Numbered from the stretch's first letter, positions 1 through 64,000 are shown. The stretch is 64,000 nucleotides of DNA from Diplonema japonicum (GCA_964019335.1 OZ025660.1:558001-622000), one strand, 5' to 3'. Numbers and translations: made by a program. Notes: a model not told the origin generated them from the letters alone.

Positions 1-143
1 ACGATGCACAAGTCACAGAAGAAGAAGAATAAGAAGAGGAAGCCTAATAAGTTGGTATTGTTGCTGTCTTGTCCCAATTAAGAGAGTATGGCGTTGGTCC
101 TCTTCTTGTTGTTGTTGTTGTTGTTGCTGTTCTTGTTGCTGCT

Positions 144-1208
144 TCAGCCAATCTTGTAACCCAGGTGGTTGCTGGTGAGGCACTGGGCGTACCACCTGCT
201 CTGCTTGTAGCAAGAGGCCCCGCCGGAGCAGCAGGTGGGGGCGTGAAGGCAGCTTCCCCACTTCGGGATCGCCGTGCGGCAACCAGAGGAAGGAGGGGGA
301 ACAGGAACGGGGACAGGTGGAACAGGAACAGGAGGAGTGGGAGGGGTGGGGACAGGTGGTGTGTTCCCGTTCCCCGCTGCAGGGATGCACTGGGCATACC
401 ACTGGCTCTGCCTGTCGCACACCGCCCCTTGCGTGCAGCAGTGCATCGCGCTCGTGCAAGCCCCCCACATGGGAATCGTCCTCGAGCACCCTGTGGTGGG
501 GGGAACAGGGACAGGGGGAACGGGAACGGGGGGAACAGGAACAGGAGGGACAGGAACAGGAGGAGTGGGAGGGGTGGGAACAGGGGGAACCGGAACAGGA
601 GGAACAGGGTTCCCGCCGCCACCACCACCACCACCACCACCTCCACTGAAGTCCAAGTCAACAGCGTTGTAGAAGCTTGCGGCGGTGTCACCGACATCCC
701 AGATGGCGAGGACAACGTGGTAGCCCGACTTGGAGGGGAGGGTGCAGGAGTGGGTCGTCACCATCGGGGGCTTCACCATCCCGCCCGCCGCGGAGCAGAA
801 GGGAGCATCCTCGAAGCTGCCCCTCCCGAGGGGAGCGTTCTGGTTCCACCCATCCTTCGTGATGTAGTACCTCCAGTCCAGGGTCACGTGGTTCGCCGTG
901 AACTGCCAGGTGAAGTCGGTCCTGCCCCCGCTCGCTGCCGTCTTCGCCCACCTGCTCGAAGACTGCTCGTTCAGAGGGGCCCAGGTCGCGCTCCCCGCCG
1001 CCGCCAGCTGCCCGTCCGGAGGACCGCTCGCTGGGTACCGGTCCGGTCCCTCCACACTCTGCGGCTCGTACTGCACCCCTCCGCACCCGCTGTTTGTCTT
1101 CAGCTTGCACGCGTAGTTCCGAGAAGGCGGGCTCATCACGTAGCCGTGTCCCTCAACCCGCACCACTGCTGCCGCTGCCAGCAGCATCGGAAGTCCCAGG
1201 CGCTTCAT
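144..1208 (-). CDS. Secreted AA10 LPMO (GbpA/CBP21-like) with Gly/Pro-Val linkers and two CBM1-like modules, copy 1
   Basis: Signal peptide MKRLGL...VEG followed by His1 (HGYV), QYEPQSVEG, FTANHVT, WDVGDTAASFYN; two WGxC...CCxxGxxCxxQSxWYxQC modules. Start taken at MKRLG, shared by all four copies. Confidence 0.93.
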   Translation of the reverse strand: MKRLGLPMLLAAAAVVRVEGHGYVMSPPSRNYACKLKTNSGCGGVQYEPQSVEGPDRYPASGPPDGQLAAAGSATWAPLNEQSSSRWAKTAASGGRTDFTWQFTANHVTLDWRYYITKDGWNQNAPLGRGSFEDAPFCSAAGGMVKPPMVTTHSCTLPSKSGYHVVLAIWDVGDTAASFYNAVDLDFSGGGGGGGGGGGNPVPPVPVPPVPTPPTPPVPVPPVPVPPVPVPPVPVPPTTGCSRTIPMWGACTSAMHCCTQGAVCDRQSQWYAQCIPAAGNGNTPPVPTPPTPPVPVPPVPVPVPPPSSGCRTAIPKWGSCLHAPTCCSGGASCYKQSRWYAQCLTSNHLGYKIG

Positions 1209-1320
1209 TTCTCTTCTTCTTTTTTTTTTTTTTTTTTTTTTTTTTGTTGTGTGGAAACTGTGGAGTGAAAATAGAGACAGAGTAGCGAGCCCCCTCTTCC
1301 AACAAGAGGATGAATGGATC

Positions 1321-1360
1321 AAAGGTGCTTCATACACCAGGTAAAGTGGTGTCATCATCT
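1321..1360 (-). pseudogene. 5' fragment of box C/D snoRNA CD4
   Basis: Matches the box C to D' half of CD4 (36755-36853); the box D half is missing. Confidence 0.6.
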
Positions 1361-1404
1361 TGCCCCTTTGCCTACCCCATTGGCCCTCGTGATGGGAATA
1401 TGAA

Positions 1405-1505
1405 TGGATCAGTTTCCTTCTGTCATTTATGTGTTAAAGGGGAATCAGGAGACTGTGTCTTCATAGAATGGACCAATGTTCTTTAACTACGGTGTCATCA
1501 TGTGT
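1405..1505 (-). ncRNA. Box C/D snoRNA CD1
   Basis: Minus strand ATGATGA (1501-1495) ... internal ATGA/CTGA ... terminal CTGA (1412-1409). Four identical intact copies whose conservation ends at the boxes. Target not identified. Confidence 0.8.
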
Positions 1506-1542
1506 TTCCCCCCCCCCCCTCCTCGCAATTGGGCGAGTCACC

Positions 1543-1608
1543 TCTTCTCGCATTGCTTCACAACCATCACCCTATTAAGAGGGAACTGGCTCGCTTATAA
1601 GCTTGCTG
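1543..1608 (-). ncRNA. Single-hairpin AGA-box (H/ACA-like) guide RNA H1
   Basis: Hairpin GCAAGCUU...AAGCAAUGC followed by G-AGA; four conserved copies; target not identified. Confidence 0.7.
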
Positions 1609-1646
1609 AAAGCGTCTTTCCTTTCCCATCTCTCTCTCTTCACTTC

Positions 1647-1703
1647 TCCTCTCGCGGACTGGAGGTATCTTTACTGCGAAAGGCCTTCCGTGGTACCCGT
1701 GCT
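1647..1703 (-). pseudogene. Degenerate copy of AGA guide H2
   Basis: Two 4-nt deletions relative to the intact copies. Confidence 0.55.
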
Positions 1704-1734
1704 GCCTCTCGAGTTTCCTTTTCTTTCGTTGGTG

Positions 1735-1797
1735 TATTCTTGAACCAATATTATTCCGTATCCCTTACAGCAAAGGGCAAGGAGGGTTGCAGGTACT
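1735..1797 (-). ncRNA. AGA-box guide RNA H3
   Basis: ACC/GGU lower stem, UCC/GGA and CCCUU/AAGGG upper stems, 3' AGA; three copies; paralog of H3b. Confidence 0.62.
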
Positions 1798-1831
1798 TTC
1801 TTGTTTCTTCCTTTTTTCTTTGTTCCCCCGC

Positions 1832-1901
1832 GTATCTCGCAGGTTTTTGACCCTCACTTGAACCAGCAACATGGGTTCGCAAGGAACACGAAACACTGCT
1901 G
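1832..1901 (-). ncRNA. AGA-box guide RNA H4 (snR35/SNORA13-like; SSU m1acp3-Psi site)
   Basis: GCAG/CUGC stem; pocket CGUGUU + GUCAAA pairs with universal SSU UUUGAC-UC-AACACG; pocket apex 14 nt from AGA. Confidence 0.9.
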
Positions 1902-1925
1902 CGCTCGTGTGTTGTGTGTGCCCAC

Positions 1926-1993
1926 ATGTCTCGCACCCCTCCAACGCCTCTTTCATGTATGAAGAACGCGAAGTGGTGTTAATTAAGGGTGCT
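1926..1993 (-). ncRNA. AGA-box guide RNA H5
   Basis: GCACCC/GGGUGC stem, ACACC/GGCGU upper stem, G-AGA tail; four copies. Confidence 0.75.
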
Positions 1994-2046
1994 CTCCTTT
2001 CCTTCTACTTCTCCTCCCTCAACCCCCTTCTTTTTGCCCCCGCAAC

Positions 2047-2114
2047 GTATCTCACGCTGATAAAGCGCCCATTCCAAGCATCAACAGTGCCCAACGGGTG
2101 CCGATTACAGCGTT
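2047..2114 (-). ncRNA. AGA-box guide RNA H6
   Basis: ACGCUG/CAGCGU stem, CCCGUU/AAUGGG upper stem, G-AGA tail. Confidence 0.75.
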
Positions 2115-2211
2115 GCCGTTCTTTCTTTGCGGGGTATCGTGTTCTGCATTTTGTGAAGGTGCTGGCTTTCCCATTGTGGTGGTGCTTCTTCCCTCCCTTT
2201 CTTCATGGAAG

Positions 2212-2304
2212 ACATCAGAAGAGGTGTAGTTTGTTGATAATGTTCCATTTCACGCCCCCCCAGGGGGAGGTCATCTAACCGCAATATCGTGTCTCATCAT
2301 CTGT
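2212..2304 (-). ncRNA. Box C/D snoRNA CD2
   Basis: ATGATGA (2300-2294), D' ATGA, CTGA (2218-2215), GACA/TGTC terminal stem. D guide ACACCUCUU is complementary to LSU AAGAGGUGU (yeast Gm2793-equivalent, tentative). Confidence 0.82.
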
Positions 2305-2324
2305 CTCCGTGGGTCGTTCTTTTC

Positions 2325-2390
2325 TTCTCTCGCAAGAAAGCGTAGCTGGGCAGCGGATGCAGTCCTGCAGCCAGTTTAATAAATCTTGCT
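2325..2390 (-). ncRNA. AGA-box guide RNA H7 (SSU site equivalent to human 18S Psi651)
   Basis: GCAAGA/UCUUGC stem; pocket AUUAA + UACGCUU pairs with AAGCGUA-UA-UUAAU (kinetoplastid-type SSU sequence); 14 nt to AGA; single copy. Confidence 0.85.
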
Positions 2391-2432
2391 GCAACAGCTT
2401 GGATCTGTAGTTGTGTTTTCCCCCACTTCCGC

Positions 2433-2502
2433 TTATCTCGCAGGTTTTTGACCCTCACTTGAACCAGCAGCATGGGTTCGCAAGGAACACGAAACACTGC
2501 TG
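2433..2502 (-). ncRNA. AGA-box guide RNA H4 copy
   Basis: One loop substitution versus 1832-1901. Confidence 0.88.
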
Positions 2503-2524
2503 TCTCTTATTATTATGAGAACTA

Positions 2525-2625
2525 ATGATCAGTTTCCTTCTGTCATTTATGTGTTAAAGGGGAATCAGGAGACTGTGTCTTCATAGAATGGACCAATGTT
2601 CTTTAACTACGGTGTCATCATGTGG
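2525..2625 (-). ncRNA. Box C/D snoRNA CD1 copy
   Basis: Identical to 1405-1505 between the boxes. Confidence 0.8.
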
Positions 2626-2649
2626 TCCTCGCAATTGGTTAGGTTCGCC

Positions 2650-2715
2650 TCTTCTCGCACTGCTTCACAACCATCACCCTATTAAGAGGGAACTGGCTCG
2701 CTTATAAGCTTGCTG
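2650..2715 (-). ncRNA. AGA-box guide RNA H1 copy
   Basis: Near-identical to 1543-1608. Confidence 0.7.
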
Positions 2716-2763
2716 AAAACTTCCTTCCTTCCTTCCTTGCTCTCCCATGTCTCTCTTCACTTC

Positions 2764-2828
2764 TCCTCTTGCATCAGGACTGGAGGATGGTATCTTTACT
2801 GCGAAAGGCCTTCCGTGGCACCCGTGCT
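2764..2828 (-). ncRNA. AGA-box guide RNA H2
   Basis: GCA/UGC stem, GGAAGG/UCCUCC upper stem, AGA tail. Pockets are invariant across six copies while the apex varies. Confidence 0.72.
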
Positions 2829-2937
2829 TCTTCTTGTCTCTTCTTCCTCTTTGTGTCTCCTCCTCTTCCATGATGAGCTGCTGCGGTATTGCAATGCGGG
2901 TTTCCTTCCGCAGCACTCTACCCACTTTGTTACGCTC

Positions 2938-3007
2938 TCATCTCCCGCCCACTTTCACCCTGCAGCACAAACAGAGTGTGACTGCTGCAACGACAGCGGA
3001 GGACGGT
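2938..3007 (-). ncRNA. AGA-box guide RNA H8
   Basis: CCGYCC/GGGCGG stem, UGCAGCA/UGCUGCA upper stem, G-AGA tail; four copies. Confidence 0.72.
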
Positions 3008-3114
3008 GGTATGTTTTTGTTGCTAGAAAACAAAAAGATACTGTACAGATGACAAGGGAACCTGTTCAAGAAAACCTCACAGGTTGCCGTTAACTCACCT
3101 TCTATTCCACTTCC

Positions 3115-3177
3115 TTCTCTCGCACCAGTATTATCCCGCAACCCTTACCACAAAGGGCACTGGTCCTTGATGGTGCT
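3115..3177 (-). ncRNA. AGA-box guide RNA H3b
   Basis: GCACCA/UGGUGC stem, CCCUU/AAGGG apex shared with H3, G-AGA tail. Confidence 0.72.
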
Positions 3178-3292
3178 GCATCAGGATAGCAACAAAGTTG
3201 GCTAAAAGGTACTAAGTTATAAAAAGAAACAAAAAGAATACAATAATAGTACACAAGGCGGAGGAGGAGGGGGGGGGGTAAATTTATACTTC

Positions 3293-4663
3293 CTACAACC
3301 TTCCATGAAAGAAAGGGTCTCTTGAATGCGAATGGCCCGAAGGGACCGGTGTGAAGTGAGGATAATGGTACGGCAAAGGAAAGGGCGAAGGAGGAGGAAC
3401 GGAACGCGTCTTCTTTCGGCGAGATTTTTTCTTCTCACCGTGTTCGTAGACAAGAGGGGGTGGAAGGTCTAAGGACCTGCTGCTACGCACGGACGGCTCC
3501 GAGATTCTCACCGTTTTCCGGCTTCTTGTAGAACCTGCAAGTGTTGGTGTGGGTGACAACGAGGAGACGTCGAAGAGCTGTGCAGAGAAGATATCAGCTG
3601 CGGTTTTGCTTTGAAAGGCATTTTGTTTTCTCTCTTCGATCTTTTTTTTCAACGCTTTGACGATGTCGCGTTTCTTCGACAGTGTCCGCTGCATCTCGGT
3701 GACGGCCTGTTGCTGCTCCGCGTAGAAACGGAACATCTCTGGTGTGTCAGCAGGCTCTAGATCTGTTTGCGTTGAAAATTCCTTGGTTTTTACAACTTTA
3801 ACACTTCGAAGTGTTTTGCGGATATCGTCGTTTTCCCTTTCCAACTCCCTCAAGGCACCCCTCCGTTCCGCTTCATCCTCAGCAGTGTCGAGAATTCTAT
3901 CCTCCAAGCATCGAAGCTCTGTCCGGATGATTTGTATTTCACGATCTGCGTACTTTTTGTTTTCTTCTATCCGGACGGCGGAAGATACTTCAAGCCTCTC
4001 CCCCCACGATGATTCCACAGACTCCGCCCATGAAAGAAGCCATTTCAAATCAGGTCTTGTCTCCGGGCGTTTGTCAACTAGCTCGTTATACAGCGCACGC
4101 GGGTCATCAATAAAACTCTTAATTACATCAACCGCATTATGTTCCATCAGAATGTTGTGGTTTTCATGGTATCTTTCCAATTCTTTTGCGAGGTGTAAAT
4201 GCCGTTTGTTTTCACGCTGGCATGCTGAGGCCCATTCAAAGAGAAAGCCGAATTCGTGTGCCTGAGACGGGAATTTTTCAGGTAGATCTTTGCACAGTCC
4301 AGCAGGATCGTGCGAAAAAGAATCGATCAGACCCCCCGCAGAGTCTGCTCTGGATGCCAGCCCGTGTCGTCCGTAGAAGATACGGAGTTTTTCGGCGGCT
4401 CTAGCATGTCGGGGCTGTCTATCGTGTAAAAAGTTTTCTGGTCGGGATTTCCACTTATCCTGCAATCTGCGAAGCCTTGCGCCCTCTAGCGGTCCATACT
4501 CGAAGAAGTCTCCCCTCATAAAGGCTGATTTCCCTACGCCTTTCTTCCAAAGCTGTCCAACTATCTTCCCTGGTACCCCGTATCTCCTTAGTAAATCTCG
4601 CACGCCATCGCACCCATGTACACGGTCCATGCCATCAGTGTGTTTGGTACCGCTTTCTCTCAT
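3293..4663 (-). CDS. Hypothetical coiled-coil protein
   Basis: 456-aa ORF with two short helical repeats (FYGRHG...LxxKxP) and a coiled-coil middle. Confidence 0.7.
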   Translation of the reverse strand: MRESGTKHTDGMDRVHGCDGVRDLLRRYGVPGKIVGQLWKKGVGKSAFMRGDFFEYGPLEGARLRRLQDKWKSRPENFLHDRQPRHARAAEKLRIFYGRHGLASRADSAGGLIDSFSHDPAGLCKDLPEKFPSQAHEFGFLFEWASACQRENKRHLHLAKELERYHENHNILMEHNAVDVIKSFIDDPRALYNELVDKRPETRPDLKWLLSWAESVESSWGERLEVSSAVRIEENKKYADREIQIIRTELRCLEDRILDTAEDEAERRGALRELERENDDIRKTLRSVKVVKTKEFSTQTDLEPADTPEMFRFYAEQQQAVTEMQRTLSKKRDIVKALKKKIEERKQNAFQSKTAADIFSAQLFDVSSLSPTPTLAGSTRSRKTVRISEPSVRSSRSLDLPPPLVYEHGEKKKSRRKKTRSVPPPSPFPLPYHYPHFTPVPSGHSHSRDPFFHGRL

Positions 4664-5755
4664 TTTCCCCCATTCACACCGATTTCTTTTGTTTTTTGTT
4701 TTGTTTTCTTGTTTATATCAATGTTTCGCTTCAATATCCCGATGTGAATAAAATGGCAAGGGAGGGGAGGGGAACAAAAAAAAAAAAAGTGAGTGGTGAT
4801 TTGTTCGTTCATCAATTTTCTTTTTTTTTTTTCTCTCCCGGCCCTCTTTTCTTTTTTTTCTTTTTTCTTTCGTCCTGTCACCCCTTCCTGCCCTTCCTTT
4901 TTTTTTTTTTGTTGCAATGCTTCTTGGTTTTTTTCTTTTTTTTTTTCCGTTGTCTTTTGTTTAGTTGATGTGTACCTTAACCAAATAAAAAGGGGCAAAG
5001 GGAATGACGGACAAAATATGTCTGGGGGTAGGAGGGGGGACTAGGCAGAAAGATTCCTTCCTCATTTTGTTTTATTGTTGCGATGCATAGGGATTACCCT
5101 GTGTAGGGAGTTTATAAAAAGAGAATAGAATAAAAGCAAGTCCGAGAGCAGAGCAGGGGGAGAAAAAAAAAAAGGAAGAAGAAAAAAACCATCAGCTCTC
5201 TCCCATGCGTTGCTTCTTTTATTTTGCTGCTTTTTTACTTTGTTACTTTGCCAGCAACTGTTACAAAATGTATACAAAAACTTCGAATTTGACTTCCCCA
5301 GATCCCCTTGTGAGAACAGATGAAGCAAAAAAGCTAGAGAAGAAAGTACAGACCAAAGGGGAAAAAAAAAAAAAAAAAAAGTAAAAAAAAAAAAAAGGCA
5401 GCCAGCACTTTTGATTTCCCCCTCTATCCCGTGTCAGGGAAAGGGAAAGAACTTTACACGTGTTGTCAACAGGGGTGTGAATAGAGGGAAAGAACAAAAG
5501 GGAGTAGATGGGGGGGGGGGGGGGGATAAAGAATAAAACACATTGTTATTACTACTTTTTCTTTTCATTCTCTTTTTTTTTTTTTACTGATTTTTCTGCA
5601 CAGTGAACCGTTGCTTGGGCTTCACAGGAGTGCTGAGCTGCAATTTTTTTTTTTTTTTTTTTTTTTCCTCCCAACCCTTCATTCATACTTGCCGAGGGTT
5701 CTTTCTGGAGGAGCCGTTCCTTGGCGACAGGGAAAGGGAGCCTCCTGTAGAACAC

Positions 5756-8607
5756 CTACTCATGGAAGATGCAGGAAGCGGGCTGAGGGCGTAAAGGGGA
5801 GGATCCTGTGAGTTTTTTATTTTCTTCCAATATTTTCTTCCCTCACACCTTGGTAGGTCGGGTGCCTAAGGGCGGTGACGTAGCAGTGGTGACAATAGTG
5901 TCTCCATCGCTATCGTACATAGTGTGGCACACTCTGAAAGCGTCTTTGCTCTTATGCTTTATAAACAGGGCAACTGCGTCCTCTGTTGTTGCAGGGGCTT
6001 CTTCTTTGACCAGCCTGCACCATGCACCGTAGCCGGATTGCTCTTCTCTATCCTCCAAAGGCTTTTCCCTGCATTCACTGAACTCGCTGGCTTCACTGGG
6101 TGCAGCGACCTCCGCGCACCTTAATAGCATCTTCGTGTACGGGAACTGGTTTTTTTTCTTCTTTTCCCCCACTTGGTATAAATGTGAAGCACCCATACCA
6201 TACTCCGCATGGCGATGTGGTCTCTGTCCTGATAGTCGTCCAGAGCCATGCCCTCCTCCACCAGCTCTTCCTTTGCATCGTAGTACAGGTGCTCCAGGTG
6301 CGGGTACTGTGTCTTCTCTTCAAGGTGCTGTCGCAGTGTGGCGTCCACGCAGGCCACAAGCCCAGACGTGTCCAGCTGTACTGCATCATCGTCTTCTGAC
6401 GACGATGAGGACAGCTCGGAGGGGGCCAGTGACGACACAGACGGTGTGCGCCCCACGTTGTGCCTGCGGCGGCACGCCTCAAACCTAGCGGCTCTGAGAT
6501 GTGCCGCGTTCAAGGGGTTTGTGCTTTCCTCAAGTGGCTGCCGCATTGCTTGCTCCTCTGCCACCACCCACCACCACATTTCGCCTCCGTACATAATACC
6601 CTGCGCGGGTCTCCCCTGTCCATCAGTTACCAGGTTCGGTGGTCTGCAGCTCACCCTCTGGTTGCTCTGCGCCCTTGTGTTCGGGTTTGATGTGTTGATG
6701 GAGAACTCTTCACATTTCTTTGCCTGCTTGTCCCTCTTCCTCCCAAACCTCTTCATCGCATCCTTCGCTTTTTCATTTCTAGAGCTGAAGAACCCGAAGC
6801 GTTTCTTTGGGGCGGGGCTGTGTCTTGGGCTGACTGATTGCATACGCTTCAGCCCTTGTTCGATGTACTGCTCGTTGCGCAATTTGAGCTCTGAAAAGAC
6901 TTCTTCGTCATAGGGCTCACCTGCCTCCTTGCAGCGTGTGAGGGTGTCGAGCTGAGTGGCGTTCTCGCGTGTCCATATGATGGGTACGGGCTTGAGGTTC
7001 GACTCCTTCCAGTCCTTAAGCACTTCGCCGGTTGCCACCAAACGGATATCGTAGCATTCAGGAGATGTAGAGTAGGCGTCAATCTCAGCGCCCTCGATCC
7101 AACCGCTCTCCTTTGTGTTGAACAACACACGGTCGCCGGGGTGGAACATGCGGGTGATGGTCTTAGATGTTGATGTTGAGGCGACGGAGTCGACAGAGAG
7201 AGCGCTCCTTGACACCTCGAGAGGGTTCCCGAGGCACATGAGACGGTCGGCTTCGGTGATGGTGAGCATCAGGCTCTCCTCGTCATCCCACTCGCTGGTG
7301 CATACGTCGCTCTTGGAGCCGATCACCTTGTCGTTGACAGCAGCCAGCCTGCAGGTCACGTACAGCCCCAACCTGTCGTCGGTGAATCCCGTCAGCATGC
7401 AGTCCTCGTCAACAGTGAACGGCAGCACCCCCCCCTTTGCCTTCTGCACCGCCACGCTAACCACCTTCCCCCGCAATGACATGTCTGACACACTGCTGCA
7501 TGTCGGTGACGGCGGCGGCGGAGTCAGGTACCTCCTCAGCGCAACAGGCAACCCGATCCTCTCAGCATACACATTTGGCAGCCCCCTCATTTCAAGTGTC
7601 GGCTTGTCGAACCCTTCCCGTAGCAGCAGGGTCGTGTACTGCACGAGTTCCTCATCCAGCTCACTGAGGTGTCGCTGCAAAGGGGCCCATCCGAGGGGCG
7701 GCCAAGGACCGTACCGCTTTTGCATTAAGTCCCACATTTTTTTAAGTGCGTCTTCTGAAGACTCCCGTTTGGCAAGGATGGCCTCAAGGGAAGGGAGCTT
7801 CTCAGGGCAGTAGAATGTGTAGAATGCGGTACAATTCTCCCGTAACTCGGGTGTGAGGAAGGTCTTTTTTGCCATGTCGAAGCTGCCCGTGGTGCTCTGC
7901 ATGGGCACCCACCCGCCGCTCTGTGTTTTGAGCCATGAGTCAGAGATTTCAACAACACCAATAATACTGTTGTGGGCTATGTGCCCCGCCACAGGGGATT
8001 CTTCGTCGGCAGCGGTGTACACGGCAGCCTTCCCGCTGGCGTCGGGTGACGTGAACTTGAAGTGGGCTATAACAGGCTCGGAGGTGCGGCTGCTGTTGTC
8101 CCTCTTGCTGAATATAAGAGATGTGAGTGATGGTTTCGTGTGCAGCCTCCTTTTTGCCGCTGCTTTTGCACTGTTTCCAATGGTGATGCTGTTATTCCGT
8201 GTCGTTGCCACAAGCACGATGAGCGCCGCTGCTAGGCTTGTGGATACAACATCTGATTCACCCGCTAACGCAAGGCCCACTTGCAACAGGCAAGCAGAGA
8301 TCGTTGCGTCCACAGGCAACTCCGGCAGAGCTACCGCTAAGACTGACAACGCTGCCGCCACGCATGCAACAGGATGTTGACGGTGTTCACCGGGTTTTTC
8401 TCCTTTGGAAAATTTCTGTTTGATCCCCGTCATCAGGCCTTTCCGATTTACTTCTTCCTGCGCGCTGTATGCCCGCGGCCCACCGCCAGTCTCGCCCCCA
8501 CAGTCTGAGACTGCCTCGGGGCTCCCCGGGCCACCGAGCTGAACTGGTTTCGGTTTTTTTCTAAACCTTGCCAAAAACCCTTTTCCATCCTCCACCTGGG
8601 TGGCCAT
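5756..8607 (-). CDS. Hypothetical membrane-associated multidomain protein, 2 introns
   Basis: Long ORF joined to downstream exons by GT-AG introns 6146-6198 and 5806-5848 (RSM|FPYTK...; RPTK|DPPP). N-terminal hydrophobic segments. Start may be 8637. Confidence 0.65.
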
Positions 8608-8722
8608 AGTCACCCCCTGTCGTGTGGTTACTTGCATGTAAGAAACATACAAAAAATAGACGGTACAAAAAGGTGGGGGGGGGGGGGGGGGGAGGTGGAT
8701 GGATACAGAAAGTTGGGACGGT

Positions 8723-8757
<35 letters not shown>

Positions 8758-9252
8758 CACTAATGCTTTTGCTTTAAAAAGAAATTCACTATGATAGGAA
8801 ACGAAGTGGTTACGGCCCACCACAAACAAAAAAAAAAAAAAGAAGAATAGTGGTTCAATGGGGACATAAGGGGTACAAAAGGAGTGACACCAAGGGTGCC
8901 TGGAGGGAAGGGGCTTTTTTTTTTTGAGTACTTAGAAATACAACAACAAAATAATATGGTCAACCGCTGTCTGTCGCAAGTTCGTAGCAGGAAAATTATT
9001 GTTTGAAACACAAGCAAACGTTTAAACAAACTGAATGTAAGGGGAACTAAACTCTGTCTATTAGAATGCAACAAATAGTAGGCGGATTTGACTTTTGTTT
9101 TCTCTTCTTATGGCCACACTTCGCTACCCTTTTATTTTCCATGGTTTTTTCTTCTTTCTTTTCTTTTCTTTTCTTCTTCCGCTTTCCCCTTTCAACCTGC
9201 CTTTTATTTTACACTGATTTTTTTTTCCCCCTGGGCGAAACACAGTATTTCC

Positions 9253-9297
9253 CTATCCCCCCATAAGTTGAAACCATAGAGTTTTTTTTATACAAGC

Positions 9298-9334
<37 letters not shown>

Positions 9335-11218
9335 AAAAGGAACGTAACTGATTGCAATTCCCTTCCTCCCTGTTTTTCTTTTTTTTTTTTTTTACAAGAA
9401 CCTCCTTCGTCGATCTGGAATTTGAGGTGACGGCGCGTGGCCACCTGATTGGTTTTTCCCCCCTTTTTGTTTTCCCGTTGCATACTCCGTAAAGCACTGC
9501 ATTCCTGCTTTGCGAGGTTGAGCTCCATCTTGGCTGTCACAAGCTGGTCAGCAAGATTGCTCTTCTCCACCAACTCCAGGTAATGTCTGTGGATGGGTAA
9601 AATCATTAGCACCAACATACCTATTCGGTGAAAGCGGTGTCTGTTCGTTTCGAGCAAGGCGCCACGGGGACACGGGTGATGGTGCCATGGGTGGTGGGGT
9701 CATCAGCATGACGGTTGAGCGCAGGGACTGTGGCTGATAGCTCACAGAGGGAGGACTCAGGGTCACGCTCTGCGGGCGGTCATTTACCACTGCAGGCCGT
9801 GGTGATAAATGCACGGGCACAAGCTCTGCCGCATTGTCGCTGTTGTCCGGTGTGTACGGCCGCACAGGTGACGCCACTGCAGGGAGCGGCCTCTCGAGGA
9901 TGGCCCTTAGCTCTGTACTCGTGTCGCTCAACACGACCGCCTCCGCGACGGACTCCACCTGCTTGACCTTCCCTATGCTCGGGATGGCTATCTGCTTCGC
10001 TTGCTGCTGCAGAAGTCTTTTCAGCTCCACTACCTCCCGCTTCAGGTCCATGTTCAGCCTGTTCACCACAGCCATCTCTTTCTCTCCTGTGGCCAGCTTT
10101 TCCTCGTAGTGCACTTCCATAGACGACATCTGTGTGATGAACCGTTTTTCGATGTCCCTTGATGACCGAACCTTTTTCTCTTCCCGCGCCATCTGCGTCT
10201 GCTGCAGTGCCATCTGCGCCTCGCGGAGCTGCTTTTCCAGCGACGCAACCACGATGTGCCACCCGTTGTCCTGCGTCACGGGGCCACGTTTCTGGTCCGT
10301 CGCTGCCAGGTCTGTTACCAGCTGCACGATGTGCCGTACTTGCCTGTTCCTGTCCCTGGCAGGGACACCTATCGAGGGTACTCTTATCCCCCCCTCCCAC
10401 CGGGGGGGGAAATGTGGAGCACTCCTACTCCGCAGCGTACTTGAACTCTTCCGTCTCCTATCCCGTCTGTCATACTCCTCGCCCTTCATTCTGCTGCTGG
10501 CTGTCGGCAGCGTGTAAGTGGAGGACCCCCGTGTGGTCACAGGAATGATGTCGTCCGACTGCTCGGATTCTTGCCTTCGCTTCGGCACCAGTGCGGGGGG
10601 TATGATATCGGTGGCTTCCTCTTCCTCTTCCGGGGGAGGCTGGGGGGGGATGTCGCTGTACTTAATCCGCTCTCGGGAGGGGAGCTTTTTCTTACTACTA
10701 GATTTCGTCGGCTGGAGGTAAGAGGGGATCCTGGTGATGCCTGCACAAGATTGGTCTTCGTCGGAGGTCAGCGAATCGGAGACGACTACGACGGGGGGCT
10801 GCGACTTGCCGACAGGGCGAGAGGGGGCCGACCTGGACTGCCGATTAGTGATGTTGTTGTTACGCCTGGAGTGGTCTATGGTGTTTCGTGGCCGGTTGCG
10901 GCGGCCTCTCTTCTCACTCCGCACCTCGTGGAACAAGGCATTCTCTACAGCCGTGTCATCGGCAGTGTTCCGAGGGCTGGGGCTCCAGCTGTAATCACTC
11001 TTGGGTGTGTGTCCCGGTGCCGACAGCGACCTCAGCCTCGCCTCATTAGGCGAAGGCGCGATACTGGCCAGCAGCCTGCCTTCCTGTGCACTGCTCAGAC
11101 GGTATGCTCTAATGTTATTAATCGCAGGCCTGTTGAGGGATTCTACATGTTGTTTCATTGACAACAACTCCTTGTCAGTATGTCTTCTCGAGTAGTATGG
11201 CATCCATCCATCCGCCAT
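9253..11218 (-). CDS. Hypothetical low-complexity/coiled-coil protein, at least 1 intron
   Basis: Intron 9587-9620 (GTATG...CACAG) joins ORF 9548-11218 to ORF 9253-9657; true 3' end uncertain. Confidence 0.65.
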
Positions 11219-11473
11219 CTCCCCAACGCCCTTTCTATGGTGCCAGTGAAATATGCAGTGTGCAAGGAATAAAATCGGTTGGGTTGCGGTTTCTTTTTCT
11301 TTTTTCTTTCTTTTTCATTCTATCTTCCCTATTGTTCCCAATTTTCCGATTGCGCTAACCGCCACCCTCTTATTCTCTGATGAAAGGAATAAGAAAAGGT
11401 CAACTAAAATATGTAATAAAACAAAAAATTGGGAGCGGGGAAGCTGATTTCAAATTCTATTCTGTTCCTCTGT

Positions 11474-13297
11474 TTACGTTGAGGGACGTCGGGTAAAGAG
11501 TGTTGTGGCACGGTGTCTGATGCCCTTTTTAGGTGTGGGCTGTAGAGCACCGGGAGGGACGGAAGAGAAAGATGATGAGAGGCTGCTAGCGGGGGGAGCG
11601 AATTGTGGAGGAGAGACGTCATCAGTCGAAGCTAGCGGCCAGTGCAAAACCTTGGAAAGGAGAGAGGCTTCATCGATGAAGCCTTGCGTCTCGGAGGACT
11701 CATCCCCCCATGTGAGGATGCAAGGCGTCATCCACGGTGCTGTACCGGACCCCACCATCTTCTTAACTGAGGACCAGCCTGTCTCTAGAACGTGAACAAG
11801 GGAGTACTCTAAGTCAACGTCAGACATGATAGGTTCCCAGACGAAAATAGTCCCAGTCACCGACCCAGTACAGAGGTAGTTCCCTGCTGAGGAGAGAGAC
11901 ACAGCTTCGTTGGGCAGGTGCAGGACACCACCCTTCTTGCAAGCCAAGTGAACGTTTACGCTAGGTGCAAGGAGGACCCAAGCGTCCACACCCGCCACGC
12001 AGCACACTATGTCTTCTATCTCCGTTGCAGCATCGTCGTTGCTGAGCCTAAACGTCCCGCTCGATGTCGATGATCCACCGCAGACCTGCCATGCCTGTGC
12101 TTGGACAAGGCCTGCTTCATCTTCAGCACCCACGACACATACGTACCCTGTGTCGGAGGCGGACATGCCCGTCATCTCAAACCCGCATGCGATGGTGTTG
12201 AGATACTCGCCTTCTTCGTTGTAGAGGTGCAGCTCCTGCGATGGGATCTCCGCCGTGCAGAGGAGGTTTCCACACCAAGTCGTTAGAAGCGTGGCATCAG
12301 AAGATTCGAGCTCAATGGTGCTGAGATGCTCTAGATCGGGAGTGGTGTAGATGTAGATGGAGTCGTCGGGGTTAGAGTAAATAGATATGAGACCGGACAG
12401 CCCGCACACTGCGATCTGTGTGCAGGACACGTCGGGGATGTTGTCGATCTCGTTCAAAACGCCTGATTCGATGCTGAAAAGTGTCATTCTGTCTGCGAAG
12501 CCAGCACAGATGTACCCGTCGTTGCAAGGCGCGATGGAAAGGGTGCGGAGCTGCGGGGGCATGTCAAGCTTGGAGGGACGGAGCTGGAGAATATTCCTTC
12601 GAAGGACACGACGCGCGTGGTTTCCAATATCGGTGACGCCAAGAACACTCGTCGAGCGCATGAGCCGGGCCTTCCACCCTTCCTTCTCTTTTTTTTCATC
12701 CTCGATAACCCATTTCACAGACATCCTCTCGCTGATCAACCATTCCAACCTCACCGCATCTAGCATCAACCTTTCCTCCTCGTCCGAGATGTACATAGAT
12801 GACTTCACTGTTTTTGTTAACACACGTTTTAGTCTAGTATCGCTGGTGATTTCTTTGAAGTAAGCTTCGACAGAAGCGATGCCTGAAGATGGGTTCGCAC
12901 CACTTTGCGACGCCGTGTAAAAGCCTGCCGTAATGAGTATGGAGTAGCATTCTATGATGGCTCTGCACTGTTCGGGGGTTTTGCAGGGTAAGGAGTGACG
13001 TGCGAGTTGGGCTTCGTTTTCGGCTTTCGCCATGCAGTCCGCCAGTCTTTCGAAGGAGCCTGCCTGCATCGCTGCGATGCCTTGCTCCAACCAGCTCCGT
13101 GCTGCGAGGAACTCCTTTGCTTGAATCCTCTCCACTGCATCTTGAATGTGGTCAGCCTGACATACACATTTCATTGCCACTGCTTGCATCGCCCTCTTCA
13201 GCCCGTCACCCTCCTCCCCTTCCCCATTTGCTAAGACTCGTATTTTCCTCCTTGCAGTGTTCACCATCGGTGCTAACACCAATCCTAATAGCTCCAT
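11474..13297 (-). CDS. Hypothetical protein with C-terminal WD40-like beta-propeller
   Basis: 607-aa ORF; beta-rich C-terminal half with a LCTGSVTGTIFVWE WD-like blade. Confidence 0.65.
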   Translation of the reverse strand: MELLGLVLAPMVNTARRKIRVLANGEGEEGDGLKRAMQAVAMKCVCQADHIQDAVERIQAKEFLAARSWLEQGIAAMQAGSFERLADCMAKAENEAQLARHSLPCKTPEQCRAIIECYSILITAGFYTASQSGANPSSGIASVEAYFKEITSDTRLKRVLTKTVKSSMYISDEEERLMLDAVRLEWLISERMSVKWVIEDEKKEKEGWKARLMRSTSVLGVTDIGNHARRVLRRNILQLRPSKLDMPPQLRTLSIAPCNDGYICAGFADRMTLFSIESGVLNEIDNIPDVSCTQIAVCGLSGLISIYSNPDDSIYIYTTPDLEHLSTIELESSDATLLTTWCGNLLCTAEIPSQELHLYNEEGEYLNTIACGFEMTGMSASDTGYVCVVGAEDEAGLVQAQAWQVCGGSSTSSGTFRLSNDDAATEIEDIVCCVAGVDAWVLLAPSVNVHLACKKGGVLHLPNEAVSLSSAGNYLCTGSVTGTIFVWEPIMSDVDLEYSLVHVLETGWSSVKKMVGSGTAPWMTPCILTWGDESSETQGFIDEASLLSKVLHWPLASTDDVSPPQFAPPASSLSSSFSSVPPGALQPTPKKGIRHRATTLFTRRPST

Positions 13298-13862
13298 TAA
13301 ATAGGGCGTCTGTTTGTAAGAATCTTTTTTTTTTTTTTCCCCGTGGAAGGGGGGTGGGGGAGGGTAATAGTCGGTTTGAAACGAGAAGAAAAAAAAAATG
13401 AGGAAACCACACCAAAAATAATGAAGAGAAAAAAAAGAAGAAGAAAAAAAAAAAGAAATCCCCTCGCAGCTTATGATGCTTTACTGTATAAACATGCAAA
13501 ATGAAGAGGTCGTGGGCAAAAAAAGAAGGAAGATACGAACAAAAAAAAAAGGGAGTAATAGATTTACTAGTTTTTTTTTTTTGTTGTTGGTCCGTTCCCT
13601 CGGTTCAGCTTTGAACTGTGTCATTCTATTCTTTTTTTTTTCTTTTTTTTTTTTCACTCGGAGCAAAGAAGCGAAGAGACGGAAGTTCTTTTGCCCAGGG
13701 GAAAAAAAAGGGGGGTCATCTCCCTGAAGCACCATCTCTTTTTCCCTTCAGAGGATAAAGAGAAAACAGTGGTGATAATACACTTGGGGAAAGAAAAATC
13801 GGGGGAATAAATATTTTGACGAAACGGGGACAACAAAAAAAAAGGGGGGGGGGGAGATTGCC

Positions 13863-16800
13863 TCAAGCATCCTGGTCATCATCCTTCTTGTGTTCAATGA
13901 GCTTCCAGTTATCGGCGTGCTCTTCGCTGAGGTTGATCTCCCGGGGGTGGAACTCTGTAAGAGCAAGGCGCTGGCTGATTGTGATGCATGTGATCCCTAG
14001 GTTCACAGCTTCTTCGTAGAGCAGATGTTCCACATTCACAGAGACGGCACTAGTACATTCGTCGAGAACACAGATGTCAGGCTGTAAAAGTTTTTTTTTT
14101 TGAAATTTTATGTTTTCTGGATACCTTGTGGTAGAGAAGCCTAGCCATCCCGATACGCTGCTGCTCGCCAAGGGAGAGGATGTGCTCCCACTGTTTGACT
14201 TCCTCCCACCCGTGTTCTGCAATCCTGTCCTTCAGCTGCACCTTTCTAAGTAGATCGGTCAGCTTGTCAGTCTCATCTTGGTTCTCAGTGTCGATCTTCT
14301 TCGGGTACGTGATCTGATCAGCCAGCGACCCAAGCACCATGAACACCTGTTGCGGTACCAAGAAGATTTTCTTCCCTTCCGGCAGAATGACCTCACCCTT
14401 CGTCAGCGGCCACAACCCGCCCATAACCCTGAAAAGGGACGTCTTCCCAATCCCGTTGCGCCCTGTCACCATCGTCGATGCATCGATATCCAGCGTCATG
14501 TTCCTCGCGAGTGTCACGCCTGCCGGGGTTACGATGTCCGCTCCCCGTAGCCCCAAGTACTGGCTGCCCTTCACAACGCTTTTCTTCAGTGTTGGGAATT
14601 GTGTGTGCACACTGTCAAGCACCTTGTCCATCTCTGACACCCTCCCCACGAGCCCGTACAGGTTCTCAAGGTGCTCCGCGAAGTTGAGCAGCTGCCCCAT
14701 GCACTCGAACATCTGGTTCGTCGCGTCGAAGATGAAGGCCTGCGCCCTCCCTAGCTTCTCACCCCCGTCGCTGATGACCTCTGCGTCCTTTACGTTCTTG
14801 CTAAACTCATTGCGCAAGATCCACTGCACGAGGAACGGCGCCTCCCTCACAATTGCCCCGTTCACCAGGTTGAACTTCCACGTCTGCCACAGCCTGAGCT
14901 GTGCGTGCTTCATGAGGTCGCTGAACCTCTCGTGGATAATGCCCAACTCCCTCACACCACCACCGTAGAAGGCGATACTCTCCGAGTGGTGCTTCACACG
15001 TGCATGCCCAGCTTTGAACAAGCCTTCCAGGGAGCTCTCTTCAGAGGTAATCTTCCTGAACTCCGGCATGGCCATCCTGATGACTACCGACCCGCCCGCA
15101 AGGTACAACCCGAAGAAGCCAACCGCCTTGCCACCCACCATCTCCCTTATGTGGTACGAGAACCAGCACAGCTCCACAATAGGACGCAACAGCTGCGGGA
15201 TCAAAGCAGCCGTGGCGTTAGTGAGTGCTCTCAGGTCACTCGTGATGCGCTGCTGTGGGTCAGGGATGGTCTTGTCCAGATGTCCGATTTTATAGAATGC
15301 GTTATTTTTCATGTACCTCTTGAGGAAAGAAGTGGTGAGCCCCTCCATCATGGACTCGGCGATGTCGTGCTCCATGTAGGTGACGCACTGTTCCATCACA
15401 CCACCAGCGACGGCGTACCCTAAGGATTTGAAGACAAGCTGAAGGAACTCACCTTTGTCTTGCTTGAATATAGTCGACATCATCTCTCCGAGGTTCTTAG
15501 TGGTCTGCACCTTGAGGCCCACCTGAATAGCAACCGCCGTCACTGCCATGGCAAGGCGCGCAGCCTTCTTGTGCGGCAGGCCAATGTCGATGAGCTTCCT
15601 AAATGCAGCAAACGAAGCATTTTTCGCGTGCTTAGAGTCAAGCTTCTTTAATGTGTGTCCCTTCGGGCTCGAGGATTTCGTAACCTGCCCCCGGGCGGTC
15701 TGGTGGTGGAAATCCGGTTTGTTCAACACGTCCAAAGTGTAAGCAGCATCAGGAAGCCCAATAGTGAGGAGCTGGTCGTGGTATGCCTTAAGTACGGGCC
15801 TGTGGCTGATTGTAATGTAGGCAGTCTTGGCATCTTTAAGCACATGTTCGTACAAACGACGCTCCATCTCGCCGCTCACGGCACTGGTGCACTCGTCCAA
15901 GATTGCGAAAGAGGGTTCGTGGAACAGCAGTCTGGCAATGGCCAGCCTCTGCATCTCACCCAGACTAAGAATCTCGTCCCAGTTAACAGTTCTGTCGCTG
16001 TAGGTGTCGAGCAGATACAGCAGATCGACCTTCTCGAGCACTTCGCGCATCTTCTCATCGGAGAGCTTAGCGCCCTTGATGGGGTAGGCCATCTGCTCTG
16101 TCAGGGTGCCCCTCACGTTGTAAGGCTTCTGCGGCAAATAGTACACACCGCCCTTCTGATGTCCATCAGCTGATGCCGCAGTGCCAGGCTTGGTGATTGT
16201 CCCTGTAGTGTGCTCCCACAGGCCACCGAGGCATCTGAAGATAGAAGACTTGCCTGCACCGTTGTGCCCAGTAAGCAGCAGGGAGGAACCCTGCTTGAGG
16301 CTGAAAGAAAGGTCTTTCACCAGAGTGCGCCCCTGCGGCGTGACAATGTCCACGTGCTCGAAGGAGATAAGATCACCAGAGATCACAGTGTCGCCGTCAC
16401 TCTCAGGCATGGCATTGAGGGCGCTGAGAACATCCCCCACCCTGGAGGCGCTGCCGGAGATCCTGTCCAGCTGCTTCAGCATCTTGGCAGTGGTGCCCGC
16501 CGCGATCATGGACTGCACGAAGAGCACAAACTGGTGTCCGATGTCGCCTTTCAGCTTCGCGATGTTGGCGATGGAGCTGAGGTCCGGCTTCGCCTCTTGC
16601 CAGAACAGGTGCGGCGTGATGATGAAGGTAGTCATGAAGCTCCTGAGGAACCACGTGAAAGCAAGTGATTCGTTGAAGTTGTACCACAAGACAACCCTGT
16701 GGAACTCACGTGCCTTGCTGATGGCTTGCTTGAATCGCGTCTGCAGGGTGTTCTCCTCAAAGTCCCTACCTTCAAGGGCGGCCACCGCTTCGGAGTTGGT

Positions 16801-17646
16801 GACAAGCATCTGGTGGGCTGTTTTGTAGCTTGCGAAGCGGGTACGTGTTTCGGAGACCCACTTTCCGATGGGGAGGGGGGCGAGCTTCTTGGTGATGACA
16901 AACATGGACCAGAGGTAGAGGTAAGGGGCTAGGGCGTACTGCACGCCATAAAGCTTGCCGAGTTGGAGGGCGAAGAATGTGCCTGCGGTGGAGGCGTAGA
17001 TGCCCTCACAGAAGACATGGGCGAGCTGAGTGGCAACGTCTTTCGCGTCTTCACAAATACGCTCGTCAGGGTCACCGATCGAGGTGTCGGTACCTTGAGC
17101 AGCCTGCTGTGCAAGAATGTAGTAGTTCTTGTTTTTGAAGTATTTCTTGTGGACGATGTTTGTGAGCTTTTTCCTCCAGGCCACTGCGAGGCTGTTTTCG
17201 ACATATTTGTAGGTCTGTCGATGAATGCAAGACACGACAGCAAGCTGCAGTTGTTCCCGCCACCCACTCCAGAACTCAGCTTGGTTTCTCGTCATTGCAT
17301 TGACGTCAAGCTTTTGAACGACCCTGCTAGTAGCGCTCATCAGCCATATCCGCAGGAGCGACAGCACAAGGATGCCATACAGCTGCCACCCACCACCGGC
17401 CATCTCCAACTTGCTAAGGTTTGGACACAACAGTTTCCAAATCATGTTCACACTAGACCCCTCCCTCCTCTTCCTCCTTGGCTTTCCATCAGATACCATT
17501 TTCTGTCTCTTCTTCTTTCCACCTTTCATCATGTAAAACAATACAATAACCGCCACGGCTACTAGCACCTTCCCCAGGGTGCCCCCTCCTGTTACGGCTC
17601 CTACGAGCCTTCTCATGACACCAATCCTGCTGTCCACACTCTCCAT
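13863..17646 (-). CDS. Full-size ABCD (peroxisomal) transporter, TMD-NBD-TMD-NBD
   Basis: Two Walker A (GHNGAGKS, GRNGIGKT), two LSLGExQR signatures, two LDECTSAVS, EAA-like motifs (SEAVAALEG, SESIAFYGG); intron 14082-14124. Confidence 0.92.
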
Positions 17647-19516
17647 GATTCCCTTCCTGTGATACGAATCTGAGCGAAGTGTTTTAAGTGGGGAAAGGGG
17701 GGAAAAAAGGGTGGGCGGAAAGAAAAGAAATTCAGAGAGGGAACGAAGAAGTAAAAGATGTATGCCGCGTGGAAGGAAGAAAAGAAAGAAAGAAACAATC
17801 CCATCATATATTCTGAAGTGCCCCTCAGGTACCCCTTTTGAGGTTTCGTTGTTAACCCGAACAATGGTGGGAAAAAGGGCTTTTAACACCCTTGCATTGC
17901 AAAGGAAACAAAAAAAAAAAAAACTTCTGATGCTTTTCTGGGTCACTAAGAGATATGAGGGTTATTATCATCCGGCGGTTCTTTGTGAGTTGGAAAGGGG
18001 AAAGGGATGGGAAGGGGGGAAAAAAGGCCGCAAAAGTAGCATAGATGTTTGCTATGGAAGGTTGAGGGACAAAGCGGGGAGCTATGAAAAAATGAACAAA
18101 ATATTTTATGTAAAATTAGAAGATGAATAAATTAATGCCTGCGAGGGGCCCTGACACAGGACAAAAAACAAATGCCAGAAACGAAATAGGAAACAAATTG
18201 TGGCTAGCAAGGCCCACATTTCTCTTTTTTTTCTTTCCTGGAAATGAAAAACAATTCTTTATGACTATATGTCTTTGTTGTTCGCAAAAAAAAAGGGGGG
18301 GGGGCATCATTTGTTTGTGCACGCAACAAGAAAAAGAAAAAGAAAACAAGAGGGGAGGGGATCCATGATGGGTATCAGGGGGGAGGGTTTGTGTTTTTTT
18401 TTTTTCCATAGCATTTTAAATGAATATACTAAAACTCAGAGCTCGAACAACAATGTCAACGGGACAGTATGGTACATAATCCTTTTTTTTTCTCTTTTTT
18501 TTTTTCTTCCCTCTGGTATCCAAATCTGAGCCACGAGGGTCTCGATACAATTATCTTTAAAGAACAAAAGAAGAAAATGCCCCCCTTCACTTTAATCAGG
18601 TTGTCCCGCGACAAATCGCACACAAATATTTTTTCTACTTTCAATTTTCTTTTCTCCTCCATCTCTAGAAGAGATGTATTTTTCATGCCCCCCCTTTTTT
18701 TTTCTCCTCACTTTATTTTTTTAATTTGAATATAGCAAACATAGAGGGGGGTGGGGGGAGGACAAGCAAGACAATCAAAGGGGGGGGGGGGGGGTGAAAG
18801 GAGAAAACACGTCGGTAAATGGTGTCATTTTTTTTTTCTTTTTCTTTTTTTTTTTTTTTTTTTTTTGCTACTCGTCTCAATTCTTGCCAGGCAATCTACC
18901 ATCCTCTATGGCTGCCGAAGAAAACACACCTAAAATAGCACTTCGCGAAAACAACAGCTTTATGTCGCAATCATAAATCTCAAAACAGGGGAAACCTAGG
19001 TGTTTCTAGCAGCTTTAATGGTATTTCGGAAACATCCAGAAAACCTTGTGACAAAGTAGCGAATAATTTGACTATGTGCAGAAGAATCCCTAGGTTTTCT
19101 TTCTTCTAATAAGAATTTGACAACGAGCTCGAAGGAAAGAACTGAGCATGATCACGAAGAAAAAAAAAGGGGGGGGGGGAAGAAGAAAAACCGTGGTGTT
19201 GACCTTGGAACGTTGAAGGAAGGGAAATAAAAGAAACAAAAGAAAAAGAAAAGAACCCCCCAGGGGAACATAAACTCACTAAGGAGAACTTCTGCAACAC
19301 CCAAGAAAACAAACAAACAAAATGAATCGCAATAAAAAAAGAAGGGGAAAAAAAAGGGGGGGAAGAACATTTTCAGCTCCTTTACCCAAACCACACCCCT
19401 GTCTGGCGTTAGATAAGTACCGAAATAAAAAAAAAAATGAAGAGGGGGTAATAAAATACAAAAAACAGCATGCATGTTCCGAAAGCAGACCTATAATAAG
19501 GCGTGGTGGGGAGAGG

Positions 19517-19617
<101 letters not shown>

Positions 19618-21410
19618 GATTGATTTCACTTCAACATAATCAATTATCCGGTATCCGTCAAAAGATTTCGAATTCGTGGTTTCCCATACTATGGCGAAAT
19701 GAAAAAAAAGGGGGGGGTCTTTTTAACATGCTTTTAAAAACGCACTTGCCCCGGCCATGTTGGCTAACTCCGCCTGAGAGAGCTGGCCTCCTTTTGTACT
19801 ACTAGTCAGCTAAAACAGACTCAAATGCGCGTACGTGCCTACTATTCTGCTTGAGACTGGCAGGGAGTGCACAGTTTTCCATCTCACCGCGCCGCCCTAT
19901 GCAGCAACACTGGCCAGACCTTTTAAAAGGGGCCTTCATGTCAGATTACACGACTACCGTTAGGAGCAAAGGCTACCCCCCCCAAAAAAAACATGGATAC
20001 GTGTCTAGACCTGTCTAGTGGTGTGGCCTTGTGCTATGTTTCAAGTTTAATTTGTTCCCCCCCCCCTTTTTTTTCTTCGTTTCTTGACAAATACCGAATA
20101 ATTGACCACAAACTCGGAAACCTTTCTTTCTTTACTTTTTTTGGTGTAGGAGAAGAAGAAAAAAAAGGGGGAGAAAGGGAAGGGGGTGAAAGGTGGTCTC
20201 TGCTTCAAATAGGATTTCTTCAGGGCAGCAAGAGAAACCATTTTTTTCTTTGCCCCGACTCTCTAGTACTTCTTTGGCTATCTGCAAGGAAGCAAAGTCG
20301 ACCTAGTCCGTCATTTTCAGAGGGAGGGAGGAAGGACCTAAAGTACGGCTTTCAAGATACCTTTTTTTTTTTTTTTTTTTTTTTTTGCTGGTGGTTGTAC
20401 AAAAAAGAAATTAGGGGGGAAAACCCCTCTCCGACTACGATTTTTACCAATTTTCTTCAACAAAAAGCAAAAGCTGAGCTGAAAAAAAATCTCGGGTGTT
20501 TTTTTCCCCCCCCCCTTCTTTTCCTATTGTTTATTGTGGAGAGAATATTTTTCTTCTTCTTCCAATATGGGGGGGGAGAAGTGTAAGCAACGACCCACCA
20601 AAAAAACAAAAAGAAAAAAAAAAAAAAAAAAAAAGAGAAAAACATGATAAATTTCGGGGCTGGTGGGGTGCTCACCGAAAGAAAAAAACAAAAAGAAAAA
20701 GAACAAAAAAGCCAGATGTGACAGGTTTCTATCTATTAATGAAGCCTACTGCAGCCTTGCCCACCGACTGCAGTCTTCAACTCTCCTGGCGTCTTCCCCA
20801 AAAAAACAAATAAACTACCAGCATTTTATTTTGTTTTCATCAACGAACGGATTGTTACCCCGCGGTGAGCTCGGCTACGTAATCAACAAAAGAAACAAAT
20901 AGCTATTTCTTTTTTTTTTATCCAGAATGAATTTTTTGAAGCGGGGAACTGAGGGGGAAAAAAAGAACTACCAGTTGTAGGCTTGGTGCTGCTCTCTTAT
21001 CTCAAAAAAAAAGGGGGGGGGGGAAGGCTAAAAGCTACATATTGCAACAAACAAAAAAAAAACTATTTTATCCAGACAAAAATGCCCTTTTTGTTTAAAA
21101 AAACGAAAAAGAACCTACTGCGCGCAACACGGAAAGAAAGTTCTCAACAATATTACAACTCCCCTCCCTTTTTTTTTTCTTCTTTCTTTTGTTGTTACCC
21201 TGTTTCTCAGTGCTGTGTTCTGTTCTTTCGAGGCACTAAAAGATTGCAGCATTGCATGTAATTGTTGACTGTTCTTTCTTTTACTATTTTTCTTCTTTCG
21301 ATTTATTGCCTTCAATAATCATGCAGCCGCCTTTTTCAAGGTTTCTACGTGAGACTAGGGGAGAGGAGGAAACGAACTACTTTTCACTACTTTCCGAGTA
21401 GGGGTATTGG

Positions 21411-21446
<36 letters not shown>

Positions 21447-21536
21447 TCCAGTGGGATTAGCAACTAACCGGAAACCTTTCCCGTTTTTCAATAGCTGGTT
21501 GAAATGTTTCCAGTTTCGTAAGTACCTAGGTAACGG

Positions 21537-21571
<35 letters not shown>

Positions 21572-21830
21572 AAAGAAAACCTTGGAAAAGATCGAGTTTT
21601 TTTTTCTTCTTCTTTTTCTAGAGATGAACTTTCTTTCTTTTTTTTTTTTTTTCCCCCTTCCTGTGTATTTTTTTTTCTTTTCTTTCCACTTTTTTTTTTT
21701 TAAATCTATACTTCTTTGAAAAATTTCAAATTGGAGAAATAATTAAAAAAAAAAAATGAAAAAAAAAAAAAGAGATAAACAGCTACCTTGGGTAACAAAC
21801 TCCATATTTTTGTTCCTTCTTCTTCTTTCT

Positions 21831-24800
21831 CTAACAATAGGTCAGCACTGTGGGCTCGAACGTTCCAGCATGGAGGCGGAGGGTAAGCGCAGTATAAACA
21901 TTCTTCAGGTCCGCAGGAATGTTTTCATCGGTTAGAGCAGCGTGCGCTGTGAGCGCTTTGGCAAAATCACGCGCGAAAAGCGCCTTAGCAAACTCGTTCC
22001 AATAATCATGCCTGTTGATCATCTCCAGCTGGTACATCCACTCATTGTTCGTAACATTGTGCTTATGAGCAAGCTCATACACATGAATCAACCTCGATGC
22101 ACGCTTGTTGTACTCCACAACATCGATAATCCTAGTCATGATCGAGTCGGAAACAGTTTCTGCTAAGAAATCGTCTGTAACAGCACGAACACCTTTCTCC
22201 TTGGCAACTCTCTCCAAAGCGTATCCCCATGGTATGGCCACAGACATGAAAGTATGTTTTTTCATGGTAGTAGAGCCCATGTTCCCTGCCAGACCGTCGC
22301 CGGACACAACTGCGATGGAAGGAGGTTGTTTGAGCTTCCATGCTGTTTTCAGTTCCACAGCAGCTTCGCACGCTGAGAGCTTGTATCCTGTGATGGGCCT
22401 GACGGTGTTGAATCCTGCGTAGAATCGATCGCCTGAGAACGATTCCGTCACACCCCTGAACGCATTCACAATGTCCACAATTGTGTTGACCAAGTCTCCG
22501 TGTACTATTACTAGCTCGGCACCGTCCATTGCTTTTATGAAAGCATGCCAATCAACGACGTTGACCATCATGCATGCAGCACGACGTTTTGAAGCGGTCA
22601 ATGCCATGCGTTGCATCACATCTGCGCTGTGGATTTTGATGCTTTTCGTGGATAGCGTGCCTCCTATGTGGCTTTTCGACCCGCTCCTTGAACTCCTTGC
22701 TGTTATGACAGTGCTCTTCTCATCTTCCTCGTCGCCGCTTGTCACATGCAGCAAGACGCTCGCCGGCATGAAACTTCTAAACTCATTCAAGTTCCTCACC
22801 ATTGCTTGCATCGCTTTGTACATTACATTCATCTCCGTGATAATGCTTCTTGTGTACTGTACAGAAGTCAGCCGCATGAGGGAGGCTTCGTTCATCTGCA
22901 ACGCAAGAAGCGCAAACGGTGCGGTTAGGAAATCGTTGAAAACAAGGAAGCACAACACGCATATCAGCAAGATGGGCACCACGATGAACAGTGCCTCGCC
23001 CATCTTTTGGTCCAGTTTGGTTTGCGTGTTTTCCTGTTGCATCTCGAGCTTTGCTTTCGTCGCCGTGTTGCTCTCCTGCACGGTACGCAGCACATCGTCC
23101 TTCGGGATGAGAATCCCGACGCTGAACGTCATCCCGACGGTCCCCGGTGTCGTGAGCGTCCTGTAGTTGTACACCCATTCCTTTTTCGGAATCTCTTTCA
23201 CCAGCTTCCCTGTCTCGTACAGAGTGAGAGCCTCTGCTGCGGTCAACGAATTGTTGAAGAGCCTAATGTCGTCGATGCTGCCTTGGAAGAAGTGCCCGAA
23301 CCTGTACGGTTGGTAGAAGGGCCACGACACTGACGTGTACTGCGACACAGGCACCTCAGAGTACAATGTCCCGTTCACATAGATCCTGCAGACCTTTGTG
23401 TAGAGCTGGTCCACGGATGCTGACAAGTGAGTCCACACTCCAACAGGCGGCCCGCCGGGGATGACCTTTGTGATGCAGCCGTAATTCTCGACACCCAGGT
23501 AGAAGATACCGTTGGCGTACCACAACATGCGTGCGTCACCCTGCTCGGTGTCGGAGAAGATACGCGGAGAGTCCTTGTTCATGACCTTCTGATCGCTGAT
23601 AGGAACGTCGGGCTTTATCCACAAGGAGATGGTGGCGACCTCCACCACGAAAGGTTCCCTCATGACGGGGTTCCATAGGTCCGTCCCTGCATCGTAGACG
23701 GTGACGAGCTCCGAGCCGTCAGGCTCTGTACGCGTGGTGTTGTACAGCGGGAAGCTGCTTCTCCACGGCTGGCCAGAAGCACTAACTTGTGTTCCTTTCA
23801 CCCTGGGGGTGTCAACTGTCAGGTTGTTGTACATGTAAAATACGGTGTGCCCATCAAAGTGCAGGACCTTGTCCCTTGCAGGGTCGCTGTCCGTCACGAT
23901 GCAAGCGTCGCCGTCACACGCATTGCCGTCACGCACCTCCGACTTGAAGTTGTTCCCCGACGTGTCGCCAGAACCCGACTGGAAGGTGAACTCCGCTATC
24001 CACCACCCGGAGACATCCTTGTACCAAGCAGACTGATCGAACTCCCCGCTGCCCCTTCCGCTCTTCCCAACGAGGGAGCCGTTGTTGACAAACTTCAGAT
24101 GGTGTCCCATTGAGTTCAGTTCCAAACCGTACGTGTTATCAAGAGAGTAGCTTTCCCTAGCTGCATAGACCATGCCCGTCTGCTGGATGTACTGGTCGAT
24201 CTTACGGCTTGTGCCGTACGAAGAGGTCACCAGTACACCATCGTCTCTCACCACGAACACTGTCACGTTCTCAGCATCCGAGAAGCCCCGCACAAGGTTT
24301 GTCACCGCGTCGTTCAGAATACGCACAGATTTCGTAAGCTCCACGTTCCCAACAAGGTTCCCAGACACGTCAAAGATGGGTAGAAGACACACGACGGGGT
24401 GCAGCCATTCCCACTCTGCCCCTTGCCCTCCGTTCCCTTGGTAAGACACAAGACCGACGTAGGTGTATGTGCTGAAGGTCCACACTTTCGCGTAGTCCCC
24501 TCTGCTGTATCCCCCCACGTAGTCTTGCCAGCGGCCGATGAACTCTCCGATAGAGTTGAACGCGTCAAGGGTGCCTTTCTTAAAACTGCTGTACGAGACG
24601 GCGGCCATCCTACTGCTGCTGAACCAGTACCACTCATAAGCATAGAGGAACCCGTTGTTTGTGATTGAGACGTGCTGCTGCATGTCGTTTCGCACAGAGT
24701 CAGGCCGCGCGTCTGTCCGCGAATAATCGGATATGTGGAAGCCTGTCACCGTGCGGATCATGACACGCCATGAGAAGTGTACTTTGACAGCGTGGTAGCT

Positions 24801-26594
24801 AGGGAACATGGCTTCAAACGTGGCCCACGTGCCGTCTTGGTACGAGAATATGTCACGCAAGGACTTGCCCAACGTGATCGCTTCGCTGAAGAAGTCGTAG
24901 GTGGTGTCCCACGCCGCGTCAAGTACCGTCTCACGCCACCGGATGTTTAGGTCAGATACAACTTCCTCCGAGTTCACGAAGCTGTCGTTGATGGCAAAGT
25001 TCCCATCATCGATGGCTGTCTCTGTTGAGTCTTGCCCATTGGTATATGCGAGTATAAAAGACACCGTGGTCACAATGCTGAGCAGCGTGAGCGAAAGCGC
25101 TGCAGACGCCACACCAAGCGGCATGTGAAACCCATGGCTCCTAATCTCTTCGTGTTCTACAGTCTTGCGGAGCACTGTCTTCAGAAGAATGGCTGCCAGC
25201 ACAGTAATTATGAGAGCTATCATAGCGATCACAATGCCTGTGAACTCGAACTTTTTCGTATCCAGCGTGACCTTGTCTTCAACTATCACCACGGGCTCGG
25301 GTGTTATGGGGGCGGTGTAGGGAAGTGCTTGCCCCTTTCGGTACTCAGCAGGCACGTTAAAGACGTAACCCCCATCCGCGTAAGGCATTGTTTGAGCCAC
25401 AGACACGAAGTCGTCATACGACTTGGGGTCGGTGGCGTGCACGGAGATATTGAGAATGGTACTGGTCCCGGTGATGGACCACGCATTGGACCACGAGCCT
25501 GGCGTCAGTACAATTAAGGCTTTAACGCCGGCCTTCTGCGCCTCGATTACAGCTGCGTAGTACATGCACCTCGAAGGCGGCGGTATAAAGACAACCTTTC
25601 CACTGTGCCCGCTGTAGTCGGTGTACCAGCACCCGCCCCACGTGGACCCCGTGAGGTACACCATGTTAGAGGCCGTGTGGGGCATCGTGAATTCGGGAGA
25701 TGCCCACATGTGATTGATGGCACGCCTAGGGAGCAGTGTGTTGCCTCGTATACAGATGACCTTGCCGCCCACCGTGGCTTCGACAGGGCACCGTGTGCAG
25801 AGACGGTCCTCTTCGTTGGGCATGTGGCCGCACCCACCGTACTCGGTGGTCACGGCTCCAGCATAACTGCAATCATCCCACAAGTGTTCGTCAGGTTCCC
25901 GATCTTTGCATGTAAGTTGTACCTTACCTTTTACTTTTCCGCCATTGTCGAGGTGCTGGATGATGAAGTCTGTCCCTGCCTGAACGACACCGAAGGACAC
26001 AATGGGCACGTTGTGCGAGGAACCCTCCATCCCTGTCAGCTGATAGGGGAGGTAGTTACGCCCCGAGCCTTGCACCAGGAGCCCCACAGCAGCCCCTGCC
26101 GCAGCGATATTTCCGATTTTGTCTGAGAAGCCACACTGCCCTTGCTTGGCGATGACTATTTTGTTGGTGTAGTTCTTGTCTTGGAAGTGGCTCGTGTCGC
26201 AGGCGTATCTGGGTGCGGCCCAGTGATCGTTGCCAGGGGCGACGACCTCAAGCTCCTTGCCGTTGAGCTCGTGAGACAAGTCGAGATGCGCATCAGCTCT
26301 GAAGGGCTTGAAGTAAGTGTCCTGCAGGCAGAGCTTCATCGCGAACTCCTTGGGCTCAGTGATGACGAACTCCAAGGGGCAGTTTTGCAGGCAGTCGTCG
26401 TAGGCCTTCCAGCTGGTGGCGTTGCAGATATCATTCCTCTTCGAGGCCGGCCTGTTTCTGTCGAACCACGCGTTCCCGAAGGCGTTGTTGTCCCCTATGT
26501 TGTACACACAGTAGTCGACCAGAAAGTTGCAGTCGGGGTAGGCACCCAGCGCTTGGCTGCATAGAAACAGCCCTAACCATGCCCTGAAGGTCAT
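21831..26594 (-). CDS. Receptor-type protein: signal peptide, two PA domains, TM segments, LamG/ConA domain, degenerate adenylate/guanylate cyclase-like domain
   Basis: KIVIAKQGQCGFSDK..AGA and GKVVFI..C..AQKAGVKALIV (PA); TISLWIKP...WTHL...FQGSIDDIRLFN (LamG); FSGDRFYAGFN and GLAGNMGS (class III cyclase fold, metal-binding Asp apparently replaced). Confidence 0.82.
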   Translation of the reverse strand: MTFRAWLGLFLCSQALGAYPDCNFLVDYCVYNIGDNNAFGNAWFDRNRPASKRNDICNATSWKAYDDCLQNCPLEFVITEPKEFAMKLCLQDTYFKPFRADAHLDLSHELNGKELEVVAPGNDHWAAPRYACDTSHFQDKNYTNKIVIAKQGQCGFSDKIGNIAAAGAAVGLLVQGSGRNYLPYQLTGMEGSSHNVPIVSFGVVQAGTDFIIQHLDNGGKVKGKVQLTCKDREPDEHLWDDCSYAGAVTTEYGGCGHMPNEEDRLCTRCPVEATVGGKVICIRGNTLLPRRAINHMWASPEFTMPHTASNMVYLTGSTWGGCWYTDYSGHSGKVVFIPPPSRCMYYAAVIEAQKAGVKALIVLTPGSWSNAWSITGTSTILNISVHATDPKSYDDFVSVAQTMPYADGGYVFNVPAEYRKGQALPYTAPITPEPVVIVEDKVTLDTKKFEFTGIVIAMIALIITVLAAILLKTVLRKTVEHEEIRSHGFHMPLGVASAALSLTLLSIVTTVSFILAYTNGQDSTETAIDDGNFAINDSFVNSEEVVSDLNIRWRETVLDAAWDTTYDFFSEAITLGKSLRDIFSYQDGTWATFEAMFPSYHAVKVHFSWRVMIRTVTGFHISDYSRTDARPDSVRNDMQQHVSITNNGFLYAYEWYWFSSSRMAAVSYSSFKKGTLDAFNSIGEFIGRWQDYVGGYSRGDYAKVWTFSTYTYVGLVSYQGNGGQGAEWEWLHPVVCLLPIFDVSGNLVGNVELTKSVRILNDAVTNLVRGFSDAENVTVFVVRDDGVLVTSSYGTSRKIDQYIQQTGMVYAARESYSLDNTYGLELNSMGHHLKFVNNGSLVGKSGRGSGEFDQSAWYKDVSGWWIAEFTFQSGSGDTSGNNFKSEVRDGNACDGDACIVTDSDPARDKVLHFDGHTVFYMYNNLTVDTPRVKGTQVSASGQPWRSSFPLYNTTRTEPDGSELVTVYDAGTDLWNPVMREPFVVEVATISLWIKPDVPISDQKVMNKDSPRIFSDTEQGDARMLWYANGIFYLGVENYGCITKVIPGGPPVGVWTHLSASVDQLYTKVCRIYVNGTLYSEVPVSQYTSVSWPFYQPYRFGHFFQGSIDDIRLFNNSLTAAEALTLYETGKLVKEIPKKEWVYNYRTLTTPGTVGMTFSVGILIPKDDVLRTVQESNTATKAKLEMQQENTQTKLDQKMGEALFIVVPILLICVLCFLVFNDFLTAPFALLALQMNEASLMRLTSVQYTRSIITEMNVMYKAMQAMVRNLNEFRSFMPASVLLHVTSGDEEDEKSTVITARSSRSGSKSHIGGTLSTKSIKIHSADVMQRMALTASKRRAACMMVNVVDWHAFIKAMDGAELVIVHGDLVNTIVDIVNAFRGVTESFSGDRFYAGFNTVRPITGYKLSACEAAVELKTAWKLKQPPSIAVVSGDGLAGNMGSTTMKKHTFMSVAIPWGYALERVAKEKGVRAVTDDFLAETVSDSIMTRIIDVVEYNKRASRLIHVYELAHKHNVTNNEWMYQLEMINRHDYWNEFAKALFARDFAKALTAHAALTDENIPADLKNVYTALTLRLHAGTFEPTVLTYC

Positions 26595-26753
26595 CGGTGG
26601 AAATCCTGTAGGTGTCGTATTCCTTTTCTAATTCAATCAAAATAGATTAAAAAAAAAAAACTATTTTATCCGCCCCCGATCAATTTTAACAGAGAGGGGG
26701 TGGAGGGGAGGGGGGGTGGTGGTACGTTTCACTTATAAACATTTTTTTTTTTT

Positions 26754-27155
26754 TTATTCCCCGGTGAATTTTCTCTGCGGGCAGATCAGGCCACCCTCTC
26801 TTGTTTTTCCTTCGCAGCCACAGGTCGTAATTTCCTCCTGGCTCCTGTCATCGTCTGTGAGGGTGGTGCACGCGTCGTCCGTGTAGGCAATGGACTGCAC
26901 GGCACTGATTTGGTGGAGATCGTCTGTTGTGTCTTCCTCATTGTATGAGTGAATTGTGAACAGGAAATAAATCCCTTCAGGCATGGGTTCTTCCAAGCAA
27001 GAGTTGACGAAGGACCCAGGGACACATTTGTTAAGCGGGACCCCTACTTTGCAATCATTGTTGCACAACACCAGCGGTATGAACTCTTGCTCTGTCAGAC
27101 CAGCTGCCCCTGTGACATACAACACGCTCACCAAGAGAAACAGCAATCCTCGCAT
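26754..27155 (-). CDS. Small secreted Cys-rich protein
   Basis: Signal peptide and 8 Cys in 133 aa. Confidence 0.65.
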   Translation of the reverse strand: MRGLLFLLVSVLYVTGAAGLTEQEFIPLVLCNNDCKVGVPLNKCVPGSFVNSCLEEPMPEGIYFLFTIHSYNEEDTTDDLHQISAVQSIAYTDDACTTLTDDDRSQEEITTCGCEGKTREGGLICPQRKFTGE

Positions 27156-27447
27156 TTTTGAAAAAAGGGGTTAAGTAGAAAAAAAAAAAAAAAGAAAAAA
27201 AATAATTAAGAATCGCTGTAATACATCAGACGGTTTTTACACCTTGGCAAAACGAGAAGAAAAAAAAAAAAATACTTGAATAAAAAAATGAAACAATAGG
27301 GAACGGAGAGAAGGGGAGGAACGGAAGGGGGAATAAAAAAAATAAAATAAAGAGGTGTCTTTATTTTGTCCATTTTTTTTATTGTAAAAAAATTCAAAAA
27401 AAAAAAAAAAAAAAAAGGAGGAGAAATAGAAATTCAAATAAGAATTC

Positions 27448-27507
27448 TCACAGCTTAGACCCACCCTTGACTCTGCCCTTGATAGAGGACTTGACGTACT
27501 GTGTGAG

Positions 27508-27541
<34 letters not shown>

Positions 27542-27738
27542 TTGTCTAAGTAGTTTTCCGTATGCATCATGTTGAAGTCCTCGGATGCATCTTTTCCAGC
27601 GAACATAAGGATGGCCTCTTTGCCACCCGGATGCTCAGAAAGGAATTCAGTGAGGTCCAAGACGATGCCATTAATAATCACCCAGCAGTCTGATGCGGTG
27701 CTGTGCTTTGCAACGTCAGCAATAGTGTACTCTGTCAT
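27448..27738 (-). CDS. Soluble cytochrome b5 domain protein with C-terminal SKL
   Basis: DCWVII, EHPGG, GKDASEDF..MH heme motifs; in-frame 42-nt intron 27499-27540; ends GGSKL. Confidence 0.92.
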
Positions 27739-28641
27739 TTTCTCTTTTTTTTTTTTATTTTCTTCCTGGTTGTATTGGAGGGAGAACAAAAAAAAGAGGG
27801 GCAAAAAAAAAAAAATGGAATTTTTGACACGAAAAAATTAAAAGAACAAAAAAAATTCTTTTTTTTTTTGCTTTGTTTTCCCTTTTAGGATTTAGTTCTA
27901 AGGGGATTCGAAGGGAAGGGAAAAGGGGGGGTGAAATCTAGTTTTTTTTTAATTCGGCTGAGATACAATAGTTCTTTTTCTTTGGGGGGGGGGGTGGGGA
28001 GGTGCCACAGTTTCCCCCGAGAATAGGGGAAGGTGGAGGGGCAAAAAAACAAAAGAGAGGGAATAGATCTACATAAATGGGGCTTTGCTTGCAACACTAA
28101 GTGGCGTTAAGTGTGCAACGAAAAAAAAAAAGAAAAAAAAAAGAGAAAAAAAACAAACCCACAGGAACCAAGCGAAGAGGAAAACGGAAGTCGGGTAGAA
28201 AGAGAAAAAAAAAGAAAAAAAAAGAAGGGGAAAAAAAAGAAGGGGAAAAAAAAGCTCCACATTGACAACACAATATTTTTCTTCCCCTTTTCCTCTTCTC
28301 CCACACCACTCAGTTTTTTTTTCTCTCTCTGGGGTAAAACAAGGGATGGGGAGAAAAAAAAAAGTAAAAAGTAAATTGCAATGGGTGCACGCCAAATGCA
28401 TCCTTGAGTCATTCACATTTTTCTTTTTTTTTTTTTTAAACCTTTCAAGAAAAAGTGTTCTATTTTTCTTTTTCTTGCCCCCCCCCCCTTTTTTTTCTTC
28501 AGAAAAAAGAGAAAATGAGTGCCAGCGGAGAAGAAGCGGAAAATATTAAAAAAAAAGAAGAAAAATTTTAAAGAAAATTAAAAAAATCAAACAAACCACG
28601 GGGATTTGAGCTTTTTTCCTTACCCCCCCTTTTTTTTAAAA

Positions 28642-28728
28642 AAACTAGTTTGGCGCTCCATTTTGTTTGTGCGCACGAGCGGAATTTTACCTAATAAAAT
28701 AGCTCATTACGCTCCCATCAACTAGTTT
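28642..28728. mobile_element. Short dispersed element with inverted termini (MITE-like family A), copy 1
   Basis: AAACTAGTT...AACTAGTTT termini; internal GCTCCAT.TGTTTGTGCGCAC shared with 37587-37661. Confidence 0.5.
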
Positions 28729-29478
28729 TTAGTCTCGACAATAATATTGTTAAAACAAAAAAATTCTGGTCCTTGTTGTTTTTCGACTTACGGGTTGGCG
28801 GGGTGTATGGGGGATGGCAAAAAATGGGACAGGGGGGTATTTCAATTGGGAATCTATTAAACACAAAGAAGAAAAAAGAAAGATAGAAAAGAGCGAGGAA
28901 GCGAGGCGAGAGGAGAGTTTTTTCCCCCCCCCCATAAAAAGAGATAAAAATGACATTTATAACATTCACCAATTCAGTTTTCTTGTTAAACGTAAAAATA
29001 AAATTGGACAATCTGCACTCTCGAAGGGCCGTCAGAGGAAAAAAAAAAGAGCCGAATGGTGCGTAAATACTGTAAAGTGAAAAATACTGGACCGATAAAA
29101 AAATGATCCAGCACTTTTTTATTTTACAGTGACTTTTTTCCCTTTTTTTTCCCCGCTCTTAGTTTTTTATGTCATAATTTTTTTTTTGCTCCCTTTTCTT
29201 TTTTTTTTTTTTTTTCCTTTAAATTTCAAGAGAAAAAGAATAATATTATATATATATGATAAGAGGAGAGGGGGGATGGCATGGCCTAACACAAATGTTT
29301 TTTTTTTTTCTTTGTTCGGTAGATTTTTTTTTTCTTCTTTTTTTTTTCTCTCTTTTTTTTTTTAAATTTTCGTTCCCCTTCGCAATTGATCGATACTCGA
29401 TTTTTTTTTTTACCTCACTTTTTTTCCCCCCCCTCCCTCCAAAAAACACCATTTTATTGTAATTGTATATTTTCTTAC

Positions 29479-30206
29479 TCACAACCTCCACGGGCATGCA
29501 GTGGGAGGAAGCAAGGGACGCGGGGGCCTGTAAAAATACATATTTCTCCCCCCCCATGAAACATACCTGGGCCCACCCCGTTTCGGGTTCGTCAATCTGG
29601 ACCGATAAAGGCCAAAAACGGTGTTAGTGCTCTGCTGCTGAAGAGGTGCGGGCGACTGAGAAGCACCGGGGGAGAGAGAAAGCAGCTCTGGCAACGGGCT
29701 GTGCTTCCCTTGTGCTGGTGACGCGGCTATGAGTTCAGGAAGCTCAGGCAGAGTAAGGAAGTCAGATTCACTGGCAAGAATGAGATCATCATCATCGTCC
29801 TCATCATCTTGTTCAAGAGGCAAGTGCTCATGCCGTGGAGTCGTATCGCATTTGATAAGCTCAGGCATACGAGGGGGAGCCACAGGCGTCTCAGCAGACC
29901 CACAGAGAAGGCTGTCCATAAGCGAAATAGAAATGGGTGTGGAAGTCTTCTGCACACTGTAGCACATCACAGCCTGGCTGGGCCTCCCAGGAGTGCGTCG
30001 GAACTAATAAAAATAATATAAAAAAAAAAAAAAGTTAGGAGGGGGACACATACATCATTCAGCACCATACAGCCGGTGTTATCAGGAGACTCAGACGGCG
30101 ACAGCAACGGTGGAGGAGGTGTCTCTTCAGACCTCTTCTTCCCCTGCGGCGATGGGGAGCACGGTACAAGCTCGGGCATGGGCATGGCGGTCGTTGTAAA
30201 TCCCAT
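29479..30206 (-). CDS. Hypothetical low-complexity protein, 1 intron
   Basis: Intron 30004-30053 (GTATG...CTAAC...TAG) joins two ORFs in frame; repeated PEL motifs. Confidence 0.65.
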
Positions 30207-30307
30207 TTTTTTTTTTTCTCTCTTTTTTTTATTACTCGCTTTTCCAACGTAATAACCTTTGTTTGGATGAATGAATTGAGTTGTTTTTGCCCCCTTCTTT
30301 CTGGAGG

Positions 30308-30338
<31 letters not shown>

Positions 30339-30460
30339 GCGGGAAAAAATTCACTACTGACGGGGAGAACTTTTCACCACTCGCCCACTTTTTTTTTTCC
30401 TTCCCCCCGTTGTCTCGAACTCTTTTATTTCCCCCCGTTCGCTTGTAAAAGCAAATGGGG

Positions 30461-30546
30461 GAACAAAAACAAAAACAAAAACAAAAACAAAACAAAAACA
30501 AAAACAAAAACAAAAACAAAAACAAAAACAAAAACAAAAACAAAAA
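30461..30546. repeat. (AAAAAC)n microsatellite
   Basis: About 14 hexamer units. Confidence 0.93.
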
Positions 30547-30571
30547 AATATTAATAATACTAGATAAACAC

Positions 30572-32821
30572 CTACAATGCAAGATATTTGGCTCTGCGGC
30601 CTGGGTCGCGCATTGGCAATGGAGTAGGGTATGCAGGATCACAAGCAGGGGAAGTCTTCTTGAGTGGCACCACATGCATACCTACAAACAAGTATGCAGC
30701 ATTTCGAATCGCATTGAATTCTTCCACCGCTGTAGTGTAAAGGAGGTTGAGGAGGAGCGGGACCGGAATGCACCATATGTCACACCTGTCCAAAGCACGG
30801 ATTGTAGAGGGCCAGTGGTAACCATCAATGAAGGCCTCGGTCATCCCTAGATACCTTTCATTACGCAAAGGCACTTTGCTACCAACAGCCTCAAGGTTTG
30901 CGGTGAGACACAAAAACACGAAATCAACACTGTCGCCTGCCTCAACCAGCACCTCCTTAGGAGCAAGGATTAAGGGGTGCATCATTTTGTACAGTTTAGC
31001 CACATTGCTCAGTTCCAAGTTGCTGAAAACCTCGTGTGAAAGCCTGATCCCTGTCTTCGTGGGCTTCCACAGTTTTGCTTCACGAAGTGCAGTCAGTTTC
31101 GACATCAAACGTTTCACTCTGTTGGGGTCCCGAACTAGCACGTCGTAAAAAATATGTTTCCCCACCACCCACAGAGTGGAAGTCTCCATAGAACACGCAG
31201 TACATGCTCTTGGTTCTGGCCATACAAATGCATACTCGCCAAGCAACGCTCCCACAGGCAGGATCCCTAAGTACAATTCGTCAAATGGGATGGTGAAGTA
31301 TGAACCAGTATCCATCACCATGTGGATGCAAGTCTTCCTCCGCGACACAGGGTCCTCAGTTGAAAGAATTGCGGGCTGGTACTTCCTCCTTCGCAACAAC
31401 ACACTTCCCTGCTGCAAAAAAAATATCTCGCTTGCAAAATCGCCTTCTGTGATAATGACTTCGTTGTTCAGATAGATCCGTGGGCGCAGGGACTCTGCTA
31501 TCTCCGCGATCTCCTCCGGAAGCCACAGCGATGTGTCTTGGAACATTATGTGAGATGATTTTAGCGTTTCTGGTGTCACCTCTGTTGGGCGGTACGCAAG
31601 GAGGGTTTTGAACTTGTTGTGATACATTTTAACGTCAGGTTCCAGTCCGTTCAGAACGGATAGGAACTCTCGTCTTGTGATGACCCATAAGCACACATCT
31701 GTTGTGCATTCGGCGGAGAACATCCAGCTGCAGTCGCTGATCCATGCCCTCCATGACAGACAGTCGCCTGTTTCGCGTGTGTTGAAAACCTCGCCCACCT
31801 CCACTTTTTTTGATTTCGTCGCTGTTTTTTGCTCCATGGTCGCCAGCCTTAATGAACCCTTCGCCACCACTGCCATCCACAGTATGGGTTCCCTTTCAAA
31901 TGCAACGTGGTCTGATTTGTTGAAACAAAGCAGCTTGGCTTTGAAGCACAGTTGCTGCATTGCTTCCTCCGGCCATACTTTGAACACAGGGATTTCCGAG
32001 AGGTCCTGCGGGGACAGGGACCGCACGTCGACGGCTTTCATTCGCTGTTGCTGTTTTGCAGCGATGGTTTTCATGTGGCGGAGCTTCTGGAGAAGAGGAA
32101 CAAAGAGCTTGAGCATGATGCTTTCTGCGATGCGCCTGTCGCGGGACTGGCACATGAAGTTCGAGAAGGCTACGATGTTGACGAGTGTGTGCCATTGTGT
32201 CGTGCGCTCGAACAGTAGGTTCAGCGCCCGGTCGCGTTTGCTGGACTCGGCGGCCGTGATCTTCTTTTCGTGGATGTTGATGGTTTGCTCCAGTGTGACG
32301 TGCTGTGCCTTCTGCAGTTTTGTAAACCGCTCCCTCGCGTCCTCACGGCGTGTTGAGGTGCCCTCTCGTAACTGAGCCTTCCGCTGTTTTAACATCAACG
32401 ACATCCGCATGCGCCGCCTGTTCTCCCTTTCATCTAGCACATCCCGCACACGCTCTTTGTATTGTATAGAAAGGTACTCTTTTATGAAGCCCGCACGGGC
32501 TGAGATAGCAGTCGAAGGCGGAAGGTGCAGTGGCTTTTTTGTGTTTAAGGGTTCTAGTTGTGTGCCTCTTTGTGTGTTGTTTTGTAGGTCCCATGGTTTG
32601 TACAGTGCAGTGACGGCTAGTCCTTTGCCTCTGAAAGGCAGTTCTGTGTTCGTCTCGCATTTATATGGTTTTTTCTGCTTTCGCAGCTCTTTTACTATGT
32701 GCTGTCGCGGGCCGCCTGGTGTTGCCGTCAGGACGGACCATTTCTCCGGTACAGTCGGGAGCTGTTCCCGTTTGCCGATGAGTTCCAATAGAACCTCAAG
32801 GTCCTCTTCTTCTTCCTTCAT
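30572..32821 (-). CDS. Multi cyclic-nucleotide-binding (CNB) domain protein
   Basis: Three CNB-like repeats (e.g. VIITEGDFASEIFFLQQGSV...GALLGEYAF..PRACTA) after an N-terminal coiled coil. Confidence 0.85.
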   Translation of the reverse strand: MKEEEEDLEVLLELIGKREQLPTVPEKWSVLTATPGGPRQHIVKELRKQKKPYKCETNTELPFRGKGLAVTALYKPWDLQNNTQRGTQLEPLNTKKPLHLPPSTAISARAGFIKEYLSIQYKERVRDVLDERENRRRMRMSLMLKQRKAQLREGTSTRREDARERFTKLQKAQHVTLEQTINIHEKKITAAESSKRDRALNLLFERTTQWHTLVNIVAFSNFMCQSRDRRIAESIMLKLFVPLLQKLRHMKTIAAKQQQRMKAVDVRSLSPQDLSEIPVFKVWPEEAMQQLCFKAKLLCFNKSDHVAFEREPILWMAVVAKGSLRLATMEQKTATKSKKVEVGEVFNTRETGDCLSWRAWISDCSWMFSAECTTDVCLWVITRREFLSVLNGLEPDVKMYHNKFKTLLAYRPTEVTPETLKSSHIMFQDTSLWLPEEIAEIAESLRPRIYLNNEVIITEGDFASEIFFLQQGSVLLRRRKYQPAILSTEDPVSRRKTCIHMVMDTGSYFTIPFDELYLGILPVGALLGEYAFVWPEPRACTACSMETSTLWVVGKHIFYDVLVRDPNRVKRLMSKLTALREAKLWKPTKTGIRLSHEVFSNLELSNVAKLYKMMHPLILAPKEVLVEAGDSVDFVFLCLTANLEAVGSKVPLRNERYLGMTEAFIDGYHWPSTIRALDRCDIWCIPVPLLLNLLYTTAVEEFNAIRNAAYLFVGMHVVPLKKTSPACDPAYPTPLPMRDPGRRAKYLAL

Positions 32822-33137
32822 CTTTCGCCATGTACCCCTTTTTTTATTTTTATTTTTTTGCTACCTGAAATTTGCTTTGGCAGGAAATGTAAAAACGAAA
32901 AAAAAATGCGCGCGAAAACGGGCGAGGAGATCATAAAAAAATAAAAAAAAAAAATTATAATAAAAAAAAAAAAAAGGGAATTGGCCGTGTACGTTGCCTG
33001 GGTAAAAAAGTTTATAAACCCGTAAGCGCGTTGCCAAACGCCCCTCATTTTGTTTAGTTCGTTGGGAAAAATAAAAAAAAAACTCAAAGTACAGGACAAG
33101 CCCCCCGCTAGAGGGCCGCCCTATGGGTGGGGGGGGT

Positions 33138-33560
33138 CTATCTGTTAATACTCCCCTTCTGGAGCATTGCTTTCATTCCGATTGAGGCCGTGAGCGTCTT
33201 GCGGAGTCGTGTGATGCGGTCCCGCTTGTAGTCGGCTTTCAATTCCATTAGCTTGTCGTGCGTGGAGCGGGTGGCGAAAATTGGCCTCCTGGAGAAACCA
33301 ATAGCTGCCTTTCCTCCAATGGCGATGAGGGACTTCACTCTTTTTCTCTCGTCCGCTGGGAAGGGGCGTCGCTTCTTCCGTGCCCTGCATGCTGTGTTTA
33401 TCTTTACGATGAGAGCTTTGATTCTGCGCGCCCTATCTTCCAGCAGGCCTCCCAAAGACTTTCCGGTCGTCCATTCGAAGTCAATGGCCAGTTCCACCGC
33501 CGACACCTCCGAGGTGGTGTCCTTCTCCACCCAGCGCAGTTGTGACAACCATTGTAGCAG
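33138..33560 (-). CDS. Hypothetical coding segment, 5' structure unresolved
   Basis: Coding-like composition (ELAIDFEWTTG...); start and introns not resolved. Confidence 0.35.
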   Translation of the reverse strand: MLQWLSQLRWVEKDTTSEVSAVELAIDFEWTTGKSLGGLLEDRARRIKALIVKINTACRARKKRRPFPADERKRVKSLIAIGGKAAIGFSRRPIFATRSTHDKLMELKADYKRDRITRLRKTLTASIGMKAMLQKGSINR

Positions 33561-33861
33561 CGGGTTCAGAAAAAATAAAAAAAGAAAAGAAAAAAAGGGA
33601 CAGGTAGAAACAGAGAGGTAAAAGACGGCGTCTTGCAACATATCACATCTTTTAAAATCTTCTAAAAATCGAAGAGGGAAAAAAAAAAAAAAAAAAAAGC
33701 CTAACCGGGAGTCTTCCGACACACCCGGAGGGTTAGTCATATATTTCATTTCTTTTTTTTTTTTTTTTTTCATTCAAAAAAAAAAAAAAAAAAAACACGC
33801 CACTTTCTTCTCTTCTATTCTATTTATTTTTGACAAGGGGGTGTAGAAGCGCGTATTTGCT

Positions 33862-35439
33862 TTATTCAGATTTGTGCACCGTGACTTCTTCATGTGTCTC
33901 ATCAACGGTAATGGTGTCGGTGTTGCACACAACAACCTTCTCATCGGTGGTTTGCTTGCACTCATCGCCGTCCATTTCGATGACATTCACAGTCTCGGTG
34001 TAGGTGTGGGTGCCATCGTCAGCCTCTTTTTCAGTGACAATGACTTGCTGTGTGTGTGTTTTCCCATTGATCTCGATGGTATCTGTCACTTCACGCACAA
34101 GCTCCCCACCCTCGGTGCGCTCACTCTCCACGTGGTGCAGAGCACGCTCGTTCTGCCCCACAGATTCCTTGTGCACGACATCGAGGGTCTTTTCGTCCCC
34201 GTGGGTAATCACTACAGTTTCTTGTACCACTTTTCGTTCCTTATCCCCTACAGCTGATATTTTCTCAACCTTTTCTGTGTGGATGTGTCCCTCGGAGATG
34301 TCTTTATCTGTCACTGTTGTCCGCACCTCTTCCGCTACATTCCCCACCTTCACTGTGTCCGTCACTTCGTGGATGTGTGCTCCTCCGACGTCTCTGTCCT
34401 TCTCCATGTGCTGAGCAGCGCACACGCCAAGCTTCGGGTCTTCTCTGATCGCAGCTTCTTTGTGTATCTCGTCCACTGTCACTGCGTCTCCTCGCTTCAC
34501 GACAACCTTTTCGTCCGCAACTGCACGCTGCTCCTTCCCATTCTTCGACGAAGTTGTCACCACCTCTGTGTGGACATGGCCGTCGGTGATGTCCTTGTCT
34601 GTTACTACCGCATGCTGTTTCTGTACGCCTTTCTCAGTGGTGACGGTGTCTCTGATTTCATGAACAGAGGTGCCGTCCTTCTCCGTCCTGTCGGACTCGA
34701 CGTGGTGGTTGGTGGCCTTGTTCTTGTTGTTGACCTCCTGGTGCAGCACGTCGACGGTTGTGGTGTTGCCTTTCTGCAGGACAACCTTTGAATCGACGAC
34801 AGCTTCTTTCTCGCCTTCGATTTCTGAAAGTTTCTCAACTGCTTCGGTGTGGACGTGGCATTGCTTTGTGTCCTTGTCGGTCACGACACGGTGTGACTCC
34901 TTCGTCGCACCAGGGACCTTGACAACGTCCAGCTCCTCGTGTATGGTAGTCCCGTCTACTTTTCTGTCGTCGACGGCGTGCTGTGTGGAGCTGATGCTGT
35001 TGTTCTTCTCGAGGGTAGTGAGTTCCTCATGGTGGTGTGCGTCTTTTCCGTCCGTGTCCGTGACTGTTCTTTTTATCACGCCCTGCTCATTTGAGGTCAC
35101 ACGCTCTACCTCGTGGATGTGCTTCCCATCAACATCAGTGTCTGTGACCGTTTTCTGCACGTGTGTGTTGTTCTTGTCCGTGTCTGTCACTTCTTTGTGC
35201 ACGTGTGTGCCGTGTCCCGCGTCCCTCTCCACCACCTCCTTGTGTACGGTTTCACCGTCTTTTTCAATTTCGGTTGTCTCCGTGTGCGTGTGGTGGTCAC
35301 CAGGTCCCATCTTATCAACTACTTCCTTATGCACGTGTTGCCCGAGTTCGTCATGGTCCCTGATCACCTTTGTGATGGTCACATCCCTGTCGGTGACTGT
35401 TTCAGTCGTGGTCACGTCTTTTGTTGGTGCGTGCGGCAT
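33862..35439 (-). CDS. His/Val/Thr/Glu/Lys-rich repeat protein, long form
   Basis: 525 aa with four ~93-aa repeats marked by VTDKD..GHVHTE; no signal peptide. Confidence 0.88.
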   Translation of the reverse strand: MPHAPTKDVTTTETVTDRDVTITKVIRDHDELGQHVHKEVVDKMGPGDHHTHTETTEIEKDGETVHKEVVERDAGHGTHVHKEVTDTDKNNTHVQKTVTDTDVDGKHIHEVERVTSNEQGVIKRTVTDTDGKDAHHHEELTTLEKNNSISSTQHAVDDRKVDGTTIHEELDVVKVPGATKESHRVVTDKDTKQCHVHTEAVEKLSEIEGEKEAVVDSKVVLQKGNTTTVDVLHQEVNNKNKATNHHVESDRTEKDGTSVHEIRDTVTTEKGVQKQHAVVTDKDITDGHVHTEVVTTSSKNGKEQRAVADEKVVVKRGDAVTVDEIHKEAAIREDPKLGVCAAQHMEKDRDVGGAHIHEVTDTVKVGNVAEEVRTTVTDKDISEGHIHTEKVEKISAVGDKERKVVQETVVITHGDEKTLDVVHKESVGQNERALHHVESERTEGGELVREVTDTIEINGKTHTQQVIVTEKEADDGTHTYTETVNVIEMDGDECKQTTDEKVVVCNTDTITVDETHEEVTVHKSE

Positions 35440-35586
35440 ATTTTTTTAGTTTTTTTTTATGGTTGAACTGTGTTTTTAACTTCCCTTTTCCCTGCTGTTC
35501 CTGCCTGTGCCTTCAGGTTGGACTAAGTGAGTATGATTCTTTTTTGGCATTTTCAATTTTGGCCCTTTTTCTTTTTTTTGGTACAT

Positions 35587-35649
35587 TTTTCTTGAACCAA
35601 TATTATTCCGTATCCCTTACTACAAAGGGCAAGGAGGGTTGCAGGTACT
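35587..35649 (-). ncRNA. AGA-box guide RNA H3 copy
   Basis: Differs from 1735-1797 only in the apical loop. Confidence 0.62.
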
Positions 35650-35670
35650 TCTTCGTGTGTTTTCCCCCGC

Positions 35671-35722
35671 GTATCTCGCAGGTTTTTGACCCTCACTTGA
35701 ACCAGCAACATGGTAACACTGC
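35671..35722 (-). pseudogene. Degenerate H4 copy
   Basis: Deletion removes the CGUGUU pocket strand. Confidence 0.65.
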
Positions 35723-35748
35723 TGCGCTCGTGTGTTGTGTGTGCCCAC

Positions 35749-35816
35749 ATGTCTCGCACCCCTCCAACGCCTCTTTCATGTATGAAGAACGCGAAGTGGT
35801 GTTAATTAAGGGTGCT
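35749..35816 (-). ncRNA. AGA-box guide RNA H5 copy
   Basis: Identical to 1926-1993. Confidence 0.75.
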
Positions 35817-36029
35817 CTCCTTTCCTTCTACTTCTCCTCCCTGGGTGGTCCCCCATCCCCTTTCCCCCCGTTGTGTAGATCACAAGCGCCCATTCCAAGC
35901 ATCAACAGTCCAACGGGTGCCGATTACAGCGTTGCCGATCTTTCTTTGCGGGGTATCGTGTTCTGCATTTTGTGAAGGTGCTGGCTTTCCCATTGTGGTG
36001 GTGCTTCTTCCCTCCCTTTCTTCATGGAA

Positions 36030-36124
36030 GACATCAGAAGAGGTGTAGTTTGTTGATAATGTTCCATTTCACGCCCCCCCAGGGGGAGGTCATCTAACCG
36101 CAATATCGTGTCTCATCATCTGTC
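36030..36124 (-). ncRNA. Box C/D snoRNA CD2 copy
   Basis: Identical boxes and guides. Confidence 0.82.
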
Positions 36125-36167
36125 TGCTGAAACCAAACAAATCAAAAAGAAACAAAAAGAAAAGCAG

Positions 36168-36232
36168 CGTTCTCACCAGCACATCGAACCACATGCACCA
36201 TGATGAGCTGCTGCGGTATTGCAATGCGGGTT
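36168..36232 (-). ncRNA. AGA-box guide RNA H9
   Basis: ACC.GCA/UGC.GGU stem, ACCGCA/UGUGGU upper stem; pocket predicts target AUCGA-UN-AUUGCAA, fitting the SSU GGGAUNGANNAUUGCAAUU region (tentative). Confidence 0.75.
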
Positions 36233-36258
36233 TCCTACTGCAACGCTCCTTGGCACTC

Positions 36259-36328
36259 TCATCTCCCGCCCACTTTCACCCTGCAGCACAAACAGAGTGT
36301 GACTGCTGCAACGACAGCGGAGGGCGGT
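36259..36328 (-). ncRNA. AGA-box guide RNA H8 copy
   Basis: Intact stems and AGA tail. Confidence 0.75.
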
Positions 36329-36388
36329 GGAAGAGCCAGGATAGAATGAAATTGTGTCGAATGAAGAGCCTTGGCTACAAATGGAAAG

Positions 36389-36475
36389 AAGTCAGAAGTC
36401 CTTGTTTGTAAATCATGAATTGAAAGATCAGAAGCAAGACTGGCATGTCGTGAAAGGGTCGTTGTCATCATCTTG
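36389..36475 (-). ncRNA. Box C/D snoRNA CD3 (snR61/U38-like, LSU Am)
   Basis: ATGATGA...CTGA(D')...ATGATT(C')...CTGA. D' guide GCCAGUCUUGCUU pairs with AAGCAAGACUGGC, a variant of conserved LSU UAAGCAGAACUGGC; the +5 rule selects the A after AAGC. Confidence 0.85.
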
Positions 36476-36594
36476 GTTTGTGCAAAAAAGGACATCAAAA
36501 AGGCAAAAGAGAACCGCTGGAGTCTCACGCTGATAAAGCTCCCACCTTAGAGGGCATCTATTAATTTTCTTTTATTTTATTTCACCCTAATTAC

Positions 36595-36745
36595 CTCAGT
36601 TTATTTTTCAAAAAACACAGTTCTATCGCAGACCAGCCAACCCTGAAGGGCCGACCGACTAGGATCGGAGGTGACAGAATGGGTGTGTTGAGTTCTCATC
36701 ACAGAGTTCCCATTCGTAGGAAAGTCCCCGCTTCTCCCAAAACAG
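36595..36745 (-). ncRNA. Unassigned structured RNA X (three copies)
   Basis: Conserved module with GTGATGA and CTGA motifs, three hairpins and an AGAACU motif; class unknown. Confidence 0.5.
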
Positions 36746-36754
36746 AAAAAAAGG

Positions 36755-36853
36755 AGACATCAGAACAGATCTTGGTTTGCGAATGGAATGGTTGTACACA
36801 CTGCACCCAAAGGTGCTTCATACGCCAGGTAAAGTGGTGTCATCATCTTGTCT
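36755..36853 (-). ncRNA. Box C/D snoRNA CD4
   Basis: ATGATGA (36846-36840), D' ATGA, CTGA (36763-36760), AGACA/TGTCT terminal stem. D guide AACCAAGAUCUG is complementary to LSU CAGAUCUUGGU(U). Confidence 0.88.
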
Positions 36854-36896
36854 TAGGTAGGTTTGGCTGTTGGGCTCCTCCTCTTCCATGATGAGG

Positions 36897-36961
36897 TGTT
36901 CTCACCAGCACATCGAACCACATGCACCATGATGAGCTGCTGCGGTATTGCAATGCGGGTT
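36897..36961 (-). ncRNA. AGA-box guide RNA H9 copy
   Basis: Identical to 36168-36232. Confidence 0.75.
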
Positions 36962-36987
36962 TCCTACTGCAAAGCTCCTTGGCACTC

Positions 36988-37055
36988 TCATCTCCCGCAC
37001 TTTCACCCTGCAGCACAAACAGAGTGTGACCGCTGCAACGACAGCGGAGGGCGGT
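36988..37055 (-). ncRNA. AGA-box guide RNA H8 copy (weakened)
   Basis: 2-nt deletion in the lower stem; may be decaying. Confidence 0.5.
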
Positions 37056-37110
37056 GAAAGAGCCAGGATGGAATGAAATTGAGTCAAGAGCCTTGACAAC
37101 AAATGGAAAG

Positions 37111-37196
37111 AAGTCAGAAGTCCTTGTTGTAAATCATGAATTGAAAGATCAGAAGCAAGACTGGCATGTCGTGAAAGGGTCGTTGTCATCATCTTG
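37111..37196 (-). ncRNA. Box C/D snoRNA CD3 copy
   Basis: Boxes and guides intact. Confidence 0.85.
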
Positions 37197-37236
37197 GTTT
37201 GCGCAATTATTTTTCTTTTCTTCGTCTCGCTTCCGC

Positions 37237-37305
37237 TTATCTCGCAGGTTTTTGACCCTCACTTGAACCAGCAGCATGGGTTCGCAAGGAACACGAAACA
37301 CTGCT
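37237..37305 (-). ncRNA. AGA-box guide RNA H4 copy
   Basis: Intact pocket and AGA. Confidence 0.88.
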
Positions 37306-37586
37306 GTCAGATTTAACAGAAGTGTGCAAATGGGAGAACAGTGCAAGACAAAGGAGAAGAATGGCAAATGAAATATTAGGAATACTAGAACAGCGAAAGC
37401 CCAATGTCCTTCGAGAATTAAAAGATAAAAGGGAACAAAGGAAGAGAGGGAGTGGAGGGAGGGAAAAGTGTAACCAGACATGTGTCATGGTTACGAGGTA
37501 TAACGGGGGAGGAGGGGGGGATGCTCTCGGCCCACCACAGGTGGGCGAGGGGGATCATATAGGTACTGTCTATTTTCCAAGGAAAA

Positions 37587-37661
37587 AAACTAGTGGCTCC
37601 ATCTGTTTGTGCGCACTGTTATAATAACAAGAATTACTCAACGTGCGCCAACAACTAGTTT
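37587..37661. mobile_element. MITE-like family A, copy 2
   Basis: Similar to 28642-28728; absent from the corresponding 3' flank of LPMO copies 3 and 4. Confidence 0.5.
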
Positions 37662-37793
37662 CAAGTCTCACAATTGAATTTTTAAAACAAAAGACACGAT
37701 GCACAAGTCACAGAAGAAGAATAAGAAGAGGAAGCCTAAAAAGTAGTTGTTGCTGTCTTGTCCCAATTAAGTCGTGTTGTTGTTGTTGCTGTT

Positions 37794-38858
37794 TCAGCCA
37801 ATCTTGTAGCCGAGGTGGTTGCCGGTAAGGCATTGGGCGTACCACCTGCTCTGCTTGTAGCAAGAGGCCCCGCCGGAGCAGCAGGTGGGGGCGTGAAGGC
37901 AGCTTCCCCACTTCGGGATCGCCGTGCGGCAACCAGAGGAAGGAGGGGGAACAGGAACGGGGACAGGTGGGACAGGAACAGGAGGAGTGGGAGGGGTGGG
38001 GACAGGTGGTGTGTTCCCGTTCCCCGCTGCAGGGATGCACTGGGAATACCACTGGCTCTGCCTGTCGCACACCGCCCCTTGCGTGCAGCAGTGCATCGCG
38101 CTCGTGCAAGCCCCCCACATGGGAATCGTCCTCGAGCACCCTGTGGTGGGGGGAACAGGGACAGGGGGAACGGGAACGGGGGGAACAGGAACAGGTGGGA
38201 CAGGAACAGGAGGAGTGGGAGGGGTGGGAACAGGGGGAACCGGAACAGGAGGAACAGGGTTCCCACCGCCACCACCACCACCACCACCACCTCCACTGAA
38301 GTCCAAGTCAACAGCGTTGTAGAAGCTTGCGGCGGTGTCACCGACATCCCAGATGGCGAGGACAACGTGGTAGCCCGACTTGGAGGGGAGGGTGCAGGAG
38401 TGGGTCGTCACCATCGGGGGCTTCACCATCCCGCCCGCCGCGGAGCAGAAGGGAGCATCCTCGAAGCTGCCCCTCCCGAGGGGAGCGTTCTGGTTCCACC
38501 CATCCTTCGTGATGTAGTACCTCCAGTCCAGGGTCACGTGGTTCGCCGTGAACTGCCAGGTGAAGTCGGTCCTGCCCCCGCTCGCTGCCGTCTTCGCCCA
38601 CCTGCTCGAAGACTGCTCGTTCAGAGGGGCCCAGGTTGCGCTCCCCGCCGCCGCCAGCTGCCCGTCCGGAGGACCGCTCGCTGGGTACCGGTCCGGTCCC
38701 TCCACACTCTGCGGCTCGTACTGCACCCCTCCGCACCCGCTGTTTGTCTTCAGCTTGCACGCGTAGTTCCGAGAAGGCGGGCTCATCACGTAGCCGTGTC
38801 CCTCAACCCGCACCACTGCTGCCGCTGCCAGCAGCATCGGAAGTCCCAAGCGCTTCAT
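37794..38858 (-). CDS. AA10 LPMO with two CBM1-like modules, copy 2
   Basis: 354 aa, near-identical to copy 1. Confidence 0.93.
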   Translation of the reverse strand: MKRLGLPMLLAAAAVVRVEGHGYVMSPPSRNYACKLKTNSGCGGVQYEPQSVEGPDRYPASGPPDGQLAAAGSATWAPLNEQSSSRWAKTAASGGRTDFTWQFTANHVTLDWRYYITKDGWNQNAPLGRGSFEDAPFCSAAGGMVKPPMVTTHSCTLPSKSGYHVVLAIWDVGDTAASFYNAVDLDFSGGGGGGGGGGGNPVPPVPVPPVPTPPTPPVPVPPVPVPPVPVPPVPVPPTTGCSRTIPMWGACTSAMHCCTQGAVCDRQSQWYSQCIPAAGNGNTPPVPTPPTPPVPVPPVPVPVPPPSSGCRTAIPKWGSCLHAPTCCSGGASCYKQSRWYAQCLTGNHLGYKIG

Positions 38859-38984
38859 TTCTGTTTTTGTTCTTTTCTTTTTTGTTTTGTGTGGAAACTG
38901 TGGAGTGAAAATAGAGACAGAGTAGCGAGCCTCCTCTCCCCCTTATTTCTCGTGGACCCTTTTTGAATGGGAAAAATGAATGGA

Positions 38985-39140
38985 TCAGTTTCCTTCTGTC
39001 ATTTATGTGTTAAAGGGGAATCAGGAGACTGTGTCTTCATAGAATGGCTCGCTTATAAGCTTGCTGAAAGCTCTTTTCCCTCCATTCCCATCACCCTTCC
39101 TTGGGCTTGACTGGCTCGCTTATAAGCTTGCTGAAAGCTC
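38985..39140 (-). pseudogene. Truncated CD1 fused to H1 fragments
   Basis: CD1 lacks box C and joins the H1 5' half at a TGG microhomology; the H1 fragment is then repeated. Confidence 0.65.
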
Positions 39141-39163
39141 TTTTCACTCCATTCCCATCACTC

Positions 39164-39228
39164 TCCTCTCGCATCAGGACTGGAGGATGGTATCTTTACT
39201 GCGAAAGGCCTTCCGTGGCACCCGTGCT
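39164..39228 (-). ncRNA. AGA-box guide RNA H2 copy
   Basis: Intact. Confidence 0.72.
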
Positions 39229-39674
39229 GTGTTCCTCGAGCTTTTACTTCACTCGCTCTTTCTTCTTCTTTGTGTCCTCATCTCCCGCCCTGCAGCACAA
39301 ACACAAAAACAAAATAAATACAAGGACAACTATTTTCTCTCTCTTTTATTACCAAAAAACAGTATGACAAGAGAAAAAACAAGTGGGGGACAGATCAAGA
39401 TGAAGAAAAACCATAGAACAAAGATTACAAAAGACAAATGAGTTAAAGGAGATCGTTGTGAGACGCTCCTGAAAAAAAGGAGGGAGGTGAGAAGAGAGAA
39501 TGCACCGGAAAAAATGGATGTATCACGGAAGGTTTTTCTTTTGAAAAAAGTGTGATATTCATACAAACCCTTTTTGCTCAGTGCAAATGTAAAGGAGGGG
39601 AAATGAAACCAGTTCCTTAACAGAAGCTGAGGATCAGATAAGAATGGGAAGGAGAGGGAGGATGTTCTAGTTCT

Positions 39675-40439
39675 CTAACCTTGCTTGACAGTGGCTTCCT
39701 TGTGGACCTCATCAATAGTCACACGACCGTTAGCTTCGGTGAGTACAGTTTTTTCGTCTACTACTGCATGGCACTTGTGGTTGGGGTCTCTGGTGATTTG
39801 CTCTACTTTTTCACGGTGGACGTGGCCAGCATAGGTGTCCTTGTCGGTGACAACAGTGTGTGTGGTTTCAACAGTGCCACGCACCTCCACAGTGTCAGTC
39901 ACCTCGTGGACGCGGGCCCCGTTGACGACCTTGTCGTCGACGACGTGCCGGGTCACACTGCTGCCGGTTCGAGGGTCGAGCTCAGTTTCAATGATTTTCT
40001 CAATGGTGGTGACCTCTTCGTGGTGGTGCGACCCTGGTTCGTCCCTGTCCGTGACCACTCTCTTCACGATGCCGTCTCCCAGAAGAGTGCGGTTCGTGGT
40101 CACCCTTTGCTCTTCGTGAATGTGGTTCCCATCAATCTCTGTGTCCGTCACCAGCTTTTTTACGTGCCTGTTGCCCTTGTCTGTGTTCGTCACCTCCTGG
40201 TGGATGTGCTCCCCATGCAAACCATCCTTCTCCGTCACCTCCCTGTGCACGAGTTCACCGTTCTTTTCAAAGTCCGTGCTCTCCGTGTGAGTGTGCCCAT
40301 TGGAGCTTACCTTGTCAATTACCTCCTTGTGCACGTGCTGTCCAAGTTCATCATGGTCCTTTACAACCTTTGTGATGGTCACATCCTTGTCGGTGATTGT
40401 TTCAGTCGTGGTCACGTCTTTTGTGGGCGCGTGCGACAT
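39675..40439 (-). CDS. His/Val/Thr-rich repeat protein, short form 1
   Basis: 254-aa paralog of 33862-35439 with one C-terminal repeat. Confidence 0.88.
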   Translation of the reverse strand: MSHAPTKDVTTTETITDKDVTITKVVKDHDELGQHVHKEVIDKVSSNGHTHTESTDFEKNGELVHREVTEKDGLHGEHIHQEVTNTDKGNRHVKKLVTDTEIDGNHIHEEQRVTTNRTLLGDGIVKRVVTDRDEPGSHHHEEVTTIEKIIETELDPRTGSSVTRHVVDDKVVNGARVHEVTDTVEVRGTVETTHTVVTDKDTYAGHVHREKVEQITRDPNHKCHAVVDEKTVLTEANGRVTIDEVHKEATVKQG

Positions 40440-40511
40440 TTGTTTTGTGGAGTGGAGGTTTTTTTGTTTCCTTTGTTTTTTTTAAATTGCTTGTGGGGGA
40501 GAGGGGAGGAT

Positions 40512-40577
40512 GATTCTTGCATCAGGACTGGAGGAAGGATCACTTTACAATTAAAGGCCTTCCGTGGCACCCGTGCT
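40512..40577 (-). ncRNA. AGA-box guide RNA H2 variant
   Basis: Same pockets and stems, different apex. Confidence 0.7.
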
Positions 40578-40604
40578 TTTTCTTTTAGTTTCTTTCTCCA
40601 CAAC

Positions 40605-40672
40605 ATGTCTCGCACCCCTCCAACGCCTCTTTCATGTATGAAGAACGCGAAGTGGTGTTAATTAAGGGTGCT
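40605..40672 (-). ncRNA. AGA-box guide RNA H5 copy
   Basis: Two single-nt deletions in homopolymers. Confidence 0.62.
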
Positions 40673-40763
40673 CTTTCTTCTCCTCGGGGGTTACTTTTCC
40701 TTTTTTTTTTCTTTTTTGTTGAACCTTTGGATTTCCCTCGTTTCGTGCCCTTTCCCTGGTTTA

Positions 40764-40915
40764 CTCAGTTTATTTTTCAAAAAAACACAGTTCTATCGCA
40801 GACCAGCCAACCCTGAAGGGCCGACCGACTAGGATCGGAGGTGACAGAATGGGTGTGTTGAGTTCTCATCACAGAGTTCCCATTCGTAGGAAAGTCCCCG
40901 CTTCTCCCAAAACAG
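40764..40915 (-). ncRNA. Unassigned structured RNA X, copy 2
   Basis: Identical to 36595-36745. Confidence 0.5.
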
Positions 40916-40925
40916 AAAAAAAGGA

Positions 40926-41020
40926 GACATCAGAACAGATCTTGGTTTGCGAATGGAATGGTTGTACACACTGCACCCAAAGGTGCTTCATACGCCAGGT
41001 AAAGTGGTGTCATCATCTTG
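40926..41020 (-). ncRNA. Box C/D snoRNA CD4 copy
   Basis: Boxes and guides intact. Confidence 0.86.
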
Positions 41021-41487
41021 CGTGCTTTGTCCAGGTTTGGCTTTGGCTCATACCCTTCTATGAGGATCAAAGCAGAAATCTACTAAGAAAAAAAATATCT
41101 TTTTAAAAAATAAAGAAGAAATGAAAGAAGGAAAGGAAGAACTAAGGAAGGAACATAAAAGGAAGAAAAAAAAGGGGGAAACGTAAAAAAGAATAACATT
41201 CTTTCCCCCCCCCCCCCCCTGCATACAATTAATAAATGAATCATACCAACGATAGAAGGGGTGTCCAGCAACCCCCCCCCCCCCCCCCCCACCAAAAGCT
41301 GGCAATAAAAAAAGCAGGACATCTTAAGATGTGCATGCAATTTAAAAAAAAAAAGTCGGTACTTAAGAGATCGCATACCGCTTTTTGTTTGAATGTAACA
41401 GGCTTTCATCTAAAGAGGAAGGGTCCCTTATCAAAGACCCCGTCTTTTTTTTTCTTTTTTTTTTTTTTTTGTATCCCCATCCTTCCT

Positions 41488-42243
41488 TTACTGGAGAGAG
41501 GATTTTCTGTGAGACTCGTCGACCTGTGTCACGACCCCATCCTTGGTGACGACAATTTTCTCGTCGACAGTAGTGTGCTCTGTGTTTCCGAGTTTGGTTG
41601 TTTTTTCAGTAGTCTCACGGTGGACGTGGCCAGCATAGGTGTCCTTGTCGGTGACAACAGTGCGTGTGGTTTCAACAGTGCCACGCACCTCCACAGTGTC
41701 AGTCACCTCGTGGACGCGGGCCCCGTTGACGACCTTGTCGTCGACGACGTGCCGGGTCACACTGTTCCCCAAGTCGGAGGGGTTTGATGTGTCGTTTGAT
41801 TTCTCAATGGTGGTGACCTCTTCGTGGTGGTGCGACCCTGGTTCGTCCCTGTCCGTGACCACTCTCTTCACGATGCCGTCTCCCAGAAGAGTGCGGTTCG
41901 TGGTTACTTTTTTCTGTTCATGAACGTGGTTCCCCTCTTTGTCCACATCCAGCACCTTTTCCTCCACGTGCCTGTCTCCTTTGTCTGTGTTCATTGACAC
42001 TTCGCGAACGTGCTCCCCATGCAAACCATCCTTCTCCGTCACCTCCCTGTGCACGAGTTCACCGTTCTTCTCAACATCCGTGCTCTCCGTGTGAGTGTGC
42101 CCATTGGGGCCTACTTTGTCGATTACCTCCTTGTGCACGTGCTGTCCAAGTTCATCATGGTCCTTTACAACCTTTGTGATGGTCACATCCTTGTCGGTGA
42201 TTGTTTCAGTCGTGGTCACGTCTTTTGTGGGCGCGTGCGACAT
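41488..42243 (-). CDS. His/Val/Thr-rich repeat protein, short form 2
   Basis: 251-aa paralog with blocks identical to 39675-40439. Confidence 0.88.
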   Translation of the reverse strand: MSHAPTKDVTTTETITDKDVTITKVVKDHDELGQHVHKEVIDKVGPNGHTHTESTDVEKNGELVHREVTEKDGLHGEHVREVSMNTDKGDRHVEEKVLDVDKEGNHVHEQKKVTTNRTLLGDGIVKRVVTDRDEPGSHHHEEVTTIEKSNDTSNPSDLGNSVTRHVVDDKVVNGARVHEVTDTVEVRGTVETTRTVVTDKDTYAGHVHRETTEKTTKLGNTEHTTVDEKIVVTKDGVVTQVDESHRKSSLQ

Positions 42244-42361
42244 TTGTTTTGTGGAATGGAGGAGTGGAGGGGTATTTTTTTCGCCTCTTTATTTGGTTTG
42301 TGTGTTTTTTTTTTTTCTTCTTCTTTGTATCTTCTCGTTCTCGATTTTCCTACAAAGTAGT

Positions 42362-42430
42362 GATTCTTGCATCAGGACTGGAGGAAGGATCACTTTAGAT
42401 GAGTAAAAGGCCTTCCGTGGCACCCGTGCT
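42362..42430 (-). ncRNA. AGA-box guide RNA H2 variant
   Basis: Same pockets, third apex variant. Confidence 0.7.
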
Positions 42431-42521
42431 TTTTAAGCCAAATCCAACGAACAAGTTAATTAAGATGCCAGAGTTACTTTTTAAAAAAGGAGATTTCTAC
42501 TTCAAAAGGTAACAAAAACAG

Positions 42522-42586
42522 TAGTCTCACGCTGATAAAGCTCCATTCCAAGCATGAGGTGCCCAACGGGTGGTATGTACAGCGTT
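42522..42586 (-). ncRNA. AGA-box guide RNA H6b
   Basis: H6 paralog with an altered 5' pocket strand. Confidence 0.65.
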
Positions 42587-42612
42587 TCTTTTCCTTTCAT
42601 ATTCCACCAGAA

Positions 42613-42678
42613 CTGTCTCGCATTGCTTCACAACCATCACCCTATTAAGAGGGAACTGGCTCGCTTATAAGCTTGCTG
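42613..42678 (-). ncRNA. AGA-box guide RNA H1 copy
   Basis: Intact. Confidence 0.7.
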
Positions 42679-42728
42679 AAAGCTTATTTCCCTCCTTCCT
42701 TTTGCTCTCCCATCTCTCTCTTCACTTC

Positions 42729-42793
42729 TCCTCTCGCATCAGGACTGGAGGATGGTATCTTTACTGCGAAAGGCCTTCCGTGGCACCCGTGCT
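42729..42793 (-). ncRNA. AGA-box guide RNA H2 copy
   Basis: Intact. Confidence 0.72.
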
Positions 42794-42843
42794 GTGTTCC
42801 TCGAGCTTTCACTTCACTCGCTCTTTTCTTCTTCTTTGTGTCC

Positions 42844-42913
42844 TCATCTCCCGCCCACTTTCACCCTGCAGCACAAACAGAGTGTGACTGCTGCAACGAC
42901 AGCGGAGGGCGGT
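42844..42913 (-). ncRNA. AGA-box guide RNA H8 copy
   Basis: Intact. Confidence 0.75.
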
Positions 42914-42967
42914 GAAAGAGCCAGGATGGAATGAAATTGTGTTTGAGCCTTGACGACAAATGGAAAG

Positions 42968-43053
42968 AAGTCAGAAGTCCTTGTTGTAAATCATGAATTG
43001 AAAGATCAGAAGCAAGACTGGCATGTCGTGAAAGGGTCGTTGTCATCATCTTG
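42968..43053 (-). ncRNA. Box C/D snoRNA CD3 copy
   Basis: Intact. Confidence 0.85.
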
Positions 43054-43111
43054 GTTTGTGCAAAAAAGAAAAAGGAAACCTTTTCCTCAAAAAGGCAAAA
43101 GAGAACCGCTG

Positions 43112-43177
43112 GAGTCTCACGCTGATAAAGCTCCCATTCCAAGCATGAGGTGCCCAACGGGTGGTATGTACAGCGTT
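43112..43177 (-). ncRNA. AGA-box guide RNA H6b copy
   Basis: Intact ACGCUG/CAGCGU stem and AGA. Confidence 0.7.
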
Positions 43178-43223
43178 GCGTTGTGTTGCGTTGCCTGTCC
43201 CTCCACTCCAAGGAGAAGGGTGT

Positions 43224-43319
43224 GCATCAGACGATGCCGTCTCACTGGTGTCTGCTCAGCACCAACAGAAGCCTGCCGGTTCATAAAAAATAGGATCTAA
43301 GTGGTGAATCATCATCTGC
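43224..43319 (-). ncRNA. Box C/D snoRNA CD5
   Basis: ATGATGA (43315-43309), internal ATGA/CTGA, terminal CTGA (43230-43227), GCA/TGC stem. D guide CGGCAUCGU is complementary to SSU ACGAUGCCG; single copy. Confidence 0.78.
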
Positions 43320-43364
43320 TCATTCCTTGGAGGGTATCTATTTATTTTATTTCCCCCTAATTCT

Positions 43365-43560
43365 CTCAGTTTATTTTTCAAAAAAAACACAGTTCTATCG
43401 CAGACCAGCCAACCCTGAAGGGCCGACCGACTAGGATCGGAGGTGACAGAATGGGTGTGTTGAGTTCTCATCACAGAGTTCCCATTCGCAGGAAAGTCCC
43501 CGCTTCTCCCAAAACAGAAAAAAGGCGATGTTTAAGGGCAAATCCCACTCGAGGACCACC
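43365..43560 (-). ncRNA. Unassigned structured RNA X, longest copy
   Basis: Retains about 45 nt of upstream sequence deleted in the other two copies. Confidence 0.5.
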
Positions 43561-43571
43561 CTAAAAAAGGA

Positions 43572-43666
43572 GACATCAGAACAGATCTTGGTTTGCGAAT
43601 GGAATGGTTGTACACACCGCACCCAAAGGTGCTTCATACGCCAGGTAAAGTGGTGTCATCATCTTG
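43572..43666 (-). ncRNA. Box C/D snoRNA CD4 copy
   Basis: Intact. Confidence 0.86.
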
Positions 43667-44414
43667 CCCACGACGGGACCCACCCCACCCCAGCAAGCAC
43701 AGAGTTGTGAATAAACAAGAATAACAAGAAAATAGCTCAGGAAAAGAAGAAAAGAGGGAGGAATGGAGCACCCAAAGGTGGGATGCCTTTTTTTTGCCAA
43801 AGAAGCAGGTAGAGTTAAGTCTCTCCGTCTCTCTATGTCCTTTCTTCATTTCGTGTGTTTATCCTCATGATCAAGTTGCTACTAAGTTGTAACGCCTACA
43901 GACGTCATCTACGGGTTGACGAACTTACATACTCAAATTGAAGAAAGCAAAAAACAACGAAACGGGAAATGAATGGAGGAACAGAAGATCACTGCAAATG
44001 AAGAGGTGTTCGCAGCAAAGGCCCACCGTAAAAAATAAGGGCACGAAAAAAAGAAAACAAAGCACAACCCCCTCAAAGAATGTGGAGTTATATCCACACC
44101 TGTTCTGCGGGGGTTCATGAAGTATAGCCCAGCTGTAGTAGGCTAGCTAGAATGTTGGGAAGAAAGTGTGGTGATCCTTCGGAGGGATGGGAACAGAGAG
44201 CAGTGGAGCTGCGGACCACTCTTTCTCATTGTGGTTCGTGGTGTCTTTCTTTCATTCTCTCCTTTTTTTTCCCCCCTCTCTGTCCCCTCCTCATCCGGAG
44301 GATCGTTTGTTTTTTTTTTCTTTTTTTTTTTCTCTTTTTTTTCTTCTTTCCTTTTGTTCTCTCGTGGGAATTTTATTTTTATGCATTTTATCATAAAAAC
44401 TACGGACTACTGTC

Positions 44415-44729
44415 TCACAGCTTCTTGGCAACCATGGATGTCACCTTCCCGTCGGAAACAGTGAAGGTCTGCCTCACCTTCAGGGTCACAAGGCCCAGGG
44501 CCACCTTTGCCTTCAGGGTGCGTGTGAAGGTGCCCTCGGGGGTCTCCACCAGCTCCGTCTCCCCGTAGAAGTCAGGTGCATCATCGCCTGACAACTGCTT
44601 CCTCAAAGCCCCCTTCCCCTTCACCTCCCACCGGGGGGTCTTGAAGTGCGCATCCTCCGCAACAAGGGCCAGCATCCCATCACGGTCCTTTGCCTTCATG
44701 CACTTTACGTACTGCTGCACAACGTCCAT
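44415..44729 (-). CDS. SnoaL/NTF2-like domain protein
   Basis: 104 aa from MDVVQQY; D.DGMLALVAEDAHF..P...KG..A and F.V.DGKVT motifs. Confidence 0.78.
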   Translation of the reverse strand: MDVVQQYVKCMKAKDRDGMLALVAEDAHFKTPRWEVKGKGALRKQLSGDDAPDFYGETELVETPEGTFTRTLKAKVALGLVTLKVRQTFTVSDGKVTSMVAKKL

Positions 44730-45359
44730 TATTTTGTGTGTTTGGTGGTTTGTTTTTACCTGCTGTTCATTTTTTTTTTTTTTTTTTTTTTTTTTATAAA
44801 GAGAAACAAAAAAAGAAGAACAAAGAAGAAGAAAAAAAAAGGGAAACAAGATAAGAAGAGGAAGACAAGAAGAAGAAGAAGAAAAACGATCGATATGTCG
44901 CCAAGAGCGCCAGCTCCACCTAAGTGGGCTGCCAAACGGAGTGTAATAAAAACATGCAGCAACTATCAAGAAAACAGCTTTCAAAGGAGAAACCACCACT
45001 GCGAGTGCCTGCAATGGATGCAGTGGTAGGGCTGCTGCTGCTGACAAAAAAAAGAAAAGGAGAGAGAAAAAAAGAGCAAGGAAAAAAAAAAAAAAAAAAA
45101 AAAAAGAAAATAAAAAAATGAAGGTTGCAAAAACGTAGCAAGCCTGCAAAATTGAACAAAAAAGAAGGGGAAGGGAGGGATAACATGTTTGTATATTGGT
45201 GGGAGCAAGAATGATCGTTGTGCATGACACCAGGAGCTATGAAAACGTGTGAGCTGTTTCCTTCTATTCCTTTTTAAGGGGTGCGGTAAGAATAGGTACC
45301 GCCGGGTCAAGTAAGGTGCTCTATCTCTTTGTTGTTCGTTTCAACTTTCCGGCAACCGT

Positions 45360-45482
45360 GCTTGGCTGCTTTCCAAGTTAAAAAACAAACCTTATAAATC
45401 GTCGCGATGGCAAAGGGCTTGCTCGGCTGTTTTTCTAAAGTTTCAAACAAACCTTCTTAAAAATCGTCGCGATTGCAAAGGG
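45360..45482. repeat. Imperfect ~62-bp tandem duplication
   Basis: AAACCTT..AAATCGTCGCGAT.GCAAAGGG occurs twice. Confidence 0.75.
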
Positions 45483-45619
45483 AACGAAAAAGAGAAAGAA
45501 CAAGAAGAAGAATAAGGGAATAAAAAAAAGGGGGGGAATGGCTTTATTAAAAAAAAGTCGTTGGTGGTGATTGTTTCATCCCTCGCCCTCTCGTGGCTGG
45601 CTGGTGTGGCTTTCCCTTC

Positions 45620-47080
45620 TCAGTTCATGAAAGGAGCCCAGTAGCCTCCATTATTGTTGGGGCTCGCTTCAGGGTGGAAGTTGTTGGCCTGCGGGGGGAC
45701 GTAGTTGGTGTCCACCAAGGTCTGGATGCGGTCCTTGATCTCCCTGACCTTATCGGGGTACTGGCCCACAAGGTTCACCCTCTCATTGGGGTCGTCGATG
45801 AGGTTGAAGAGGTACTCGTCTGCGACGGAGTCGGGTGCTTCCCAGGTGTACGGGTTGATGGTCCAGTAGCCGTCGTAGTAGGTGGACTGGTTGAGGTTCG
45901 GGTTCACGATGAGCTTCCAGTCCCCGCTGATGAAGGCTGTGTAGTTCTTCCCGTTGTCGAAGATGTTGATGGGGACCTCCGTGCGCAGCAGCGGGCCTTC
46001 CTCCATGATCGCCCTCCACTGCGACACCCCGTCGGAGGTCTGCTCGGGGAGGGACGCTGCTTCCAACAGGGTGGGGAGCCAGTCCACAGCGTGGATGAGC
46101 CCCTTGAAGCCGGTGCCCCTCTTGGTCGAGGGGATCACCCTGTCCCCGCCCTGCAGGAACCCCACCGCCCGCACCCCGCCGTCGAAGAGCGTGAACTTCC
46201 CCGCACGCAGGGGCCAGTTCGACCCTGCAGACCCCACCTCCCCCGACGAGGTTCCCGTCATCGACACGTCCACCTCCCCCCCGTTGTCCGAGGTGAAGAT
46301 CATGAGCGTGTTCTCCCAGAGCCCGAGGTCCCTGTAGAGGGCGACGAGCTCCCCGATCGCCCTGTCCACCTCGTACATCATGTTGCAGTAGACCTTCCTC
46401 TTTGCGGGCTGCACCCCGTCGCACTCTGTCGTCGGGGTAGGAGGGTTTTCCAGCGGGATGTGCATGTTCTGGTGCGAGAAGTACAGGAAGCTCGGGCTGT
46501 TCTTCTCCGCGATCTGGTGCAGGTATGTGTTCGCCTCCCTCATGAAGGCCGTCATCGAGTACTCCCCGACCGTGGCGTTCCTCTCCTTGTTCAGCCAGAA
46601 GTCGAACCCGCTCAACCTTCCCATCTCCACCGTGTGGTTGTAGTAGTCCCCCATCGCCTGCATGTAGCCCAAGTATTGCTGGAAGCCACGCTCCGTCGGG
46701 GTCTGCGCCCATTTCGCGTAGCCGCAGTGCCACTTCCCGATCATGTAGGTGTCGTACCCGGACGACACAAGGTACTCCGGGAGCGTCTTGTCCGTTGCCG
46801 GGATCCCGGCCGAGCTCCCGGGCAGGACCGTTTCCAGGTGCTGCATCCCCGTGTGGAAGGGATACCTCCCCGTCATGAAGGCTGACCTCGTCGGGCTGCA
46901 CACAGGTTGCATGTAGTACCTCTCAAGCTTGATTCCATTGTTGGCCAACTCGTTGATGTTGGGAGACGGCAGGTTGCCCCCTTGGTACCCCACGTCTGCC
47001 CACCCCAGGTCGTCCACCACCAGCATCAGGATGTGCGGTTGTGCACTCAAGGCTGCAGCGAAGCAGAGAACGGACAGCAT
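45620..47080 (-). CDS. Formylglycine-dependent arylsulfatase (S1, ARSB-like), secreted
   Basis: PHILMLVVDDLG, CSPTRSAFMTG, GKWHCG, SDNGG, DPNE motifs; short signal peptide. Confidence 0.93.
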   Translation of the reverse strand: MLSVLCFAAALSAQPHILMLVVDDLGWADVGYQGGNLPSPNINELANNGIKLERYYMQPVCSPTRSAFMTGRYPFHTGMQHLETVLPGSSAGIPATDKTLPEYLVSSGYDTYMIGKWHCGYAKWAQTPTERGFQQYLGYMQAMGDYYNHTVEMGRLSGFDFWLNKERNATVGEYSMTAFMREANTYLHQIAEKNSPSFLYFSHQNMHIPLENPPTPTTECDGVQPAKRKVYCNMMYEVDRAIGELVALYRDLGLWENTLMIFTSDNGGEVDVSMTGTSSGEVGSAGSNWPLRAGKFTLFDGGVRAVGFLQGGDRVIPSTKRGTGFKGLIHAVDWLPTLLEAASLPEQTSDGVSQWRAIMEEGPLLRTEVPINIFDNGKNYTAFISGDWKLIVNPNLNQSTYYDGYWTINPYTWEAPDSVADEYLFNLIDDPNERVNLVGQYPDKVREIKDRIQTLVDTNYVPPQANNFHPEASPNNNGGYWAPFMN

Positions 47081-47657
47081 TGTGTGCGGTTTCCTTTTTT
47101 TTTTTTTTTTCACTTCTTAAACCTGTGTGACTGATTGGGGGCTATGGCGTATTAAAAAACGAGAATTGAAAGGAAAATAAAAATGCAGAATTAAAAAAAA
47201 GCCTTCTTTTTAACTCTTCAAAAGAAAAATGTAGTATTAAAAAAGTATTTTTATATTTTTATTCCTCAACGAAACAGCGGGAGCCACCATTTAGTGAGCG
47301 TCAAATACGCAATATCACCAGCTGTCCATTGGGAAAATAAAAAAAAGTTTTAAAGAAAAGGAACAACCGAGAGGGAAAGGAGGGGGGAAAGTGTAACCAG
47401 ACATGTGTCATGGTTACAAGGTATAATAATCGGGAGGAAAGCTCTCGACCCACCACAGGTGGGCGAGGGGAATCATGTTAACTAAATGCTTTTTTTTTTT
47501 CGGACAAAAAAGACACGATGCACAAGTCACAGAAGAAGAAGAATAAGAAGAGGAAGCCTAATAAGTTGGTATTGTTGCTGTCTTGTCCCAATTAAGAGAG
47601 TATGGCGTTGGTCCTCTTCTTGTTGTTGTTGTTGTTGTTGCTGTTCTTGTTGCTGCT

Positions 47658-48722
47658 TCAGCCAATCTTGTAACCCAGGTGGTTGCCAGTGAGGCACTGG
47701 GCGTACCACCTGCTCTGCTTGTAGCAAGAGGCCCCGCCGGAGCAGCAGGTGGGGGCGTGAAGGCAGCTTCCCCACTTCGGGATCGCCGTGCGGCAACCAG
47801 AGGAAGGAGGGGGAACAGGAACGGGGACAGGTGGGACAGGAACAGGAGGAGTGGGAGGGGTGGGGACAGGTGGTGTGTTCCCGTTCCCCGCTGCAGGGAT
47901 GCACTGGGAATACCACTGGCTCTGCCTGTCGCACACCGCCCCTTGCGTGCAGCAGTGCATCGCGCTCGTGCAAGCCCCCCACATGGGAATCGTCCTCGAG
48001 CACCCTGTGGTGGGGGGAACAGGGACAGGGGGAACGGGAACGGGGGGAACAGGAACAGGTGGGACAGGAACAGGAGGAGTGGGAGGGGTGGGAACAGGGG
48101 GAACCGGAACAGGAGGAACAGGGTTCCCACCGCCACCACCACCACCACCACCACCTCCACTGAAGTCCAAGTCAACAGCGTTGTAGAAGCTTGCGGCGGT
48201 GTCACCGACATCCCAGATGGCGAGGACAACGTGGTAGCCCGACTTGGAGGGGAGGGTGCAGGAGTGGGTCGTCACCATCGGGGGCTTCACCATCCCGCCC
48301 GCCGCGGAGCAGAAGGGAGCATCCTCGAAGCTGCCCCTCCCGAGGGGAGCGTTCTGGTTCCACCCATCCTTCGTGATGTAGTACCTCCAGTCCAGGGTCA
48401 CGTGGTTCGCCGTGAACTGCCAGGTGAAGTCGGTCCTGCCCCCGCTCGCCGCCGTCTTCGCCCACCTGCTCGAAGACTGCTCGTTCAGAGGGGCCCAGGT
48501 TGCGCTCCCCGCCGCCGCCAGCTGCCCGTCCGGAGGACCGCTCGCTGGGTACCGGTCCGGTCCCTCCACACTCTGCGGCTCGTACTGCACCCCTCCGCAC
48601 CCGCTGTTTGTCTTCAGCTTGCACGCGTAGTTCCGAGAAGGCGGGCTCATCACGTAGCCGTGTCCCTCAACCCGCACCACTGCTGCCGCTGCCAGCAGCA
48701 TCGGAAGTCCCAAGCGCTTCAT
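47658..48722 (-). CDS. AA10 LPMO with two CBM1-like modules, copy 3
   Basis: 354 aa, same protein as copy 2. Confidence 0.93.
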   Translation of the reverse strand: MKRLGLPMLLAAAAVVRVEGHGYVMSPPSRNYACKLKTNSGCGGVQYEPQSVEGPDRYPASGPPDGQLAAAGSATWAPLNEQSSSRWAKTAASGGRTDFTWQFTANHVTLDWRYYITKDGWNQNAPLGRGSFEDAPFCSAAGGMVKPPMVTTHSCTLPSKSGYHVVLAIWDVGDTAASFYNAVDLDFSGGGGGGGGGGGNPVPPVPVPPVPTPPTPPVPVPPVPVPPVPVPPVPVPPTTGCSRTIPMWGACTSAMHCCTQGAVCDRQSQWYSQCIPAAGNGNTPPVPTPPTPPVPVPPVPVPVPPPSSGCRTAIPKWGSCLHAPTCCSGGASCYKQSRWYAQCLTGNHLGYKIG

Positions 48723-48819
48723 TTCTCTTCTTCTTTTTGTTGTGTGGAAACTGTGGAGTGAAATGGAAAAACAGTGATTAATCAGAACAGTGAACCCCCT
48801 CTTCCACTAGTGGAATGAA

Positions 48820-48920
48820 TGGATCAGTTTCCTTCTGTCATTTATGTGTTAAAGGGGAATCAGGAGACTGTGTCTTCATAGAATGGACCAATGTTCTTTA
48901 ACTACGGTGTCATCATGTGC
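48820..48920 (-). ncRNA. Box C/D snoRNA CD1 copy
   Basis: Intact. Confidence 0.8.
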
Positions 48921-49030
48921 ATTCTCATTTCTATCACCTCGTCGCAAAGGTCACCATGCTATGTACCTGCAGCTTACACTGCTCTGCGGTAATCAACTTG
49001 CTGCAAAAGGCAGTTGGCTTTTTGAATTTT

Positions 49031-49093
49031 TTTTCTTGAACCAATATTATTCCGTATCCCTTACAGCAAAGGGCAAGGAGGGTTGCAGGTACT
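49031..49093 (-). ncRNA. AGA-box guide RNA H3 copy
   Basis: Intact. Confidence 0.62.
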
Positions 49094-49151
49094 TCTTCGT
49101 TCTATTGCACCCGCTTGTTACAAGCTTGCTGTGCAGGTTATATCTGCCCGC

Positions 49152-49221
49152 GTATCTCGCAGGTTTTTGACCCTCACTTGAACCAGCAACATGGGTTCGC
49201 AAGGAACACGAAACACTGCTG
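49152..49221 (-). ncRNA. AGA-box guide RNA H4 copy
   Basis: Intact. Confidence 0.88.
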
Positions 49222-49245
49222 CGCTCGTGTGTTGTGTGTGCCCAC

Positions 49246-49313
49246 ATGTCTCGCACCCCTCCAACGCCTCTTTCATGTATGAAGAACGCGAAGTGGTGTT
49301 AATTAAGGGTGCT
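49246..49313 (-). ncRNA. AGA-box guide RNA H5 copy
   Basis: Intact. Confidence 0.75.
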
Positions 49314-49368
49314 CTCCTTCTTTTCGAGTATTCCCCTCCCCCAGCCCCCTTCTTTTTTACCCCGCAAC

Positions 49369-49432
49369 GTATCTCACGCTGATAAAGCATTCCAAGCATC
49401 AACAGTGCCCAACGGGTGCCGATTACAGCGTT
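49369..49432 (-). pseudogene. Degenerate H6 copy
   Basis: 4-nt deletion destroys the upper stem. Confidence 0.55.
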
Positions 49433-49545
49433 GCCGTTCTTTCTTTGCGGGGTATCGTGTTCTGCATTTTGTGAAGGTGCTGTTGTACTTCCTCTCTCCC
49501 CCCTCAGACAACCCCCGGTTTGTTTCCCTCCCTTTCTTCATGGAA

Positions 49546-49639
49546 GACATTAGAAGAGGTGTAGTTTGTTGATAATGTTCCATTTCACGCCCCCCCAGGG
49601 GGAGGTCATCTAACCGCAATATCGTGTCTCATCATCTGC
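49546..49639 (-). pseudogene. CD2 copy with mutated box D
   Basis: CTGA changed to CTAA. Confidence 0.6.
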
Positions 49640-49689
49640 CGTCCTTGCGTGCCGGTGCTTCCTTGTTTCTTTCCTCGTCCCGCTTCCGC

Positions 49690-49759
49690 TTATCTCGCAG
49701 GTTTTTGACCCTCACTTGAACCAGCAGCATGGGTTCGCAAGGAACACGAAACACTGCTG
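49690..49759 (-). ncRNA. AGA-box guide RNA H4 copy
   Basis: Intact. Confidence 0.88.
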
Positions 49760-49781
49760 TCTCTTATTATTATGAGAACTA

Positions 49782-49882
49782 ATGATCAGTTTCCTTCTGT
49801 CATTTATGTGTTAAAGGGGAATCAGGAGACTGTGTCTTCATAGAATGGACCAATGTTCTTTAACTACGGTGTCATCATGTGG
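49782..49882 (-). ncRNA. Box C/D snoRNA CD1 copy
   Basis: Intact. Confidence 0.8.
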
Positions 49883-49906
49883 TCCTCGCAATTGGTTAGG
49901 TTCGCC

Positions 49907-49972
49907 TCTTCTCGCACTGCTTCACAACCATCACCCTATTAAGAGGGAACTGGCTCGCTTATAAGCTTGCTG
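49907..49972 (-). ncRNA. AGA-box guide RNA H1 copy
   Basis: Intact. Confidence 0.7.
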
Positions 49973-50008
49973 AAAACTTCTTTGTTTTCCCATCTCCCTC
50001 TTCACTTC

Positions 50009-50073
50009 TCCTCTCGCATCAGGACTGGAGGATGGTATCTTTACTGCGAAAGGCCTTCCGTGGCACCCGTGCT
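50009..50073 (-). ncRNA. AGA-box guide RNA H2 copy
   Basis: Intact. Confidence 0.72.
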
Positions 50074-50153
50074 GCTTCTTCTTGAGTTTCCTTTTTGCGT
50101 TCTCTTCCCTGGGTGGTACCCCCCCAACCCTCTTTCCCCCCATTGTGTAGATC

Positions 50154-50221
50154 ACATCTCACGCTGATAAAGCGCCCATTCCAAGCATCAACAGTGCCCA
50201 ACGGGTGCCGATTACAGCGTT
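50154..50221 (-). ncRNA. AGA-box guide RNA H6 copy
   Basis: Intact. Confidence 0.75.
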
Positions 50222-50305
50222 GCCGTTCTTTCTTTGCGGGGTTGCTGGCTTTCCCATTGTGGTGGTGCTTCTCCCGCTTTTCTTCATGGCAGACACGCCC
50301 CCCTA

Positions 50306-50519
50306 GGGCTATGCTGGCAGGAAACGTGGAAACGTTCCGTTTCCGTATCCGTTTCCATGTTTTCAAAATTCTTATGGAAACGCGTTTCCATTGTTATGGA
50401 AACGGCTATGTTTCTGCCCAAGGAAACGGCCCCAAAATAGGGAAACGTTTCCGTTTCCGTTTTCGTTTCCCTTTTTCTCAAAAAATGCCTGGAAACGCGT
50501 TTCCATGCCAGCATAGCCC
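50306..50519. mobile_element. MITE (214 bp) inserted in a CD2 remnant
   Basis: Perfect 14-bp TIRs GGGCTATGCTGGCA/TGCCAGCATAGCCC, extendable to about 21 bp; many GGAAACG/CGTTTCC subrepeats; flanks TA/CA match the empty CD2 site CCCCCC-CA-GGGGG. Confidence 0.85.
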
Positions 50520-51124
50520 CAGGGGAGATCATCTAACCGTAATATCGTGTCTCATCCGTCCTTGGCAAGAAACCAAATAAAAGAAAAATAGAAGAAAGAA
50601 AGAAAAAAAGGGGGTGTTAAGTGAAAAATATAAAAGAGAGGAAAACAGGGGGTATAAAACAAGAAAGGTAAGGAAATAAAAAAGAATTCAAAGAAAGAAA
50701 GAAAAAGAAAGAAGAAGAGAAAAACAGCTGCTTATAAATTTTCATTTTGGGGGGACCTGGAAAAAGGAAACACCACAACACTTTCTCTTCTGGAAGAAAA
50801 AAAAAAGGGGAAATGAGGGGATAGAAAGAGAACACATAAAAAAACCAAGAGGTACAAAAGAACCTTTTTTATTTTATTTTATTTTTTTACCCTCTTCTGT
50901 TTCTTATTCTCTTTTTCTAGTCAAAAGCACCCTCAATCCGTCTAAATCCTTGGTTTATTCATGGGTTTTCCATTCTCTCTCTTTTTTTTTTTTGTGTGTT
51001 ATACATTTTTTTTTTAAACATAAAATCACTTCAATGAACAATCATCATAAAAAGAAGAAAAAAAGGAAAGAAAAAAAAAGAAGAAAAAAAAAAAAAAAGC
51101 AATGGCATCATTGTGGCCGAACTA

Positions 51125-51155
<31 letters not shown>

Positions 51156-51258
51156 CTTCCCTTTTTTTTCTTCTTTTTCTTTCCCCCCCCTTTCGGTTCA
51201 CGTCTTTTTTTTTTTTTTTTTTTTTTTCAAATTAAAAAAAAAGAGGAGGCGGTGCGGG

Positions 51259-51297
<39 letters not shown>

Positions 51298-51309
51298 ATC
51301 ATTCCCCAT

Positions 51310-51817
51310 TTATGTGTATTTCTGCACACCCCTAACATCAGCATCCACTCTGTTAGTAATATGCGACAAGTCAGAGGTGCCAAGATCGACGTTGGTCGGT
51401 CCGCCTGAAGCATAGACCCCTGTATAGTTGGATTTATCATCATGAAGGGCAACATTCTCAGCACGGGTGCCTGAGCTGGTAGGACCGCCTGAGTGCGTGA
51501 TCCTGGCCACCAGCTCGTCCTTGGCCAGGCTCTTCTTTTTTGCGACCTCTTCAAGAGCCACAGACTCAAACACAGCAAACGAGATCTTCCTCTCACCCTT
51601 CCCCTTCGACTTCGTGAAGATCAAGTCCGCATCTGTCGATGTAAACTTCTTGTCCATGAGCTTGCTGTCTTTACAGAACTTGCTGAAACGAGCGTTGTCC
51701 ATCTCCGGCTTGGCCTTTTTTTTTTTTTTTTTTAAACTAAACGTATTCACATACATTGTTCCCCCCACCGAACGCACAAAACGACTCGAAAACCTTCCTA
51801 AGCTCCGCCTTCGACAT
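51310..51817 (-). CDS. TPPP: Tubulin polymerization-promoting protein (p25-alpha domain), 1 intron
   Basis: F..FC.FG, MDNARFSKFCKDSKL, DADLIFTK, LHDDKSNYTG...GGP motifs; intron 51715-51754. Confidence 0.9.
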
Positions 51818-52314
51818 TGTTGGTGGGTTTTTTTTTTTTTTTTTCTCTTTTTTTTTTTTCTTCTTTTTGTAAGTTGTGGGGAGCAGAGCAAGGAAACGAA
51901 GAAAAAAAGAGGGGGGAAAAAAAAAGAAAACCAGGAAACGAACAGCGGGAGTCACCATTTGGTGAGCGTCATTACGCGTATCACCAGCTGTCCTTTTGGA
52001 TTTAAAAGGATCAAAAGAGAGAGAGGGAGGGAGGGAGGGAAAAGTGTAACCGGACATGTGTCATGGTTACAAGGTATAACGGGGAGGAGGGAGGGAAGCT
52101 CTCGACCCACCACAGGTGGGCGAGGGGAATCATGTTAACTAAATGCTTTTTTTTTTTCGGACAAAAAAGACACGATGCACAAGTCACAGAAGAAGAAGAA
52201 TAAGAAGAGGAAGCCTAATAAGTTGGTATTGTTGCTGTCTTGTCCCAATTAAGAGAGTATGGCGTTGGTCCTCTTCTTGTTGTTGTTGTTGTTGTTGCTG
52301 TTCTTGTTGCTGCT

Positions 52315-53379
52315 TCAGCCAATCTTGTAACCCAGGTGGTTGCCAGTGAGGCACTGGGCGTACCACCTGCTCTGCTTGTAGCAAGAGGCCCCGCCGGAGC
52401 AGCAGGTGGGGGCGTGAAGGCAGCTTCCCCACTTCGGGATCGCCGTGCGGCAACCAGAGGAAGGAGGGGGAACAGGAACGGGGACAGGTGGGACAGGAAC
52501 AGGAGGAGTGGGAGGGGTGGGGACAGGTGGTGTGTTCCCGTTCCCCGCTGCAGGGATGCACTGGGAATACCACTGGCTCTGCCTGTCGCACACCGCCCCT
52601 TGCGTGCAGCAGTGCATCGCGCTCGTGCAAGCCCCCCACATGGGAATCGTCCTCGAGCACCCTGTGGTGGGGGGAACAGGGACAGGGGGAACGGGAACGG
52701 GGGGAACAGGAACAGGTGGGACAGGAACAGGAGGAGTGGGAGGGGTGGGAACAGGGGGAACCGGAACAGGAGGAACAGGGTTCCCACCGCCACCACCACC
52801 ACCACCACCACCTCCACTGAAGTCCAAGTCAACAGCGTTGTAGAAGCTTGCGGCGGTGTCACCGACATCCCAGATGGCGAGGACAACGTGGTAGCCCGAC
52901 TTGGAGGGGAGGGTGCAGGAGTGGGTCGTCACCATCGGGGGCTTCACCATCCCGCCCGCCGCGGAGCAGAAGGGAGCATCCTCGAAGCTGCCCCTCCCGA
53001 GGGGAGCGTTCTGGTTCCACCCATCCTTCGTGATGTAGTACCTCCAGTCCAGGGTCACGTGGTTCGCCGTGAACTGCCAGGTGAAGTCGGTCCTGCCCCC
53101 GCTCGCCGCCGTCTTCGCCCACCTGCTCGAAGACTGCTCGTTCAGAGGGGCCCAGGTTGCGCTCCCCGCCGCCGCCAGCTGCCCGTCCGGAGGACCGCTC
53201 GCTGGGTACCGGTCCGGTCCCTCCACACTCTGCGGCTCGTACTGCACCCCTCCGCACCCGCTGTTTGTCTTCAGCTTGCACGCGTAGTTCCGAGAAGGCG
53301 GGCTCATCACGTAGCCGTGTCCCTCAACCCGCACCACTGCTGCCGCTGCCAGCAGCATCGGAAGTCCCAAGCGCTTCAT
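52315..53379 (-). CDS. AA10 LPMO with two CBM1-like modules, copy 4
   Basis: 354 aa from MKRLG, same protein as copy 3. Confidence 0.93.
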   Translation of the reverse strand: MKRLGLPMLLAAAAVVRVEGHGYVMSPPSRNYACKLKTNSGCGGVQYEPQSVEGPDRYPASGPPDGQLAAAGSATWAPLNEQSSSRWAKTAASGGRTDFTWQFTANHVTLDWRYYITKDGWNQNAPLGRGSFEDAPFCSAAGGMVKPPMVTTHSCTLPSKSGYHVVLAIWDVGDTAASFYNAVDLDFSGGGGGGGGGGGNPVPPVPVPPVPTPPTPPVPVPPVPVPPVPVPPVPVPPTTGCSRTIPMWGACTSAMHCCTQGAVCDRQSQWYSQCIPAAGNGNTPPVPTPPTPPVPVPPVPVPVPPPSSGCRTAIPKWGSCLHAPTCCSGGASCYKQSRWYAQCLTGNHLGYKIG

Positions 53380-54020
53380 TTCTCTTCTTTTTTTTTGTTT
53401 TTTTGTTGTGTGGAAACTGGAGCAAGTAGCAAGAGCAATAAGGCTATCGTTAAATAAGAGAGTGCACAAGAGGGGTATGGCAACGGTCATATCTGAGGAT
53501 AAGGATAAGGATGTTTTCCGGGAGAGGGAACGAGGCTTTCTCATACTTTCAGCGAGCGAAGTAAGCTTGTTTTTTTCTTCTTCTTTTTTTTTTGTTTGCA
53601 GAGGGGTGGGTAAGACGTTGTAGGAAAGGAAAACAGTTGTAACACTTTTATTCTTTGTTTTTCGGGGAAGTTATCGATTTCCTTCAAAAAAAAAAAAGGT
53701 TCGCCTTCTTCCTTCTTTCATCTCTCTCTAGAGAGTTTTCAAAAAAAAAAAAAAGAAAAAACGTGCGGTGTAAACTCTGTATGTCTCTGCTGTCTTTTTA
53801 TCCTCTCCATTTCACGCTCACATAAGAAGGCGGCACGAAGGAACAAAAAAGGGGGTGACATGGAGGGGGGGGGAAAGAGCAAAAAATGTTTATATCCCCC
53901 TCCCATTTTATTTCCCTTTTTTTTGTTTCCTCCCCTCCCCCTTTTTAAAAAAAATTAAAAAGGGAGAAACGGGGGGTCCAGCAATCTTCTTCCAGTCTTA
54001 TTTTTTTCTTCTTCTCTTTC

Positions 54021-54054
<34 letters not shown>

Positions 54055-54073
54055 TTCACCCAATTTTTCCTTT

Positions 54074-54172
54074 TTAAAACTTATGCTCAGGTGTGTCCTT
54101 GATGTTTATCATGCACTTGATCGCGCCATCACGGCCGGTACGGCAGGTTTCAAAGGCATCCATGACACTATT

Positions 54173-54228
<56 letters not shown>

Positions 54229-55274
54229 TCCCTTTAAAACCGCAGCATACCTGTCATAAGTAAACTCAAATCTGTGCGTGATCAAAGGGTCAAGGTCAAC
54301 CTTCTTGGTAGAGAGCAGCTCAATGCACTTCGGGTAGGTGTTACGGTACCGGAACTACATTTTTTTTTTTTTTTTAAACCCTTCCATACCACTCCGTTTA
54401 AATCCACCTCACGAATGGAAGCATCAAGCAAAGGAAGCGTGCAAGTAGGCTTGCCCATCCCGACCAAGCACACGGACCCACCGTTCTTGGTGGATTTTAT
54501 AGCTGCCGTGACAACGGACTCAACCCCCGCGCAATCGATGGAACCATCGCAGAATTCACCGCCGTTGGCGGCTTTGACAGCTTCGGCCACCTCCTCACCC
54601 GACATGCCTGTGGTGTTAAGGACGACCATGGACGGAATGATCTTCTTGCAGAAGTCCAAACGGTTCTGCTGGATATCGCACAGGATGATCTTCCCGGCGC
54701 CCAGTCCGTTGGCAACAAGAGCGCAGATGGTTCCGATGGGGCCCGCACCGAAGACAGAGTATGTCTTTCCAGGCTCGACCTTAGCCTTTTCCACACACGC
54801 GTAAACACCAACAGACAGCGGTTCGCACATAGCACCTTCCTCCAAGGTCATGTTGTCTGGGATGGGGAAGATCCACTTCTCGGGGTGAGCAACGTATCTC
54901 GCGAGGGACCCATGGACAGGGGGGGTCGCGAAGAATTTGATGTCCGGGCAAAGGTTGTATTTCCCACCTGTGCATTGCTCGCATGCCGCGCAAGGAACAC
55001 CTGCTTCCAAAGCAACTCTGTCTCCTACCTTTAGCTTTTTGCAGTCTTTACCGACTTTGACGATGACACCTGCGGACTCGTGGCCCAGGACCATGGGGCC
55101 GTCGCACACGAAGTCTCCTATCCTCCCGTGCTGCCAGTAGTGCACGTCACTTCCGCAGATGCCGATGCTCTTCATCTCCACCAGGCAGTCAGAGTCCCCC
55201 ATCTCTGGCATTGGGTACTCCTTCAGCTGGATGTCCTTTATCGCTTCGAGAACAACTGCATGGTTGGCCGCCAT
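54074..55274 (-). CDS. Sorbitol/xylitol dehydrogenase (Zn-dependent MDR), 2 introns
   Basis: GICGSDVHY, GHESAG, CxxCxxC..YNLC, GAGPIG; introns 54355-54389 and 54168-54250 restore GVFRY.NTYP and LITHRF...AIKCMI. Confidence 0.93.
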
Positions 55275-57083
55275 TTTTCTTTTTCTTTTTCTTTTCCCCT
55301 TTTGTTCTTAAAATTCGTAATAAATCTCAAATATATGTATTGGTAATAAGAATAGTTTTTTTTGGGGGGGGAAGGGGGGACAAAGGGCTGATGCATAAAG
55401 GAGAAGGAATGAAACGGGTGGAACACAGGATAAAAAAAAGGGGGAGGGGATCTGGACAATGGGAAGGGGGGGGGGGGGGGGGGAAGATGCACATACACAA
55501 AAAATATTTTTTTTTCTTTTCCCCCTCTTGATGATTCTCCGCTTTTAATTTGTGCAGCTCGAGGGTGGAGAGGGGGGAAAAGAAAAAAAGAAAAAATAAA
55601 AAAAACATGAAAGCAATGGTGATTCTAGGTCTGTTATGCAAATAAGAGAACGGGAGAGGGAAATTACAAAAAGAAGGGGGGGAAATGAAAATAAAAGTTT
55701 GGATTTCTCTGGGTCTGTTGGTAACTTTTTTTTTTTTTTTCCCCTTGTTTGTTCTCTTTTTGGATTATTTCTTTTTGGCCTAGCGGGTGACAAACCGCCA
55801 GAGACAGAAGGTGGAAATGTCTTTCGTTCTTGTTCTTCTTGGTAAACTGCCGAAAAACAAAAATAAAACAAAACAAAAAAAAAAGAAGAAACAAAGGGCT
55901 ACTATGAGAGATGGAAAGGTTTAAGCAGGGTGCAAAGAAATCGGATTTTTTTATACCGTTTGTTTTTCTTTAATTCGGAAAGCATCATCACTTAATGTTT
56001 TTTTTTCTTGACTAAACAAAAAAAAAATTGTGTATGGGGGGGATGAAGGGGGGGGAAGTCCCATCAAAAAAAGTGTTATGTGCACCTTGGGGAATGAGTG
56101 AGTCTTTGATTGTAGCTTACTTTTTTTCTTCCTCTCATTTTTTTTTTTTTTTTTTTTTGCTTTAGTTACTTAAGTAAATGGGATAGGCTATGCAAAAAAA
56201 AAAAAAAAAAAAAAAAACTTTTTTTTTGAGAGAGGGTGTGTATGTGCGTGCACCTTTGCTTCGTGTCATTGCCGCCTTTCGCAACAAGGGCTGTAGGGGT
56301 GTGTTTTAGGTAACTCGTTTTTACGTCTTTCCTTCTTTCAGAAAGTCTAAAATATTTCAATGCGGCTTCGATGCCCAACACGGCTGCCTCCATTCGAGCC
56401 TTTTTTTTAAATTAAGTTTGGTGCTTTTTTTTTATATTTATTTTTTAACTTCATAGGGGGGTGGTACTACATGTGTTGCAGTAGCAACAGCGCGTTACTT
56501 TAAAAGGGGAAACTGGTCGTTGTTTGCACGCTGCCTGGGTAGAAACCTGGAGAAGTTTATGAACCCGTAAAGCGCGTTGCCCTAACGTCCCCTTTTTTGC
56601 AAAAAAAAAGAAATTTGAGAAAATCTATGTTAAAAGATGAATCGCAAGAAAAAAGAGTGGGGGGGAATAAAAAAAAACTCAAAGTCAAAAAAGACAATCC
56701 CATTTGAGGATAGCTTTTAAAAAAAAAAAAAAAGAAAAGCACATACAAAAAAAGAGGGAAAAAAAAAAAAGAAAAGACCTCCCATTTACCCCTTACCAAT
56801 GGTACTCTAACGGGAAGAAGGGGAACAAAACAAAAAAAAAAAAAAAAAAAAAAAAAGCGATAAGCTTTCACATGAGATGATGCAGGTCTCTGATCTGAGC
56901 CTTAAATCCCCTTTTCGAGTACTTACCTTTCTCTCGTTCTGAGGAAGGGGTCCTTCTTGAGCTGTATACAGAAAGGAAAAAAAAAATTGTTTTCTCTACC
57001 AAGGGGAGCTATGCCCCCCCCCAAAAAAAAAACGTATGGTGACAACCATAGGTATCGTACTCAAAACCCACTGTGTAGGCTCC

Positions 57084-57747
57084 TCACGCCCTCCTCACTT
57101 TTTTCAAAGGCTGAAGCGGGAGGGAAGACGGCGAGGTTGAGAAGACGGAATGGTGTCTCTTTACACCCTGCCTCTCGCTGGCGGGGGGGGAGGGGGGCCG
57201 TTGTTGCTTCTCTTTCTGGAGAGGGACAGGTTGGCAAGCCGGACGCTTATCAGCCCGACCATCTTTTTCTAAAAGAGTTGCGTAATTCTTATATTCGCTA
57301 GAAGAAACATATAAGTGGAAATCAAGTGTTTTTAAAAAAGTCCGTTCTAGATCGTTGAGCTGCGGAAGAGGGAGACTCAGCAGTCCCGCGAAGAGTGAGT
57401 TGGAAGGCACTGCCCGTGTCTCCCGAACAATTTTACAGGCAATGAGCAATGAGCACGCCAGCAGCCGCTCGGTCCACCACAGGCTTTTACTTTTCACCTT
57501 TACTTTATCCAATCCCTTCGCCTTCACCCTGTCGAAGAAGATGAAGGCGGTCACCATTTCCTCGTCGGTGCTCTTGGTTGCGCTCATGATCCACTTGCAG
57601 AATTCCTATTTTGACATTTAAAAAAAAAAAAAAAAAAAAAAATCCGTATCATACCACCAATTTCACATCTCCCAATTTCACCCCCACACCCTTCACCACC
57701 GCTGGTACTTGGACTGGTTTTTGCAATGCCCTCTTCCGGGTGTTCAT
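57084..57747 (-). CDS. PHO80-like cyclin, 1 intron
   Basis: RLLACSLLIACK...SNSLFA...LNDLERTFLKTLDFHLYVS; intron 57606-57654 adds the 5' exon MNTRKR... Confidence 0.82.
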
Positions 57748-58812
57748 TATTTTTTTTTTTTTTTCTTGCGTGGCAACTTTTTTTCCCCCCTCTTTGGTTG
57801 GAGTTTCCGTGAATGTGGGGGGGGGGGGGGGGGGGAATCATAAGGGGTGCTTTGCAGGGACCACATGGCAATGTTGGAAGGGAAACGCGAAAAATTCACA
57901 AAAATGGAATGGAACCTAAAAAGTACACCCTGCGAGAGTTCATAGAATGCAATGGATCTTCTTCAGGCGAAGAATGGTAAAAATGTAACTTCTGTGTGAA
58001 AGCAGAAGGCGGAAAGCGGAGAACGGGGCACGGTCGCCAATGAGCTTGCGTGTAATGAAGATCTGAAACGGGAAAAAAAAAAAAAAGAAAGAAAGTAAAG
58101 AAAGGAAGGAGAAATAAAATAAATAAATAAAAGGGGGAGGGGAGAAGGGGGGGGAGAAAAAAAAAGAATAAAGAAAAAAAAAGAAAGAAAAAAAAACGAG
58201 AGGTACAAAAAGAGAGAACGAGGTGGCAGCCATAGCATACACCCCCCCCCCCCCCCCCCCCCCCTGAATTGCCCCTTTTTCCCACCTTTTCTTTTTGTAA
58301 AAAGTTTGCTTTCTAAGTTGAAATACTCATTATGTGACTTCCTGAAGATCAGGAAGGGGAAAACTTGAGCAAAGGAAAAAAAAACAAAAAAACAAAAAAA
58401 AACTTGAAGGGGGTTTATCAAAAAGAAGAAAAAGTCGATAATATGTATAGCCTAGTGTCAGAGCAGGCAAAAAAAAAAAAAGATATAAAAAATGTACCTT
58501 TTGGTTTCCTCACCCGAAGTTCCTCCTTTTCTTCTGCTTGTAGAAGCTTGGCGGAAACAAGGACAACAGGAAAGCGAGGATCTTTTTAGTCGGAACAAAC
58601 AAAAAAAAAAAAAAAAAAAAAAAAAAAGGCCAGCCTTCTTTAGTGTAACATGAAGCAACTATATTTGTGTTTTTTTAAAGTAAATCTCTTTTTTCTTTTG
58701 GCAAAATAAAAAAAAAACCCCCCCACCCCCTTCTTTCTTTTTGTTCAACACTCCTGATAAGGCTACGTTTTTGTATTGGCATTTTTTTTTTTTTTTCTTT
58801 CTTTTCAACCTC

Positions 58813-58843
<31 letters not shown>

Positions 58844-59735
58844 CGTGGTTTAGTTGCTATTTACCTTTTTTGTTATTTGTGTACTCTGCAGCAGAGTTAA
58901 GAACGAAAACTTTTCTCAGAAATACATAAAGAGAAATAAAATGCATTAGAATGTCACACGCCAACAGTTTATATCGTTATTTTTTGTTTTTTTTTTCTTT
59001 TTTTCTTTCTTAAATTTTTCCTCACGTGCTGTCTGCAACTATGCAAACTATTTTCTTTCCCCCTCCCCCTTTTTTTTCGAGGGAAAAAAATAAAGAAAAG
59101 GGTATAAAAATGTAATTTACAAAGAGGGAAAAAAAGAAAAAAAATGGGGGGGGGAAGGACAAAGCAAAGAAAGGCAGGTTTCCATCTGTTTTCTCCCTTT
59201 CCCCCGGGGTCTTTATATAAGGGCACAGAAAGGTGAGGGGAAAAAAAAAAAAAAAAAGGCAGCCAATAATGACAACGGTCCACCGAAATTTAAAAAAAAA
59301 AAAAAAGTGGAAGGGGGAACGAAAAGCAAGGAAAATAAATATCAAAATAAAAAAAAGAACACACACAAGGAGGATGCACCACCAAAGAGAAGATTTATTT
59401 TTTTTTCTTCCTTCTTTTCTTTATTTTTCTGCCATCCTCTCTAAGGAGTGTTTGCCCTGTTCCTTAGTTCGGTTTCTTTTTTTTTCTCTTTTTTTTCCTT
59501 TTCTCCTTTTCTTCCCTCCCGTCTTCTTTTATTTTTATTTCTATATTTCCTTTCTCGGTGGTCGTTTTTTTTTTTTTTTTTTTAAAGATTCCCTTTAACC
59601 CTTTCACTAAACTTCGTAAACACCCCGGGTCGGTTGTAAAAAAAAAAAAGAAAAAAAGAAAAAAGAAAAGAGATTAGTTAAAGGAGGTTCCTGTTTTGGA
59701 ACGTCTTTCTTATTTTAGCAGCCCATCCATCACGC

Positions 59736-61118
59736 TTACGAGCGGCCCTTCAGAAGGGAGTCGAAGTACTTCCACATAACAGAGAACATCATGCCCTGCA
59801 TACCATTGGCAAGGATACGTGTCTTGAGGCCACGGCCGAAGAGGCCAGCCACACCATCGGTTCTGATGACCTCACGTGCGGCTTCTGAGTAGCTGATGGG
59901 GTCAGCTGCAGTCTGACGGTATGTCTTCAGCACTCGCAGGGAGTTGGACACAGTGTCGGACACGGCAGAGGAGCAGAAACCAATGGAGGCGTTTCTTGCA
60001 AGTTTTTGCGGCAGTTCCTGCGGGACAGGGATCTTGGCGTCAAGGGTGTTGTAGGTCGCGAACCAAGGGTAGTGGCCTGCAAAGGTCGCTGCAGAGGCAC
60101 CCAGCGCACCGTGGTAGAAGACAGTGGGCCCACCAACCTTCACCTTGTGTCTCAGCTTGGCAATACCCTCCTTGCCCTCAACTTGCATGATGGTCTTGAC
60201 GGTGTCCAGTGGTGTCAGGAAGATCCTCCACGTCGCAGCAGCCGCGGAAGCACCGATGGTCTTGACGGCCACAGGTAGGTTCCTGGTACCATCGTAGGAG
60301 TCCAAGAGTGTCAGCATACCCACGTTTGCTGCTGTGTCACCGAATCTCGATAGCGGTCCCTGAGCCAGGGCAGGCACCATACCCCTGTAGAACCTTGGCA
60401 CGCCACCTTCCTTCCACAGAAGCCCCAGTGTTTCTCTCAAACCAGTCCCGTACCTGTACTGGTAGTTCATGGTTGTACGGATCCACATCAGCGATGTCAC
60501 CTGGATCACCATCGCACCTGCACCGGCAAGACCACCGCCGAAGGCTCTCTTCATGGCCTTCCCCAGCACCTCTGACAGGGGGGGGCTGTTGTTGGCATGT
60601 TTCGTCTCGGTGACTTTTCCGCGCAGGTCGTCGATGCGCTTCTGGATCTTGTCTGCTTCGATGTAGTCCTCCTTCTGGATGGCGGAGAGGAGGTTGCGCT
60701 GTTCCACCTGCTGCTCGTCGAGCTCCTTCTGTTTCGACTGGATGTCCCTTTTGATTTGGTCTGCCTTTATGAAGTCCCTGTTCACGATGGCGGTCTTCAG
60801 CTCGTCCCGCAGCTTTGTCACTTCGTTGTCAGTCTCGCCGACCATCGAGGACAGCACATCGTCCGTCCACTCGAAGTTGTTCGTCCCGAATGCCAGCCCC
60901 TCGTCACCGTAGTCGTGGCTCGCCTTCAGGCTTTCGAACTCGCTCAGCTGGAACCTTTTGTAGCCCCCGTCGGCCATGTACTGCACCTTAATGGTTTTGT
61001 CGCTGTCTCGTACATCGATCACAGTGGCCCTGCACAGGGCACCGCTCCACCACTTCCCAGTGCCTTTGAGAAGCACCTTCTCCCCAATGTAAACTGCCTC
61101 GGGGTTGGTGTCAGTCAT
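59736..61118 (-). CDS. Mitochondrial carrier family protein with N-terminal Tudor-like and UVR-like coiled-coil extension
   Basis: PLDTVKTIMQ, EGGVPRFYRG, DGVAGLFGRGL carrier repeats; two AI..xD(F/Y)I.ADxI..I motifs. Confidence 0.85.
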   Translation of the reverse strand: MTDTNPEAVYIGEKVLLKGTGKWWSGALCRATVIDVRDSDKTIKVQYMADGGYKRFQLSEFESLKASHDYGDEGLAFGTNNFEWTDDVLSSMVGETDNEVTKLRDELKTAIVNRDFIKADQIKRDIQSKQKELDEQQVEQRNLLSAIQKEDYIEADKIQKRIDDLRGKVTETKHANNSPPLSEVLGKAMKRAFGGGLAGAGAMVIQVTSLMWIRTTMNYQYRYGTGLRETLGLLWKEGGVPRFYRGMVPALAQGPLSRFGDTAANVGMLTLLDSYDGTRNLPVAVKTIGASAAAATWRIFLTPLDTVKTIMQVEGKEGIAKLRHKVKVGGPTVFYHGALGASAATFAGHYPWFATYNTLDAKIPVPQELPQKLARNASIGFCSSAVSDTVSNSLRVLKTYRQTAADPISYSEAAREVIRTDGVAGLFGRGLKTRILANGMQGMMFSVMWKYFDSLLKGRS

Positions 61119-61177
61119 TTTTGAATATAACCTGTTGTGGTTTCAAAGTAAACGAGAGAAAAAGAAGCATATAGCAC

Positions 61178-62425
61178 CTACGCGAGGTCCAAGTCCAGAT
61201 CCAGGTCCGGGAGGGGCTTGTCGTAGATGTCGATGAGGACCTTGCCTGCCCCGTAGTCGGGGGCTGTCCTGTTGCGGATGTCGAGGACAGGGGAGTTGTG
61301 GAAGAGGGTCCCGAAGACGTCAGTGTAGCCCTTGGCCGTGGGGAACCACGGGGGTGTTGCTGTGGAGAAAGGCTTGATAAGGATGCCTGGGGGACCGGGT
61401 TCAGGAGGGTCGGCGCCTTCACGGCGGCGGCCTTCAACATGAAGGCAAAGGAGGCATGGGATGGTGGGGACCCTGCCTGCAACGGGAGGGATAGGCCGGG
61501 GCCGGGCACAACCACAGGCCGCACAAACCCATTTGCTTTCTTTTCGAGGAGCTTGCATGGCAACTCGGTTGCGGACTACACTTGCAGCAGTACGCTTCAT
61601 AGCAAGTATGCTAAGAAGACATCCGACCGGCGCGGCTTCGTTAAGGCTCCACACCAACACGATGTCCCCCGTGTGCTGGACTCCATAGGTGCAGATTTGC
61701 GGCTGGTGCTCACTATTGTCTGGGTGGATGAGTTGTTTCTCTTGTATCGTCTTGCTGCCTTTCCGGCCATTTGGTTGCAAGTAAACTATTTCGGCGGTGA
61801 ACTCGACAGGGACTTCGCCTGTGTGGAAGCTGCAGGTGAACATGTCACCTTCACGAACAGGGCACACGAGCGTCTCAAAGGTACCTGGATGGAGATCGAG
61901 GAAGCACTCACGATGAGTAACCCCGACGGCATTGAGCTTCTGCCTCATGGCAGTGGTGGTTGCCTGCCGTGTTGCGACTGTTTTGGCAAGCGCCTTGAGG
62001 ATGTTGTTGTGTTCCTTCACAGTGTCCGTGTTGATTAAAACGTTTTCAATTTCCCGTTGCATTTTGTATGCACCTCCAGGTGCTGTGTGTTCCGCATGAA
62101 AGTACCAATGATCGTGAAGCATACTCCTCACAGCGTCTCCTATAATAGGTTCGGTTCCGTGTGCTACATATGTTGCGTCAGCCATCATTACTGAGTCTTG
62201 TATTTGAGTCTCTCTTGGTTTTACTATCAGTTCTTGATCTTCGCTGTTCTCCGGGTCTAGTTCTCTCCATCCTTTCGTGGTTTCAACCCTCCATCTTTTT
62301 GCCATGTCTTCTTCCTCCTCGACTTCCTCCTCCTCTTCTTCCTCTTCTTCTTCTTCTTCACACTCTTCTGTTGAATCGACGGACGGCTCCTTTCTCCATT
62401 TTCTCTTTAACGATTTTCGTGACAT
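61178..62425 (-). CDS. Hypothetical protein with acidic N-terminus and CxxC...CxxC motif
   Basis: 415-aa ORF; WVCAACG...PCLLC. Additional 5' exons are possible. Confidence 0.7.
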   Translation of the reverse strand: MSRKSLKRKWRKEPSVDSTEECEEEEEEEEEEEEVEEEEDMAKRWRVETTKGWRELDPENSEDQELIVKPRETQIQDSVMMADATYVAHGTEPIIGDAVRSMLHDHWYFHAEHTAPGGAYKMQREIENVLINTDTVKEHNNILKALAKTVATRQATTTAMRQKLNAVGVTHRECFLDLHPGTFETLVCPVREGDMFTCSFHTGEVPVEFTAEIVYLQPNGRKGSKTIQEKQLIHPDNSEHQPQICTYGVQHTGDIVLVWSLNEAAPVGCLLSILAMKRTAASVVRNRVAMQAPRKESKWVCAACGCARPRPIPPVAGRVPTIPCLLCLHVEGRRREGADPPEPGPPGILIKPFSTATPPWFPTAKGYTDVFGTLFHNSPVLDIRNRTAPDYGAGKVLIDIYDKPLPDLDLDLDLA

Positions 62426-63476
62426 ATTTTTTTTTTTCTCCCTTCCCCTTAACTTAAGAACTGCCTGGCATCCTTCTGCGCTGGTGATGGTGTGGATGCA
62501 GGTTGCTGTGTCCTGTCATCAGGCACAAAGGGGTCCGACCATTCTTTTTTCTGCACTGTCGGTACTGCGCAGATTGTCTCCTCAAAAAAACAAAAATATT
62601 AACCAGACCGCAACTGGGAAGACCAAGGTAACGACTAGATCAAGAATTTGAACATGTCCTGCTGAAAGCGAACTTCGGCCTTCCAGTGCATCCCAGGGCC
62701 CATCAGTTTTCAAAAAAAAAAAAAAGAAGGAAGAAAAATAACCATTTGCTTTAAAGAGAGTCAAAAGAAAAAGGGGAAGCTAGGGGAGGGGGAAATAACA
62801 AATGAGTTATCAAGTATAAGACCAGACTTTTCTTTTTTTTTTCGCCCCCCTTCTTCCCCCCCGGGGGGGGGGGGGGGGTGGAGAGAGAACAACGACAACA
62901 GCAGGAAAGAAAATAAGAATAAAAAAAAAAAAAAGGTAAGGGAACAGATTTTTTTTTTTCATTTTCTTTTTTTTCATTTCAGATTTTCTTATTACTGTAA
63001 AGTGGAAAAGGTCGGACAAAGTGACAAATGCCCGGGCGGAACTTGTCCTCGGCTCCTGCCCCATGATATGTGAAAATATGGCATATAAAAAAAAGGATTT
63101 TAAGGGTGACCCCGCTCCCTTGATTTATTTTTCACATGCCCAGCCCGTTTAAGACCCTTCACAAAGGTTTCGACCCGGAGGCTGATACTGGAATCTAAAA
63201 GGAAAAAATAGCCTTAAAAAAAAAAAAGAAAAACGTCGGATTTCTTCCCGGACAAAATTGAGAGATTTTACAGTATTTTCTTTTTCTTTTTCCGTTCTGT
63301 TCGTCCCTCCCCTCCCCTCCCCTCCCCTCCTTCCTTCATGTTCCCTGACGGTGAGCATCTGAAGATATAAAACTGAGTTGAGCAAAGCAACACCAAAAAT
63401 GAGTGAACCATGAGGCACGAAAAAAAAGAAAATAAAAGAGAGAAAAAAAAAAGAAGAAAAAAAAAAACCCCCGCCC

Positions 63477-64000
63477 TCACGCAGTTTTTGCTGCCGCCGC
63501 GGATGCTTTGTTGAGGAAGGATGTGGCTAGGAACTTTTTGCGAGCGGTGGCTGTCACGTACTCCACGTACTGCTCTGGGTTTGACCTCGCTACATGGTCC
63601 GCCATTCGCAGCTGTAAAGTCATTTTGTTGGACCCCCGAAGTACCCCATTCCCCACACACCATGTCGTCATAGGCGTTCACATCGGCAGTGAGCTCCAAG
63701 ATTTGCTGGCTTAACTCGTCTGCAGGCTTAATGTCCTCCACGCTGGTGACTGCCTTCCCCTCCATCTGGCCTAGCCATGTCTTCGTCGTCTCCAGCTCTA
63801 CTACCATTTTCGATATTTCCTCCAAGAGTTTTGCCTCTTCTTCGTTTGACGCTTTAAGAGCGTCCTGTGCCTTCACCAGGTCAGCTTGCTGCGTCTTTTG
63901 ACGCTCTACTTCAGATTTTAAGTTCGCCTGTAAGTTTAAAAGGAAATAGAAGCATTGTCCCTCCCGGTGCGTACCTCAGTGTTGGCCTTCATTTCCACGC
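63477..64000 (-). CDS. Vps23/TSG101-like ESCRT-I subunit, 3' part
   Basis: Coiled coil then steadiness-box-like QQILELTADVNAYDDM...YVEYV...ARKKF; introns 63612-63660 and 63928-63974; runs off the window. Confidence 0.6.

Follow-up and report, generated by a model that had tools for sequence, protein, structure and literature searches.

Box C/D and AGA-box snoRNA genes in a probable mixed cluster of a diplonemid that is probably Diplonema japonicum

Reiterated snoRNA clusters in the Euglenozoa and the diplonemid locus

In T. brucei and L. major, genes for box C/D snoRNAs and for single-hairpin AGA-box guides lie together in reiterated clusters, and the RNAs are processed from polycistronic transcripts (PMC2613932, PMC3273796). 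The trypanosomatid AGA consensus is a hairpin of 57 to 91 nt with two stems, an internal pocket, and an apical loop no shorter than 5 nt; stem I has 5 to 8 bp and usually an A just 5' of it, 1 to 3 unpaired nucleotides precede the AGA, the AGA lies 3 nt from the 3' end, and the target U is placed 13 to 16 nt upstream of the AGA with guide strands of 3 to 9 nt (PMC2613932). Multicopy linked genes of both classes and single-hairpin guides also occur in Euglena gracilis, as described in the portions of PMC2784804 and PMC2613932 on which our comparison with that organism is based. A literature search found no published description of diplonemid snoRNAs.

The window analyzed here is a stretch of 64,000 nt. 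Between 1320 and 3178, its minus strand carries 19 modules of 44 to 101 nt each, which very likely make up a mixed snoRNA gene cluster of a diplonemid, probably Diplonema japonicum. Trypanosomes and Euglena have clusters of the same kind, so this is an expected gene set, seen here in a group for which the literature search gave no earlier account. It resembles the trypanosomatid clusters in its mixture of classes, its reiteration on one strand, the same hairpin features, and its two-guide C/D RNAs, with 3' ends that are predicted ones in our case.

Diplonemids are very abundant, little-studied marine protists. The origin proposed in the preliminary description, a probable diplonemid, is supported by 241 occurrences of a kinetoplastid/diplonemid-type spliced-leader motif, versus 0 for the reversed control, and by a continuous LSU rRNA gene, which sets the host apart from trypanosomatids. 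A continuous gene has been reported for diplonemids and not for metakinetoplastids or euglenids (PMC9082867). The D. japonicum genome record is described as not yet annotated (PMC13598402).

A blastn search, with the minus strand of 1201-3300 as the query and the whole window as the subject, found the modules again at five other places, always on the minus strand and in a different order:

35586-37308 (blastn match from 35589), minus strand: second cluster, with full-length CD13, CD14, CD15 (two copies), H3, and H17, together with CD10, H12, and H8
38967-39229, minus strand: further cluster of the same modules
40515-41021, minus strand: further cluster of the same modules
42361-43669 (blastn match from 42365), minus strand: further cluster, which includes CD16 at 43222-43320
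48814-50606 (blastn match 48815-50556), minus strand: further cluster, a rearranged paralogue of 1320-3178

The blastn coordinates agree within a few bases with all those given in the preliminary description, which had also seen conserved modules separated by variable spacers. Alignments of all copies with 45-nt flanks bear this out: the modules are ~95 to 100% identical between copies and the spacers are unconserved, with sharp module edges beyond which the sequence falls to noise. The conserved blocks stop at the D box plus a few nucleotides in C/D modules and at the AGA plus 2 to 3 nt in hairpins, close to where the mature RNAs would end. In the 264 kb of contig examined there are 187 module copies in 23 clusters, 100% of them on the minus strand, and a genome-wide search gave 145 module matches, all except one on contig C13 at 329 to 687 kb.

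The window cluster holds about 19 module families, where about 16 had been proposed. It had also been claimed that each module is either C/D or an AGA hairpin. This is true of most, but it fails for two modules described below (X2 and X11up) and for three truncated or damaged copies (CD13~, H4, and H5~).

Box C/D modules and their predicted targets

The C/D modules of the window cluster are the following:

2524-2624, minus strand: CD7, with C box AUGAUGA, D' box AUGA, and D box CUGA
2212-2305, minus strand: CD10, with terminal stem GACA/UGUC and D' box AUGA
1405-1504, minus strand: second copy of CD7, 100% identical to 48815-48919
1320-1365, minus strand: CD13~, a copy of CD13 reduced to its 5' half, in which the C box, the first guide, and the D' box are present and the D box is absent

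CD7, CD10, CD13, CD14, CD15, CD16, and CD17 all have both a C box, RUGAUGA, and a D box, CUGA, and these boxes are invariant among copies. On the minus strand there are 20 instances of RTGATGA with a CTGA 35 to 110 nt further 3'; the plus strand has 4, all of them inside ORFs. Terminal stems of 3 to 4 bp can be read directly from the sequences of CD10, CD13, CD15, and CD16, while no clear terminal stem was evident in CD7. CD7 has 14 full copies with 98 to 100% identity, and copies of CD10 are 99 to 100% conserved. Comparison with the full CD13 copies at 36755-36850, 40930-41016, and 43576-43662 indicates that CD13~ is a pseudogene, joined at a TG microhomology to a tail that normally lies 3' of CD7.

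The preliminary description had treated a lack of complementarity to the organism's own rRNA or snRNA as evidence against snoRNAs, and for the C/D modules complementarity to rRNA is plentiful. We took that rRNA as the target and looked for antisense elements, 10 nt or longer, that end at D or D'. Half of the candidate D/D' boxes (8/16) adjoin an rRNA duplex of 11 to 14 bp at a gap of 0 to 1 nt in the fifth-nucleotide register. Over forty shuffles of the rRNA, 0.6 boxes on average and never more than 3 had such a duplex, and none did with reversed, complemented, or sense rRNA (Poisson estimate, about 3e-7). With sites numbered so that position 1 is where the Rfam match of rRNA locus L007 begins, the CD7 guides are predicted to direct 2'-O-methylation at LSU U2387 and LSU C2403, through perfect duplexes of 13 bp and 11 bp that each lie 1 nt from their own box. 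The CD10 guides are predicted to direct methylation at LSU C1934 and LSU G2524, through duplexes of 12 bp and 13 bp that have one G-U apiece and are flush with the boxes. Elsewhere in the window, the D guide of CD16 (minus strand) is a perfect 14-mer against SSU 1233-1246. The other predicted methylation sites are LSU C1060, LSU G1503, LSU A1200, and SSU U1237.

The preliminary description's statement that the cluster is invisible to annotation is accurate for Rfam, which gave 0 matches in the whole window at the gathering score; no trypanosomatid family in Rfam is similar enough in sequence to be matched. An E-value threshold brought up weak generic C/D matches only, with one exception. CD15 (36389-36476) gives a full-length alignment to the Rfam family snR61/Z1/Z11 (model positions 1 to 85 of 85) at 22 bits and E = 0.41, below the gathering score of 45 bits. 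Like snR61/Z1/Z11 (RF00476, in a clan with U38) and Dictyostelium DdR13, it has the guide CAGU(C/U)(U/C)UGCUU followed by CUGA, and a guide of this type pairs with the conserved LSU motif GGUAAGCAG(G/A)ACUGG. We take this target to be the known snR61 site, an identification on which the RF00476 alignment also bears. Unlike in snR61, the second half of CD15 is unrelated, and CD15 would be better described as working like snR61 than as a member of RF00476. A pattern scan of metagenomes for a CD15 orthologue found none.

Taken together, the boxes, the terminal stems seen in four of the families, the statistically strong box-adjacent pairing with the organism's own rRNA, and the sub-threshold but full-length snR61/Z1/Z11 match provide good sequence-based support for the C/D modules as 2'-O-methylation guides, and a fibrillarin gene was found in the genome. 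Both copies of CD7 as well as CD10 would then direct 2'-O-methylation of the fibrillarin type on LSU rRNA.

Single-hairpin AGA-box modules

The remaining modules of the window cluster are hairpins, relics of hairpins, or unclassified:

3115-3178, minus strand: H1a, with stem I GCACCA/UGGUGC; 4 copies in 264 kb
3040-3111, minus strand: X2, a hairpin-containing stretch without C/D or AGA boxes; single copy; folding z -0.6
2938-3006, minus strand: H3, with a 6-bp stem I and a perfect 7-bp stem II; 17 full copies
2861-2926, minus strand: H4, a 3'-truncated copy of the 94-nt H17, by comparison with the full copy at 36897-36990
2765-2826, minus strand: H5, with an interrupted stem I (GCA-CGGG / CCUG-A-UGC); 17 full copies
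2650-2716, minus strand: H6, an AGA-box hairpin
2433-2501, minus strand: H8, a single-hairpin AGA-box module
2323-2392, minus strand: H9, with stem I GCAAGA/UCUUGC
2122-2172, minus strand: X11up, a conserved unstructured module of 44 to 51 nt; folding z +1.5
2047-2116, minus strand: H11, with stem I ACGCUG/CAGCGU; 19 full copies; z = -2.2
1926-1994, minus strand: H12, with an 8-bp stem I; 14 copies, 100% identical over the module; z = -3.5
1832-1900, minus strand: second copy of H8 with an identical pocket; 97% identity to 2429-2502
1736-1794, minus strand: H1b, related to H1a but diverged, its stem I weak at 4 bp; z = -0.2
1642-1701, minus strand: H5~, a copy of H5 that, by alignment, has lost 4 nt from the 3' strand of stem I
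1543-1611, minus strand: second copy of H6, by blastn and alignment

Six of eight families share one layout: an A, a stem I of 4 to 8 bp, a pocket, stem II, a loop, the other strand of stem I, one unpaired nucleotide, AGA, and NNN. H5 and H6 can be drawn in this way only if stem I is allowed to be interrupted, and their stems were paired by hand. [quoted passage not shown] The modules measure 59 to 70 nt, apart from the 94 nt of H17, and stem I has 6 bp in H1a, H3, H9, and H11, 8 bp in H12, and only 4 bp in H8. The top of the pocket lies 13 to 16 nt from the AGA in all hairpin families, in keeping with the internal pocket about 14 nt from the AGA noted in the preliminary description.

Minimum-energy folding recovers the two-stem shape unprompted for H1a, H6, H8, H9, H11, and H12. 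For H3, it puts stem I elsewhere and the centroid retains stem II alone; for H5, it does not recover the hairpin (z = +1.5). Folding z-scores are modest overall; those of H5, H9, and H17 lie close to zero or above it. Among intact paralogues, stem changes are wobble-compatible only, as in the H3 variants, and the paralogues are too alike for compensatory base changes to be seen. Copies of H5 vary in the apical loop and retain a CUUU/AAAG stem. H6 and H11 each fall into two subfamilies, distinct in the 5' pocket strand.

Several modules depart from the intact pattern. H4 has lost its AGA end by deletion between two CTCATCATGG repeats and is probably a pseudogene, to judge from its sequence, and H1b is possibly decaying. 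X2 may simply be spacer. X11up is invariably found between CD10 and H11. We also considered H3 and H17 as one two-hairpin H/ACA RNA, with AGAUGA fitting an H box; this was rejected, since 17 occurrences of H3 have no H17 beside them and the sequence that follows the AGA of H17 is variable.

An unconstrained bipartite H/ACA target search, applied to all AGA triplets of the clusters, performed no better with the organism's rRNA than with reversed or shuffled rRNA and was therefore replaced by a search with pockets defined from structure before any target was sought. Pockets of four of about ten families (H8, H1a, H9, and H17) beat shuffled rRNA, with P values of 0.01 to 0.05 for H1a, H9, and H17, and Fisher's combined test over 10 pockets gave P = 0.003; an automatic per-family pocket search reached P <= 0.1 for H8 and H17 only. 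The H8 pocket strands CGUGUU and GUCAAA form a perfect 6+6 pairing with SSU UUUGAC-UC-AACACG around U1405, 14 nt from the AGA, a match equaled by 2 of 100 shuffles. This is the loop context of what we take to be the conserved m1acp3-pseudouridine site, the site served by snR35/SNORA13-type guides; unlike these two-hairpin H/ACA RNAs, H8 is a single hairpin with an AGA, and it has no Rfam match. The H1a pocket is predicted to pair around SSU U1834 (5+7 Watson-Crick pairs, 1 of 100 shuffles as good), that of H9 around SSU U649 (6+6 bp, P = 0.02), and that of H17 at SSU U1821. For H3, H5, H6, H11, and H12, no rRNA pocket exceeded chance (P = 0.16 for H3, 0.94 for H5, 0.15 for H12, and 0.41 and 0.71 for the H11 subfamilies).

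These results support the earlier claim of single-hairpin AGA guides: the architecture fits the trypanosomatid consensus (PMC2613932), with convincing rRNA pockets obtained for only 4 of about 10 families. The C/D modules could be snoRNAs and most of the hairpins something other than rRNA pseudouridylation guides, namely, orphan AGA-like RNAs, guides for snRNA, SL RNA, or tRNA, or elements for processing or structure of the precursor. Five of about ten families without a pocket above chance, an unconstrained search without enrichment, and the minimum-energy fold of H5 are what this reading would lead one to expect, and trypanosomes have AGA-like RNAs of the same shape that are CBF5-independent (PMC2613932). 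We nevertheless consider it improbable, though deserving of some weight: the hairpins match the guide consensus architecture in every feature tested, four families have significant SSU pockets that include the conserved U1405 site, and high copy number with near-perfect conservation argues for abundant functional RNAs. On the preferred reading as a mixed snoRNA gene cluster, H1a, H3, H5, H6, both copies of H8, H9, H11, and H12 would be AGA-box (H/ACA-like) RNAs, at least some of which guide SSU pseudouridylation.

Genomic setting and possible mode of expression

The cluster is flanked as follows:

147-1208, minus strand: downstream protein gene with an LPMO_10 domain (Pfam E = 5e-45)
1258-1284, minus strand: pyrimidine tract followed by an AG, a feature conserved ahead of each of the four LPMO gene copies
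3296-4663, minus strand: upstream ORF of 456 aa with no Pfam match

The tract plus AG, about 60 nt past the last module, is a candidate spliced-leader acceptor for the downstream LPMO gene, and the cluster fills the spacer from the stop codon of the upstream gene to the probable acceptor of the next. All genes in the window share the strand of the cluster, and this common strand suggests cotranscription with protein genes. Contigs from read runs presumed to be of RNA span several modules with their spacers at 1409-1805 and 1879-2162; their depth ratios hint at RNA, while one contig need not equal one transcript. We infer that the modules are borne on an RNA polymerase II polycistronic precursor, on which snoRNP proteins would assemble at the boxes while nucleases trim the spacers, freeing the mature RNAs.

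Unlike the identical tandem units of trypanosomatids, the diplonemid clusters are mosaic and occupy successive intergene spacers over at least 360 kb, a region that was probably built by repeated duplication, unequal recombination, and microhomology deletion. High copy number, mosaic order, and microhomology junctions in truncated copies would also suit dispersed repeats (SINE- or MITE-like, or a complex satellite) devoid of RNA function, with boxes and rRNA matches arising by coincidence, and no module matches Rfam at the gathering score. That origin is very hard to reconcile with about 19 unrelated and sharply edged module sequences, with box-adjacent rRNA complementarity far above null, with the confinement of all copies to one strand of a single chromosomal region, and with a module that aligns with snR61/Z1/Z11; moreover, the modules showed neither terminal repeats nor target-site duplications. 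Least credible of all is a set of cis-regulatory elements (UTR, trans-splicing, or polyadenylation signals) duplicated with the LPMO genes, for while the clusters do occupy UTR or intergenic sequence and were coduplicated with those genes, the same modules also stand between unrelated genes in other orders, and no part in mRNA processing is known for their boxes, hairpins, or antisense elements.

A mixed snoRNA cluster thus remains our preferred reading, and it would give the first set of guide RNAs for a diplonemid, with predicted rRNA modification sites comprising eight 2'-O-methylations and up to four pseudouridines. It would not change how snoRNAs are thought to work. It also indicates that the AGA single-hairpin design and mixed reiterated clusters are common to all three main euglenozoan lineages and are therefore probably ancestral.

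A more tentative idea, which we regard as possible but rather doubtful, concerns the spacers. About 19 snoRNA families would be almost confined to one single-strand domain of at least 360 kb, in mosaic clusters within polycistron spacers, and these spacers, purine rich and poor in pyrimidine tracts, would have evolved so that trans-splicing and polyadenylation skip the clusters and leave snoRNP-guided trimming. If true, this scheme would be a distinct way to express snoRNAs inside Pol II polycistrons, and it would also show the single-hairpin AGA design to be ancestral to all Euglenozoa.

The locus carries a warning for annotation as well, in that ORF callers will take C boxes for the starts of genes. 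In the ORF list, for example, the ATG at 1358 ahead of the LPMO gene belongs to the CD13~ C box. As a separate observation on extent, the cluster region spans at least 360 kb of one chromosome and comprises at least 23 differently composed clusters.

A row of recurring minus-strand modules

The minus strand of window 1320-3178 is a row of short blocks parted by low-complexity, mostly purine-rich spacers. In blastn against the window, the same blocks recur at 35589-37308, 38967-39229, 40515-41021, 42365-43669 and 48815-50556, on the minus strand in every case and in an order that differs between sites, so that matches fall at all the places where the preliminary description had seen the modules return. 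Copies of each family were gathered with 45-nt flanks and aligned; identity within a family is ~95 to 100% inside the block, the edges are sharp, and the flanks are noise. The 3′ edge lies 2 to 3 bases past AGA or a few bases past CTGA. Minus-strand matches to RTGATGA...CTGA number 20 in the window; the plus strand has 4, all of them within ORFs. Given the recurring minus-strand blocks, the sharp conservation edges, and these strand counts, the modules are real and far above chance.

Read 5′ to 3′ on the minus strand (H, hairpin or AGA-box family; CD, box C/D family; X, neither; a tilde marks a damaged copy), the cluster runs H1a, X2, H3, H4, H5, H6, CD7, H8, H9, CD10, and then X11up, H11, H12, H8, H1b, H5~, H6, CD7, CD13~. 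Genome-wide, 145 matches to it were found, all on the minus strand of contig C13 at 329-687 kb except one on C1. The C13 region spans ~360 kb; the lone copy, CD7-like, lies on the plus strand at G000:C1:706625-706728. The 264 kb of sequence analysed for module copies contain 187 of them, grouped into 23 clusters that vary in composition.

Such a cluster will not surprise a specialist. Trypanosomatids have the same arrangement: C/D and single-hairpin AGA RNAs share mixed, reiterated clusters and are processed from polycistronic transcripts. For Euglena, too, guide genes that are multi-copy and linked are reported, as are RNAs of a single hairpin (PMC2613932, PMC2784804). Because of these precedents we class the cluster with an already known arrangement. 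Our full-text literature searches found no paper describing diplonemid snoRNAs, and the useful yield here is a module catalogue with testable site predictions.

Box C/D modules and their predicted rRNA sites

The window is G000:C13:558001-622000 of an assembly that comprises 62.5 Mb in 132 contigs; the published Diplonema japonicum YPF1604 genome is 62.3 Mb, with annotation pending and RNA-seq that is poly(A) only (PMC13598402). The assembly studied here holds 241 spliced-leader motifs of the kinetoplastid/diplonemid type (reversed control, 0) and a 6825-bp rDNA unit whose LSU gene is an unbroken 3480 nt, a continuous LSU being found in diplonemids and not in metakinetoplastids or euglenids (PMC9082867). 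The organism's own SSU, 5.8S, and LSU, taken from this rDNA locus (L007), served as the target set, position 1 being the base at which the Rfam match begins. SSU rRNA fragments of 100 to 590 nt (48 to 300 bits) also lie beyond the array, on contigs C37, C78, C80, C18, C34, and C22.

Seven window families have an exact C box (AUGAUGA; GUGAUGA in one) and D box (CUGA), and in three the D′ box is AUGA. The cluster under study contains these C/D modules:

2524-2624, minus strand, CD7, first of two copies
1405-1504, minus strand, CD7, second copy
2212-2305, minus strand, CD10

Every CTGA or ATGA downstream of a C box was taken as a D/D′ candidate (n = 16), and a guide was defined as an ungapped rRNA duplex of at least 11 bp ending 0 or 1 nt upstream of the box. 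Such a duplex adjoins 8 of the 16 boxes.

Predicted methylated sites, by box, with duplex length
CD7 D′: LSU U2387, 13 bp
CD7 D: LSU C2403, 11 bp
CD10 D′: LSU C1934, 12 bp
CD10 D: LSU G2524, 13 bp
CD13 D′: LSU C1060, 13 bp
CD13 D: LSU G1503, 13 bp
CD15 D′: LSU A1200, 14 bp
CD16 D: SSU U1237, 14 bp

With 40 shuffled rRNA sets as targets, the number of box-adjoining duplexes averaged 0.6 and never exceeded 3; reversed, complemented, and sense-strand rRNA gave 0 each, and the Poisson estimate for 8 is ~3e-7. This complementarity to the organism's own rRNA supports the proposal that the C/D modules are snoRNAs.

Terminal stems of 3 to 4 bp are present in CD10, CD13, CD15, and CD16, and none was seen on inspection of CD7. 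CD15 aligns end to end with the Rfam family snR61/Z1/Z11 (model positions 1-85 of 85), sharing its guide and CUGA, at a score of 22 bits that is under the family cut-off of 45 bits. Dictyostelium DdR13 also matches the guide; a metagenome pattern scan found no CD15 orthologue. CD14 (36594-36704, 40765-40872, and 43366-43474) is C/D-like and long (107 to 111 nt), with GUGAUGA and CUGA ends and a GC-rich hairpin inside; it carries a perfect 14-nt complement to LSU 2911-2924, followed by no recognizable D′ box.

Hairpin modules: layout and pockets

The trypanosomatid H/ACA-like consensus is a single hairpin of 57 to 91 nt, usually with an A directly before stem I (5 to 8 bp), 1 to 3 unpaired nucleotides and then AGA 3 nt from the 3′ end, guide strands of 3 to 9 nt, and the target U 13 to 16 nt upstream of AGA (PMC2613932). 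In a mechanical parse, H1a, H3, H8, H9, H11, and H12 have an A directly 5′ of stem I and one unpaired nucleotide before AGA, with a stem I of 4 to 8 bp versus the 5 to 8 bp of the consensus; H5 and H6 take this layout only if stem I is allowed an interruption, the pairing in these two having been worked out manually on the sequence. The distance from pocket top to AGA is 13 to 16 nt in all eight families. For H1a, H6, H8, H9, H11, and H12, RNAfold returned the full shape, with stems I and II, the pocket, the loop, and an unpaired (G)AGANNN tail, the recovered modules having folding z-scores of -3.5 to +0.2. The H3 minimum free energy structure pairs the ends another way and its centroid keeps stem II alone, and RNAfold did not recover the H5 hairpin shape.

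An unconstrained target search, run at every AGA of the clusters, gave no more with the real rRNA than with its reversed or shuffled versions. In a second search, pocket strands were set from structure alone before targets were sought, with 100 shuffles.

Pockets and predicted targets, with shuffle share
H8: SSU UUUGAC-UC-AACACG (U1405), 14 nt from AGA, 6+6 Watson-Crick pairs, 0.02
H1a: SSU U1834, 5+7 pairs, 0.01
H9: SSU U649, 6+6 pairs, 0.02
H17: SSU U1821, 5+8 pairs, 0.05 (automatic search, 60 shuffles)

The surroundings of U1405 are the loop described, in work on yeast snR35 and human SNORA13, as the site of the hypermodified m1acp3-pseudouridine. Fisher's combined test over ten pockets gives P = 0.003, and no pocket of H3, H5, H6, H11, or H12 exceeds chance against SSU, 5.8S, or LSU of L007. 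Because of the consensus layout and the pocket tests, we accept with good confidence that the hairpins are AGA-box snoRNAs, and regard only H8, H1a, H9, and H17 as putative rRNA pseudouridylation guides. The earlier reading of the hairpins as single-hairpin AGA guides is supported for the architecture and, as regards rRNA pockets, for the four families that beat shuffles. The remaining families may be orphans of the "AGA-like" type, or may guide other RNAs.

Neighboring genes, expression, and turnover

All long ORFs of the window lie on the minus strand. The stop codon of the 456-aa ORF at 3296-4663 lies ~115 nt before the start of the cluster, and ~60 nt separate the end of the cluster from a pyrimidine tract with AG at 1258-1284. 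This element (CACTCCACAG/TTTCCACAC) is conserved ahead of all four LPMO_10 genes of the window and is probably the spliced-leader acceptor of the LPMO gene. The ATG at 1358, listed as the LPMO ORF start, is the C box of the truncated C/D gene CD13~, and the true gene start is 1208. The four LPMO_10 (AA10) copies were duplicated together with snoRNA clusters; eukaryotic transcriptome entries aside, their closest named relatives are bacterial and GbpA-type (~50 to 60% identity over the domain):

147-1208, minus strand, LPMO_10 gene
37794-38858, minus strand, LPMO_10 gene
47658-48722, minus strand, LPMO_10 gene
52315-53544, minus strand, LPMO_10 gene

Across C13:325-525 kb and the window, purines make up a median fraction of 0.64 of the intracluster spacers on the transcribed strand. 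Among tracts of 12 nt or more, those of purines are ~4-fold up (10.3 per kb versus 2.6 to 2.9 in background) and those of pyrimidines ~4-fold down (0.65 versus 2.5 to 2.9 per kb). One idea is that the spacers may in this way keep clear of signals for trans-splicing and polyadenylation.

The boxes, stems, guides, and conservation edges are plain in the DNA itself. From what is known of snoRNPs and euglenozoan expression, RNA polymerase II would transcribe the clusters along with the flanking genes, core proteins would attach to the C/D and AGA motifs, nucleases would trim the spacers as far as the protected ends, and the released RNAs would direct methylation and pseudouridylation of pre-rRNA. 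Contigs of two runs presumed to be RNA (the type is a guess) cover several modules plus spacers at a depth near that of a single-copy gene, not of a 15- to 25-copy repeat, which hints at precursor RNA.

Three copies in the cluster are damaged. H4 (2861-2926) is the 94-nt H17 (compare 36897-36990) minus its 3′ 41 nt, AGA included, lost by deletion between two CTCATCATGG direct repeats; CD13~ (1320-1365) keeps the 5′ half of CD13, which passes at a TG microhomology into the tail normally found after CD7; and H5~ lacks 4 nt of stem I through a deletion. Because one copy carries the repeat deletion and another the TG junction, the sequences indicate module loss through short-repeat or microhomology deletion, and hence birth-and-death turnover of gene copies.

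Most modules are, as first described, either C/D or AGA hairpins, and two fit neither class. X2 is a single copy without boxes. X11up is conserved, unstructured, and boxless (44 to 51 nt), and its place is in every case between CD10 on one side and H11 on the other:

2122-2172, minus strand, X11up in the cluster under study
49440-49490, minus strand, X11up elsewhere in the window
L022:8427-8476, X11up at another genome locus

It carries a 12-nt complement to LSU 1461-1472.
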